A stretch of 64,000 nucleotides of DNA from Lingula anatina. Taxonomy: Eukaryota > Animalia > Brachiopoda. The stretch's first letter is position 1; every line of letters begins with the position of its first letter. The notes under the pieces were generated by a model, which saw nothing but the letters and a program-made list of their open reading frames with translations, ran no database searches and had not been told where the DNA came from. A program made the translations under genes and the position numbers. Positions 1 through 64,000 of this stretch are shown piece by piece. The stretch lies in assembly GCA_051362555.1 (NCBI GenBank), contig CM120644.1:12050567-12114566 (forward strand), written 5' to 3'.

Positions 1-98
1 GTGAGAACGTTTTCCTAAAATGACCTAGATTGAACTTGAATGTAGCATGATCTCAATGACAAGTTTTAAAATAATTCACATATTTCATTTTCTTAAAG

Positions 99-753
99 GA
101 TCACTCTGCAATGGATGCTTACCCTGTGACCACTGTTGAAATAGACAGAGAAACGGTGAGTATTATGCTGTCCTTTTTTGTACTGATTTTGATATCTTTA
201 CCAAAGGTACAAATTAAACTGTTTACAATGAATTTAACCAACATTACATGGTAGAATAATGTAAGTTGAGATGTAAGTATATATAAATCAAGATGAAAGC
301 AGACTTTTATCATCATTTTCAGAGAGTGTCAGATCTGAAGGCAGTGATAATGTCAGCGTTCACAATCAGCTCTGTACCTGGTGGGGGAAGACTAAGGGTG
401 GAGGATTCAAACTTGGGGCTCAGGCCTCCCTGTAAGTTTGATTTTATTGTCCTTGAAGGACACCAGATCTTCTGGTCCAAGTATAGATGAATGTGTTCTG
501 GGACTATACATGAAGGCGGATATTTGGGTGTTGTATATATATCCTGTGCATGTAACAGTTACTGTATGTGTTTGTTATCTTTCAGTACATGAAGAACAGG
601 ATGTGGTCACAGCTGGGTTGAAAAGTGGTCAACTTGTGGTCATACAGCCAGGCAGTCCACCTCTCACTGACCAGGTGATTATCACAAGCCAGGGCATGGT
701 TTATGATAACATGATAATATAGTGTTGTTTGAAAGCTACATTGATATAACAGT

Positions 754-808
<55 letters not shown>

Positions 809-3800
809 GTTACGGTTTTCAATAATATAAGAGATTCTTTTAATATAGTTGTATTTGATATGGCTGTTTCATGATAATCTGTGACAGGAATCAGAATTCT
901 CCTTCAGTGTAAGAACCATGTAAAACTGTGCGTTTGACCTTCAGATGACCTTGACCTTCACCCCAGGAAGCCCTTCAGATGACCTTCAAGACTTGGAAAT
1001 TATGTTGAGAAAATCTTGCACAGTCCAGCAGTGCATGGAAGAGATGGTACAAAAAGCAGGGTTTTCTGGTAGGTTGGAGTAGCAATGCAACATAACACCT
1101 GCAGTATGTGGATTCTGAAATAATTAATTGCTTGATAGATGCAAAAAGGTTTTTTTTTTCAGTTAGATTAAAAGCATTGAGTTTTCTGTGCAAATGTTTT
1201 AGTACTCTTTATTGAACCAGATTACACTAGTGCAGTTGAAAGGCTATTACAAAGCCTGCTTGGAAAATGCATAAAAGCAAGGAAAAATCATAATTCCAAT
1301 TCAACTCAATCATTGTTGTGTCAGTTAATAGTATCTTTAATCAGAGAGCTGCGTCTAAGCATACTTTATCAATCATTAATGAAGGATGTTGTATAGTCTA
1401 AAGGATCAATTTCATTGCTTGCCAGGTTTTTCAAATTACTTAACCTAATAAGTGATCTGTTATGATTGTTTAGATGTATTTTCCCAGTGGATTATTCATC
1501 AGTTCTTCCAAAGTCAGGTGTGTATCTCTTCAGGTGATAATTGGCATTTACGCAAGACTAATTGGTGCGGGGAGGCCGGGGAGATACTGGACGATGTGGC
1601 ATCCAGTCTGGAACAGTGCGATATAAAAGATGGCGACCATCTTTTGTTGGAGGAGGGAAGGGTGCCTCCAAAAGTAAGTTATTCATATTTATAATTTTAT
1701 TGAAGAGGTCAAAGTTGGGTTCATAAGATGAGGCAAATGGAGTTAAGTGTAATACTAATAGAGTAATGACCTAAGGGTTCATATTACAGAATCTACAAAA
1801 GAAAAGTAACGAAAAGTTAATGTTGTACGTTTGCCGTACACAAGATCTTTAATTGTCATTAGGTTGAGTTAGGTTAGAAAAAATGATTGGTTTATTGCTG
1901 AAAAAAGCAACAAATAATATTCCCTTACATTGAAATATTCACCTGTGACAGACAACCTGGATGTCCCTTTGACAATCAAATTATTAGCTTAGGTAACTTT
2001 GTCAAGGGCCATACTTCTTAGATAGATCATATGGACATATGTTAACCTTACTTTTATATTTAATTTCAGGGTTATCTCCAGCTTCCAGTGTATTTTCTTA
2101 AAACAAACAAAGATAGGAATGAGGGTATGCTCTCATGGATAGCCACTGGTATATCAGGTGAGGCAAAACTGAAATAAAGCACTCCTGGGGTGTGAATATA
2201 TCCAAAATTGTGAGATTTTTCATGAAATATTTTTACCATTATTTATTGACTCAAAAGAAAATCTAATAGCATGGTTGTAGCTAGATCAGTGTTTCCACTC
2301 TGCAAGTGTTATTGCTGGGCCACTTTAAAGATGACAGCACAATACATGTGGCAAATTTTATAGACAGAATGACCTTAGTGTAGTAGAAATGGTGGGGAAC
2401 ATTTTCCAATATGGAGAATTTATTTACAAGATTGGTCTGCCCAGGCAACTCTTGTATCCAATGTACCATATTTCAATTTCCAAAAGTGAAATTAACTTCA
2501 GGACCAGTTCATCTCTAGTGAGTGCAAAATATTTTGATATTATAATTGGAAGATTTAAACAAAATTTCATCAACTTTCGGTTATTGTCCATTGTTTGTTT
2601 TCTCTCTTTTATAAGGACTTTTTGGTGGTGGCTCTGGTGATAACAGTGATCTCAGTAGTAGTAGTAGTAGTACACCAGCTCAGGCAGAGTTCACATCTAT
2701 AGGAGAAGTGATTATAGGAAAGAAAGACACCCTCGAGGAACTAAAGCTACAGATATTGAGTCTTCCTGCTTTAAATGATGCTGTGGTGCCTACTTTGAAT
2801 TACATGCGTGTCCGGCTTAAAGTGAAGGATAGGCTGACTGCTGTGTTAAGGGGAAATCAACAGACATTGCAGTAAGTGGGAGTTGGTTATAATTTTGATA
2901 ATTTCATTAAGAATTGACGTAATTTAATAACACCATTACATAGTGAAGAATATTTAGTACAATGAGTTAAATAGCATACAACATTTTGTGGCAAAAAAAT
3001 GTGCAATTTAATGCAAAATTATGTATATTGATTGAATTTTCAATTAATATTTCTATCAATTCTTGCTCAGACGTCTGAAGGTGACCAGTGCAAGTCAGCT
3101 GTGTGTGCAATTACTTCAGGAAGAAGAGAGTCTCAGGTAACTTTACCCTTACTATCTAATTATATTAACACTATTTCAAGTTAAAACAGAATTCAAGATG
3201 TTCAAGAACATGTTTGCCTTTGAATTTTGTTAACTGAATTTTTTTAATTGGAATCTGTAGTTCAAAAAGTAGGGGATAGACTAGGGCTGCTGGTTTCCTA
3301 CAAAGATTAGTCAGTCTATAACAGTTATAAACATTTGAAATTGTATATGAAAAGTTTTCCTGAAGATTTAAAGTTTCAATATGCTGCTTTATTTTTCCAG
3401 TCCCAGTCAAATTCTACTCCACGTGTGTCAACGTATCCCAGAGTCCCTCACCTACGCACCATACCAAGAAATTCTTTGGGATGCCGCAAGAGATGCAAGT
3501 CCATATGCGTTAAGGCAAACTATAGCAGATGCATTCCTGGTCCCTGTGGAGAGGATAGTGATAGCTAAGCATTTTCCTGAGAAGTTTGAATGGATGGTCC
3601 TCAAAGACACTGACAAGGCTGTAAGGGTGCCAAATTTTGTTACTTTTTTCAATGTTATCAGCAGCATTTGTGAAAAAAAGGGGGTGGGATTAATTAACTT
3701 TACTTTAAGTTAACTTTTCTTGTTCACTCTTTAAGCATTTCAGTATCCTAAAAAAGTTGATGTATTGAAATACATGTAGATAGCATAATCATTGTAATGT

Positions 3801-4399
3801 TCTTATAAAGTTTAGCAAGATTATTAGAATCACTAATCTTTAATTAATTCAAGATGTTTTTTTTTTTTTTTATGTTCTGCTGTTAACTTTTTAGAACAAG
3901 ACCATTAAACATCGAGGGAAAAAAGGCAGAGGCAGTAACAGTCCAAAGAAGGACAATCTGAGACAGGCCCCGTATCATTTGAAAGATGGCGATGTCATTG
4001 GAGTGAAGGATTTGGCCATGGACCCATTGGACCAGGATGACTTCAAAACTGAAGAAGATTTCATAGGACTGGAAAATTTAAGACAAGCCATAGAGGAAAA
4101 GAAAAGGAGGTGAGAAATATAAAATCGATTTTTAATATGTTTGTTCTTTCTTTAGCCCTCTTCCCATGGAAGGGTATACTTTTTAAGATGAACAGTATGT
4201 TTTTCAGTTAAAACTGACGCTGTGAGAGATTGATGAATTTAATAGCCTGGCAATTACATGGATGGAAAGGTATGACCTAGGACAAATTTTTTTCTGTTTC
4301 AGGAGAAAAAACAGAGCAGTAACAGGGGCAGCGGATGGCTGCACTGTCCAGAGAAGGCCGGAGGTTGGCTTGACCATAAAAGTGGACAGTTTTCGGTGA
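99..4399 (+). CDS. USP40: Ubiquitin carboxyl-terminal hydrolase 40-like, 3' part (5' end lies outside the window)
   Basis: Phase-consistent GT-AG exons 99-155, 323-431, 586-674, 945-1068, 1534-1673, 2070-2157, 2616-2871, 3071-3136, 3401-3620, 3895-4109, 4303-4399 (TGA 4397-4399). Peptides WHLRKTNWCGEAGE..DGDHLLLEEGRVPPKGYLQLPV, IAKHFPEKFEW, LRQAPYHLKDGDVIGVK and C-terminal PEVGLTIKVDSFR* match my recollection of vertebrate USP40 (WHLRKMDWCYEAGE, APYYLKDGDTIGVK, PETSLSIHVGSFR*). Confidence 0.9.
757..806. repeat. Poly(T) tract, about 50 nt, in a USP40 intron
   Basis: Uninterrupted T run visible in the sequence. Confidence 0.9.
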
Positions 4400-5402
4400 T
4401 CTTAGAGCTATCACTATGTGGTACTACACATAAAAATAAAAGGTCATGTGATTGTGAAGGTCAGACTGGATTGACCTTCAAATGTCAGAAAGTTATTTTT
4501 TACTATAAATTTGACCTTCAAAGAGAATTTCAAGATTATACTGGACATATCCTCAGGTAAAAGCCAGATTGTTCTTCATAGGCAAAGGTGAATAGGCCAC
4601 GGTGGATGCCTCTTGACTTTGATTTTAAGCAGAAAATAAGTACCACATTTACCATTGAATTGTGTCAATGTGGATTGACCGTCATACTGCAGGTAAAGGT
4701 CACATTTAAATTGAGGGTGAAGGTCATAGTTTTGTCCTTAGCCTAGGAGGAAGGTCGCAGAGGAAGTGAGCTGTGTAAAGATAATTACTTGTCCCTTCCT
4801 CTGGGGAATTTTTGTCAGTCATTCATTATTGTCTTCTTGTGAATGCATTGAAAATGGACATGCTGATTTGTAGCTGTGAATTGTCTTGATAAAAGAGGGG
4901 CTCATTTTCATATTAAGAGGACTTTGTTTCTGAAGAAAGGAAGCTATACGAGGTGTGTCTGAAAGTAATGGGATTGGTGCCACAATTATTTCATTAAAAT
5001 TCCAAACAACAACCTTCATGCTTTCCTCTTCAAAGTAATTCTTTTCACATTTTATGCTCTTTAATTTACTTTTTTAATTCCACGCTTCTGTGTACAACTT
5101 TCCTGTTGATAAATTTCTTAACAAGAGGCTGGGGGGGGGGGAGAGAGAGAGAGAGAGAGTGACACAGAGCAACTTTGTCTCATGAAGCTTGTGTAACGCG
5201 TGATGCAATTCATTTATCTAAGTCCTTTACTGGAGAGAAATATTACTTATGTGAATGTTCATGAGTGCAATATAAAATTATTTTGTCACATAGGGTAAAA
5301 TAATAGCCCATATTGATGTATGAGCTGCTTTAAACTTAATATATTTTCACTTGAAAAGTTTGTTACATAAAAAACTATTTTATGTGAAATCTTGTTTCAG
5401 TA

Positions 5403-5408
5403 AATAAA
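5403..5408 (+). terminator. Probable USP40 polyadenylation signal
   Basis: AATAAA about 1 kb after the stop codon, followed by a GT-rich tract (cagtgtgtgtc) and then a shift to CpG-richer intergenic DNA. Confidence 0.55.
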
Positions 5409-5513
5409 CATGTATTCAGTGTGTGTCATTATATTTCTTTTAAAAACTTGATAAAACTTAATTCCAATATCACTGGGTTTTGGACAAACTGAAGTATAAA
5501 TTTCCCCTGTGAA

Positions 5514-5733
5514 AATTTGTCTCATTTAAAGCCCACTTACGATTCTCAATCTGTCCTGTTTTTCTCTTTTAATGAGAAATGTGCTTAATCTGTACTTGGA
5601 CATTCTGAAGGACTTCCCAGGACTTTCCGAACTGTTACATTCATTACAGAACAACATAAGAACTGTAAAAAAAATACACGAGATGTTCTAGAATAGATTG
5701 AGAACCGTAAGTGAACGTTAAATGAGACAAATT
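5514..5733. mobile_element. MITE-like element with about 45-bp imperfect terminal inverted repeats
   Basis: Left end aatttgtctcatttaaagcccacttacgattctcaatct; reverse complement of right end aatttgtctcatttaacgttcacttacggttctcaatct. Confidence 0.7.
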
Positions 5734-7249
5734 ATTGCAATGGTTATTTTAATATATTCATATTAAAAAAAAATGGCTAAACCTCCATCTAGATATGTCG
5801 GCGTTAATTTTTTAAAACAAATGGTTCATGTTGAGAAATAATTTTGATATTTTGTAGAAACAAATTAATCTGAGCTTTTTAGAATAGCACTGACGTTTGC
5901 GTACCATTTGTTAATCGGTCCCGATGTTGGCTATGAAAACGGAAAAGGGTCCAACCTGCAACTCTGTAGGCCTATGGTGCTGCCACTCCGTGCACACCGT
6001 TTTTTGCCAGCCAAGCAGCCGTCAGTTATCCCTAAGAAATAAGGAAGTAAATAATAGATGAGTTGTAAATATTACTATTAGCAGCGATATCGATGTGCCT
6101 GTGGGTGAAGTATTCAAGAGAATTTCCGAAATAGTAGGCTATGGTTTAACGTCAAGGGAAATGTATTTTGGTAGCGTAATCTCATCTTGGTCCCTTTTCA
6201 CCAATAATGAGCTTGTTTCATTTTTACGGGAAAAATGAGCATATCTCAACTTCTGAAATGATCAAATTTTGAAGTGCTGAGTCGCACGCTTTTTTTTTTT
6301 TTTTTTTTTAGTTTTTGGTTATTGCTTAGCAGTAGGCCTACATAACCAAACCCAGGATCCAACAATTTGTCCCAACTTGGCAAGCCTCTCGTCTAAAATG
6401 TAGGCCTATCCCGAGTTCCAGAAAATTATAATCGAAAGTGGGTTTCCCTGCTCTAGCTACCTGTGGTTTCCGTCACCGATTCAGCAGCAAGATGCGCTAG
6501 AATTGGGATGATAACGCAGGAGAGTTCCCCATTGAATCTGAAACTCAAGGTTCTAACATCGTTTACAGTTCCACAATTTGTTCTCATTTTTGCCTTTCAC
6601 ATTTAGAAACAAAAGAGTTTAGCGTTTGCGGAGATATTCAGGTGTCGCGTAGGCCTATTCTGTGGCCGTGGTTGATATTTTTTAACTGAAGTCTAAATCT
6701 GAAACGCGGTTCGGAGCACCCATTGATTAATATGAACAAGGTGGAACTTTGGTTAGCCACAGAATTTTTTTCGTCATCTCTCACCATATAGAGCTCCCAT
6801 GCCTGTCCAAGTATTTAAGTTACTTTTAGCTCACGTAAGATTATAGCTAACAGTAACATTAAAAACCCGAAGAAGATAAAAATAAATAAATGAAAAAATA
6901 AGATTACAGGATCGCAACAGAAACCCCCCCCCCCCCCAAAAAAAAAGCGCTAGTATTCTTGAGTGAATAATGTTTACGAAGGCCTAGAGCAAGAACTCAT
7001 TCTTGTCCCACATTTCCTCGACCACAAACGCTAGAAAATACACTACATCTCTCATCCCGTAGGCCTTATATTATTCTGTCGGTTGTTTGTGCCTCTGTTT
7101 TTATCCATAATTAGCAAACCCTCATTTGTGTCTTTAAAAGTGTTTTTCACAGCTTTCTTAAATTTGTCATGTCAGAAAATACCCCCGTGCAATAAATATG
7201 AGAAAAGTTGTGCTGTGGGTCTTATAGATCGAGGCCTATAGCCTAATCA

Positions 7250-7550
7250 GAGGGTCCCATGGGGAAAGGGGAGGAAGGGAGCGATCATGCACCGTTCACG
7301 GAAAATAAAATCATCAATTAACAAATAAACCTATTCATATCTCATTGTAATAGCAGGAAATACGAGTTGAAGATCAAGAATCCCTGAATATTATGACTTC
7401 GTTTCACGCATGACGAAGAACAATTTTAAAGCATTCACGACTCACGGAATGGGTTCTTCAAGGATCACGCTAAATAATATGAACGTTTCACGAATGTCGG
7501 GGGGAAAATAGTGACTTTCAAGGGCAATGAAAAAACCAAATGGGACCCTC
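7250..7550. mobile_element. 301-bp MITE with 11-bp TIR and 6-bp TSD
   Basis: GAGGGTCCCAT...ATGGGACCCTC flanked by TAATCA on both sides (7244-7249, 7551-7556); repeated internal TCACG motifs. Confidence 0.8.
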
Positions 7551-8439
7551 TAATCATACAGGCAATGAAAACTCTTCAAGATGTGATCACTTATTATTAC
7601 GTAGGCCTACATATCTTTAAAAATTGTCGAGAGACTCTCAGCTTCGGTCTATGGGTCTGTTGATTATGCCCACTGGGTTATGTTCAAAGAATCTATAAAT
7701 TAAGGGTCTATAAAAGGTACACGTACCAATTTGCAATGTCCTTTCTTTACTCGCTTCGCTGTCATTAAATATCAAATAACTGAGATGAACATAAATCACA
7801 CTATCTGAAATATAATTATTTTAGAAAGCGGGATGTAACAAGGGATTCATGTCTACGGTATTTGTAACAAGTTTAGAGCGAAAAGAACGCCCCACCTTTA
7901 ACCTTATTTTTATTAAGTCCTTCCATATTATATAGAATTGACATCGAAGTCATACACATACACACAAAACATGAGTATGTATTATTGTTATTTTTTATTG
8001 TTATTAATAATACTAATATTAAAAATGTAACATAAAAAGCACCTAAAAAGATACAATGTAGACTCTACATTGTAACCGAGGAGTAAGTCGGTGAGGTTGG
8101 AGGGGAAACAGTCTGTAAGCCCTTGACATTCTTTCAAATTTTTCAGCGTTGAAATGCCAAGTGGACTTTGTTGTGATTGAATAAACCAGACAGTAACTAT
8201 TATTTCACTAGCAATCGTCATCTACAAACAAATGAAAGAACTTTAGATTCGTCTGCAGTCTTGAAGTCCGACCCTTACCACGTGTGTGTGAGCTATGGCA
8301 GGCGAGCTCATCGTGTGGAGGATATTGTATCATATTACAAACCGACTGAAAATAACAAAGTCTAATATATGCCAAAATACTGGTATTGAAAGTTGAAAAA
8401 CAGATTGTCTGACGTTTGTCAATAAATAAGAGTCTTGTT

Positions 8440-9200
8440 ATTGACATTTTATGCGTAAATTTTTATAATTTTAATAGTCTGACGCCCCTTTTAGGAAAAT
8501 GAAGACGTCTGAAGTCTTCATCCGCGACCAAATTGTCTCGTGATATCCTTCCGCGATAGTGAAGAAGTTCGAATTGTCTCCCCTCGGAGAAGCCTAGGGA
8601 GAAGATACTTTGGAATATATTGTAAAACCTGTTTCTCTACTGACCTATATAATCTGACAGAAATGATGCACAAGTTATACGTTGGTAACTTAAGTCGAGA
8701 GGTGAGTGAGAGAACACTGAGAACGCTGTTCGAAGACCAGGGACTCGGCGTGACAGACATACTGGTGAAGAACAAGCCACAGAGCTGCTACGCGTTTGTT
8801 GACTGTCCGGACCAAACAACCGTCGACAAAGCAATTGATAGCCTAAACGGTAAGACATCATCCATTAGCACACTGTGTTGCATTCAGTTGTATTTTCATT
8901 GGGAATTTCGGCAAATTGCACCCAGTTCTCTCTCTGATTATATTCAACATGGCCGGCCTCCACGAGGCAAAGCACTGTGCGAGTTTGCGGTCGCGTTCCA
9001 AAATGCAAGACTAGATCAGCCCCAGCATAACGTCACGTCCGTGCAGATTCCGTGCATTTTGCTGATAATTTGCTTAGGGGTGGAGCAATACGCGATAGAC
9101 GTATTCTTTATGGAGTAAACAGTAGACAAATGTTGGAGTAAAATCACGGGCAAGACGCCAGGTTTCATTCATAAAAATGGCCGGCATGCCACATGGCTAG
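8440..9200 (+). promoter_or_regulatory. CpG-rich promoter/first-exon region of IGF2BP
   Basis: CpG density is visibly higher than in the surrounding gene bodies and spans exon 1; YY1-like AANATGGCCG motifs near 8947 and 9175. Confidence 0.55.
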
Positions 9201-12200
9201 GTCATAGTGGAAGGTCAGTTGAACAGTGCAGTGTAAAGTCAGCATTTGACACTTGCAGAGTGGTGTTAAGTATCGATTGGAAAGAGCTTAAGTCTAGATA
9301 ATGAAGTACTGAATAGATCGCCCAACTGTCAGTTAGACAAATGTCTGTGCAAGCTAAACAAGCCAAAGTATCTACAGTGCCCAGGCCAAGGTAGATATCT
9401 GTAATGCCTGACCAAGGTCTCAAATATTCAGTCACCCACAGAAATACCTGTGCAGTTTCATTTAGAGCCTTGTATTTTATTTTGATTATTTGATAGATAA
9501 ATTCCTTAATATTAGTCAACCGCATATCAACTGACATCATATTTCAAAGATTTGGAAATGTTACTTTATACTTGAGTGTCTTATGACAAGATGGATCATG
9601 GATACCACATTTACAAAAAGTATTTTGTTTCAAGGCCTTGTTGGTAGACATTTATATTATCATATGCTATAACAGTGGCAACTATCAAACTATCAATGCA
9701 TCTGGCAACTAAAGTGTGTCAGGATGTGCATAAAATAAGCACCGCCCACATTCAGATTGGCAATTAAAATGTTAGACATCCTATCTTTCCTTCCAATGAA
9801 AATTATTGATTGGTTTATTGCTGACAAGCATGGGGTGTTAGATGATCCAGAATGCAGAAAAAACTAATTTTTAGCAAAGATAGGATCCCTGTCGTATGTT
9901 GCATGCAGCATAAATTTAAATAGTTCCAGTCTAGTTAAAATTAATTAAATTAGGAGCAGCGACCTTTACCTCAGTTATATGGATTTACAAAAATGTGAAA
10001 GATTGTTGCCAGACCAGGTTACCTAAAATGACTGTATTATATGGGTCTATTGACTCAAATTTACTGGCCCACTGGGGGGAAAAAATGAATCTTGGGTGGA
10101 AGTCCTCTTCAAATTTGAACAGAGATTTAATATTTTTTTAGTATTTTATGGAGGGGGGGGGGAACAAAGTGTTTTTTTTTGTAAGGGATGGTTAGATTGT
10201 AGATTGTATTTTATGACAACCTGTCTAGGGACCAGATCGTCACTAATACTCTAAACTGATAGTGAATTTTAAATTACAATGCAAACCTGGCATGACCCCT
10301 GGTTGCACACATTGGTGGTTTTACTATCAGAGTGGCACGGCGAGATCACATGGTGCCACTTGCACAAGCTGTGCCTTCTTGGCATCTACCCACACACACA
10401 CATAGACTGCCAAGTTAGTAGGTGAAGATTGTAATAAACTAATGCAATATTGGTAGATCTAGGCACAGGTGAAAAAAGGGGTAGCACGTATATTAATATT
10501 TTTTTGCAGTTAAAAGAACATTTACAAGAGAATTCTAAAGTATATTTCACATTCACTGTGACAGTACTGTTATGTAATTGAAGGCAACTTTAAGCTACAG
10601 TTTTGACTAAATCATATGTAGATGTAATTTCAAAAAGTAGAATGCAAAATTGTTATGTCTTGGCCAGGCAAGAGCAGTCTCCTGTATAATCCAACTACCT
10701 GCTCACAGGACTAAGAATTTAATCTTGGTATAATAAAGCAGGTTTGTGCAAATGGCCCACTGCCTTCAGATAGTCTGAAAGCAGTTTTTAGTCCACCCTG
10801 TGCTGCAAAGGCTTTTGCGGCCTTGGGCTGCTGAAGCGCACATATTGAAGTCTATGGGGACTGATCTTCTGTTCATTAATATCAATAAACTTTGTGGACT
10901 GGAGCTCCCCATGTGTGGTGGTTTTTGACTAAAAGACCCCTATGTCACGTGATAGCCAGGGGTTGGAATAACAGTATTCCCCTGTTGTCTAACAAAGCTG
11001 AGAGAGTGCACCGTGAGTGAACAAAAGCGGAGAGTGACCCTATTCATAGAGAGGAATTTCACAACGGAAATGCAAAATGAAAACCACAAGCCCCACATGG
11101 TGGCTTGAGCAACATACTTTATGCTGAAGTGTTTGTATTGAAGCATTTGCTTAAATTTAATGTTGAGAAACTATTTCTTTTTCAGTTGTGGATGCTAGAC
11201 ACATTGAACTCTATTTATCTTTTTTTTTTTCTATTTATTCATGTAATGAAAAATGCAGTTAAATAGAAATGTTGCTGTACACAATATGAATAATATATCA
11301 TCTTTTCTATTGTATCTTTTTTTCAAATCAGAACATGAAGTGAGAGAGAAAAAAATACCAATTGCAGTGTGAATTTAATGAAAACTGAAAGTTGAGGGGT
11401 ATTATCTTGAAGGGAAGGGTTACTAGGCTTGAAATAGCATAGCCTTGTCATGAAGAGATAAGAATATAGCTGATTAAATATCTGATATAGGGTGAGTGTC
11501 ACCAGAACAGAGATAAATACAGATTTCTCACAGGTAGTTGAAGGTATTGTTCTAGCAGTATATTTAAAATTTTTCCACATAATTTTAACTCTTTCTTTGT
11601 TATCCCTCTGGTTGACTTAGTCCTGGGGCCTTTCTCCAACGAACCTACCATCTTTCATTTCCCTTACTGTGGTGTGTATATGTCAGTAGCAGCTGTAAGA
11701 GGTTCATATCCATTACTGATGAAAGCTTACAATATGGAAATTGCAGTTTGAACATGATAGATAACAGACTTGGAAGCCACAAATAGAATGTTTGGGTTCA
11801 CTGCTTCCAAGCCAGGTAGCCAACCTTACACTTGCATTTTCTCAGATCTGGGGGCGGGCCTGAATGAAGCACACTTTCTACCAATGGCAGCTGAAATTCT
11901 TTGAAACGGGCAATCTGAAAGAAATGGTTGTGCAATAGCGTAATATGTGTCATTATCATACAGTGGACTTCAGAGTGATATTGACACAGAGAGGAAATGA
12001 GTATATCCATTGAAAGAGATATCTAATCATTTTTCTCTGGGTGATTGAACTCTTTGACTGATCTGTAGGGAATAGGATGGGTTCCATTGGGACGTTAAGA
12101 TAGGTTTGCATGCTCTTCTTTCTGGGAAACAAGGTTGATGTGATCAGGCAGTCCTGTTTTATATTTCACAGATGTGGTTATAATGGTCCATAACTTGTTT

Positions 12201-15200
12201 TCTAATATCTTTATTTGTACTTTTTTTATTGATTGTGTAGGATGGGGTTTATCCATATCTTGATAAAAATTGAATGGATATAAATTGAGGTAACATTTAT
12301 ATTAATGCATGGCTTCTGTGGGGTTGTTGTTTTAACAGAATAGATGAAAATGTTTTCATTTGAAAATCATTTTCCATTTGAACCATAATAGATTTATAGA
12401 AAAAAAAATTCAAAGTTATGTTTTCATCAGCCAAAATAATTATTTATCTATCTATATCTTTTGTTTTAGCAAAATAGATTGGACAATTAAAAAAAAAAAA
12501 AAAACAACCAAACCATGATAGATTTTCAGAAGAACATTTCAAGTCATTAGCTAAATTTATTCAGCATTTGAATTAGAATTAGCATTGGGTATGATTGGTA
12601 AATTGTGTATGATCTAATTGTTTTAATTCTCTCCTGTAGGCTACAATCTGCTAGGCTCTGTCTTGCAAGTGGAACCTTCCATGTCCATACATAGGTAAGT
12701 AATAGTGATAACCCGTCTCTGGGTTTTAAAAAACTGACCTTTTGAAATTTTTAAAGATAATAGAGATGTGTTGTTTGCTTGAGATCAATCAGAAACTGCT
12801 TTTAAGTTGTCAGTTCAGAATTGACAGTATGTATTGAAAATTCTATGAATATTAAACCATCAGCTGTTTTTGATTGATTTCCTATCATTTTGCAATCAAA
12901 ATAGAAAGGTGATGATTACCTGTTTATAATTAGTTTTTTAAATGGATAACAGTGATAGACATTTTTTATTTTATTTTATGAGCAGCATATGCTATGTTGA
13001 AGAGTCGGCTAGCAATTTAAAAGCCAGTTAACAATTTAAAAAATCTTTTTTTTGTGGTCTCAAGGAGCCAATACCATTTTTACCTGTTTACTTATTTATG
13101 ATTTATTCTTTAAATGGCCCCAATATGGCAACTGTTTGGAATTTTGTTCTTGCTAGCTGTATTATATAATTTGGTTTTGTGGGAGTTTCTCTTGTTTTAA
13201 CAAAACTCACTATCAGTAGGTATGATTTTTGATAAAGATGATAAAGTTATATTGGGCTGAAAAGATTGTAAATCCATTGTCTGCTGCAGTATGAATGTTG
13301 ATGTTTGTCTACCATCTTCTGGGTATAATATTGGAAGTATTTGCCCTGATAATTCACATATGCAGTGCATACTAGAACAAGATATTATGAATTAAAAATG
13401 AATGTTGTGAGGTAGGCAAAATAAATAGTCTTCTTTATCAGTGTTGATAATCTTCTATATCAATATAGCTAATAGTTTTTGTTGCATTGTCTCATGAGTA
13501 ATACTGCACTAAAAGAACCAAAACATGTTTCCTTGAATGGTGACCAATGATTATTTCTTAGAATATAAATAAAGATTGTTAAAATTGTCTTGTAATTGTT
13601 GTCTGTGTTGAGAATTGATGTAAATAATGTAGCTATCAGTCTGTGAGTCAGTGAACTTTAATAGTGACAAACTGGTGAGGAGGGTTGGTAGGTGCAGTTC
13701 TCAGCATGTTAGCTCCCCAATTTTTGACTGGACAATAGTATTTTGGTTTAAATTTTATGTTTTTCAATTTTTGTATCTTACACCCCATTCTCATAGATTA
13801 GATCGACCTACATTGGATCGACCTAACTCCCTGGGGGTTCACGCTAAATAGCTGTCAGCCGGGCGGACACGAAAGTTAATTACCCCTTAAAGCTTGTAGT
13901 AGGCGGGGACGGACACTTAAGGGGGATTATCTGACAGTAATCTAGTGAGACTCCCCGCGGTGATAGATCGATCTAAAAGTTGTGAGAACAGAGCCTTAGT
14001 TAATGTGGCTCAGTGCTTTGATTTGGAACCTTCTCCTTATTCCTGTTTAGATTTATACCAGATGTTAAAAGGGTCTTCTGTATGCCAAATGTTGAAACAA
14101 ATTTTATGGGCTCTAGAAACTTGCAAAATATGTACACACTCTCCCAATATCTCATTGAGTTGATGAGGAACCAATTAGTCTGGTATGAACAAAAATAATG
14201 TCAGAATGACCCCAGCTTGCTCATTGTCATCATAGTCCCCCCTCTGTTGTGATTCCAGCAGGTAAACCTACTGCTGTAATTTGTGTTCAGTGATACACAG
14301 GGCAGTGTATCGGCACTGTTGTTTTCCTCCCTCTTCTCTGAAGAGTGGGTGGTATCTTGCTTGTTGTTATTTGATCTGGATCTGTGGGTTGAGGACGGTT
14401 CTCAGGTATACTTCACCACATCCTGGAATTGGGTAAGTTTGTGATAATGTTTTGAGATTGTTTTAGGATTGAAATATTTTAAAGTGGTGAAAAATCAACC
14501 GCCAGTGGGAGGGAATGCAGTGTACCTATTAGAGGCGACTTGGGTGGTTTAAGAACCTGCAAAAGAATTCAACTGAAAATTTTGTACCTTGCTGTTTGGT
14601 ATTGATATAGAGACTACAAGAATTTGGAAATTCAATTTTTCCATCAACATAGTTTTTTTTAATGTTTTGGTTAATTTTTGAGAAAGAGTGGGACTGTGAT
14701 AGTGTAATATATTGTCTCAATGTCTGTTTTTGTATATAACAAACTTTTGTACTTACATAATAACTGGCTCATGTATCTGCTTAGAACAACCTAGCAACTG
14801 CTCAGCCCAACAGAATTTAGCAAATCTTTCAAATTAATAAGCTTATGAAAATGTTTTAACCAAATAATTATTAGTCGGGTTTACTGTACATATTTATTGT
14901 AATAAGAACCAGTAGGACAGATTTGATGCTAAAGTAAGCTTAGCTCTATCAAAGGGTCTGCATGGAAGAGTCATGCTTAGAAGGATTAACGTGTCTAAGT
15001 GTAAATGCGACTTCAGTTTTTCCAGGGCGTTGCTTGACAACAGTTTGTTGTAACATGTGGCAACAAAGTTCACTTAAGTCTGCAGCTTTCTTGGTAAACT
15101 GGAGCAATTAGCGGCAGCCTCTGGCAGAAATTGATTTCTTGGAACATCTTTATAGGGCTCATCGTGCACCAGTGAGCTTTTCCCTCCCAGATCCTTCAGC

Positions 15201-18200
15201 AGAGAGTGCGATAAACTGCCTCTCAGCAGTAGAAATATTAGATATACCTAACCCGACAGCTGCTGCGTAATATGGTATATAAAACCTGGAATCTCTTTCA
15301 TTATTGTTTATCTTATTTTGTACACCTACAGCAAAATGCCTGCCGGTTGGTGAATACAATGCTGTAGAAATTTGTCAGCTGACGTCATATCTAGTCCCTA
15401 TTAATGTCATTTTAACATAAATCTTAAGTGCTAGGATTGAGAGCATAAAGTGGACTTTTAGGAGAATTATGACTGATGATTATTTGTACTGAAATGTTGT
15501 GAGGTACCTCTAGTCCCCAGTTGTGTTCTGGATATAATATCTTCGGATATTTCATGGTCTCTTTAACTCAAATTTGTAATGTTGTTACCCATGAGATTAT
15601 CAACATTTTTCGCTATATATTAGAAGAAAAAATGGTTCTAGTAGTAGATATTTAGAATCGAAAAAAGGGGCATAAAATTTTAGCTCTGAGTTGAGTTTTT
15701 TTCACGTCTGCCATCTTTCTGTGTGGGCTTATTTTGTTGCTGTTTTTACTACCACAGCATCCTGTTGTTTTTGTAGTATTGATTTTGGGAAATGGTGTAA
15801 GATATGCATGCCTTATGTAGACCTATATAACTATCCAATGATATCTGTCCGATAATGACCATCATGTACTATATTTACAACTGTTAGGAAAGAGATGTGG
15901 TATTTGACTATGGTAGAGATACTCCCATTCTGCAACTTTTATGTTGCCATAGCATTAGAAATTTGCACATTGCATGTACTCTGATTTCGTCAACAAAAGG
16001 ATCAGAAATCTTTGAGATATGTATGTTTTTCTAGCGAAATGAGCTATTGTGGTTTTTGTGCCAGGTAAATATACTTTCTGATAGGAATAGCAACACACTG
16101 AAGTTAAGTTATTGTAGCTTAACACTTTTTGAGCAAGTTGTATTGAAAAGTGTCTAGTTTCCGTTGAAGTCTACTTACTGGTCAGGATGGCCAGTAGGAA
16201 AAAAAACTGAAGTGATTTTTTTGGTATTTCTCCATGGAAAAATTGAATAAAGTATAAGTAGCATAAATCGACATTGCTGGGAAATGCCATTGGCTGTCAG
16301 TATTTGAATATACTTATTTATTGTAAATGTTACGTTACAAATTCTATCGTCAGGTTATAAAAGAGATAGTTATGCGCTTGCTGGATTATTTTTAATTTTA
16401 ACATTTGTCTTGTTTTGTACTGAGCTTGTCTGAATTATTATTGCATCCAACAGTGTTATGTACTTTTTTTTTTACTTAGATGCCTGTTACCAGTTTGTTC
16501 CCTAAACCTTATTATAATTTGTAGTCTGTAGTTTTAGCATAGTCTCAAATTGGTATGCTCACAAATGTATTCAGTATACTGGCAGTGCTGCTCAATTTCA
16601 AACTAGGGATTCATCATAAGTGAACTTTTTTTCAGAGTATTTTTTATATGACTGTCCATCATGTCATATAATGTAAAATGTGGTCACTTTTTCTTTATTC
16701 GACTGAGCCAAGTACTTTATTTTCAATTAAAACATGTTTTGCCACCTTGCTGACAACGTCACCATTTGATCATCACTGCAAAAATGACATTCAAAAAGAA
16801 GTTGATTAATGTGCTTTTGGTTGGTAGGTTGGTTGGGGTTCTCTGTGTCTGATTGACTTATATATCTGCCAAATGTGAGTACTTTTAAGAAAAAAAAAAA
16901 AAGCATTGTTATCCTGAAAAGAAGGCACCAAGTGAAGGCGGGTGAAGTCTCACATGATATTCAGCTGTGGAAATGTGTGTAGAGTTGAGCAGCACTGTAT
17001 AAATGCTTGTGCCCACACCACCGCTATTTCGTGCTGAAGCATTGTGTGTACTACTCTCCCCCTCCTCTGTTGTAGAACTCCTACTACTACTACTGCAGAA
17101 GCTAGAAGTAGCTAACTTGTGGAATCTGTACTGAGCTGACTACGCAGCACACCATCATGGCTGGTTATGAACAGTCTGAACAATACGAACCTTATAACAA
17201 CATCCAAAGTGAGGAAAACGATAATGATTATAACGGTCACCATGAAAGTGGTCAAGAGGACTCGTCTAATTCGTAAGTTGATATCATCACATTTTTTCGG
17301 CTCTCACTCTCTCTACAGGCTTTAAATCTTGTTTGTCTTACTGAAGTTACAGGCTTCAACTTTAGTATTGGTAAATTGCTGGTGGGAAACAAATTTGGGA
17401 ATAAATTTTCCCCTCTTTTTCTTCTTCTTAGATTTTTCTTGTGCAGAGCTGTCCTTTTGTGCTTGCATTGTCAGCTTTATATAAATTAACAGTAGCCCCT
17501 TTGTGTGTCTGTCCTTGTATAGACTAACAGCCTGACCTGATCCACAAGTCGGCTACCGTTGCACTTGCATTGCATTCTGATGTAGAATAGTAGAATAGAA
17601 TCCTTAAGGCCCATTTCACATGTCGTTTAACACAGAGGCTCGACTTAAAACTGGGCGTAAAATGAGATAAAGATCTTAGAACTCCTTGCTTGTCGTTTAT
17701 TAGATATTTGGTTTTTAAACTAACTTTGAGCAAAATTAAAATTGAAGATGTAGTCAGTGTGGATAAATAAAAACAAGCACAGCTTATTATTATTCATAGA
17801 AACTAGCTTGCACTATGATTTCATTTTAACATGAGGAATTTGCAGTGTCTTGTTTGATTTATAATCATCAGAAAATAATGGCTAATATTATGGCTTCAGT
17901 TTTTCAGTGTGGTGTACTAGTTAACATTTTTGTGTATAGATATACAATGATTTTTTTAGATAAATTAGTTGAGATAATGAAATGCAATAAAATCGATCTT
18001 CATTTTTGTTTGATGTATTCCACTGAACTGTTAAATTGCTGAAGGTGAAGTGGATGGGGGGACAAAGTTGACAGCTGTATTTGTGAACTTAAAAGTATAA
18101 ACTTGTCCCATGAAACCAGTAGAAACTCAAGAAATAAAAAAAAAATAATGTGGTTGTCAAAGTGGATGGAGAGCAGTGTAAGTTCAGTGCCATATGGCTT

Positions 18201-21200
18201 CTATGCTTGATGTCACTGTTTGCTTTTCATTGCACATAGCTTTGCACCTTCTGATATTTTTTTAAATCTCTGTTCCAGCTAAAAGGGAGAATTTGATCTT
18301 ACGGCTAGGTTGCCAAAATTGTAGCTTCAGGGATAGTTTGATAAATACTTCAGAACTTTTTTAGTTGTTGAACACAAGTGTTTCATTGTTGCAGTAAAGT
18401 GTTTAAGAGGCTAGACAGACTCCTACTGAGACTGAAAACACAGAACATACACTGTAGTTCTGGAGCAAGAGAAAGAAAGAAAGGAGACTTAATACAATAT
18501 GGTGTGCACGTGCTCTAGATCTATTCTAGGACTTCTCTTTCGCACGATCAAAATAAGCAGACACCCTGCTGATGATACAGTGCTTCTAACGAACCTTTCC
18601 TCTGTGCTGCAAAGTTGCAAGTGAAATCTTGAAGTGTGCTTTTTTTTTTAACATGCGTTAAGATTTACATTTTCTTTTCAATCTTCTTTCAGACGCACTG
18701 CCAAAATCATAATTCGCCACGTTCCTTCACAAGTAACCCACGAAGATCTTTTGCGCTTGGTCTCTGCTTTCGGTCCAGTTATAAAAACAGATGAAAGTAA
18801 GTGCTATTTGAAAAGAAATCTTCAAAGTTTAAAAAGATTGGCAGGGGCTGATATAAATGGCAACTTCATTATTTTTATTATACAGGTAGCTCTTCAGCAT
18901 GATGTGAATAGACAATTTTGAATCAAAAGCAATCAAAAAGCAAAGCTCTCATAAATGTCACAAGAATTTAAGACTGATTTTTTAATGCCGTGCCTTGCAG
19001 CTGTAATAAAAGAATGGAAAGAAAATTAATTGTGCTTTACATACTCGTAAGCAGTCTACAAAATTTACAAGGTGAAAAATACTTTTTCAGTTTACTAAGA
19101 TTGCCATTTGTTTCCTATGTTGTTTAGTCAATTTGTAACTTCTTTAACAAATTATGCCTGGTTAGTATGATAACTCTTGTACATAGTGGTTCCCAGAAAA
19201 GTGTTTGAATTTTCTAAAGGTTATGGTTTGTTTTCATGGTATTTTCAAACATTTTGCGTGATGGAGTCTTCTGTCTTCTGTAGGTACAAACCGCAATGGT
19301 GAGAATGTTGTAGTTGTCATCTACGAGTCGCCAGAAGCTGCACAAGAGTGAGTACAAGGTCCTGAAAATGGGCCCTTTTATATGTCACACGTTATATGTC
19401 TAGACAACAAAATAATTCAACAAATTGGAACTCACAAACAGTTTGTGAGAGGGGGTGGGGGTTATTTCGTGCTGTTATAAAGAGCACATGTGTAATTCCT
19501 GATGCTTATTATTAATTTCGGAGAAAATTTTGTAGTTTCTACATAACTAAATGCATAATATTGCTGCATACTACTACATAGCATTGCAAGCACAGAGTGG
19601 GATGTTTACTTACTGTGTTATTCATGTAATGCTGCAGGTTAATGTTATTTTAATTACATTGTATTTTGTTTAATTGTAGGGCCGCTTCACAGTTAAATGG
19701 TTACGAATTATTAGGAACACAGATCAGTGTAAGTGTTTGAATATGATTTGGACTGAGGTTGTGGTTCAAATTTACTCACCAGGTTGAAGTTAGATGTTGA
19801 TTAAGTAATTGAAACTTGATATAATGTGGTAACTAAATCACTTTTCACCATTTTGATAGAATTTGTATTCTGTCTTTCCTGGAAAGGAATAGGGCCGAAT
19901 TTTAAAATGGAAAGATGCCCTCATATGATGTGGATTGTGAATATGGGGAAATATTTTCCTTTCTAGGTTGAATTAGCAGCTCCAAGGAATAACCGTCGCT
20001 TTGGTGGACGTCGTAATTTCTCAGGGATGGGGAGCAACAGAAATTCTGATTTTCCTCTGAGGTAGGTTTTCCTTAAGCATGCAGTATAGTACAAAAAAGA
20101 AACATTTCAATATCTTTATTTTAGAATCCATTTTTAAAAGGTATTCAACTGAAATTCCCAAAGTTACTTAGAAGGGGGGGGGGGGGGGGGGAGTAATTTT
20201 CTTTTCAAGTGAGATTTTTTTTTTTTTAAATAATTATATGTAAAATGCTGAAGAGTTTAAATGGACAAGTGTTCAAATTAATGTATCAGTGGCATTTTTT
20301 GAAATAATTTTTCTCAATTTAACAATTTGGTCTCAAACACGGAGAAAAGAGGTTTTAATAGCCCTTTCAGGAGCAGTTAAGTGAAGATGTGCATTATATC
20401 ATCTGTGCTATTTTAACTGTAGTTAGAGGCACATGAATGCAAGTCTCATAATAGTATACAGTCATTGCATTTCTTTTACTAACAGTGGCAGATAGAACTA
20501 AGAAACACGAGTTTGAGTGTCCATGTCAAAAATTTCTCCATCTTATACGACAAATTTATTGGGATGTTTCATATTTGTGGAATCATGGTTTCTATATTTA
20601 CTGTAGTAAAGGACTTTGTACCACATAATTGTGTCATTATTTTGTTGAGGTGAACAAGGATGTGGCTAACAGGGGCACATCATCCTAGTCATTGTGTGTT
20701 ATCAGATGAGTGCTGTATTACAGAATATTGGTGCCGCGGGAGATGGTGGGTGCCGTAATTGGACGCGGAGGTGAAACTGTCCGCCAGATCACGCAGCAGT
20801 CACGGGCCAGGTAAAACAGTAGACTGCCTGCGTGCTCATGCTCGGGGGTATTATGACATGCTGTGTGTGTGCTCTGTAGCAGCGGCATTGAGGAAGACCC
20901 CACAAACAGGCTGGTTCTAGTCTTGTTAGTCTAGCACTGCCCTTGCCCATACGTGTGTGATGCAACAATAACCGAGAGGGTAGTCCTAGTCCTACTAGTC
21001 TAGTATGGGCGTGTCAACCCCCCACAAACACCACTAACCTGTTCCATCCCCTGCAGGGGCCTGGCCGGCAGCAGGAACGACTACTGAGTAGTTAGATGTA
21101 GTGTACTTACAATAGCATGGTGTTGTTTGTTGTAGAATTTTGGTGCCGCGTGAGACTGTGGGCGCCATCATAGGCAGGGGTGGGCAAACCATCAAGAAAA

Positions 21201-24200
21201 TCACCCAAGACACCAGGGCCAGGTAAGGTGATGGGCGGCCAGTCGTCTTGATCAGAGATGAACTGGGATGGTCGGCTTGGGTGTGTGGTGGTTGATGTCG
21301 GGTGTGTAGACTGTATGTAGTGTCTGTGTGTGTGCAAGTTAAGCGACGGAGAGTTAATAGAGAGAGAGAGAACCATTTTTTCAGACTGCTTAGGTACATG
21401 AAGTATGTGTGTGTGTGTATGCATGTGTAGGTGTTCTTGTTCAACTTCTGCTTTTTTTAATCAAATTGAGAATCAAATTGAGAATTGAGTGTGTTGTGGA
21501 CCAGGAATGTGATGTTGAGATATTTTTTTTTTAATATCTGGCATGTGTATTTGCACTGGTGTTTGTGAATGTGCACAGATTATTCATGTTATAAAGATGA
21601 GAGGAGGATATGTGAGAGCACGTGTGCATTGTGAGATTGCATAAGAGTATGGTTTGTAGCTTTTCACTGTGCATTGGTTCCAGTTTGAAATGGGATGTGT
21701 ATATGTTTTTGTTTGTGTGGACAGGTAGATTTAAGTAGGCAGTTACAAATGGGTCTGGAATATAATCTAGCACATTTACATATGGTTTTTAACATGTAAC
21801 TGGGAATATATTTTAGTTTGAAATTTAGAAGTAGAAGATACTATTATGTACAGACACAGATGTGTCTGTACATATTGCCATCACCTGCGTCTGTCGTCGC
21901 CGTTCATGTCGCCGTCGCCGTCGCCGTCGCCGTGCACTTTCAGCGTTAACACCATAAGTGGAAGACAGTTTTACTTTTTGGCTTTATATTTACAGAGCTG
22001 ATGAATATTCATAAAACGCAGGTCAAGTTCGAAAATCAGCATGATCGGGCCATTATTGTAGAATTTATGCTGTTTTTTCACTTTTCAGCATATATGCAAC
22101 ACTGTTAACACATTTCAAAGAAAACCGATAGGCCTGTTGTCATGAAACTCACAGGAGTAATCAATCTTACTAAAATGCAGGTCAAGTTCGAAAATCGGCA
22201 TGATCGGGCCACCATTTTAGTAGTTATGCTGTTTTTTCACTTTTCAGCATATATGCAACACTGTTAACACATTTCAAAGAAAACTGATAGGCCTGTTGTC
22301 ATGAAACTCACAGGAGTAATCAATCTTACTAAAACGCAGGTCAAGTTCGAAAATCAGCATAATCAGGCCATTATTTTATAAGTTATGCTGTTTTTTCACA
22401 TTTCCTCAGATTCAATTCTTAGGCATGTTAACAGTCTCATTATTTAATTAATAAGATACGTAAAAGTGTTTGTTTGACATTTCCTGCATCTTTACAACAT
22501 TATTAGTTGATTATGTAAAAATGATGGTAAACTTGTTATCGTGTATTGTGTAATAAAGTGTCAAAAATGGAAATAAACTCATATTATTGCAGTTTGTAAG
22601 ATTCAATCATTCATTATGTTCAGAAACTCAGAATGGAGGAAATTGGACATTTGACACTGTTCTATTGATATTTTTCACATCTCATCAACTTTCTTAGTTG
22701 ATCATATAAAAATGGCAGTAAAGTGTTAATTTTGTTATATGTTAAAAAATTGTTAAAAATGGAAAAAAATGCATTGCAGGACAGTACTGTCTTGTCTACA
22801 TTTTGTAATTTTCAAGTTGTGACTTTGAAGTTCCATGGGCCTGAAGACCTTTGCTAGTCACATTTTCTGAATATCCATGATACTAATATTTTATTATTAA
22901 AAATTGATGGTTATTACTGTTAAACATTATGTAATATTACATCAAAATTTGAAGAAACCCCTATTTTGGACACTGCTCCCTTGATGACCATTTAAGGAAA
23001 ACTATGTCACTTACTGTTCTCAAACTTACAGGAAAGAAACATGGGACTAAAATACAGTTTCATTAGGCAGTGCAGTCTATTTGGTAAATTTTTCTGGCAG
23101 TTAATCAGTTTTTTGTGAAAATTTAATTTTTCACACATTGGCAATTTCAAGGTGTGACTTAGAACCACCTTGGGCTTGAAGACCCATGCTAGTCACATTT
23201 TCTGAAAATCCACGATACGTATATTTTATTATTAAAAACTGATGGTCTTTATGCTGTAAAGCATTATGAAATATTGCATCAAAATAGAAGAAAACACAAT
23301 TTTGGGTATTGCTGCCATGATGACCATCATGGGAAAACCATATTACTTATGATTGTCAAACTTTTAAAAAAGAAACACAGGACTAAAATGCAGCTCGAGT
23401 TGGAAAAGCAGTCTAATTGACTTCTTTTTCTGGAAGTTTTACATTTTCAAAGTGTGAACTTGAACTCCCATGGGCCTGAAGCCTTATGCTTGTTACACAT
23501 TTTACTTACATTGGTATTACCTGTTGAGCATAATTAAAATTTGATGTTGAATTTGCAGTTTAACATAATGTACTTTTACATCAGAATTGACAGTAGCCTA
23601 TTTTGTTATTTCCTGCTTTTTGTCTGTACATTTGACAGCTTTGCTGCCTTGTTAAATACTTATTATTAAATACTAATGATTGATGTGCCTGCAGTATTGT
23701 AATTTTTTTTCTTTTTACATCAAAGGAATATGGTGTCTTAGCACTTTATCTAGACTTGTTCTAATTGGTGTCTTAACATATACTGTAATCTTTTCTTGTG
23801 CATTCCAAATACACAACGACCGATTTTGGATAAAGGATGTGAATGATAGCTGTTCATTGAACACTCAATCCTAGCAATATATCAATAAGATCTAAAATTT
23901 TTACAAGTAGATGTTGTCCTGAAGTCTTTTCTTTTACTGTAAATGATGGCCTTCAGCAAAATACGTCATTCTCGGCAAGGATACTGATGTTCTCCGTAAT
24001 GATGTTGAACATTGTCCCTTTCCAGAGTTGATGTGCACCGTAAGGAAACCGTGCCAGGCTCAGTGGAGAAGGCCATCACCATCTATGGAGCACCAGAGAA
24101 CTGCACCAAAGCCTGCAAAGAAATCATGGCTGTTGTACAAGAGGAAGCCAACAAACAGAACAAGGGGTTTGTAGAGGAGATTCTGTTCTTTGTTGTGATG

Positions 24201-27200
24201 TTAAGATTTTATGGGACAACTGGTTTTGATAAGGGATTTTGTTGTCTGAAGTTGCTACTGACTGTGGTTGCTACTGACTTTTTTTTTTTTTTTTTACACA
24301 GTATCTGATGAAGGCCTGCGTCCAGGTTGGCCATAAGCTACAATATGGAAAGTTTCGACTTGTGTTTGATAATTTTCAAAAATGTGACATATTGAAAGCA
24401 TTTGATTCATAGGCATTCATTCTTTACGTGTAACCAATATATCCAATCTGTTTTACTTTCTTGTCCTCCAGGGAGATCCCTCTGAAGATCCTGTGCCACA
24501 ACAACCTGTGTGGCCGTCTGATTGGTAAGCTGGGTCAGGTGATCAAGGGCATCATGGAGCAGACAGGGACAAAGGCCAGTGTGTCAAGGTGATGACCTAT
24601 GTGTGTTTGTTCATAGTAATTTGAACTAAAGCCATTTGATTTAGGGATAAATAGGGTATATTTAAAAAAAAAATGTTTGGTGACATTTGGTACATCGCTG
24701 CATTTTGGGGTCATCTGTAGACAGGTCTTCATGCGACGACATTCTTGGTGATTGCTTGTGAATTAACAGATTTGACAGAAAAAAAAGTTGTAGTTAAACA
24801 TTGTACAAATTAATGTTTGACTGTGCAAAGTGATGTAATGTTGATCAGATACCATGAGCAAGTTAAAAATCACAAGTTCAACATTTCAAAGTGACTGAAA
24901 ACATATCTGATGGTGATGGATTTGATGTTAAAATGTTTGATTTCAGTATCCATGAAATTGACCCAATGAACATGGACCGCGTGGTGACAGTGAGAGGCTC
25001 TCTGGACGCCATGCCAGAGGCGGAGGCCAAGATTAGTGCAAAACTCCGAGCTTGCTATGAGCAAGATATGCAGAACATGGTGAGTTTTCTCCCATGATTT
25101 TCTTGGTTTTGATTTTGGTGTGCGATGAAACTTTTGCTTATTCAAACTTTTTGCATAGATTATGAAATTGTATGGTGCAAGTTTTTTCTGTTCTCTATTT
25201 AAGAATGAAGATTTCTGGAGAATATATGTTTGAATTTTGATTTATACTTAAAGAAAAGATAAAAGAAGTCAAAAGTGGTTTTTTAAGTTAAATTAGATCA
25301 GTAATGTAAATAAATACAAAGCCAACTCTGTCATCACTAAAAAAAAAATTATTAGATGTACGTATTTTGGGGAGAAAAGAGAATTATAGGTATGATTGTT
25401 TGTAATATGTGGGAGAATGCCCCCAGATGGCCTGAAGAATATTCCTCCTACATCCCACTAGGTAAGAGAGTATGAACCCCAATTACTTACTTTGTAGCCT
25501 CAAAATGTACTTATGATGCAGGGCATGAACCCGATGGCTCTTATGCAGCCTTATGGACCCTATGGGATGAGAAGCGCCCTCTATCCACAGGTAAGTCAGG
25601 CAACTGTAGCTCCTAGCATTTGCCCTGATTGGCTGCAGATGTTGGAGAGCCCCATCTATTGACAATACTGCCATCACCTGAAGATTTGATTGTGTAATTC
25701 TTCAGATGTTGACAGGGATTGTCTCTTGCAAACTATGCCTCATGCGCAGACAATTGTTTGAGCTGTTTTTTTGTGTGTTAAATGTTCCCCCATATGTGTT
25801 ATTTATTTCACAAAACTTGTTGCAGTGAATAAGTTCTTGAGCATCCCAAGATGATGAAAAGTGGCCATTATTGGTGTTGATTAATGACCAAAACCAAATA
25901 ATGAGACTGGAAAGTAATACATTTTATCTTGACGGTTGTCTGTGCCATTTGTGCAATTAATTCTATTTGTTTGAACTGTTTTCTGACGGAGAAAAAAAAG
26001 CCCCATTATGCTCTTGATATATTTTTGGTTAATTTGTGCTTCACAATTTTTTCTGAACACTGAACCTGGGAAGAGAGTCTCTAGGGGAGTGTTGTGAAAT
26101 ATGAATAATTCTATCATATACAGAGAGCATATCTTAATGGGGGCATTTTTTTCCACTATATTTCATATTTTAGTCTTTTTACTTTAACTGATCTCATGTG
26201 CTTTGTGCTTCATGACTTCGAGAATTACACACAATTTCATCTTATTTCACTTCTCAAATATGACCTCTGTAATAACCCACAACCTCTACCACCCAAGTCG
26301 GGACTTCAATGAACTCTTCCTCATCAGTCAGAGAGTCCATTCTTGTCTTGACGGGAGTGTAAAACAGTGACACATTCCCCATCATTTGTAGGTGTGTATG
26401 CAAGGAGAGGCAGTACAATACCAAGTAAGTCCTAGAAACAATTTGGCAATGAGCATGGGCAATTTTTTTTTTTTTTATTGGAAATGTCATATGTTTATTC
26501 ATGTCTATATATTTGTGTATATTTTTGGTGTAAAGCACTTATTGGTGGTATTTACCATCCTTTTTGGATGGGTTTACACACTTCTATGTTTTTTTTGGTA
26601 CAGGAAATATTATTTAAAATGTGATGGGTTGGGTGTGTTTGAAGCTGTAACTGACAGTAGAATTTACATGTATGTGCATCTAGCAATTAGCATGGTGTTC
26701 TAGATGATGATCTCTGTTGTAACAATGTTTCTTTTTTAATTAATTAATTGCCTTATTCCCTCCCCTTACTGTGAAAGTTTTTGGTTTTTCAAAAACCGAC
26801 AATAAATGAAGTTTGATGTTGATTAAAAATTGATTTATTGATTAATTTTTTTTTAAATATATATTTTGAAATTTGACAAAATTCAAATGAAAAGATTTTT
26901 AGTGCATTAAAACCAGAATTCCACACCCTTTTGCTTGCATGCAATACATGTAAATGTTCTGACTGGTTTTGCTCATGCTCCATTGTTTTTAATTGTACTT
27001 GGTATTTTACCGGGTCTCCCTTTGTTGATTGCATAACTATGGCTTTTATTTTCTTGTATTGGAGACATTTTTTTAGAAGTTGAACAAAACTTGGCTTTAT
27101 TGGATTGTTTGGGGTTACTCACTTGTAAAGAGAATGTTTCACAAATTTGCAATAAATAGTTGTTAAAGACTGGTTTGATATGCACAGCCCAACCTTCAAC

Positions 27201-29663
27201 CAGAGAGCAGGCAAATATCAAGCTTGTTTTTAGTTGAGTTTTTGTCACTTTTGAAAGGTTCCCTACAATAGATGCCACCCACCTCCTCTGTTTCTTTTTT
27301 GTCCTTTTGAAGAGATGATTGAGCACACTTTTCCTTTCCACTACAAAACCAATTTCATAACTCTAATAGCAGCTAATTCAACAGTTTTGACTGGTGTGGT
27401 ATGTTCATTACATGATTGTTGTTTAGCCTTTTCTTTTCACTATTATTTGCAGCCTTTTAATTAACATAACCAAGGTCGTATTGTACTGGATGAAAGTCAC
27501 ATCACTGTCTCTTGTTTTGAACTTTGTTTTCTTTGGCTTTTTTTGAGTCGCATTGCATAATATATGTAGGCATGGCATCTGGGGAGGTTGGGGGGAGGGG
27601 GTCAGTCAATTTTGGATATAAATCTATAACTTTTTTTTATTAATTTTAGTACCAACAATTCTTGGAAATTCCCCATTGTCATGCTTGCATGCTTAAAATC
27701 TGTGTGAAGAGACATGCTGTGTTGAGTCTTGCGTGTCTACCTCTGTAGCCTAGCACCTTATTTCATCCACAAATTTGGTCGCTTTTGACCCCAGTACCCT
27801 TTCCAGGGCCCTGGTGGCATGTACGGTCATGGCGGCAGTGGTGGCGCGGGCGGCTACCGTGGCGGGATGCAGTCCACCCAGGCGGAGACTACCTACCTCT
27901 ACATACCCAGCACTGCAGTGGGGGCCATCATTGGCACGGGAGGGCAGCATATTAACTATGTGAAGAACGTGTCTGGAGCTGGTATTAAGGTACTGATAAG
28001 TTGTGGATGGAAAGAGGGGAATGGTGGGTGATTTGTGTGTGTGTGTGTGTGGGCATTGTGAGAGAGAGGGAGGGAGGGGGGAACATGCCTCCAGCTGGTA
28101 TTTTACTACATAATTTCCCAGGAATTGATTTAGTATTAAAATGTTATTTGCTATTTGTACATGTTGGAAATATTATTACGTGACACTCATGTAGAGGGTG
28201 TCAATGTTGACAGGCATTAAAGCAGTTGGGTATGTGTGTGTATGGAATGGGAAACTATGCAGCATTGTATTTGTAAGATGGTGCAGGGTTTGGTACCATA
28301 CTCCAGCATATGGCATTGTTTTGAAGTTGGGTCTATTTCAAACAAGTACCCTTTATATGATCCAGGTTGCCGATAAGGATGAGGACCCCAATGCTCCAGA
28401 GAGGCGAGTCACCATCACAGGGAACTATGATGCACAGTACAAGGTATGCTCCATTGCGTTAGTACCAGTTGGGATATTGGTTGGTGGCAGATCGCCTTTT
28501 TTTCAGGTTTAAATTAGTCCTGATGTGAACATGACTGAAAATGCTTGTGTTATTAGCATAAAGGTTAAATTTTAAGTCTTCCTTAAGAATTTAATTAAGC
28601 CCTACTAAATTTTAATCTTTCGGCCAAATGCCTTCCTCATAGCTTTGATTGAAACATTTATTAAAATCGGGTTTTTCATTATAGATATATTAAAATCGGC
28701 ATTCCCCATTATATTTCAGGCCCAATTATTGCTCTTCCAAAAGATAAAGGCTGAGGGCTTCTTTGGCAATGATGACCCTACCCTGAAAGTAGAGATCATG
28801 GTGCCCCGCAGTATTGTGGGACGTATTATAGGCAAAGGAGGAAAGAATGTACGTATATAAATGGTTTGGAATGTTTTTACAGCCTGCTTCCATGAATAGA
28901 TGCTCTGGATTGCGTATGCTGTAAAATTTTTAAGAAGCAGATGCCTTTTTTCACCTGTGATTAGTTGTCTTGTATTATTTATATTAGTATTATTCATTTA
29001 TTTATTTGTACTGTAGATCCCACCTGTCTGTAAAATAAAATATATTTGAAGACTATTGACTATTTGGAAAATGTTCAATATTGACTAATGGATATAAATT
29101 AAAATTTATCAGTGTAAAAACTTGAGGGTGGGGGGAGTAACTTCTACAATTGACATGATGTTGATTTTTTTATGCCCATTTGCAGGTGCGTGAGCTTACG
29201 CGTATCAGTCGTGCCATTATCAAAATTGCAGAAGAGCAAACAACTCAGGGAGACGAAGTGGCTGTGCAACTAGTGGCCCCGTTTGAGAACAGTCAGGTAC
29301 ATGAACATAAGCATGTATGGAGGGAGCCTTGACTTAAAACCTAATATCAAACTTTGGCTTTTCATATAAGTTGACAAAAAAGTGAACTGCTCATCTTGGA
29401 TTGTATTGAATTTCAGAAATATTTTTAAGTCTATGCATTTTGTTGGCAAACATGTACGTATTACATAATCAAAACAGTACAAGTGGCTTTATTTTATTAC
29501 TGAGCCTTGCATATTTTTTAAAATTTTTTTACAGCTTGCCCAGCGTAACATTCGTTCTGTTGTGCAAAGTCAAATGATGCCAGGGATGGGAGAAGGCCCC
29601 CGTGGTGGGGGCCCTGGGCGTGGCATGGGGCGCGGGCGTGGTGGACCACAGAATGGCCAATAA
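8663..29663 (+). CDS. IGF2BP: Insulin-like growth factor 2 mRNA-binding protein (IGF2BP/Imp/VICKZ): 2 RRM + 4 KH + RGG tail, about 588 aa
   Basis: Exons 8663-8849, 12640-12694, 18693-18796, 19284-19347, 19680-19728, 19967-20061, [20724-20810 or 21136-21222], 24026-24166, 24472-24588, 24947-25079, 25498-25590, 27795(or 27807)-27989, 28366-28443, 28720-28848, 29186-29296, 29535-29663 (TAA); all phases join in frame. N-terminus [20 protein letters not shown] (RRM1), then DFPLRILVP..GRGG (KH1), [21 protein letters not shown] (KH2), [10 protein letters not shown] (KH3), [12 protein letters not shown] (KH4). Confidence 0.95.
13788..13988. mobile_element. Palindromic MITE-like element in IGF2BP intron 2
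   Basis: Nested inverted segments ttctca/tgagaa, ttagatcga/tcgatctaa, gggg..tcac/gtga..cccc and ctgtcag/ctgacag; CpG-rich relative to the host intron. Confidence 0.6.
16998..17004 (+). promoter_or_regulatory. TATA box of a putative internal IGF2BP promoter
   Basis: TATAAAT about 150 nt upstream of ATG 17157, with no intervening ATG after the box apart from the adjacent aaATGc. Confidence 0.5.
17157..17272 (+). CDS. IGF2BP: Alternative first coding exon of IGF2BP (acidic 39-aa N-terminus replacing RRM1)
   Basis: Good start context (atcATGG); encodes [39 protein letters not shown]; donor TC|gtaagt in phase 2, matching the acceptor at 18693. Confidence 0.75.
20724..20810 (+). CDS. IGF2BP: IGF2BP KH1 exon variant A ([29 protein letters not shown])
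   Basis: 87 nt, cag|...|gtaaaa, phase 2-2, open reading frame, intact GxxG loop. Confidence 0.88.
21136..21222 (+). CDS. IGF2BP: IGF2BP KH1 exon variant B ([29 protein letters not shown])
   Basis: 87 nt, tag|...|gtaagg, phase 2-2, open reading frame, intact GxxG loop; paralogous to 20724-20810. Confidence 0.88.
21844..23653 (+). mobile_element. HINE/Helentron-type non-autonomous element with internal tandem repeats
   Basis: 5' sub-TIR ATGTACAGAC (21846) with adjacent inverted copy GTCTGTACAT (21864); (GTCGCC)n microsatellite; 159-bp tandem units (anchors at 22019, 22178, 22337); 3' sub-TIR GTCTGTACAT (23622); terminal hairpin gacagc-ttt-gctgcc followed by ttgtt. Confidence 0.75.
26392..26424 (+). 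CDS. IGF2BP: Candidate 33-nt cassette exon of IGF2BP ([11 protein letters not shown]) in the KH2-KH3 linker
   Basis: tttgtag acceptor and CAA|gtaagt donor; phase 0-0, matching the flanking exons; no stop codon. Confidence 0.6.
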
Positions 29664-32600
29664 GAAGTCACCAGAAAAGTAGTGCGACCACAAACTGCTA
29701 CTATGTTGAATACCTCTGAACAACAGGTCATGTTGAAAAAAAAAAACCAAAGAACGGGATTTTAACTTTTTTTTTTCCTTCTTATTAAACTCCTGTTCTG
29801 TAGTAGTGGTTTAGTCATTCACTTATTTGAAAAAGAAAAAAGAAAAAGCAGATGATTGAAGTAAAAATGTAAAACGTATGTTTGTACATATACGTCTTAA
29901 TATTGGTATTTTTCTGGTTGGAATATTTTTTTTCTTTCACCTATTTTTGTCTTTGTTTATTTCTTTGACTCCCAAGTTTGCTCACGGTGTTTATAAAAGG
30001 AGTGATTTTACATCTTTTGAGACACCATGTGATCAAAGGCATCAAAATCTGGTTGCATTGACGAGTGTTGGCGTGCGAGTAACGAAGTAGAGAAATTTTT
30101 GCGACTATTGCAATGTGAGAGGCTTGAAGGAAAAGGAGGCTCCTTGAGAAGGAAAAAGGCCAATAATATACAAGTTTATATCACTTCTCAAGGATGCCTC
30201 GGTTGAATTTTTTTGTAGTACATTTATACTATGAAGAAGATAAAAAAAGCGTAAAAAAAGATTAATTTTAGACCATTGTTGATGTTTGAAGTATATCATG
30301 GTCTTTTTGTAAGAGACGTATAAAGGTTTATTTTTGATACTTGTTGATGATGATCTTTTTTGTTAAACTTTTTACAAGGTGTATAAAGCAGCGGCATTGT
30401 TGTTGTTGTTTATTATATTATATTGATAAGATAAATGGAAACCAGCTACGTCTACACCTGAGAAAAGGTCTTATATAAAAGGAGTTCAGTCTTTATGTAC
30501 TCCAGCTATCTTGATCACTATTCTGTATACCACCAGCAACAGTAACAACATGGAAACCAACTCGATCTGGATGAAAAGACACTTCAAAAATGACCGCTAG
30601 ATAATGTACGCTTGACCTCTCTCGACCATGGAGAATTTTTTTTTTTTTTTTTTTAGTTCTGTCTCTTGTCTTGGAAACTGTATGAAGAATCGGATGATAA
30701 CTAAAACTAAAAAGGGGGAATTAAGTAAAGACCAAGACCTCTAGATCAGTTGACTCGGCATACTGCAGCCGAGCCAAGGCCTTGGTCATGTGACTGTTTT
30801 TACAAAACATCAGCGTCACAGGATATGGATGATAATTAAAACCAAGGGACGAACTGAGCTACCTTATTACGATTCCCAGTCATTTGGCAAATGATATGTA
30901 CATATAAGAAAAAAATGTACAAAATGCTGTTTGTGGGTTGCCTTCAGAGGTCCAAAACCTTGGGAAAAGTGAAAAATGGGAAGTTATGTGGAAAGCTCTT
31001 ATCCCTAAGGTCGGTGCAAGATGTTAATTAAGTGCTGTGCCTATAACTTTCTGCATTGATTAAAAAAAAAAAAAAAAGCTTGGGGTTTATGACTGGAAGC
31101 TATCCCCCCCTTCCCCCCCTTTTTAATGAGGCCTAAAGCTGACATTTAGGGGCACAGGGTGGGAATGCTAGCTCAGTTCTTCCAGCTTGGAATTGGTACC
31201 ATAATCTTATTTGAAGGAGGACTATTTTGATGCCTTTTTGCACTATTATACTGCCACCAGGAGTAAAATGTTATTGATGAGTGTGTACTTTCGAAGCTGC
31301 ACAGACTGAACCCTGGTAAGAGTGTGCATGTATTCTTTATTCATTTGTTAAGTAAAAAGAGGAGAGATATAAGTGGTTTAACTGAAGCTTTGTTTGGGTT
31401 GAGTCTGTGCGGTATTTCAATTTGGGGAAACTGGGCAGTACCAACCAATTACAGGATGTTTTGAATTATTGACACGTGCGCCCTAATAAGGGGTTTCTGA
31501 AGAGTGTTTCCCAAATAAGTTCAGGTAAACTGATGACTGAATTGGTATCCAGTATGTTTTTGCTACAGGTAGAGACTTGGGACAAAGGTTAAAAAGAATT
31601 GGTTGTTGCTGCCCTTTTTCTTCTCAAAATTCAGGCACCCTGAGAGTCACGTCATAAACTGGGAGAATATGGCGCGATCTTGCTCTCAAACCACCACTCA
31701 CTATTTCAAACAGCTAGAGCAAACTAGACGATGATACACAGCAAGATGATAATGATGATATAATACCACACTTTACTATGTGATGCGATTTCTATTACTT
31801 CTTTACTGTAGCTTATTTTCAAGTTGATTGGTAAATTTTCTCCTGTTTTTTCTAATCCCTTAATATTACATTATTGGGCATTAATCCCCCTTGTGTATCT
31901 ATTTAGCATTGGATGCCTAGCAGGTTTGGTGTGTTCTTATGGCGGAGGACAGGCCTACTGTGCTCTGATTTGTGTAGTTATTTGCTGATTTACACAAGTA
32001 CAGTGGCCCAGAAGGACTGAAAGCTTCGCCCTCAGAAAACACCAGACTTGCTATTTTTTCACTGTGAGTTGGCCTTAGTTTTCATGAGACAGAATTTGGG
32101 TCGAGTTTTTATTTTTTTTTCGTTTTGCAATACATCTTCACTCAGGAGTCTTAAAAAAAATAGAACTTGTTCTAAGGGTGGCAAGTAGGTTGAAACACCC
32201 TGGGAATGGGTGCCATTCTCGTGAATTGTATTATTTATTTTGGGAGAATTATTTCATGAGATTTGCACCAATTCAGGGCTCCTCTTGTCACATGGTCTGT
32301 TGCTAATGTTAATCAAGTTGCGTAGGTTGATTGAAGAGAGTGCTCTGTATGATGTAATGTAGAGACAGAAGACGGGGGCTATTGTTAATATCATTATTAT
32401 TATTATGCAGTCCACCAGGGTCTATTTATTTCTATTACTGAAATTACAGCTTGTGGGAGGCTGGTGCACAATGTATGGCAACACAAAGCTGCTGGTTATT
32501 TTTAAGTTTTTTAAGATATTTTTTTAATTAATTTTAATGGAATCAGAGGGATTTATTTTTTTCCTTTTTGTTTATTGTTTATTTTTTAAAAGGGAAAATG

Positions 32601-34915
32601 CTTTCATGTTGTTCAAGCTGAAAGTAAGTGCATGGTCTACCTCAAATCCTATATAAATACAGTCAAAAACTGGTCTGGTGAAAACCCATTTGATTTAACT
32701 TGTTTAATATTCAGTCCGGGATGGTACTGATAATGGAAGCCTGTTTATAATTTCAGTATTTCCCCCTAATTTCTATTCATATTTGGTGTCTGTCAGAGCG
32801 CTCACTTTGTGGTCAACTTTGTGACTTGGTTGAATGGTCCTACTGATGGTTGGCAGCTACCTTTGTACCAGCAAGGGTCTCACAGGCATACAGCAGGCTG
32901 AACAGACTGCACAACATGGGCGCAGTTATGAGAAACGGGTTCTTCTAACAATCTTTTTCTTTTTTTGCTTCAGCACAGATATAAAAGTTTTAAAAAATGC
33001 TGGGGTAAGGAAGCTCACTGAATTAAGTGTGCGGTTCTGGTACTTGTTCATGAATACCACCCTGCTGTTTCAAATCTGTAGACTAGTGTGATATGTTTGA
33101 ACTGAGCCCATGGGTGCCGGAATGTGCGGTCTGCTGTATCAGAAATGGCACTTTAGAAGAGTGTACATTACAAATAGTCAACAATTTTAACTCTTAGATT
33201 GTCTGTTAAAACTAGACCGAACTTCACTGCAAGCAGCAGATTGGTGTCACCTCATGTTCATGTGTTTGGAATTTGGATTAATAAAAAAAAAAAAAAAAGA
33301 GAAATTGCAGGCTGTCTTGTTAGAAACGTGGTGCTTTGATATCACATTTAGAAGAATAAGATGGGTAACCCCTCTTAGCCTTCCTTGGTACCCACTGGCA
33401 GGGGGGAAAGGTACCCTGTGTAAGGTGGCCTTAGTCACATATCAGGAAGTAAGAATTATTGCACAATGCCAAGAAGCAGGAGCAGAAAACTTGTATGAAG
33501 TATGGTCTAGTTTTTTCGGCCATTGCATGTAATGATTTCATATGAATTCATTGTATTTGCCGTTTGTGGCATACAGTGCATGGGGACACTTGTGTTATAT
33601 TATTATCATTATTATATTACCCAGATGGCCGTTGATGATATTTAGTATTAGTAATTGTAATTTTTGCTGGCACGAAGGGATTTTGCTTCAGGTGAGCTGT
33701 ATCAATGTATTTGTGTAGTATTTCCTATAGCTTCACCAGCTTGATGTAGTTAACTATTTCAACAAAGGAAAGGTGGAAAAATCTAGCTGTTATGATTAAC
33801 TGACCATGGGTTTTCTCTGATATTCAGTAAACAGACATGTACGGTGTGGGCAGAGAGCTTGTGCAGTTAAACGTTTCTATCAAATTATCTAAGAGAAGTC
33901 GGCAAAGATTATGAAATGTTTTCCTCAGTCATTATCTTAAGGGAAAAAAAAAGATTGTCTAGGATACATTTTCTGTACGTTGATCTGCTGGCTGTTTCTT
34001 CCCTTTTCCAGGCAGTGTCCCCATGCGCTCGTATTGCATTCACCATGTATTTTTTCCTTAGTTATTGTCCAATGGTAGTCAAATGGAGGTGCAGAGGAAC
34101 AGGGCTGTTGGCAGGAGAGAAGGAAGATGCCATTTTAGAACTCGCCTTGAAACGGCTGATCATGGTCTGATGATGTAGCAAGCAAAGGGGGGGTTTACAC
34201 AGGTGGGTTTGCTCTTCTTAGTTGGGTGTTCTAGCCAGTCCAACAGCCCTGGTCTTCCTACTGCACAATGGTATTAAGAAGTAAGAAGAAGTATATGATA
34301 ACAATCCACTGCAATCCTAACACCATCTACACCACTGTCAGTACCATCATATCTTTTAAATGGAAAAGTGTACAGATCGAGTGGACCAGCTAGCGCATCA
34401 AGCCTTTCACTCCAGCTTACCCCGTCCCTGTTGTTTTACTGGCCTCACTCGGGCAGGATGGTGTTTTAGCCAGCAAGCTCTAAAAAAAGCCAAAATGTTT
34501 TTAACCAAAGTAGTGTGAAATCCGTGGAAGGAGAAAAATGAGATATATCATTTTCTTTAATAGGGTTAATGCATTTTACCTGGCTGCCAGAGTGAGTCTA
34601 GTTCAAGGGCCTCTTGTGCTATATGGTCTTTGTGTACAGACCAGCATATTCTGAAGCTGCCATAGGTTTTATAATGGGGCCAGAATGTGTATTTGATATG
34701 GCCCACCCTCTGTAAATCAGAATGGACCCTTCCTCCTCCTGTGGTTATTACATATATATGATATTAAATATATGAAAAGAAAGGGCCATTGTGATTCGTT
34801 GAGGGGTGACAGGTATGGGCGTGGCTTGGTTGTGAAAGGTCAGCGCAGCTGATGATAACTTTTGAACACTCCGTTTCTACCATGAGAACAAAATAAATTA
34901 TTCTAGTTGAAAATG
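29664..34915 (+). other. Long IGF2BP 3' UTR (about 5.2 kb)
   Basis: U-rich, without coding exons; ends at AATAAA 34892-34897 followed by a GU-rich element (tgtttgtttgt). The end point is inferred. Confidence 0.55.
32637..32644 (+). promoter_or_regulatory. let-7 8mer seed site CTACCTCA in the IGF2BP 3' UTR
   Basis: Exact complement of let-7 nt 2-8 plus A1; IGF2BP/Imp is an established let-7 target in vertebrates and Drosophila. Confidence 0.6.
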
Positions 34916-36630
34916 TTTGTTTGTATTCATTTTCATGTGTATGTGTAATGTGATATATTGATTAGGGTATATTATACACGTTTGAAAATGTTCTAAAGTC
35001 GTTAAGAAAAGCCTACATGTCTTCCCCAGTTAGGACCTTTGGAATTATAAAACTTTCAAATAAAAGTGTCCGATGACGATATTTCTTTCTGAAATGTTCA
35101 AGAAGACAGTGGTCCGAACGTCTAACCAAATTATTTTATTAATGTGGTATAAAACAATTTAAGTGCAGGGATTGGTGGAGTTGATTTGCGATGCTGGGGG
35201 GAGGGAGGGGGGTCAATTTAAAGATTGGATGTCTTTGATATACACAAGTACCAAGGGAAATTTTAATAAGAAATAGTTGGTGCAATTCTTTAGGCTAACG
35301 GCTCGTAAATATCTGCCAAATGTTAAATGTAAACATGATGTGTCCGTACATAGAAAATAATTTTATCAATGTTGGGGTCAGTTGCACTCATTGATCAACT
35401 TACAAAATGTGTCAAGCTTTTTGATAATTTCCCCCCCAGCATATACATAAAAGAGAACAAAAGCTTTCCAGGACTTGCTGATTTATTCCGTGACATGTTC
35501 ATGATACACTAAATGGGCATTTGGTCCAAATGACCCAAGAAGATCATACATCTTTACTTCAAAGTACCATATTCATCCAAGTAAGACCACCACCATTTTT
35601 CTGGTTGTGCCAACTTAGACCCAGTATCCCTGGAATAATCCTGGGTATTTGTAGGCCACCTGGGTGCAAACTTGGATGAACACCGTATTAGTCACTTAAA
35701 ATATTGCACAAAGCCATTTTGAAAAGACGCACTGCCATTAATTGCTACCATTAAGCCATTATTCCAGATCTTCAACAGGATGCTCTGGTTTAACATAATT
35801 TTTGTTCAACATTTTCCTGAATACACATTTTATCTTCTAAAGTTTCTTTGTGTCATGTTAACAATAAATCTGTATAGTCGAGGTCACCCTTCCCAAAAAT
35901 GTCTTATCCCACTATTAACAAGGCTGTATAATTAAGTCATTACAAGAAAGCTTGCAGTTAAAAGCAAGATGAAATTTGTCTCCTTTATAGCCTTCGTTTG
36001 ATGTCACTTTGGCGAGGTTTCCATGACAATAAACTCTTCATTTCCATGGCTAAACCTTTATTAAAATAGCATACATTTGCCTTATCACTTCAAGCTTTCT
36101 TGTTCATGTAGCCTACAAGTAAATAGACGAAGGTATCTCTTTGTGGTCACATCTGGTATGTCAAAATTTTCTCTTCACAATTAGTAGCATTATTTTTTGT
36201 CATCAAGTTTAACATATCTGTCTCAATCTCCACTTGTTTTTAACCCTTGACAGGCCTGCCCGTTTGTTGGGTATTTGATATCTCCAAAATGGAACAACTT
36301 TCAGAAAGAGAAATCTATAATCTTAGCAAAATTTGAATAAATTTTTTTTCAACTGAATATTGATTTTCTTTTTATAACCATGTTACACATAATATCTCTG
36401 TGCTTGTTATTCCACTGCATGCATGTATAATAAGAGGATGAGTAGAAATAAACTTTTTTAAAGAAGAAAATGCACATTACAAAACAATTTCACAACAATT
36501 ATCACAAAAATATATATATCAATATTTATACTTATGTTCATGTGGAATGCTGTCTTTCACTTGCAGTCAAGTCACCTAAACATCTATCAATGGATTCAAG
36601 TTTAAACAATCTCAAGGACAATCATTAGTA

Positions 36631-36887
36631 CGGTAATAGCTCGATCATTTCAACCAGGCAAAATTATCAATTTTTCAGGTACAAAATTTTGGAATTCGTA
36701 AAAATACATTTCTATGTAGCATTTTGGTGCTTTTTCTGCATAGAAGAGAACATTTAGGTAGTCTTCTTTTCAACTGTGTTGCTACCACTCACTAGGAATG
36801 TTCTAATTTTAAAAATTTATTACTTAAAAATATAGTATCTGAAAAAAATTCACAATTTTTCCAGTTGAAATGATCGAGCCATTACCG
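36631..36887. mobile_element. Tc1/mariner-type MITE with TA TSD
   Basis: TA|CGGTAATAGCTCGATCATTTCAAC ... GTTGAAATGATCGAGCCATTACCG|TA; imperfect inverted repeat extends inward to about 60 bp. Confidence 0.8.
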
Positions 36888-38698
36888 TATTTGAACATCA
36901 GTGTCTTGTTGTTGGGTTACGTCACCTAAAGCAAAGAGAATAAAACTTAACTTTCAAACTCTGAAAGTCAGTCAATGGTAGACAATACATTGCTTTTGTT
37001 GATAGGAATCCCTATTTTTGACTTGTTTTTTCCTAAAAAAAAAACTTCAACTGAAATTCTTAAGTACAACTAAATATATCACTGCTTTCTTGTAAAGCTA
37101 CATGCAATCACATTAGAAAGAGTCCAAACGTAACATTACAGTCGGGGAGATTGCTTTTGCTCATTCATAACATTTTGTAAACATCCACTATTCCCTTCTT
37201 TTAAAATATATCCAATGTGCAATATCCAAGCAAAATTTTACTCTGGCATCCAATGTATGACATTTTTGTGAAAAGTATTTGTCAAATATAACTTAATTTT
37301 TTTCACTTGTCTAGCAAATTAGCCTGCCTTTAACCTTCGGTGAAGGTTTAAAGATAAATTAAGCCTGATCCCATTGTGTGCTGGTTGCAATGTTTCTGAT
37401 ATTTGTTAGAATAACTGACACTTAAAGCTAGCAGCATATATAGACTATTAACAATTTGTGACCTCTTTATCACTAATAATAAACTCTACATCTGAGATAA
37501 CAAAAGATAAGTATAGAAATAAATAAAATACTTGATGCGAACCAAACAAGCCTTTTGATCATGTATTTTGTACGTGTTTTATGATGCACAATAATCCCTG
37601 TAAACTGTCTATAAACTGTAAAGTTTAGTCCATATCCTGAGCAAAATGTTTGGCATCATATATTACACTTACATACCAGTCTTGTCGTAGGCATGGTTCT
37701 TCATAACCTCAGCTTATTTATGAATGATATAGTTCCATACCATAGTGTTAATATGTAGCTAATTAATATAAAGGCAAAATTACAGTTAAGTCCTATACTA
37801 AAGCTTTATAATCCCATCTTTAATTTGATATAGTTAAAACAACTGGATGAAAAATGAAAACTTTCGTTTTGATATAATTATGTGAGATTATTGTACTTCC
37901 AATAGATTATAATTTTGATCTTCATATTTATCATTTGCAGTAAAAAGCAAAAACTGAAAAGTTGCACAGACATGATTTACTCGAGATGCTTAACAAACAT
38001 AAAAAGCATATATTGTTCGCCACTTATACATGCTATAGATTTTCATCACTAAAATAATAAAACCAAAAGTGCACTTGTGTTCATAAATAAAATGGCAATG
38101 ATTGGCTGATGCTCTCTGACTAGATAACTCGTTCTGCTGCACATAAATAAAATTCAGTGAGAAAATAAAATCCACTGGCTCATAATCCCCCACTGATATA
38201 GAACACAACAATTCTAAATAGTTTAAGAAGACCATATCACAAAAAGACAACAACAACGTGTCTAAAACTTAAAATAAAGTACCATGATTAAGAACAGGCA
38301 GCTTGGTATCTTTCACAGTTCCCTTGATATTAAATATGAAGCACGTCTCCTAAAATTGGGTCACGTGGTAGATCTGCTAGGGCTGATCTGTAGTCTGCAA
38401 GACACGGTATCACTCTTGTTCCCAAAATGGTCTGGTCCAGAGTCTTTAGACCATTTATTCTGCAAGTTCGTCATGCAGGGTGCACAGCATGTACTCATGC
38501 AATCAACTGTTGACTAGTTGCAATCAATGCCTCCAACTGCATGGAAGGATCCATTGTAAGTGGTCGTGTATTGGTTGCTATGAGGTGAGCATAGTAGTAC
38601 CAGACAGTTGTGGGACAACAGTGAAACGGACTCTATCCTAATAACGGCTGGCAGAGTAAACTTGTTTGTAGATTCAGAGGTGAAAAGGCGGGATGTCA

Positions 38699-41600
38699 TT
38701 ACTGGGGCAGGGCCTTCAAGATGGCGTGCACTTCCTCTGCGACAGCTGCCAAAACAAACTCAAACTGCTCCTGTGAAAGGTGAAATGAAAGAGTAATTTT
38801 TTTTTTTTTAATTTACATATAACATTTGTTTTTTTCAAAGAATACAAATATCAATCAACAGCAAAACTACAGTGTACAAAAATTATTTAAATATAGATCT
38901 TTATACTAAGTCTTTTGGATTTAAAATTTCTGTCAAAAGATGGTAACGTTGACTGCTTCCCATGAAGATCAGCTGTCAACTATATCATGTGCTGCATATA
39001 ACTGATAGGCATTTTAAGTCCAGTAATAGCTAAAATAAAATTATCACAACTGAACATCTTGTAATCTCATTAACTTAGTTTGATAGTAAATTAAGATATA
39101 TTCTTAAGATACAAACCATACTTTCAGTTCTTAACTGCTGACAGTTCACCAAACCACTAAGGAACTTAATGATAACTGATACAGTGAATTTGTATCAAGT
39201 CTGTTGCAGTTATGCCATATTCCCTTCAATTTTAGATTTTTTTTTCTAAATAGGTGGACCTTTTTCCCCAACAGTTGATCCAACATGATAAATATATAAC
39301 ATAGATCCCTTTTAATTTTTCTTAAGAGTGAACCATTTTTGTCAAAAGGACGATTCTTATAAAAGCCCTGAACCTCCCCAGTGTAAAGGCCTGCTATGCA
39401 TGGTTAGGTGAAACTGTCATGTTGATATGAGACAATAACCTTGGTCTTGACTGTCCCCATTCTCTGGTCACGCACGTGTTCCAACGTGGCAGCAATATCA
39501 ATTTCTTTAGCTCCTAAATTGAAAAACAAATTACAATTCTTTACATCACGTATACTGATTGCACATATGCCACCATGAAACATTATTATAACTTCAGTAG
39601 TTTGTCATGTTTTAAATTCCTTTTCTGATATAAATTCAACAAAATTCATTATAGAAGATGCACCTCTGGGAGATTTCAGATTAGGTTCCATAAAAATTGA
39701 TAAAAAAAAAATGTCAAACACAACTGATGACAATTTATAAAATATTAAATAAACACCAAATTTTGCTACCTTTTGCCATTCTGTTCAGCACCATGTCCAC
39801 CAAGCAGTAGGTTCCAGTTCTTCCAGAGCCATCACTGCAATCACAACCAAAAACACAATCAGCGCTGCACACCAATCTCAACTACCACAATATTCAAAAA
39901 TTGGCCCTACTGCTCAAAACACAATCCAAGAATTTCTAGAAACACTGACTTGCCCTATATATTGGACAGAAAATGTATTTCTAAATGGCCATATTGAGGA
40001 ATACAAGCTCAACTCCCCACAACTTCATTTAGCACAAAAGAAGAGAGAAACAATAAGTGGGAGTGTATAATTAAATAAAAGCATTTATTTCATTTACAGT
40101 TTATTAATGTGTTACCTGCAGTGAACAGTTATTGGGCAAGATCTTCCTCTATAAGATTTGTTCACCTTTCTGAAACAAATCAAGTTGAAAGCATATTTAG
40201 GAACTGCAATTCCAAAAACAAGCAAAACAAAAAGCCTGCACAAAATATTCTAGGAATAAATGACAATGTTGATGATAACCATATACTGCCAGAAAGGGTA
40301 TTTAGCAACAATGAATGTGACCAAATGTAAAATGCAAGAAAGTTATTAATTTTACATATTTCCTTCCATTTATCACTGCATTTAAAAAGTCAAAGCCCTT
40401 GCTGAGACAATCCAGATGTTGTATCCTCCTCACAAAGACCTCTATAGGTAGCTGTGTCACTGACCTATGACTTGACCAGTACAAGAAACTAGTCAAAGTC
40501 GGGTCCCTTATGCCAGATGGTCTACTTAAGTTATATTCCATGCCAATAACATGTTATTGTCATATTAACATTAGCAACCAATGTAAGTCCTCATAATGTT
40601 GTAATGGGCCCAAAGGCATTAATTTGTAACTAATATTAATTGGGATATATAAATCAATTGATTCATCTGGATGCTTCATTATAAATTTATGTAACCAATC
40701 ATTATGACAGTGGATAGTGATACATCTATCTGAAGCAGTTGTTATCCTGAAGAAGTGGACTTTAATTTCAGTTGTCAGATCGAAGACTATATTTTCAATG
40801 ATAATGTTGCATTGTTCCAACAATAGCTTAACCTAGGGGTGGTAACAGCATGCAGTCATACATCAGAGACAGTGTGAGCAATGGTGTAGAAAATATTTAT
40901 AAAACAAACAGTTACAGGAACATGAGCACTCAAATTGTAAAGTGAACTACTGGTACCTATACTAAAACAATATCTTTATTCATAAGCAGTAACAGTAGCA
41001 TTAATGCAATAGCAGCAGTGGCATTAGAATACATCATACCACTAGCTTTCATGTACAAGATATCTACAAAACATATTATAGAACTTAGAACTAGATTAGA
41101 TCTAGATAAGGCCCTGTTTGAATAATTTGCCAGTATTAGCAGTGATAAAGCGTTCTAATTAATAGTGACTGTTTTGAATCAGTTGACCGACTTCATGACC
41201 CAGCAGCAGTAACAGTAGATGTATTGTAGCATTCTAAGAGTTAGTGACCGTGATGAACCTATCTACCAATATCTTCACCCAGCAGCAGTTACAGTAGCAG
41301 TAATGCAGCAGCAGCAGCAGCAGCAGTGATAATGTTAGTAGCAAGCTCCAAGGCTCCTGATCACTTTTGTGACTATGCAATTTGTCATGCAAACAATTGC
41401 TAAATCACAAAAGCCGCCAGGCAACCTGGCATAATTGAAGTAGAAGTAGTAGTAGTAGTAGTAGTAGCGTGCAAGGTTAATCCAGGGTCTATGGCAATCA
41501 CCCAAGGTCGAGGTCAGAATTAGGTCAGAATTTAAGATGTTGTTAATTAATCTAAAAATCATTAGATGATCGATCAACCCAGTATTTAGATCGCTTAAGG

Positions 41601-44600
41601 CTATTGCTATACCAAGCTATGGAAGAAGCACCCACATATATTACATACGTGTATTAGTTCATTGAACTTTAGATTATGCATTAAAAACAAATCCAAAGTC
41701 ACCCAGGTCAAAGATTAAGGTCACTAAAGGTAAAGGCCAAATCAATCTTAAACAGGAAATCATGATAGGTGAGTTGATACATGAGCTGATTATCCTAAAG
41801 ATTGTGCAAATAAGCCTCTTGCCATTCAGTAAAGCACCTAAAGGTTAGATGTATATAGTAGGTCCCAAGAATTTTCATTTCATGCAGTTAATTTGTCAAA
41901 TCGGGGTAAGGTTATCATCGTGCCATGCTGTTTTCTTCCGCAATTTAAATTGGTGTTCCATGATGATATGGTTTTCCATTTCCTATTTCCCCTACCATGC
42001 AAGCCTGATCAACCACGATGCATCCCATGCCCTGTCACTAATGATTTATCTTCATACATCAACGGAAAAAAAATTCAATTTTTACGAAGATGAGGGTACA
42101 AAAGCTGAATTAGTTTTCTTTTTAATCAGCAGATAACTGACAAGAAATTAATCATCACTATAATATCTGAACCACATATCTTCAATATCCTCTACAACAG
42201 AATATCACTCATTTCACTATGATATGTACAGTACTATTCAATTAAAAATTACAGGTTTTCATCGTGTCCTATTGCCTAACACTGTTAAATCTTAAAGGGG
42301 TTCCTTGCTTGATCTTACTTGTGCTGACACCTTGCATACTGCTTCAGATTTCGCTTTTTTTTAGCCAAACCCTTCTCCTTCCAAATTAATGGTGTTAGGA
42401 AAAATGGCGTGTTTTGGACAAAAAATGAAATAAAATACACAAGTGTTTTAGCTAATGAAAAAACCACATGTATTGCATGCTGGCATACCATATGAGATCA
42501 GGTTTATCAGTGACGTGAGGAAAAAATTCATATGCAAAATGACAAGAGAGACAGTTTCTAAAACATCCCCCCTGTTGTGTTGTGAAATCCAAATTAATAT
42601 ATGGACCAATTCAAATTGAAAGATTAACAACTTAACAGCTTGACTACTAGGTAAGAAGGTCACCTAATCCAATTAAGCCCTCTTGGCTAACACAGCCACC
42701 TATTTAGAATAACTAAACAGCAGAACTTGTGAAAGGAGTAAAAGCCCCTGTAGCGTAATAACATGTTAGAACCTCCCCAGGTGTCTAGGTGGACCGGTCC
42801 AATTAAAAGGACCAGGCGATGAAAAGGTCCTTCCAGGTTTCCTGCATGCATGGTTGTGACTTCATATTACTAACCACTTTCTCGGCCTGAATGAACCCCA
42901 CTGACTGCAGATATTAAGGGAACTGCACATAAATCAATCACTATCTTCATTTTCTTTCATTTTTTTTTTATTTCACAATTCTCTTCCTCTTTTCTACCTC
43001 TTTTTCTCTTTAACTGGAGCCCTCCCTTCTCTCTCACCCACTTTCTTTCTCTGGAGGTCAATTAGCATGACTGCCTCACACTCTTATCGGTCTTTCGACT
43101 ACCTGTCTATTCAAATACAATCCATTAGCCAGGAAATTACACTATTCCCTTTAGAAGCTAACAAATCTTGTCCAGGAAATTGTGCGATTCCCTTAGCAGT
43201 GATGGTTATTTTGATCAGAGTATGTCAGAATATCAGGTTTAGATAGAGGGACTGGAAGGCACAGACGTGCATTGTTGGAAAATCGCAGGGAAATCCCCCC
43301 CTCCAAAAGTCTTTTATTTATATTATATCATCATAATGATCTTTGTATATTTATCTATTTTTCATTCTATTTATGTATTATCTTTTTTTATTACTATTAT
43401 AATTTTTTTTTTTTTTTTTTTTTTTTTTGCAAATTAATTACTGGCATGAATTAGAACAGCTTTTCAAGCAAATGCTCAAATCCATCTAAAAAATAGAAAA
43501 ACACTGACCGTCTAAAGTCAAGGAGAGATTTCACAGATGAAGGGACCTCGAGGTCGGGCCATGACAGAAAGTGAAACTGGGTCACAGTCCTGGTCTCGCC
43601 CGTCTGGAGATTCTTAAGGTAGAAGCTGCGCACCAGAAAATCCTCACACCAGATGTGTTCCGATACCAGATGGACCTTTAAAATTTGAAGTAGGATTATG
43701 TACATGTAGGATGCTATATATATGCATGCATGCCTGCACGTGTACACACATACGCATGCATGCACACACACAGTTCCAATACTAGTTGGTTGTAAGTATA
43801 AACCATACCAATTCTTGATCTAATTCAATTCAGCTGGATTTAAGTTGAAAAAGTTTTTATTGCATGTTTACTGTCATAGCAGTTCACTAAGATAATGTTC
43901 CATGCACCGCTACCACTCATCATTTTCCCTGTTAAAACTCGGAATACATCCAAGTTCCAATCCATCATTATCCTCACTTCTCCACTTCAGTTAACCAATC
44001 ACAACTGTTCTATGTACTACCACAGTTTCAACTTAACTTAACCAATCAGTGGTCCTGTTACAACCAAAATGTGGTCAGTACCCATATCTTACCTCATAGA
44101 TGTGATAGAGGTCACTTCCCTCCTCTGGCCAGTAGCGATGACACATGGCTACTCCATTCTCAGTCAGCTTGGTCAACATCACTATGACCACACTGCCTTG
44201 CTCCCACACCAGCTGAGAGAAAACAAAAATGGGAAATTTAAGTTTACAGATCATAATGATTAGAAATGAGAGACAACTTGGGTATATATCACTTTGTAAT
44301 GTTTACGGAATTGAAACTTTCACTTTCAAATCTTTGTTCTTGAAAATCAAAATCAAGCCCTTATGTGATAAATTCATTGTTTTAATACGTATTCTCAAAT
44401 AAACTGCAGAGCATTATAATTCAACATTTTTTTTAGAATACTTAAGAAAAACAGGATAATACATTGTACGTCACAAAATTACTTACCTGCCAGAAGTCGG
44501 CAACAGTGTGTGGTAGAGGACCTTGCGTTGCAATATAAGCAGGATTCCTGGGGTCGTGATCAGTCTGAAATAAATGATATTGAAAACATAAAAGCATTTT

Positions 44601-45988
44601 GCCTAAAGTTGTGCTACAGAAAATGAAACAAAATTGCATGATTGCTCTTTGCTAATTTGCAAAACCTTTGATGAAAAATAATCATCTGACTACAAATCAA
44701 AATTAACGACTGCTAGTGACAAAATTTTCAGCAGATGCAGAACAATTGACATATGGTTAAAATCAGTTTCGGTTTACCTTTCCTATCTTTTCTAGAAAAA
44801 AATCCCTCTAACCGAGTATTTGTTAACTCCTTTTCCTTCCAAACCATCCTTCAACTTTTGCTCCATATTTCAGCATCTTTAGTAGTTATTGTTCTTAAGC
44901 TTAACACATTTTCTGCTTTCGGTCCGTTCTAGACAAATGTCTATTACAGACTGGTTTTCAAGCTGCTCATTATACTGGAGAAACTTCTCTAAATCACTTC
45001 TTTTTAAAACTAACCTAAATAAGCAAGTTCTGCGAAAATTTGCTCTTCATCTAACCAGATTTCTCACTTTATGCCAGATCAAGAAAAATCATTCATCATT
45101 TAATCCAACTTCATTACAGTAAGTTTTTTTCAAGCTAGACATGTTTCTAGACAAACTCTATTTCATCGCTTCAATTTATAACAAATTCAGGTTGGCGTGA
45201 GCAAGAATAAACAGAATTGCACTTTCATGTCACATACAAAATTGCGTGATTGTTTTATCAAGGAAATATTTTTTCTATAATACAAACGAATTACAGTAAT
45301 TTTTCTGCACAATTTCAAATGAAATGAAACAAAAAATGACCCCTGGTTGCTCTTTACTGATTCAAGAGCTATCATGTATCTCCATTTTTGGTCACATACA
45401 AAATTATGAGATCGTGACTGTTTAATCAAGGAATTTTTTTTATGTAAAGTAAACATATTACATTTTTTTCTGCACAATTTCAAATGAAATGAAACAAAAA
45501 ACGACCCCTGGTTGTTCTTTAAAGATTCAAGAGGCATCATTTATCTCCAATCTGCATGTCACATAACAGTTGTCACGATTGCAGATGTCAGTAAAAACAG
45601 TATGTCCTATGCATATTAGAAATATGTCAATTCCAATTTTATCTTGTACAGAAAATGTGGCAGGGAAAACAGACAAAGGACTGGAAAAAGGATTGCAACA
45701 TCACAAGTAGAGCCTAAATGAATACTTATGAACCTCATTTCTTGGAGAAGAAGGCCTGATTTATGGTAGGGACACTGCAAGTGCTAAAATTCCAATGTAA
45801 TCATTTAATTGCAATAAAGTGATAGAACTCATAGAATATCCCTTGGTAGCAATAACCTGAGCCAGTTTTGTGGTACATATTAATAAAATATGGTAAATAA
45901 GATACACATGATAATATGTGTTGTGTAATTGTGAACTGTAATGTCTTGCTTGAAGAACCTAGCCTAGATGGCACTTACATATGGCATG

Positions 45989-46035
<47 letters not shown>

Positions 46036-49000
46036 CTAAATAAGTATTTCATTTTATATATAGTTTAATATAATATTATATTTAAAATATTGCAACCAAA
46101 ACATTGAAGTTGTACAGATGATGAGTTTGAATAAAAATTTTAAAATAAAATAGTAACATAAAGAATTTACATTAAAGATCATATTGATTCAGAAATCAAA
46201 ATAAAACACAGACCTCTAAGAGTAAGATCAAGCATAAGATATACAAGGGTTTGAGAAACGTTTGGTCTTAAATCTTGCTACATTGAAATTAGACTGGTTA
46301 TGTAGAAGTAAAATTTGGGGGGGGAAAAAGCAATATATCTCTATACTTACAATAGTGCTGGCATTGATATAGTCACCTCCAGACACATTGGTGGAATCGT
46401 TAAGAACCACCCTGGAATGATCGTCTGAAAATGAAACAAAAACAAAATAGTGCAAAGCATCTGGCCAAACAATGTGATGATGAAAACAATAAAGGCTGTA
46501 TATCCTAAAACATATCATTATAACACCTAATTAGAGTTCTTTATTTTTATTTTTTCATCTCTGTATCAATCAATCATACATGACAAACATATTGATTACC
46601 CACTGTTGGCAAAGGTGAGGGTTTTTTTACCTGTTGAAGTACCAAGAAGCATTTTTCAACAGACACAACTGAAAGCAGTGCCTTTTGCATAATTAAGTGC
46701 AATAGCTATTGGAATATTCACACAGTACCATGCAAAAACCCATGATAAAAAATTACTGGTAACGACAGAATTTTGATCAAACCAGCTGCTACTAAATACC
46801 CCAATGTGGGTTATTCATTCACCTCATTAATATTATACAAAAGCTAGTTCAGAGCTTTTAATCTGCGAATCCCACTTGATTTCCTTACAAACTATTAAAC
46901 AATTTCTTAAACATCTAGGACACTTTTTAAACACAAAAAACAAACAAACAAACAAACAAACCGCCCCCCCCCCCCCCCCCAAAAGAAAAAAAAAAAACAC
47001 TGTACACTTACATGGGAGAATGTCACAATATCTGTTCTTGCGCGTATTATTGGGGAGATTGGCCGCCTCCGTAGTGTTGGGTTCTGCCTCATAAGCGCAC
47101 AAGGCCTCCCACTCACGGTCGAGGCGGTCTTTGTTCTTTAAGTGGTCTTCCATGTAGGACTGAAGATGGGGAAAAAAGATTGAATTACCAAATGAAAAAA
47201 TAAGCTGTTTATAGTACATTGGTCGTACAGATCGATGCAGTCTAAGGACCCATTCCCAATGGTTCACACGCCTCCACTTGTTTCCAATGTATACATACTT
47301 GTATAATCACCAGCTTTTTTGTAACCTACTCAAAACTACCAGGAGGGAGCCTATTAATCTCTTAATCTGATTGCATTCAGCAAGAGTCCCCACAGAGTGA
47401 CTGATAGTTTCATTGTTAATGAGCGCTAAGTTAACAGAAGCTGTATGTTAGAGACTTTACAAGGGCGGATCCAGAGATATTTTGTGACAGGCTTCCAAAT
47501 TATCTTTATTGATCCACCCTCCACTTATTACCGTATTCCGACAGAAATAAATTTATACCCGTCAACGTAAACATGAAAATCTGACCGTCTTCTGGAAGAC
47601 CCAGAAGACGGCCTAAATCTGCCCCTGCTTTAGTATCAGAGGCAGAGGGGTTTCCTTGCAGTATCTGGCATTTCACACTGTATACCCAATGTGGCTTGCA
47701 TATTTTAATCCTATTTATTAGTATCAAAACTGATTAAAGGATTTGCTTCATACCGTCAGAATGGCCTGAACGGAACATATTCTTCAGAAAACATGCCCAA
47801 CTAACGATATCTTTATCCAAATACACAAATTAAAAGCTCATTTTGTAAATTTTTGGCTTTAAAAAACGTCCTTTTTGTTCGGCCTGGGAGTTAATGAGCT
47901 ACGTGGTCACGTGGTCCGATGACGACAATCGAGCCACTGGAGAACAGAGCGTGCTTAGCTGTCAAACTGAGCTGCATTGTCTACCTGTAAAATGACTTCT
48001 CTGGCTTCTGATAAAAGTTAATACTCATTCAAATCTCTTACCCGAGGGATCTAAATCCTCATGAAGCTGTGTAAAACCATTCCCGTCTAGTCAATTCTTT
48101 AACGAGCATTTAATTATGGTTATCCCAAGTTGTATAAAATACTGCATTTGAATGAGTAAAGGGTACTGTGGATTATTGCATATGAGGGCCATGTTATTTG
48201 TGAAATTCAATTAATTTTATTAAACCGCTGACACTCCGTCTTGGATACTTTTCTTAAACTGAGGTAAACGATGCCCGTTACCTTTACAAGTCCCATCTTA
48301 ATCATCCATCTAACTGGAACTTCCTTTACCTCTTAATTAGAGGGTTAAATGGCTGGCGATATTTATCTCAGATAAAAATCTACCTGTGCTTTAGTTTCAA
48401 AGAGCAGCTCCCGCAGACCTGGGGGTACTAGATAAAATCTGAACACCGGGTTTATTGAGGAGCTAGAGAAACAAAGGAAGAATTTTTCCTGCACAGCTTC
48501 ATAGGAATTTTAGCACGGACTTGATCCAGCTTAGACCTTCTAATTAACAGAGTGACATGGGCAATTTTCAAATACAAAATAAACAAATAATAAAACTATA
48601 TTTCAGTTAGCCTCCTCTTAAATAAATATACCGTTCTGGATAAATTAGAACATTTATTAAATCGACAGAAAATTTTTGACTTAAATGATGATTTTATTAT
48701 TAATGGAAATTAAGCTACTATATGGGGCACATTTGCTGAGATTACGCTGTTCTTGATGTTTTGCGTTAGTCTACATTTTGTTGTGCGTGCTTGGAATTTT
48801 TTAATTTTTTATACTCACGTATGTAAAACTGCACATTTAGTAAACATTCAAGTAATGATTTTTCCCATGCAACTTATAGCAAACAATGCTCTTTTACCTT
48901 GATCTGCTACATGTTTTTGGGTTTGACAAAGCATACAAATTTGCAAAAAGTTTTGTGTACAGACGCAGAACTTGTATTTCAAGGTATAAAATGATAAATC

Positions 49001-50079
49001 TTTTAAATTATTTTATACTTCAGATGAAATAACATTCAGAAACAAATCCTCAAAGCATAAACGAATTAGGATTACGAACCATTTCAGTACATAAGTTCCT
49101 ATTTTTTTCTTTAATATACCGCTCTTTTTTTCTGTTTGTTCTTCAACACGTTTTCTTCCACGGAAGTAATGCCTGGGCATACGCATGCTTCAAGTTACCC
49201 TGAGAGCAATTATTTTTATTAATGTTCGCGACGGTGTTTGAACTCAATTGTTTAAATATTGATATTAAACGTCATTTACAAATACCAATAAAATCACCCC
49301 ATGAAATAAATGAGATATTTTGAAAAATATGAAAGCCCACCAAGACGATTTTGATACCTCTTATTACCTGGGTTGGGAAGTGCAGCGGTGCATAATTAAC
49401 AGGTTTGTTGTAAACGAGCTTTTGGTCAACTACAATGCATTTAGAATGCATCAGCAATCAGTAAGTTTGCCAACTGATGACAGTTAATCTGAAAGACTAC
49501 CAGCTCTTGATATGATCTAAACCACCTGAGGTGACCATGATCTAGAGCATCGCAACTATTGTCACCGAAGTTAGTAAGTCACGGAAGACCGTCACAGACA
49601 AAGAAAGATTGTCAACGAGAGCTGCAATTTTGGTGAATCCCACGGCAACACACCGAGGCATAACGAAAATTCCTCAACTCCGTTCAACACAACTTTCCTT
49701 AACTTCTCCATCTGTATGTACCATGCAGCTCAGTTGAGTCTCATAGACCTTTATCGTGATTGTCGTCACAGTACCACGTGACCCAGATCTGTTGCTTCGT
49801 TTATGCATATTGAGGTGAGGTTTACTAAAACGCTTTTTTACTATTAATAGATTGTTTTTATAATTTTTAAATGGCGGGGATCGATTAAAACATACCTCTA
49901 GTGTATAGATTGAGTGCTGAATCTTCAAAATTCGAGAAATGGATTTTTACATGAAGATTGTCCTTTAAACTTGGAACCTGTATGAATGGAACTGCCAAGA
50001 GAGAGAGAGAGAGAGATTACTTACCAGTACCACGTGTCCTGTAGAGATATCCATATTGGAGCTGACAGGTTCCTCGCTC
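38699..50079 (-). CDS. PTPRN: Receptor-type tyrosine-protein phosphatase N/N2 (IA-2/phogrin), cytoplasmic PTP-like domain exons (5' part lies outside the window)
   Basis: Minus-strand exons 50079-50025, 47159-47012, 46424-46351, 44564-44487, 44212-44093, 43675-43509, 40169-40116, 39834-39770, 39513-39440, 38770-38699, all phase-consistent. Peptides [88 protein letters not shown] and [15 protein letters not shown] are diagnostic of the IA-2 family. Confidence 0.95.
41200..41466. repeat. (CAG)n and (TAG)n microsatellites flanking miR-153
   Basis: gcagcagcag run at about 41306-41326, tagtagtag run at about 41447-41466, and recurrent agcagt(a/t)acagtag units. Confidence 0.75.
41355..41420 (-). 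ncRNA. mir-153: pre-miR-153 hairpin (mature 3p at 41380-41359)
   Basis: The minus strand reads UUGCAUAGUCACAAAAGUGAUC, identical to mature miR-153 as I recall it, and pairs with a 5p arm GGCUUUUGUGAUUUAGCAAUU. It lies in sense orientation within a PTPRN intron. Confidence 0.95.
45225..45565. repeat. Tandem repeat, about 165-bp unit, 2+ copies
   Basis: gtcacata at about 45229, 45391 and 45558; ttttctgcacaatttcaaatgaaatgaaacaaaaa at about 45302 and 45466. Confidence 0.8.
45989..46034. repeat. Compound (GT)n(GA)n microsatellite
   Basis: Directly visible in the sequence. Confidence 0.85.
47460..47627. mobile_element. 168-bp MITE, copy 1 (CAGGGGCGGAT-type TIR, 5-bp TSD CTTTA)
   Basis: caagggcggat...atctgcccctg flanked by CTTTA on both sides; homologous to 50850-51017 in the opposite orientation. 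Confidence 0.85.
47738..49964. mobile_element. Kolobok-type DNA transposon, about 2.2 kb, degenerate/non-autonomous
   Basis: TTAA|AGGATTTGCTTCAT ... ATGAAGATTGTCCT|TTAA (AG..CT ends, TTAA TSD); CpG-richer than the host intron; minus-strand MPRCVAVG at 49661 resembles a THAP-domain N-terminus. Confidence 0.6.
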
Positions 50080-50849
50080 CTAAAAAATAAAGAAAAAAGA
50101 ATTTATTCGTCTGTTTGGTGAAAATTAAGAAGTGAATTCAGATTATTTGTAATAAGTCAGCTGTTTCCTGAAACCAAATGATAACATGAAAAATACATTA
50201 AACAATTTGCTCTCATATGTTTTTCATACCAGCTAGAGATATATACATAATGGTCCACAATTTATTATCATAGCAACTATTATTGTTTCAACTGACCTCA
50301 AATCAAAGTGTTTTTAAATACACTTATATATACACTTATTCTCTCTTAATTATGACCCAAGCTCACACATCACACTTCCAAATTCACAGTCGTTTGTCTT
50401 AAAATTTTACTCAAACTTTCTATATATTATCACTTTCATATGTGTACTTTACAACATCCATCCAAATGTTGCTTTTTATTTATAAAAGCATGAGTTCCAA
50501 AAACACCTCTTCCTTTAACAATAAAGTACAAAAATTCAATCTCATGGTGAAATTTCCCATTATAGTACTTCTAGTATGCCTGCATATAGAAGTCGATCAT
50601 ATCACACTGGTCTTGACATCATTCATATTAAATAAAACAACCCTCATTTACAACAGAACGCAGTGGATAAATCTTATACATATTACACGGTTTGTCTTTG
50701 TGTTGCAGCAGTGCCTGTATATTACACACACATTAAAGTTAAACTCAGTCATGTTCAAGCAGGCCTAAAGTTAAATAGCTTTGTGCAGCCAATAAAAAGT
50801 TCGAAAGACCAAAAAAGAACAGCTTTATGTGTCCAGAGTATACCTTTAT

Positions 50850-51017
50850 CAGGGGCGGATTTAGGCCGTCTTCAGGGTCTTCCAGAAGACTGTCAGATTT
50901 TCAAGTTTACATTGACGGGTATTTAATGTTTTCTGTCGGAAGACGGTCAAAAATGGAGGATGGATCAACATAGATAATTTGGAAGACTGTCAGAAAATAT
51001 CTCTGGATCCGCCCCTG
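50850..51017. mobile_element. 168-bp MITE, copy 2 (5-bp TSD TTTAT)
   Basis: CAGGGGCGGAT...ATCCGCCCCTG flanked by TTTAT on both sides. Confidence 0.85.
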
Positions 51018-54000
51018 TTTATGTAGTAAAAGCTAATTTGAAGTTCAGTGCCTACACTATAGGTGTTCACAGATGAGCAGGTAAAACACTGACAGATACA
51101 CAGAAAACTATACTATACTCAACTGGCAACATAGGTGTAATTTAATAATAAAAAAAATGGCTCTTTTTACGTAGACTTTTCTAACATTGCCTACTCCTGC
51201 AAGAAATATATATCATCTTACATATTTGTATATTAGCTTCTTTTAATGTCACAAGGATTTTTTTAAATCAAGAAATTGCATGATAACAAGTCTTGTGCTT
51301 TGGTATTCTATTTTTCTTGTGCATTCATCCTATTTCCTGTTGCTGTTTTTTTTTTTCTTTGCATGAATCCAAACGAAGAAACTTGTCTTACTCATGCTAC
51401 AATTACGACATCAAGGCTTTTGAAATATCTCAGTGTTACCAACAATTTCATGGATGATATTTTGATAAAGTGTCTAGGATTTTAAAGTACAAGATAAGAT
51501 ACTTTGATTGAGTTAATTTGTTTTGATTGAGTAAAAGTTTGTCCTAATGATGCAAAAGACATACAAGGATTTACTACAAAACTACAGGGGTCACGGTGAC
51601 AGCCCTATTCTTGAATGTCATTATTATCATAAAATACACCAGACTGAGTTAAGGAAGAATTATAACTTACAGCTCTGTACCAGAAAAGATTGTCAGAGAT
51701 CAGAAACCCTTACAGTGCTCAGAGAAAGACAAGACAGGAGAAGCCTTATGTCTAAAGCAAACGTTACCTAGGCAACAATATGTAATCTGACTGGACGGCC
51801 TATGAAACTTAACTACACATTGTATAATAACAATAAACATTATAATGATTATGATAATAAACATTTTATTAATGTCTATTATGAGAGTTCAATAACTGTA
51901 TATACACCGGGTGTACAATTTAAAGTCATCAAGACCTCAAAAATGGGTTAATGTTCACTTTAACACATAAAAGCATTTAAAGGTAACATATACAAAATAT
52001 TTCTTAATAAATTTAAAAACTGATTAATCAATATTATGTGAAAATGGGTAATGAAAGGTTTGCTGCTAAAACAAAGACAGGACCATGTTTAAGTCTGCCA
52101 TTCTCAACACACTTATAACATATTTGGACGATCAGCTCATTCTCTACTAGTAATTAAAAGCATGTGTATTTAAAAATGCCCCAGATCCAAATTTCCTATA
52201 TTTCTACAGACCCTGCAAAGATAACTTTCCTTCACACTGTCAATTTAGACCTTAAAAATAATATAATGCCTCAAATAAAATCTGATGTCAATATTTCCTT
52301 CCCAAATGTACAGGAAGACATGTGGCAGTCTAATAAGTGAAATGCATGGCCAGTCTTTTAGAACTACATAATTTCATTAGAAAATGGTATAACTCATCAA
52401 ATCGAAGTAGAAGGACGGGTCAAGCTGTGATATGCAAGAGGAAAATTTTTTTCTCCTTTTCTTCTTCATTTTTTTTTTCTATTGAGGTAAATTTGATTTG
52501 GCAAGAAAATATAAATCTATAATGCTCTGGAGAGGAATGCTATCTCCATAACATAAGGAGTATGATTACATTACCTTTTTGAGATGTTCCATCCGAGTTG
52601 CTTCTTTACAAGTTACTTTATCACTCACGAACAACATCTGAGATCAGTTGGCTACAAAAACTATCATCTTAATGATAAATGGTGGTCCCTTTCCTTATAT
52701 ATCTACCTAGTACCAACCGCTGCGCAAAATGACTTAGTAGTAATTACAGAATACTATGTTTGTTTTAGAACTCAGCTACAAAAGAAAAAAAAAGTTCTTT
52801 TTTGTTGGTCATGGAAGAAAAAATACAGTTCCTTTTTGTTGATAGTCATCCAGTTCGTGTCTCCATGAAATCTCAGCATCTTGTAATATGACTTAATTGG
52901 TTGTCTTTGAGAATGTTTTTTTCCAAACAATATTGCATTTTCCTTTATGTGCATTCATGTAGTTTACTTCTGCGTGAATTTTTACATCCCAATCCATGTG
53001 ACATATGGCTTGGTTAACATTTCCATCTGCATTCTTCCTTTCTAAAGTTGCTTTTATAGACACTCAACTGACTGTGAAATTCCCTCAGAATGCCTTTGGC
53101 AAATTTGCTTAACTGATTAGCCACAACCTCCCATGCAGAAATAAAATGATCTAGAGCAAATTTACTTGAATGGCTCTAAAATAAATCACGCCCCTACACA
53201 TTATCCAGGTAATCCACAGACAGTGGTCCAACACAGATGTTTGTTAGATGACTCTCTTCCAGTCTGAAATTCACAAGATCTCAAACATGCAATCAGACGA
53301 CCAGATGACTTCACAATGCTGGTTGTATAAAGTCCAGTAGGGGTCCAGCTACCAGAAATACTACACTCTTCACTGAGAAAACCTATAGCCAGCTCCGGTA
53401 TCCAGGGCACATATTTTTATATCCACAAGCCAACGTCTTTCTTGAATCTTTTCGCGCAAAAATTGAAAGACTTCCTCAAAAATAACTCGGGGGAAGTATG
53501 CATCCCAGCCTAAACATTGGACAGTTTAAATTATTCTACATTATATTATCCGTTCGTAGTGTAAAAACATGTGTATGCCTATCCACTCACACTAACAAAA
53601 CACACACAGGAATGCGTGCACAGACACCCATCACATTACATCACATTACATTTCATCGCATCACGTATACCCAACACTGTTTTTGGTTCATCATCTTGCA
53701 CGCAGTGAAACTACAAACTAACGAAGAAGAAATCATTTGAGGAAACATGCACACATTCAGGCACACATTCATGAACACATACAAGCACACACACACACAG
53801 CTACTTAAAAATTTCCAAAAGTTATTCATGAATTAAACCACATGTGCATATGTACACTCACACACACATGCAAACTTCACATACCTAAAATGTAGTTCTG
53901 GTTTTGGTTCATCCTGCAGTGGAACTATAGTGCATCTTTGATACCAGTCATTAAATGTGTCCCACATAAAGAATTCATGATAACAGCCAACACACAGCTG

Positions 54001-55269
54001 TGCTTTCCATGAAATCCTCCCATACCATGCATGGTGTAAAGTACTCCTCCGTCCACACGTCTTGTACATACATGTCTATTTCTTATTAACACAATCTTAA
54101 GCATAGTAACAACCAACTTTGGGATGTCAAATAACATACTGTTCGGTGTGTTATAAAGAGTTTTATATGGACAACAAGACTTTTTGTGGGAGTACTCCAA
54201 CTTACTGACATGACTTAAAGGATCATTCCCAATGAAACTATTGGTCTAGACTATGTATATCGATCCATGATCCCACCTTGGGACTCTCGCTGAATGCAAT
54301 CATTTTAACAGATTAACATGCTTTTTTACATTCGAAATTACCTTTTGGAAGACACAGTATATGCAGTCAGTGAAAGTCCCTTAATTCTTTGTCTGCCTAA
54401 TGTACATGTCATAGCGTAGTAAATAACTGAGTAGAAACATATGTGTTCCACCTGTATCTTAATGTCACATAGAAAACACCTGTGTCAATCTTGTCACCAA
54501 GCTGTCCACTTTGTGGAGGCTTGCTCAGACAAGAATCTTTTAAAACCGATGTAACATGACAGAGAGTCCACCATGATAAAAAGTCCGCTTTCCATTCATT
54601 TGTATAGGTAAGCCACACCCTAGATTTTGACCCACTTAGGTCAGGCTAACCCTAACCATTATAACTATGTGGAGGGCAGACTTTCTGTTACACTGACCCT
54701 CAGTTTAACCAGACATTGGTCCAACTCACACCACCACACTACCAGCAGAAAAGAGGCCTCAATGTCACAATATCATATATGTTAAGCAAATGGTGTGAGT
54801 TGGACTATTTTTCAGTCTAAACAGTCCTTGTCTGAATGCAGTGGATATGCAGGTGAGCAAACAACTACTTCATAAAGCAACATGTATAATGAAGTGCAGC
54901 ATTTGAATAAATAATCTATTGACATATTTCATTAAAATATGTATTATAGTATAAAATTATTTAGAGGAAGTGTGCTTGAATAGATGATCCATTTCCATAC
55001 AGCACTCACCTTAAAACTGTAATATGCAGATTTAAGTGTCTAAGACTTTCATAAATTTTACAATTCAAATATGATCCAATTCTAGAAAAATATAAAAGCA
55101 TATAACTGCTGTGAACCATGCTTCAATGATACAATCTCTATATATGAAACAAATTAATGCACAGAAATTGTAGCTTTCATATGGCATAATGGCTCATAAG
55201 CAGAAGAGAACTATCAAAAGGACACAGTTTCTATCTCTACATTCTCAGCTTTTTGGGCTTCTTTGGGAT

Positions 55270-55810
55270 TCTTCCCATTTGGGAGCCACTCTCCTGACTT
55301 CAAGATTTAATTAGACCAAATATTGCCTAATTATGTCAGTTTTCTGATATGTATAGTTGTTGCATAAGAAAACCTCTCATTTTGGCAATTTTCTACATTG
55401 ACAGATATGTATATGATGTGCACATAAATTAATGCACAGAAATTTTTAATCGAGGAAAATTTGATTTGGCAAGAAAATTTGAATCTTATACACTTTGGGG
55501 AGGAACACAATCTCCCTAACACAAGGAGTATGATCATACATACCTTTGTTTCACAGTATTATGGTTCATAACAGGTAAGAATTGTCAAAAGAACACAGCT
55601 TAATTCTGTCTCAACATCATTTGAACCTGTCAACTCTCCTGGTATCACTGGAAATCTAGCTTCCCATTTGAGTGCTACTCTTCAGTCCTCCCAATTTAAT
55701 TAGACCAAATATTGTCTAATCATATCAGTTTTCCGAGGTATATAGTTGTTGCATAAGAAATCCTCCCATTCTGGCAATGACATATATGTGTAATACATAA
55801 TGTGCACACA
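55270..55810. repeat. Diverged local duplication, about 385-bp period
   Basis: ttcccatttg..atttaattagaccaaatattg..tatagttgttgcataagaaa occurs at about 55272-55390 and again at about 55661-55780. Confidence 0.7.
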
Positions 55811-57486
55811 TACAGCCACTTATATACAGGGTGTCTCAATTATACATTGAACTCATGTGACTGCTATTAACTCTACCATTATAAATTGTAACCTAAATCG
55901 TACATCATTTATAATTCTGGGTTGCCACAAAGAAAGAATGGGATGACTTATACAAAGCTTAAAGCTATAAAGACCAGTGGGCTGAATGGGTTTACCAGTT
56001 TGGCACTGTGCTACATATGTGCATATGCAACGAGAAGTTCTCGAAACAAAAACATTAAAAACATTAATGAAAACCATGCAGTCAGCCAACTCTGTAAAAT
56101 CAGTTGGATCATCTGAATATCAAGATCATTTCAATATCAATCAGAGAGTGTCCACTAACCATCACTGTATGCAAACAAAGCAGTTTTTCACTGATTATGT
56201 TCAGAAAACTTAAAACCTAGTTCTTACAAAACAAAGGCAGTGAACTGGATATACATGTAGCAGCAATCAGACGGTTAAAAAAAAAAAAAAAAAAAAAAAG
56301 AAAGAAATTGGACTGGTCTACGGCTCAAAATGAATAAAGTCACCAAGGAATTAACTGAGTGAAACGCAGACAGGTTTCTGAGAGCCCATAACTGTCATTC
56401 ACATACAATTAGACAGAAAAAGTGAAGATATAATTCTGACATTTAAGCCTTTTTCTGAGGTGCCCATTTACGAAATAAATGAAAAATTGTCCCCTAAAAT
56501 GTTCTAGCTATCTTCACTTGGATCACCCTAAGCTCGACTTCACTTTACAATTAAATGAATTGTCTGCTACAGAAAAAGCTTTAAAGAAAATTGCTACTGT
56601 TGATTAAATCATTACAGCCTTGCACAACAGGGGTAAAAAGCACTGTACTGTGCAGAAAAAAAATGCACAACAAAGCCTGCTGATTGGTCAAATTGGTCAT
56701 GCGTTGTTGGAAATGGGCAGGCCAATTTGGTTTCCTGTGGCAAATGAAAATGCACCGATGCAGCTAATTCAGTTTCGTGTCTGTAATTTTCCAAAAAGAG
56801 AGAAAAAAAATCACAGACTGTATCTGTCCAATTAAGGATAACACTGTCATCTCTCCATTTAGATAACACTGGTTGGTAACGTTACCACAAAGATGCAAAA
56901 CATGCTTTATGTTTCAGAAATGTAATACTATAAAATCCTTTAATGAAAAATGGGATTGTTAACATTTTACAGCAGGCACACACAGACACCATTCTGAAAA
57001 TAAAACATTCCACGCTTTGTTGTATAACCAACATTACAATTGATTCAACTATATTACAGAAGAACTGAGATAAATTTCTCTTCATCTAGACTTACCTTCA
57101 GCTCATAGATAACGCATGTGTGAAGTAGGTCCTCCACTCAGCCACACAATACAACTCACTGATAAGTCTACAAACTACCATATTTGCAATCCCACCGACA
57201 TTTACTCTTTAGGTCTTCCTCAAAGTTCATTGATTTTTTGAGCAATATCTGCCAAGGATAACATATTTACTTGAATGGTGGAACATTTGTGTAGCTAAGT
57301 AAAGATGGACAGTTGTCCAAGCTACTTAGAGAATTAAGACATTGTATGGGATATTTATATTTTCAAAAACTTTGGTTGCCATAATATTTCACATAAATAA
57401 AGTTGTAATTTCCATTATCATAGGAAAGCTAAAAGCCATTATATTTCTTTCTCCATATTCAAAATGAGTGATATACCCTAGAATGA

Positions 57487-57645
57487 CAGGTTCGTAGCCA
57501 GCAATTGCAGAAGTACGTTTTTTGTTTCTGAAAATGTGGACCTTTTGTCATGAAACCTTAGTTTACCTATGTAGATCAAATTTACCCAGAGTGGACCTTT
57601 TCCCAGTAAAGGGGGATTCTTTCGAATGCCCTGGCTTCAGGCCTG
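57487..57645. mobile_element. MITE with CAGG..GTAGCCAG-type TIRs
   Basis: caggttcgtagccag...ctggcttcaggcctg with internal GTGGACCTTTT repeats; flanks aatga/aataa suggest a degenerate 5-bp TSD. Confidence 0.6.
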
Positions 57646-60600
57646 AATAAATTAAATTGTATATTGCTAAAAGTTCCAAGAAGTAACATATCCTCCAACA
57701 ATAACTCTTGGTACCACTTTCATGGAAGTTACCCACCAGTTTCAGACGCTTCAATAATCCAAATGGTTTGGGAAATTAACTGCAGAAGAATTCATAGACA
57801 AAATAGCATATCATCTCTTTACATGTGTTTCACACCTACCCCATGTTTGAAAGTCCTGTTTATTTCAAGTCTATTATATTTGTCAAGAGAACCACATCAT
57901 TTCTTACTGCATAAATCTAACGAAGGCATTCTAATACAATGAATCCATATGACCCATCTAAAGATAACCTCTAACTCGAGCATTCAGAGCCAACATGTAA
58001 GAAATTATTTTTTCCTTATCTTTGACTAAATATTCTCTCAATTTGTGAAGCACTTCAAGGCATTTTCTGTTTGCTCAGTACTCCTGTTCTGGGCTTAGGA
58101 AATAAGCAAGCGCCTGTAGCGTGGGCAGAATTTCCATTTACAGTCAATACTGGGTGGAATCTTATACAGACAGTTATAAATGGGGAAAACAGGATGGCTA
58201 CATCAGTATCACATTACCATATCCACTGGGAATATATGGGAAAGTTTCATAATTGCATTCATATCTATAAAGAAATGGCTGTAGAAGAAGGTAAGGCTGA
58301 CTAAATCAGTAAAAAGAATACACAAAGAAGTTTCTCTATGTGTGTCTATATTGTATATTATATAAATATAACCATGATATTACAGTCCCTGGTGAAAATT
58401 CTACTGGCTACAGGCATGGTACTGGAAATACCAAAAAAAAGACTGAATCACTCCAAGGTACCTCCACACTACTTCCAGAAAAATTATCTTGTATTGATAT
58501 AAAAAGAGGCAATATGCAAATTTATACTGAACCAATTTCACTGACAGGTCTGACATGATAGGAACGGAGCTCCGCCACAGTATCATTTCACTTCCTGCAT
58601 AATGTTTTCACCAACATATTGATCCTAGTGCAGAAACCCCATCACCAATGAATGGGTTCTTTCATCATGGGAACCATTATTGCCACTGCACTCCAAGTCG
58701 CCAATAAATCACCAAATGCATGCATGATCATCGATGTGAATAGGGGACTTTCGTGAAAACACATCTAAAACTTAAGAGAGCGCATTGAGCACATTCACAA
58801 CCTGTGGACTAACTACTCTGCAGATCAAATATGGCCGACCAACTGAAAAGTTGGTTGTGAATGCTCTTTTACACCACAATCATGGTCTGGAAGTATAGTC
58901 CATATTTCCCAATGGTTCTCCATCCTCAATCACACCAATAACGGGAGATGGGTCAAGATCCTCATCTTAGTATTTTCTTTTGATAGGAAATTTTGTTATG
59001 CAAAATAAGGTGATTTGATTTCTGTATCAATTTGAAACACTGTCTGTGCAGACAGCTGGATCCTTTAATAGCAGTAATCAAATAAGAATATGACAAGCTT
59101 GAGATGCACAAAGTGAGAGAGATTTTGTATCTATAAAGCTATTTATTATATACAAGGCTGTAATTACAGACTTGTATGTTTCAGAGCCAATTTGGACCTG
59201 CTACAGCTTCTTCAAATGAAAATCCCCACATATGCCGCCATGTCCCATCTATACCTCAATGGCATTTTGCTTGAAGTTCACCACATGCCCATCACAAATG
59301 TTAGAATAGCTGAGTCTATTAACCATGACTCACATGTCTTTCTACTGAACCACAAAATTCGTAGAAATGGCTCTGTGATTGCCATGGTAGACTCTATTCA
59401 AACTTGTATGGGGGCTTAAACTTGGAAAAAAGCTAAAAATATAAGCATCAGACAAGAAGCTATGGGTACACTGGTACATGTAAAGAGTTAAAAAAATTTC
59501 AAGAATCTCATGAGACAGACCCCCCCCCTTTCCAATAGGTCCAATAGGATACATAAGCATAGCCAACAATTTCAAAGGGGATGGGGGGGTCTTTTTCTGA
59601 AAAGTGGGCATTTCACCATGAAACCTTCATGTACAATACCTACTGCAGTAAATGTTTGAAGAGCTTGATCAGATATATTACTAGTTTGTCACCACACCAA
59701 ATTTACATCAATTGTCTTTCAAACAAACCTATATACTTTTTGTGTATCTATAATCATAAGAAAGGAAATATTAGTCTTCTATTCACCTATTAAATACACA
59801 CAGTATCACAAAATATGGATGTACTGCTATTTATTGTTTTAGACAAGGAGCAACAAGAAAAATGCTTTTTTTTTCTAAAAAAAAGTCTGAGGTATACATT
59901 CTCTCATAATTAAAACAAATCTAATTGTGTTTTAATCATAGAATAAGATACACCAAAGAACTGTTCACAGTGTCATCATGTATTACTGGACACAAATCCA
60001 TACAAATTTTAGCAAAATAAGCATTACCAAATCAATCGACAAAAGTGTCAAGTTAACAGAGATTTAGGTCTTCACATTTTACTAAATTGTGTTGCTCAAC
60101 AAACTGCCAAATGTCAAAGGTTGCAGACAACTCAATTAAGTATGCTATATATAAATACAACATGGGACTATAAATGCATCACCGATTAATTTTTCTAACT
60201 GCTACATTTGGTTCATGTAGCACCTGCGATAATACATACCAGGTCTTGATTCCCATTTCACTGTCCACCCACAACACGCAACTCTATCAATTTATAAACT
60301 CTTTTTCTATTGACGACCTTTTGACCTCCTAAAAGGCCTGGTTTTCACATTTTCTGTGGCTTTGATTGCAGTTATTAGCAATGAATCATATTGTTCTGTG
60401 AAAACCTTCATGTTAATTTGTATGGACAAACTAGCTTGTCGATCGAGTTTGAAAGGAATCAGCACAGCTTTTGTTATCCACGCCACACAAAAAAGTTTTG
60501 TTTTTACCTTGGTGGAATTTTCACAATGTCTCAATCTTTCTGATATATAATTTTAGAATCATTTTTAAAAATACCACTGCGTAGCAGTTTGGTGATTTTA

Positions 60601-61603
60601 ACTGAATAGAATAAACTAAAGGATAGCCTGCTTTTCAAATTTGATGAGACCGCTCAATAGTTATGTTTAACTTTTAAGAATTTAAAATACAACATCTGTA
60701 TCATTACCATAACTGTAAGTTAAATGCCTAACCAAAAAAGTTATGAGTGGATTTTGATAAAATTTGAAAGATTTGTTAAAAAACGGGGGCAACTTGGAAT
60801 TTTTGTGTGTGTGTCTATATATATATATATATATAATGCCATGGTCAGAGGTATTCTGTGTCTAATCAAGTTTAGATGATACTTAAACATTACAGCCAGA
60901 CTATTAAGTTGTCCATCCCCCAAAGTGTTCTGGTAAAAAAATTTAAGGCCAAAGTATACCCCTTGATGTGAAACAGGCCCCAATATGCATCACCTAATGG
61001 AGCGGAGTTGTTGGCTCATTCTAGCATTGAAAATAGCAATGGAAAAGCTGCATTCTGCAAAACAAATAAGTAGATAGAAAACAGCATACGGCCGTAGACG
61101 ATTGTTATACACGGCTATGGTGATGCATAAAAATAAAGCTAATTTCCCAAAAGATCACAATTTGCATGAACCAATGATCTTGTAATATTACAAAGACCAA
61201 ACAGGCATGAAAACAATATTTGTGTTTATGTGTCCATAAAACAAATGTACACATTACACATATGAAACATACTTGTGTTACTGGCAAATACAGCATGTAA
61301 AGAAAGGCAGGACTTATCTATCCTAGTATACCAATGGTCTTCTTTGGCTCTTTCAAAATTTGTATGAAAGACCCTACAACATGTATCAGCCTCGTCAGAT
61401 GCCAGGCGTACTCTTTGTTTCTAAGTGGCAAAGATTTCAAACCAAGGTGTGCCATGGAAAAGCATGTATCCTTGTCTTTGTTAATTTTAATTATTAAAAT
61501 AGCTATAAAGACTGGATCAAGCATGGATTAGTTCGGACCTACTCCAGGTGCCTAGCTGTGTGCTTACAACCAACCCCGCAACTACTATGCCAGTTTGTTA
61601 AGT

Positions 61604-62343
61604 GGCCAGTCACAAATCAGTTGCGATGCGTCGGGGATGGGTAAAACCCAGGAAATTTGAACAAAATCTTGAGACAGATCTCACGATTTTGCACCTGTCT
61701 GAGGCGCTCTCCGGACGCCTGCGGGTTGTCGCAGATTTTTTAGACATCGCCACACCCGTCGCGGTCCCCAACTTTGAACTTAAAATTTTAAGATTGCTCG
61801 CAAGATTTTTCACCCATTTTGGGCATCCCAGACACAATCTCCGATGACCTACGATGCCCTCCGATTAATCGGAGGCGTCCTCCGAATAATCTGAGACTAG
61901 TCGCAATATTCTGTGTGGGATTGGAAAATCAGGTTGAGATTCAATGTCTGCGAGTAGTCTCCGGTGCCCTCCGACTGAATCGGAGGTGCCCTAGGACGAT
62001 TCGTACGCTTTATGTGATCGTCTCCGACGAATCGTACGGTGGAATCATAGTAAATAACCGGATTGCTAAAAGTTTGAGATGCTCTTGCTGCAGGAGGCTG
62101 TGACAGAAGATTTTGAAGATGCCAAGGGGAGGACCAAGGGGAGGAGGCAGATATCATCTCTCGGAGGCTAATGCCACGATTTTTCGACAAAACCGGGTCA
62201 AAATCCTTGAAAAAATCTCAGACAATGTGACTGCTCCACTTTTATTAGGATTATTGCTAGGATTGTTCAAGGATTCTTTATTTTCTACGACGACCCCCGG
62301 CCAAAACTAATCCCCGACAGATCGCCGACATTGTGACTGGGCC
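61604..62343. mobile_element. CpG-rich non-autonomous TIR element (PIF/Harbinger-like ends)
   Basis: GGCCAGTCACAA...TTGTGACTGGGCC termini; sharp rise in GC and CpG content; internal CCGA..AATCGGAGG repeats; no transposase ORF; TSD not clear. Confidence 0.65.
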
Positions 62344-64000
62344 ATAGGGAGCAGGTAGAAGTGGGTTGGTTTCTTTTTGCTAAAGATTTCTTCTTTTTAA
62401 GTGTATATATATCATGAATATGACATGACATGATATGGATTGTTTATAAATACTTAACAAATCATATTTTCTTAAATAAATTCAGCTCATTTTTCAGGAA
62501 TTTCAGGTAATATTTTAGGTACAGTAACTGCTACAAGATATCACATTAGGAAAAAAACAGCACTCTGCTGCAAAAACTTTCGTTTGGAATTTGTAAAAAT
62601 AATAATGATTTGTGTTTCCCAATGTGGATTAAATATAGCTGCAGTAATCTAGTTGTGCAAATTTCAAATATGGATTAATTGATGAACCACTGATATCTCA
62701 AAGTTCAATCCTTCAAGGTTTATAATTCAGAAGGCCATTTGACAGGGCATTAAAGTGATCAATTATGCACATCCATGTGTTTCCTCAATTTACCATTAAT
62801 CCTTTCTCTCTGGTTGCTTCATACTGTGAAAACTATTCAGCGAGCTTGTACTGCAAATTTAAGCACATTAGAAAAAATGCAATGATGAACAGACAGGCAG
62901 AGACAATAGAAACTAAAAATTGACGAGTCAGAGGAATTATCACACATATGAGTCACATATTGCAGTACAAAATACACTAGTGCACCTGAGCAATTTCATA
63001 TCATGAACAATGTTACATGGTCTTAAACCATGAGAAAAACCATTACTGGACTAACTTTCAATTAAGGCATAATGCAATTGTCTCCCCTCATAGGTTTTCC
63101 TATTGTGAGCAGAGGTGTCCTCCATTGTGAAGGTAGGTATCCACCACTGTGAGGGAAGGAAATTGCTTGACCATTTAAGTAGATGTTAGATCATTTTTCA
63201 TCTTAAAAGCAGACTCAGTCCATTTTAAGACTATTGCTAAAGATCTAAAATTGCACTTTAAGACCAAATCAAGCACAATAGTGATAATTACATGTTGTGC
63301 TTTTGCAATGGCTTTCTTTTTAATAGCAATTAATGATTCCGTGTAATTACAGGCACCATAAAATCCAAAGAAAAAGCAGCTCATGGTGATTTCTGGAAAA
63401 AGATGGAAGCAAAGTGGATTAACTTCATATATACACAACAAGGCAGAAAACCTTGAGATCAGAGTCCACTAGAGAACCACAATTAGGTCCCAGGTTCCCA
63501 TGGGAATACTAACACCACTACAAACACTCTAGGTAATGACCTTAATTGCTTCTAGATACAACATGTGAAAGTTGAAAGAAACATGATGCACTAGTACATT
63601 TTGTTGTATTTGTTTTAGTTCAGATCTTCTATACAGCGTTGACATGACTGTACTGAAGTTAAAAGCCAACTGATTTCGAATGTGTCTTAAACTCTGCACG
63701 AAGTATGCACTCAACTCACCATACGCCAGGGAAGACTACTGGAATCAGTGTGTGCAAACTTTTGCCATTCTTCAAGCTGATTCAAAGCCTGTGAGGAGAG
63801 CAGAGAACAGACGGTCTGTGCACAATATTATGCCAATCTATTATAGAATGTGGCAAACCCTTATCTCTTTTATGGTGGTTTTCCCATTCTGTACATATTA
63901 AAGGGTTATTTGTTTCCACTGCAGTTGCGTCCCTTGAGACTAGATTTATACATGTGTGCATCTAAAAATGATTTGGATTATGGAATGAAAAATTGTATGG

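What the first reader, a model, noticed from the sequence alone, without database searches (positions are those of the whole stretch)
20724..21222. Duplicated, probably mutually exclusive exons swap the RNA-binding GxxG half of IGF2BP KH1
Seen: two 87-nt phase-2/2 exons separated by a 325-nt intron, both with intact splice sites and both open. They differ at many synonymous positions but at only 8 residues (M/T, V/I, E/Q, V/I, R/K, Q/K, Q/D, S/T), which suggests purifying selection on both. Established: this segment (beta1-alpha1-GxxG-alpha2) forms the KH RNA-binding groove, and the vertebrate IGF2BP1-3 genes have a single such exon as far as I know. Inference: including both would insert half a KH domain, so they are probably mutually exclusive, letting a single-copy invertebrate gene produce two KH1 surfaces (ETVRQ vs QTIKK next to the loop) with different RNA affinity or specificity.
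Basis: partly seen in the sequence, partly recalled or inferred. Interest (0 to 1): 0.85.

Follow-up and report, generated by a model that had tools for sequence, protein, structure and literature searches.

The report
Switchable KH1 exons in brachiopod IGF2BP
In the lamp shell Lingula, the gene for the RNA-binding protein IGF2BP carries two old, conserved copies of one exon, and RNA reads show either copy joined to the exon before it; they are likely used one at a time, giving two proteins predicted to grip RNA with different strength.

Summary
The window matches Lingula anatina IGF2BP/Imp. RefSeq already auto-models both forms, but cuts them off after these exons. Raw RNA reads (4 runs) join the upstream exon to A (4 reads, one run) or directly to B (24 reads, three runs), and B to the downstream exon (43 reads). 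No A-to-B join is listed, and in three runs the depth leaves no room for one. The A-to-downstream join is inferred, not displayed. dN/dS is about 0.09 with saturated dS and unalignable flanks, so this is an old duplication with both copies constrained. B is the major form. No such swap appears in listed isoforms of 15 mollusc clusters, so it looks lineage-restricted. Mytilus swaps the adjacent KH1 segment instead (protein level only). Altered affinity is more likely than altered specificity; neither is tested. A real, apparently undescribed member of a known class.

The parts
8663..29663 (+). IGF2BP/Imp gene, ATG to stop; two RRM and four KH domains; 595 aa with A or B
   Evidence: Gene model open end to end. 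First 214 aa are 100% identical to Lingula RefSeq XP_013405581.1. Pfam RRM_1 x2 and KH_1. Exons after 24166 are my model, not read-tested.
19967..20061 (+). Shared upstream exon (RRM2-KH1 linker, ends DFPL-R)
   Evidence: Its last bases are the consensus of loose ends in front of both A and B.
20724..20810 (+). Exon A, minor form: KH1 beta1-alpha1-GRGG-alpha2 with M, V, E, V, R, Q, Q, S
   Evidence: 4 upstream-junction reads in X1; 2 reads in X7 end at its donor. RefSeq isoforms X1 and X3. Weakest acceptor by pyrimidine count, 8 of 18, lowest of 16 acceptors.
20811..21135 (+). 325-nt intron between A and B; GC about 50% against about 33% in nearby intron; TAGT 8 times
   Evidence: 1.3 expected; best of 256 4-mers, P 7e-5 before correction. 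Unspliced sense reads up to depth 5.8 in X1 only.
21033..21056 (+). ACTAAC, pyrimidine tract and CAG: a strong-looking cryptic 3' splice site 79 nt upstream of B; its use would meet a TGA after 10 codons
   Evidence: Sequence. No depth at 21090-21133 in any of 4 runs, so no use was seen.
21106..21110 (+). CTTAC, candidate branch point at the usual distance from the B acceptor
   Evidence: Motif scan only.
21136..21222 (+). Exon B, major form: same segment with T, I, Q, I, K, K, D, T
   Evidence: 24 upstream-junction and 43 downstream-junction reads; two variant sites, both synonymous. RefSeq isoform X2.
24026..24166 (+). Shared downstream exon: KH1 beta2, variable loop, beta3, alpha3
   Evidence: Its first bases are the consensus of loose ends behind B in all 4 runs. 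Weak KH_1 match to profile positions 40-65.

Best explanation
Exons A and B are an old tandem duplicate in the Lingula IGF2BP gene, each spliced to the upstream exon, likely used one at a time to give two 595-residue proteins that are predicted to differ in how tightly KH1 holds RNA rather than in which sequence it reads. Shown: both acceptors take the upstream exon, B is mostly reached by skipping A, and B joins the downstream exon. Inferred: A also joins the downstream exon. B is the default because A has the weakest acceptor of the gene, and A is switched on in some samples. Frame, U12 incompatibility and a distant branch point do not explain the exclusion, so trans-acting splicing factors on the UAG-rich intron are the most likely cause (untested, about 50%). 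The swap keeps strand 1 (the KH1-KH2 interface), the GRGG loop and strand 2. It changes the charge and one core residue at the start of helix 2 (E-T-V-R-Q against Q-T-I-K-K). B is predicted to be the tighter binder (about 45%).
For:: upstream>A 4 reads (X1); upstream>B 5, 5, 14 (X1, X4, X7); B>downstream 6, 12, 14, 11; no joint listed; the first bin of B holds 110 letters in X1 and in X4, exactly the 5 upstream-junction reads, so there is no A>B read there. In X3 no read reaches the A donor. In X7 two reads stop at 20810 with no depth after it, and all 22 X7 reads run on into sequence unlike the stretch. RefSeq has X1 and X3 with A and X2 with B, none with both; pS 0.72, pN 0.19, dN/dS about 0.09, Fisher P 1e-5. 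A neutrally evolving copy stays this intact in 2 of 20000 simulations at 0.5 substitutions per site. Flanks do not align better than shuffles (136 and 102 of 300); among 86 other IGF2BP KH1 halves, position 20 is Ile in 86 (A has Val), Glu at 18 occurs in 0 (A only) and Thr at 8 in 0 (B only). Charge over loop plus next six residues is +1 in A and +3 in B, the two ends of the range seen. maps the exon to beta1-alpha1-loop-alpha2 on a homologue's model.
Against: The A>downstream junction is not displayed (fewer than 3 reads per run), and one of the two X7 reads at the A donor is ambiguous. A is rare (4 of 28 listed acceptor reads; absent from X4, unspliced only in X3), so the absence of A>B joins rests on few molecules; mates may be counted twice. 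Only about 6-25% of 4 of 9 runs were read. X1 has unspliced reads in the A-B intron as deep as exon B. A+B and skip-both are both in frame (624 and 566 aa), so nothing in the frame forbids them; skip-both reads could not be seen with this stretch. The neutral simulation does not exclude a short neutral branch (P 0.11 at 0.2) or recent loss of function. Helix 2 makes few RNA contacts (PMC12127562, passages), and all eight changes are moderate. No binding data exist.
Confidence: 0.7

Rival explanations
1. The exons are mutually exclusive but the two proteins are functionally equivalent. Both copies are kept by the constraint to fold and by each being used somewhere, not by different RNA binding.
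For: Loop, strand 1 and strand 2 are shared. Six of eight changes lie in helix 2, which has few RNA contacts. Five of the eight positions vary freely among homologues.
Against: A carries two residues and B one residue seen in 0 of 86 other halves, one at a position invariant in all 86. A use differs between samples (4:5 in X1 against 0:19 in X4+X7, Fisher P 0.006, reads not fully independent).
Confidence: 0.35
2. Exon A is mainly a regulatory dead end. After upstream>A splicing the next intron is retained, the donor reads Arg-stop, and the product is a 214-aa RRM-only protein or is degraded, tuning IGF2BP level.
For: RefSeq A models end at that point. X1 has sense reads in the A-B intron up to depth 5.8. 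A>downstream is not displayed.
Against: The RefSeq B model ends the same way although B>downstream has 43 reads, so those ends look like an assembly or annotation break. X7 reads leave exactly at the A donor. X1 depth drops at the A donor. Amino-acid-level constraint on A is not expected of a poison exon.
Confidence: 0.1
3. A and B are included together, adding half a KH domain.
For: A+B is in frame; no structural block to joint inclusion was found.
Against: 24 listed reads reach B straight from the upstream exon; no A>B joint is listed, and depth leaves no room for one in X1, X3 and X4.
Confidence: 0.03
4. The pair is an assembly artefact, two alleles placed in tandem.
For: None beyond the general risk in heterozygous marine invertebrates.
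Against: Only 68% nucleotide identity, saturated synonymous sites and unalignable flanks. Both exons occur with the same upstream exon in one run (X1), and intron reads lie between them.
Confidence: 0.01

Closest known systems
Tandem duplicated exon substitution events / homologous mutually exclusive exons (PMC9741552, PMC8373072, PMC5740500)
   Same: Adjacent homologous exons of equal length and phase, conservative substitutions, old age, one common and one rarer exon.
   Different: The human catalogue (supplement searched) has no IGF2BP, PCBP or KHDRBS row; its HNRNPK event is C-terminal. Here the swapped piece is the helix-loop-helix core of a KH domain.
U2AF1 exons 3/Ab and RBFOX1/2 duplicated exons (rows; PMC5224494, listing only)
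   Same: Duplicated internal exons in RNA-binding or splicing proteins.
   Different: Other domain types. The Lingula exons are 87 nt and in frame together, so decay cannot police double inclusion.
Human IGF2BP1 (IMP1) KH1-KH2 (PMC6486635, sections 19 and 20 part 1; PDB 6QEY matched)
   Same: Same domain. KH1 is the specific, higher-affinity partner (CNG) and binds through the GxxG groove; the KH1-KH2 interface uses beta1 and alpha3, which A and B share.
   Different: Vertebrates have three paralogous genes; no duplicated KH1 exon is catalogued for them.
Mytilus IGF2BP isoform pairs
   Same: Equal-length alternative segments inside KH1 of a lophotrochozoan IGF2BP, seen in 5 Mytilus species.
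   Different: The swapped piece is the next one (beta2 and variable loop, 4 differences in 14 residues), so the origin is probably independent. Seen at protein level only; genomic exons not checked.

Membership tests
Tandem duplicated (homologous) mutually exclusive exons | Neighbouring homologous exons encoding the same protein region | tested here: met
   22 of 30 residues identical, E 5e-12, 325 nt apart.
Tandem duplicated (homologous) mutually exclusive exons | Same phase and compatible splice sites | tested here: met
   Both 87 nt, phase 2/2, AG..GT; either gives an open 595-aa frame.
Tandem duplicated (homologous) mutually exclusive exons | Each exon is joined to the upstream constitutive exon | tested here: met
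   4 reads to A, 24 to B; RefSeq X1/X3 and X2.
Tandem duplicated (homologous) mutually exclusive exons | Each exon is joined to the downstream constitutive exon | tested here: inconclusive
   B: 43 reads. A: below the listing threshold; 2 X7 reads leave at its donor, target not printed.
Tandem duplicated (homologous) mutually exclusive exons | No or few transcripts with both exons | tested here: met
   No joint listed; no room for one in X1, X3, X4; one X7 read ambiguous; few A molecules in all.
Tandem duplicated (homologous) mutually exclusive exons | No or few transcripts with neither exon | not tested
   Such reads do not touch the stretch laid.
IGF2BP/Imp family | Two N-terminal RRMs and four KH domains with GxxG loops | tested here: met
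   Pfam RRM_1 x2 and KH_1; four GxxG segments in the model; best full-length matches are IGF2BPs.
Exclusion by frameshift and decay | Exon length not divisible by three | tested here: not met
   87 nt; A+B gives an open 624-aa frame.
Exclusion by steric hindrance (OGDH type, PMC7969005) | Branch point under about 50 nt from the upstream donor, with no AG between it and the acceptor | tested here: not met
   A CTCAT lies about 28 nt from the A donor, but 22 AGs follow it and a normal CTTAC sits near B. Motif-level test only; no lariat data.
Exclusion by competing RNA pairings (Dscam type) | Conserved docking and selector pairings around the exons | tested here: inconclusive
   10 region pairs, none beat all 12 shuffles (best 1 of 12); folds no better than shuffles, z +0.73 and +1.35. 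Conservation could not be tested without a related genome.
Functionally specialised isoforms | Different RNA affinity or specificity, or tissue-specific use | not testable with these tools
   Needs binding assays and labelled tissues; sample identities are coded.

The most novel reading that the evidence does not exclude
KH1 of invertebrate IGF2BP is a repeated target of exon duplication. Lingula swaps the helix-loop-helix half and Mytilus independently swaps the strand-2/variable-loop half, so single-gene lineages make KH1 variants with different RNA targets by splicing, where vertebrates use three paralogues. In Lingula the choice would be regulated by tissue or stage and possibly tied to the alternative first exon that drops RRM1.
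Probability: 0.25. Interest if true: 0.7.

Novelty: new member of a known kind. Interest (0 to 1): 0.47.

Why it matters
It is a natural pair of KH1 domains that share loop, strands and protein context and differ at eight positions. That makes it a clean test of whether residues beside the GxxG loop tune KH-RNA affinity, including an Ile-to-Val change at a position invariant in 86 other IGF2BP halves. Duplicated-exon swaps inside a KH core are absent, for the names checked, from the human catalogue. A second, probably independent swap in Mytilus KH1 would extend the known convergence of such events to an mRNA-localisation factor. The limits are that it appears confined to one lineage, is already present as automatic RefSeq isoforms, and has no functional data.

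Tried and rejected
No whole genome is held for this window, so gene copy number in Lingula was not tested. The run search gave 'no RNA holder listed'; raw-read runs under the same species label were laid instead. RNA pairing: a 21028-21050 / 21264-21291 helix (-28.8 kcal/mol) would loop out B, but 1 of 12 shuffles did as well among 10 tests, so it is not counted; folds were unremarkable. The metagenome scan gave 72 loci. I examined 15: 14 are IGF2BP-like with one copy of the segment each, and none is close to Lingula. A search focused on the B segment returned 13 proteins of 15 candidates, none B-like and none from a brachiopod, phoronid or nemertean by name; this is weak evidence. A search with the downstream exon found no identical protein among 62 candidates, so full-length A or B proteins seem not to be on record. 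The protein atlas did not answer. Earlier findings: 4 look-ups, nothing. Literature searches that found no paper on this event: 0 papers; listings unrelated or general. The supplement held for PMC9741552 is one short file with no hit; its Drosophila and nematode tables may not be in it, and the supplements of PMC5740500 were not searched, so an Imp entry there is not excluded. A last script did not run; its checks were replaced. My notebook entry giving the cryptic acceptor as 78 nt upstream is wrong; it is 79 nt.
Full report
1. Observation. A (20724-20810) and B (21136-21222) are 87 nt, bounded by AG and GT, 325 nt apart, and differ at 28 bases; 8 codons are identical, 12 synonymous, 8 non-synonymous. 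No third copy lies in the window.

2. The gene. Exons read off the sequence give one open frame from 8663 to 29663: 595 aa with A or B, 624 aa with both, 566 aa with neither. A profile of A and B against cluster representatives returned proteins identical to the window model. They are Lingula anatina RefSeq IGF2BP isoforms: X2 (XP_013405581.1) carries B, X1 (XP_013405580.1) carries A, and X3 (XP_013405582.1) carries A behind another first exon. All three stop at the end of A or B. A search with the next exon found no identical protein among 62 candidates. So both forms exist as automatic annotation, but only as N-terminal fragments.

3. RNA evidence. Four of nine listed raw-read runs were laid on 20650-21290; 90 reads were laid from about 6, 6, 6 and 25% of the runs. 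Junctions to exons outside this stretch show as loose ends, listed from three reads up. Upstream exon to A: 4 reads (X1). Upstream exon to B: 5 (X1), 5 (X4), 14 (X7). B to the downstream exon: 6, 12, 14, 11. No joint inside the stretch is listed. Depth arithmetic sharpens this. The first bin of B holds exactly five reads' worth of letters in X1 and X4, all explained by the upstream junction. X3 coverage of A comes from unspliced reads that stop before the donor. In X7 two reads end at 20810, with nothing after. Every X7 read runs on into sequence unlike the stretch, so the longer of the two cannot have gone to B (inference); the shorter is ambiguous. Against this: A-to-downstream is never printed, A is rare (4 of 28 listed acceptor reads), X1 has unspliced sense reads in the A-B intron up to depth 5.8, and reads skipping both exons could not be seen. 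A use differs between samples (4:5 against 0:19, Fisher P 0.006), but mates are not independent and the samples are coded.

4. Selection and age. Nei-Gojobori counts give pS 0.72 (dS about 2.5, saturated) and pN 0.19 (dN 0.23), Fisher P 1e-5. A copy evolving neutrally keeps its frame, splice sites and at most 8 changes in 2 of 20000 runs at 0.5 substitutions per site and 0 of 20000 at 0.75, but in 11% at 0.2. The two variant sites seen in B reads are synonymous. The flanking 150 nt align no better than shuffles. The duplication is old and both copies have been constrained; recent decay of A is not excluded by these numbers alone.

5. Distribution. Listed isoforms of 15 mollusc clusters show one version of this segment per species (members listed were 15 of 35, 15 of 19, 15 of 20, 15 of 16, 2 of 3 for Octopus, and all of the smaller clusters). 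One Pinctada entry differs in two residues at the start of the segment and looks like a sequence error. Fourteen IGF2BP-like metagenome loci have one copy each (15 of 72 loci examined). A and B share P-R-E at positions 5-7, seen in 0 of 86 other halves, which suggests duplication within the lineage leading to Lingula. No other brachiopod, phoronid or nemertean sequence could be identified in hand, and only one named annelid, so the date is open. Mytilus isoforms in five species swap the adjacent 14-residue beta2/variable-loop segment at equal length. That is probably a second, independent exon pair; I saw proteins only.

6. What the swap changes. On an AlphaFold model of a millipede homologue (28-row alignment, mean pLDDT 82) the exon covers beta1, alpha1, the loop and alpha2, ending at the start of beta2. 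Two differences fall in alpha1, six in alpha2, none in beta1 or the GRGG loop. In human IMP1 the KH1-KH2 interface uses beta1 and alpha3, and KH1 binds CNG through the canonical groove, possibly with base contacts on the second strand (PMC6486635, sections 19 and 20 part 1). A survey of KH structures finds side-chain contacts from helix 1, phosphate contacts from the loop and the start of helix 2, few other contacts from helix 2, and 3' base reading by the following strand (PMC12127562, passages). That strand is shared. Among 86 distinct IGF2BP KH1 halves (from 277 of 441 proteins in hand, mostly arthropod and mollusc), position 20 is always Ile and A has Val; A's Glu at 18 and B's Thr at 8 occur in none. 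Charge over the loop and the next six residues is +1 in A and +3 in B, the ends of the observed range. That position 20 corresponds to the fragile-X isoleucine is my recall; one search places that mutation at the start of helix 2. Added positive charge in the loop raises affinity without changing binding mode in FMRP KH1 (PMC10326445, passages), which is an analogy only, since here the changes are beside the loop. I therefore predict B binds more tightly and both read similar sequences.

7. How exclusion may work. Of the mechanisms listed in PMC5740500 (passages), frameshift decay does not apply, both donors look U2-type by inspection, and a distant branch point as in OGDH (PMC7969005, passages) is unlikely with 22 AGs downstream of the only early candidate and a normal candidate near B. 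Pairing scans found nothing beyond shuffles. What stands out is A's weak acceptor (8 of 18 pyrimidines, lowest of 16), eight TAGT words in the intron (1.3 expected; about P 0.02 after correcting for 256 words), an ACTAAC with an unused cryptic acceptor, and a TGCATG at 21420. That these resemble Musashi/hnRNP A1, QKI and Rbfox sites is recalled, not tested. Splice-site competition set by such factors is my best guess.

8. Novelty. The class is well known (PMC9741552, passages). The human catalogue has no IGF2BP, PCBP or KHDRBS row, and its HNRNPK event is C-terminal (PMC8373072, supplement search). Nine of my ten paper searches asked for such an event and found no description of it; subscription journals are largely outside the library, and the Drosophila tables may not have been visible. 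A bioRxiv paper on Igf2bp evolution has no mention of exons or invertebrates (passages). Verdict: real, expressed, likely mutually exclusive, apparently lineage-restricted, function untested. New member of a known kind; interest 0.47.

Noticed in passing
P0255/P0258 and Mytilus cluster members P0366-P0379 (not in the window): IGF2BP isoforms of five Mytilus species carry one of two equal-length versions of the KH1 beta2/variable-loop segment, probably a second, independent duplicated-exon pair. Protein level only.
   Followed up: partly
window 17076-17272 (ATG at 17157): Alternative first exon of IGF2BP, matching RefSeq isoform X3; it replaces RRM1 with a 38-residue acidic peptide, and X3 pairs it with exon A.
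   Followed up: partly
window 21033-21056: Consensus branch-like ACTAAC, pyrimidine tract and CAG form a cryptic acceptor that looks stronger than B's own; its use would give an early stop. No reads show its use.
   Followed up: partly
window 20820-21070: Sense, unspliced reads pile up inside the A-B intron in run X1 only, the run that also uses A.
   Followed up: no
window 20700-21300: GC is about 48-57% across both exons and the intron between, against about 23-43% in flanking intron, which may mark constrained regulatory sequence.
   Followed up: partly
window 22012-22404 and 22810-23438: Tandem arrays (159-nt unit x2.5, 336-nt unit x1.9) in the intron after B; a possible reason why the RefSeq models break here.
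   Followed up: no
window about 43450-47300, minus strand: Exons of a protein tyrosine phosphatase gene (Pfam Y_phosphatase); IA-2/PTPRN-like by recall.
   Followed up: partly
window 1-4400, plus strand: 3' end of another multi-exon gene, stop near 4398; USP40-like by recall, no Pfam match for three exons tested.
   Followed up: partly
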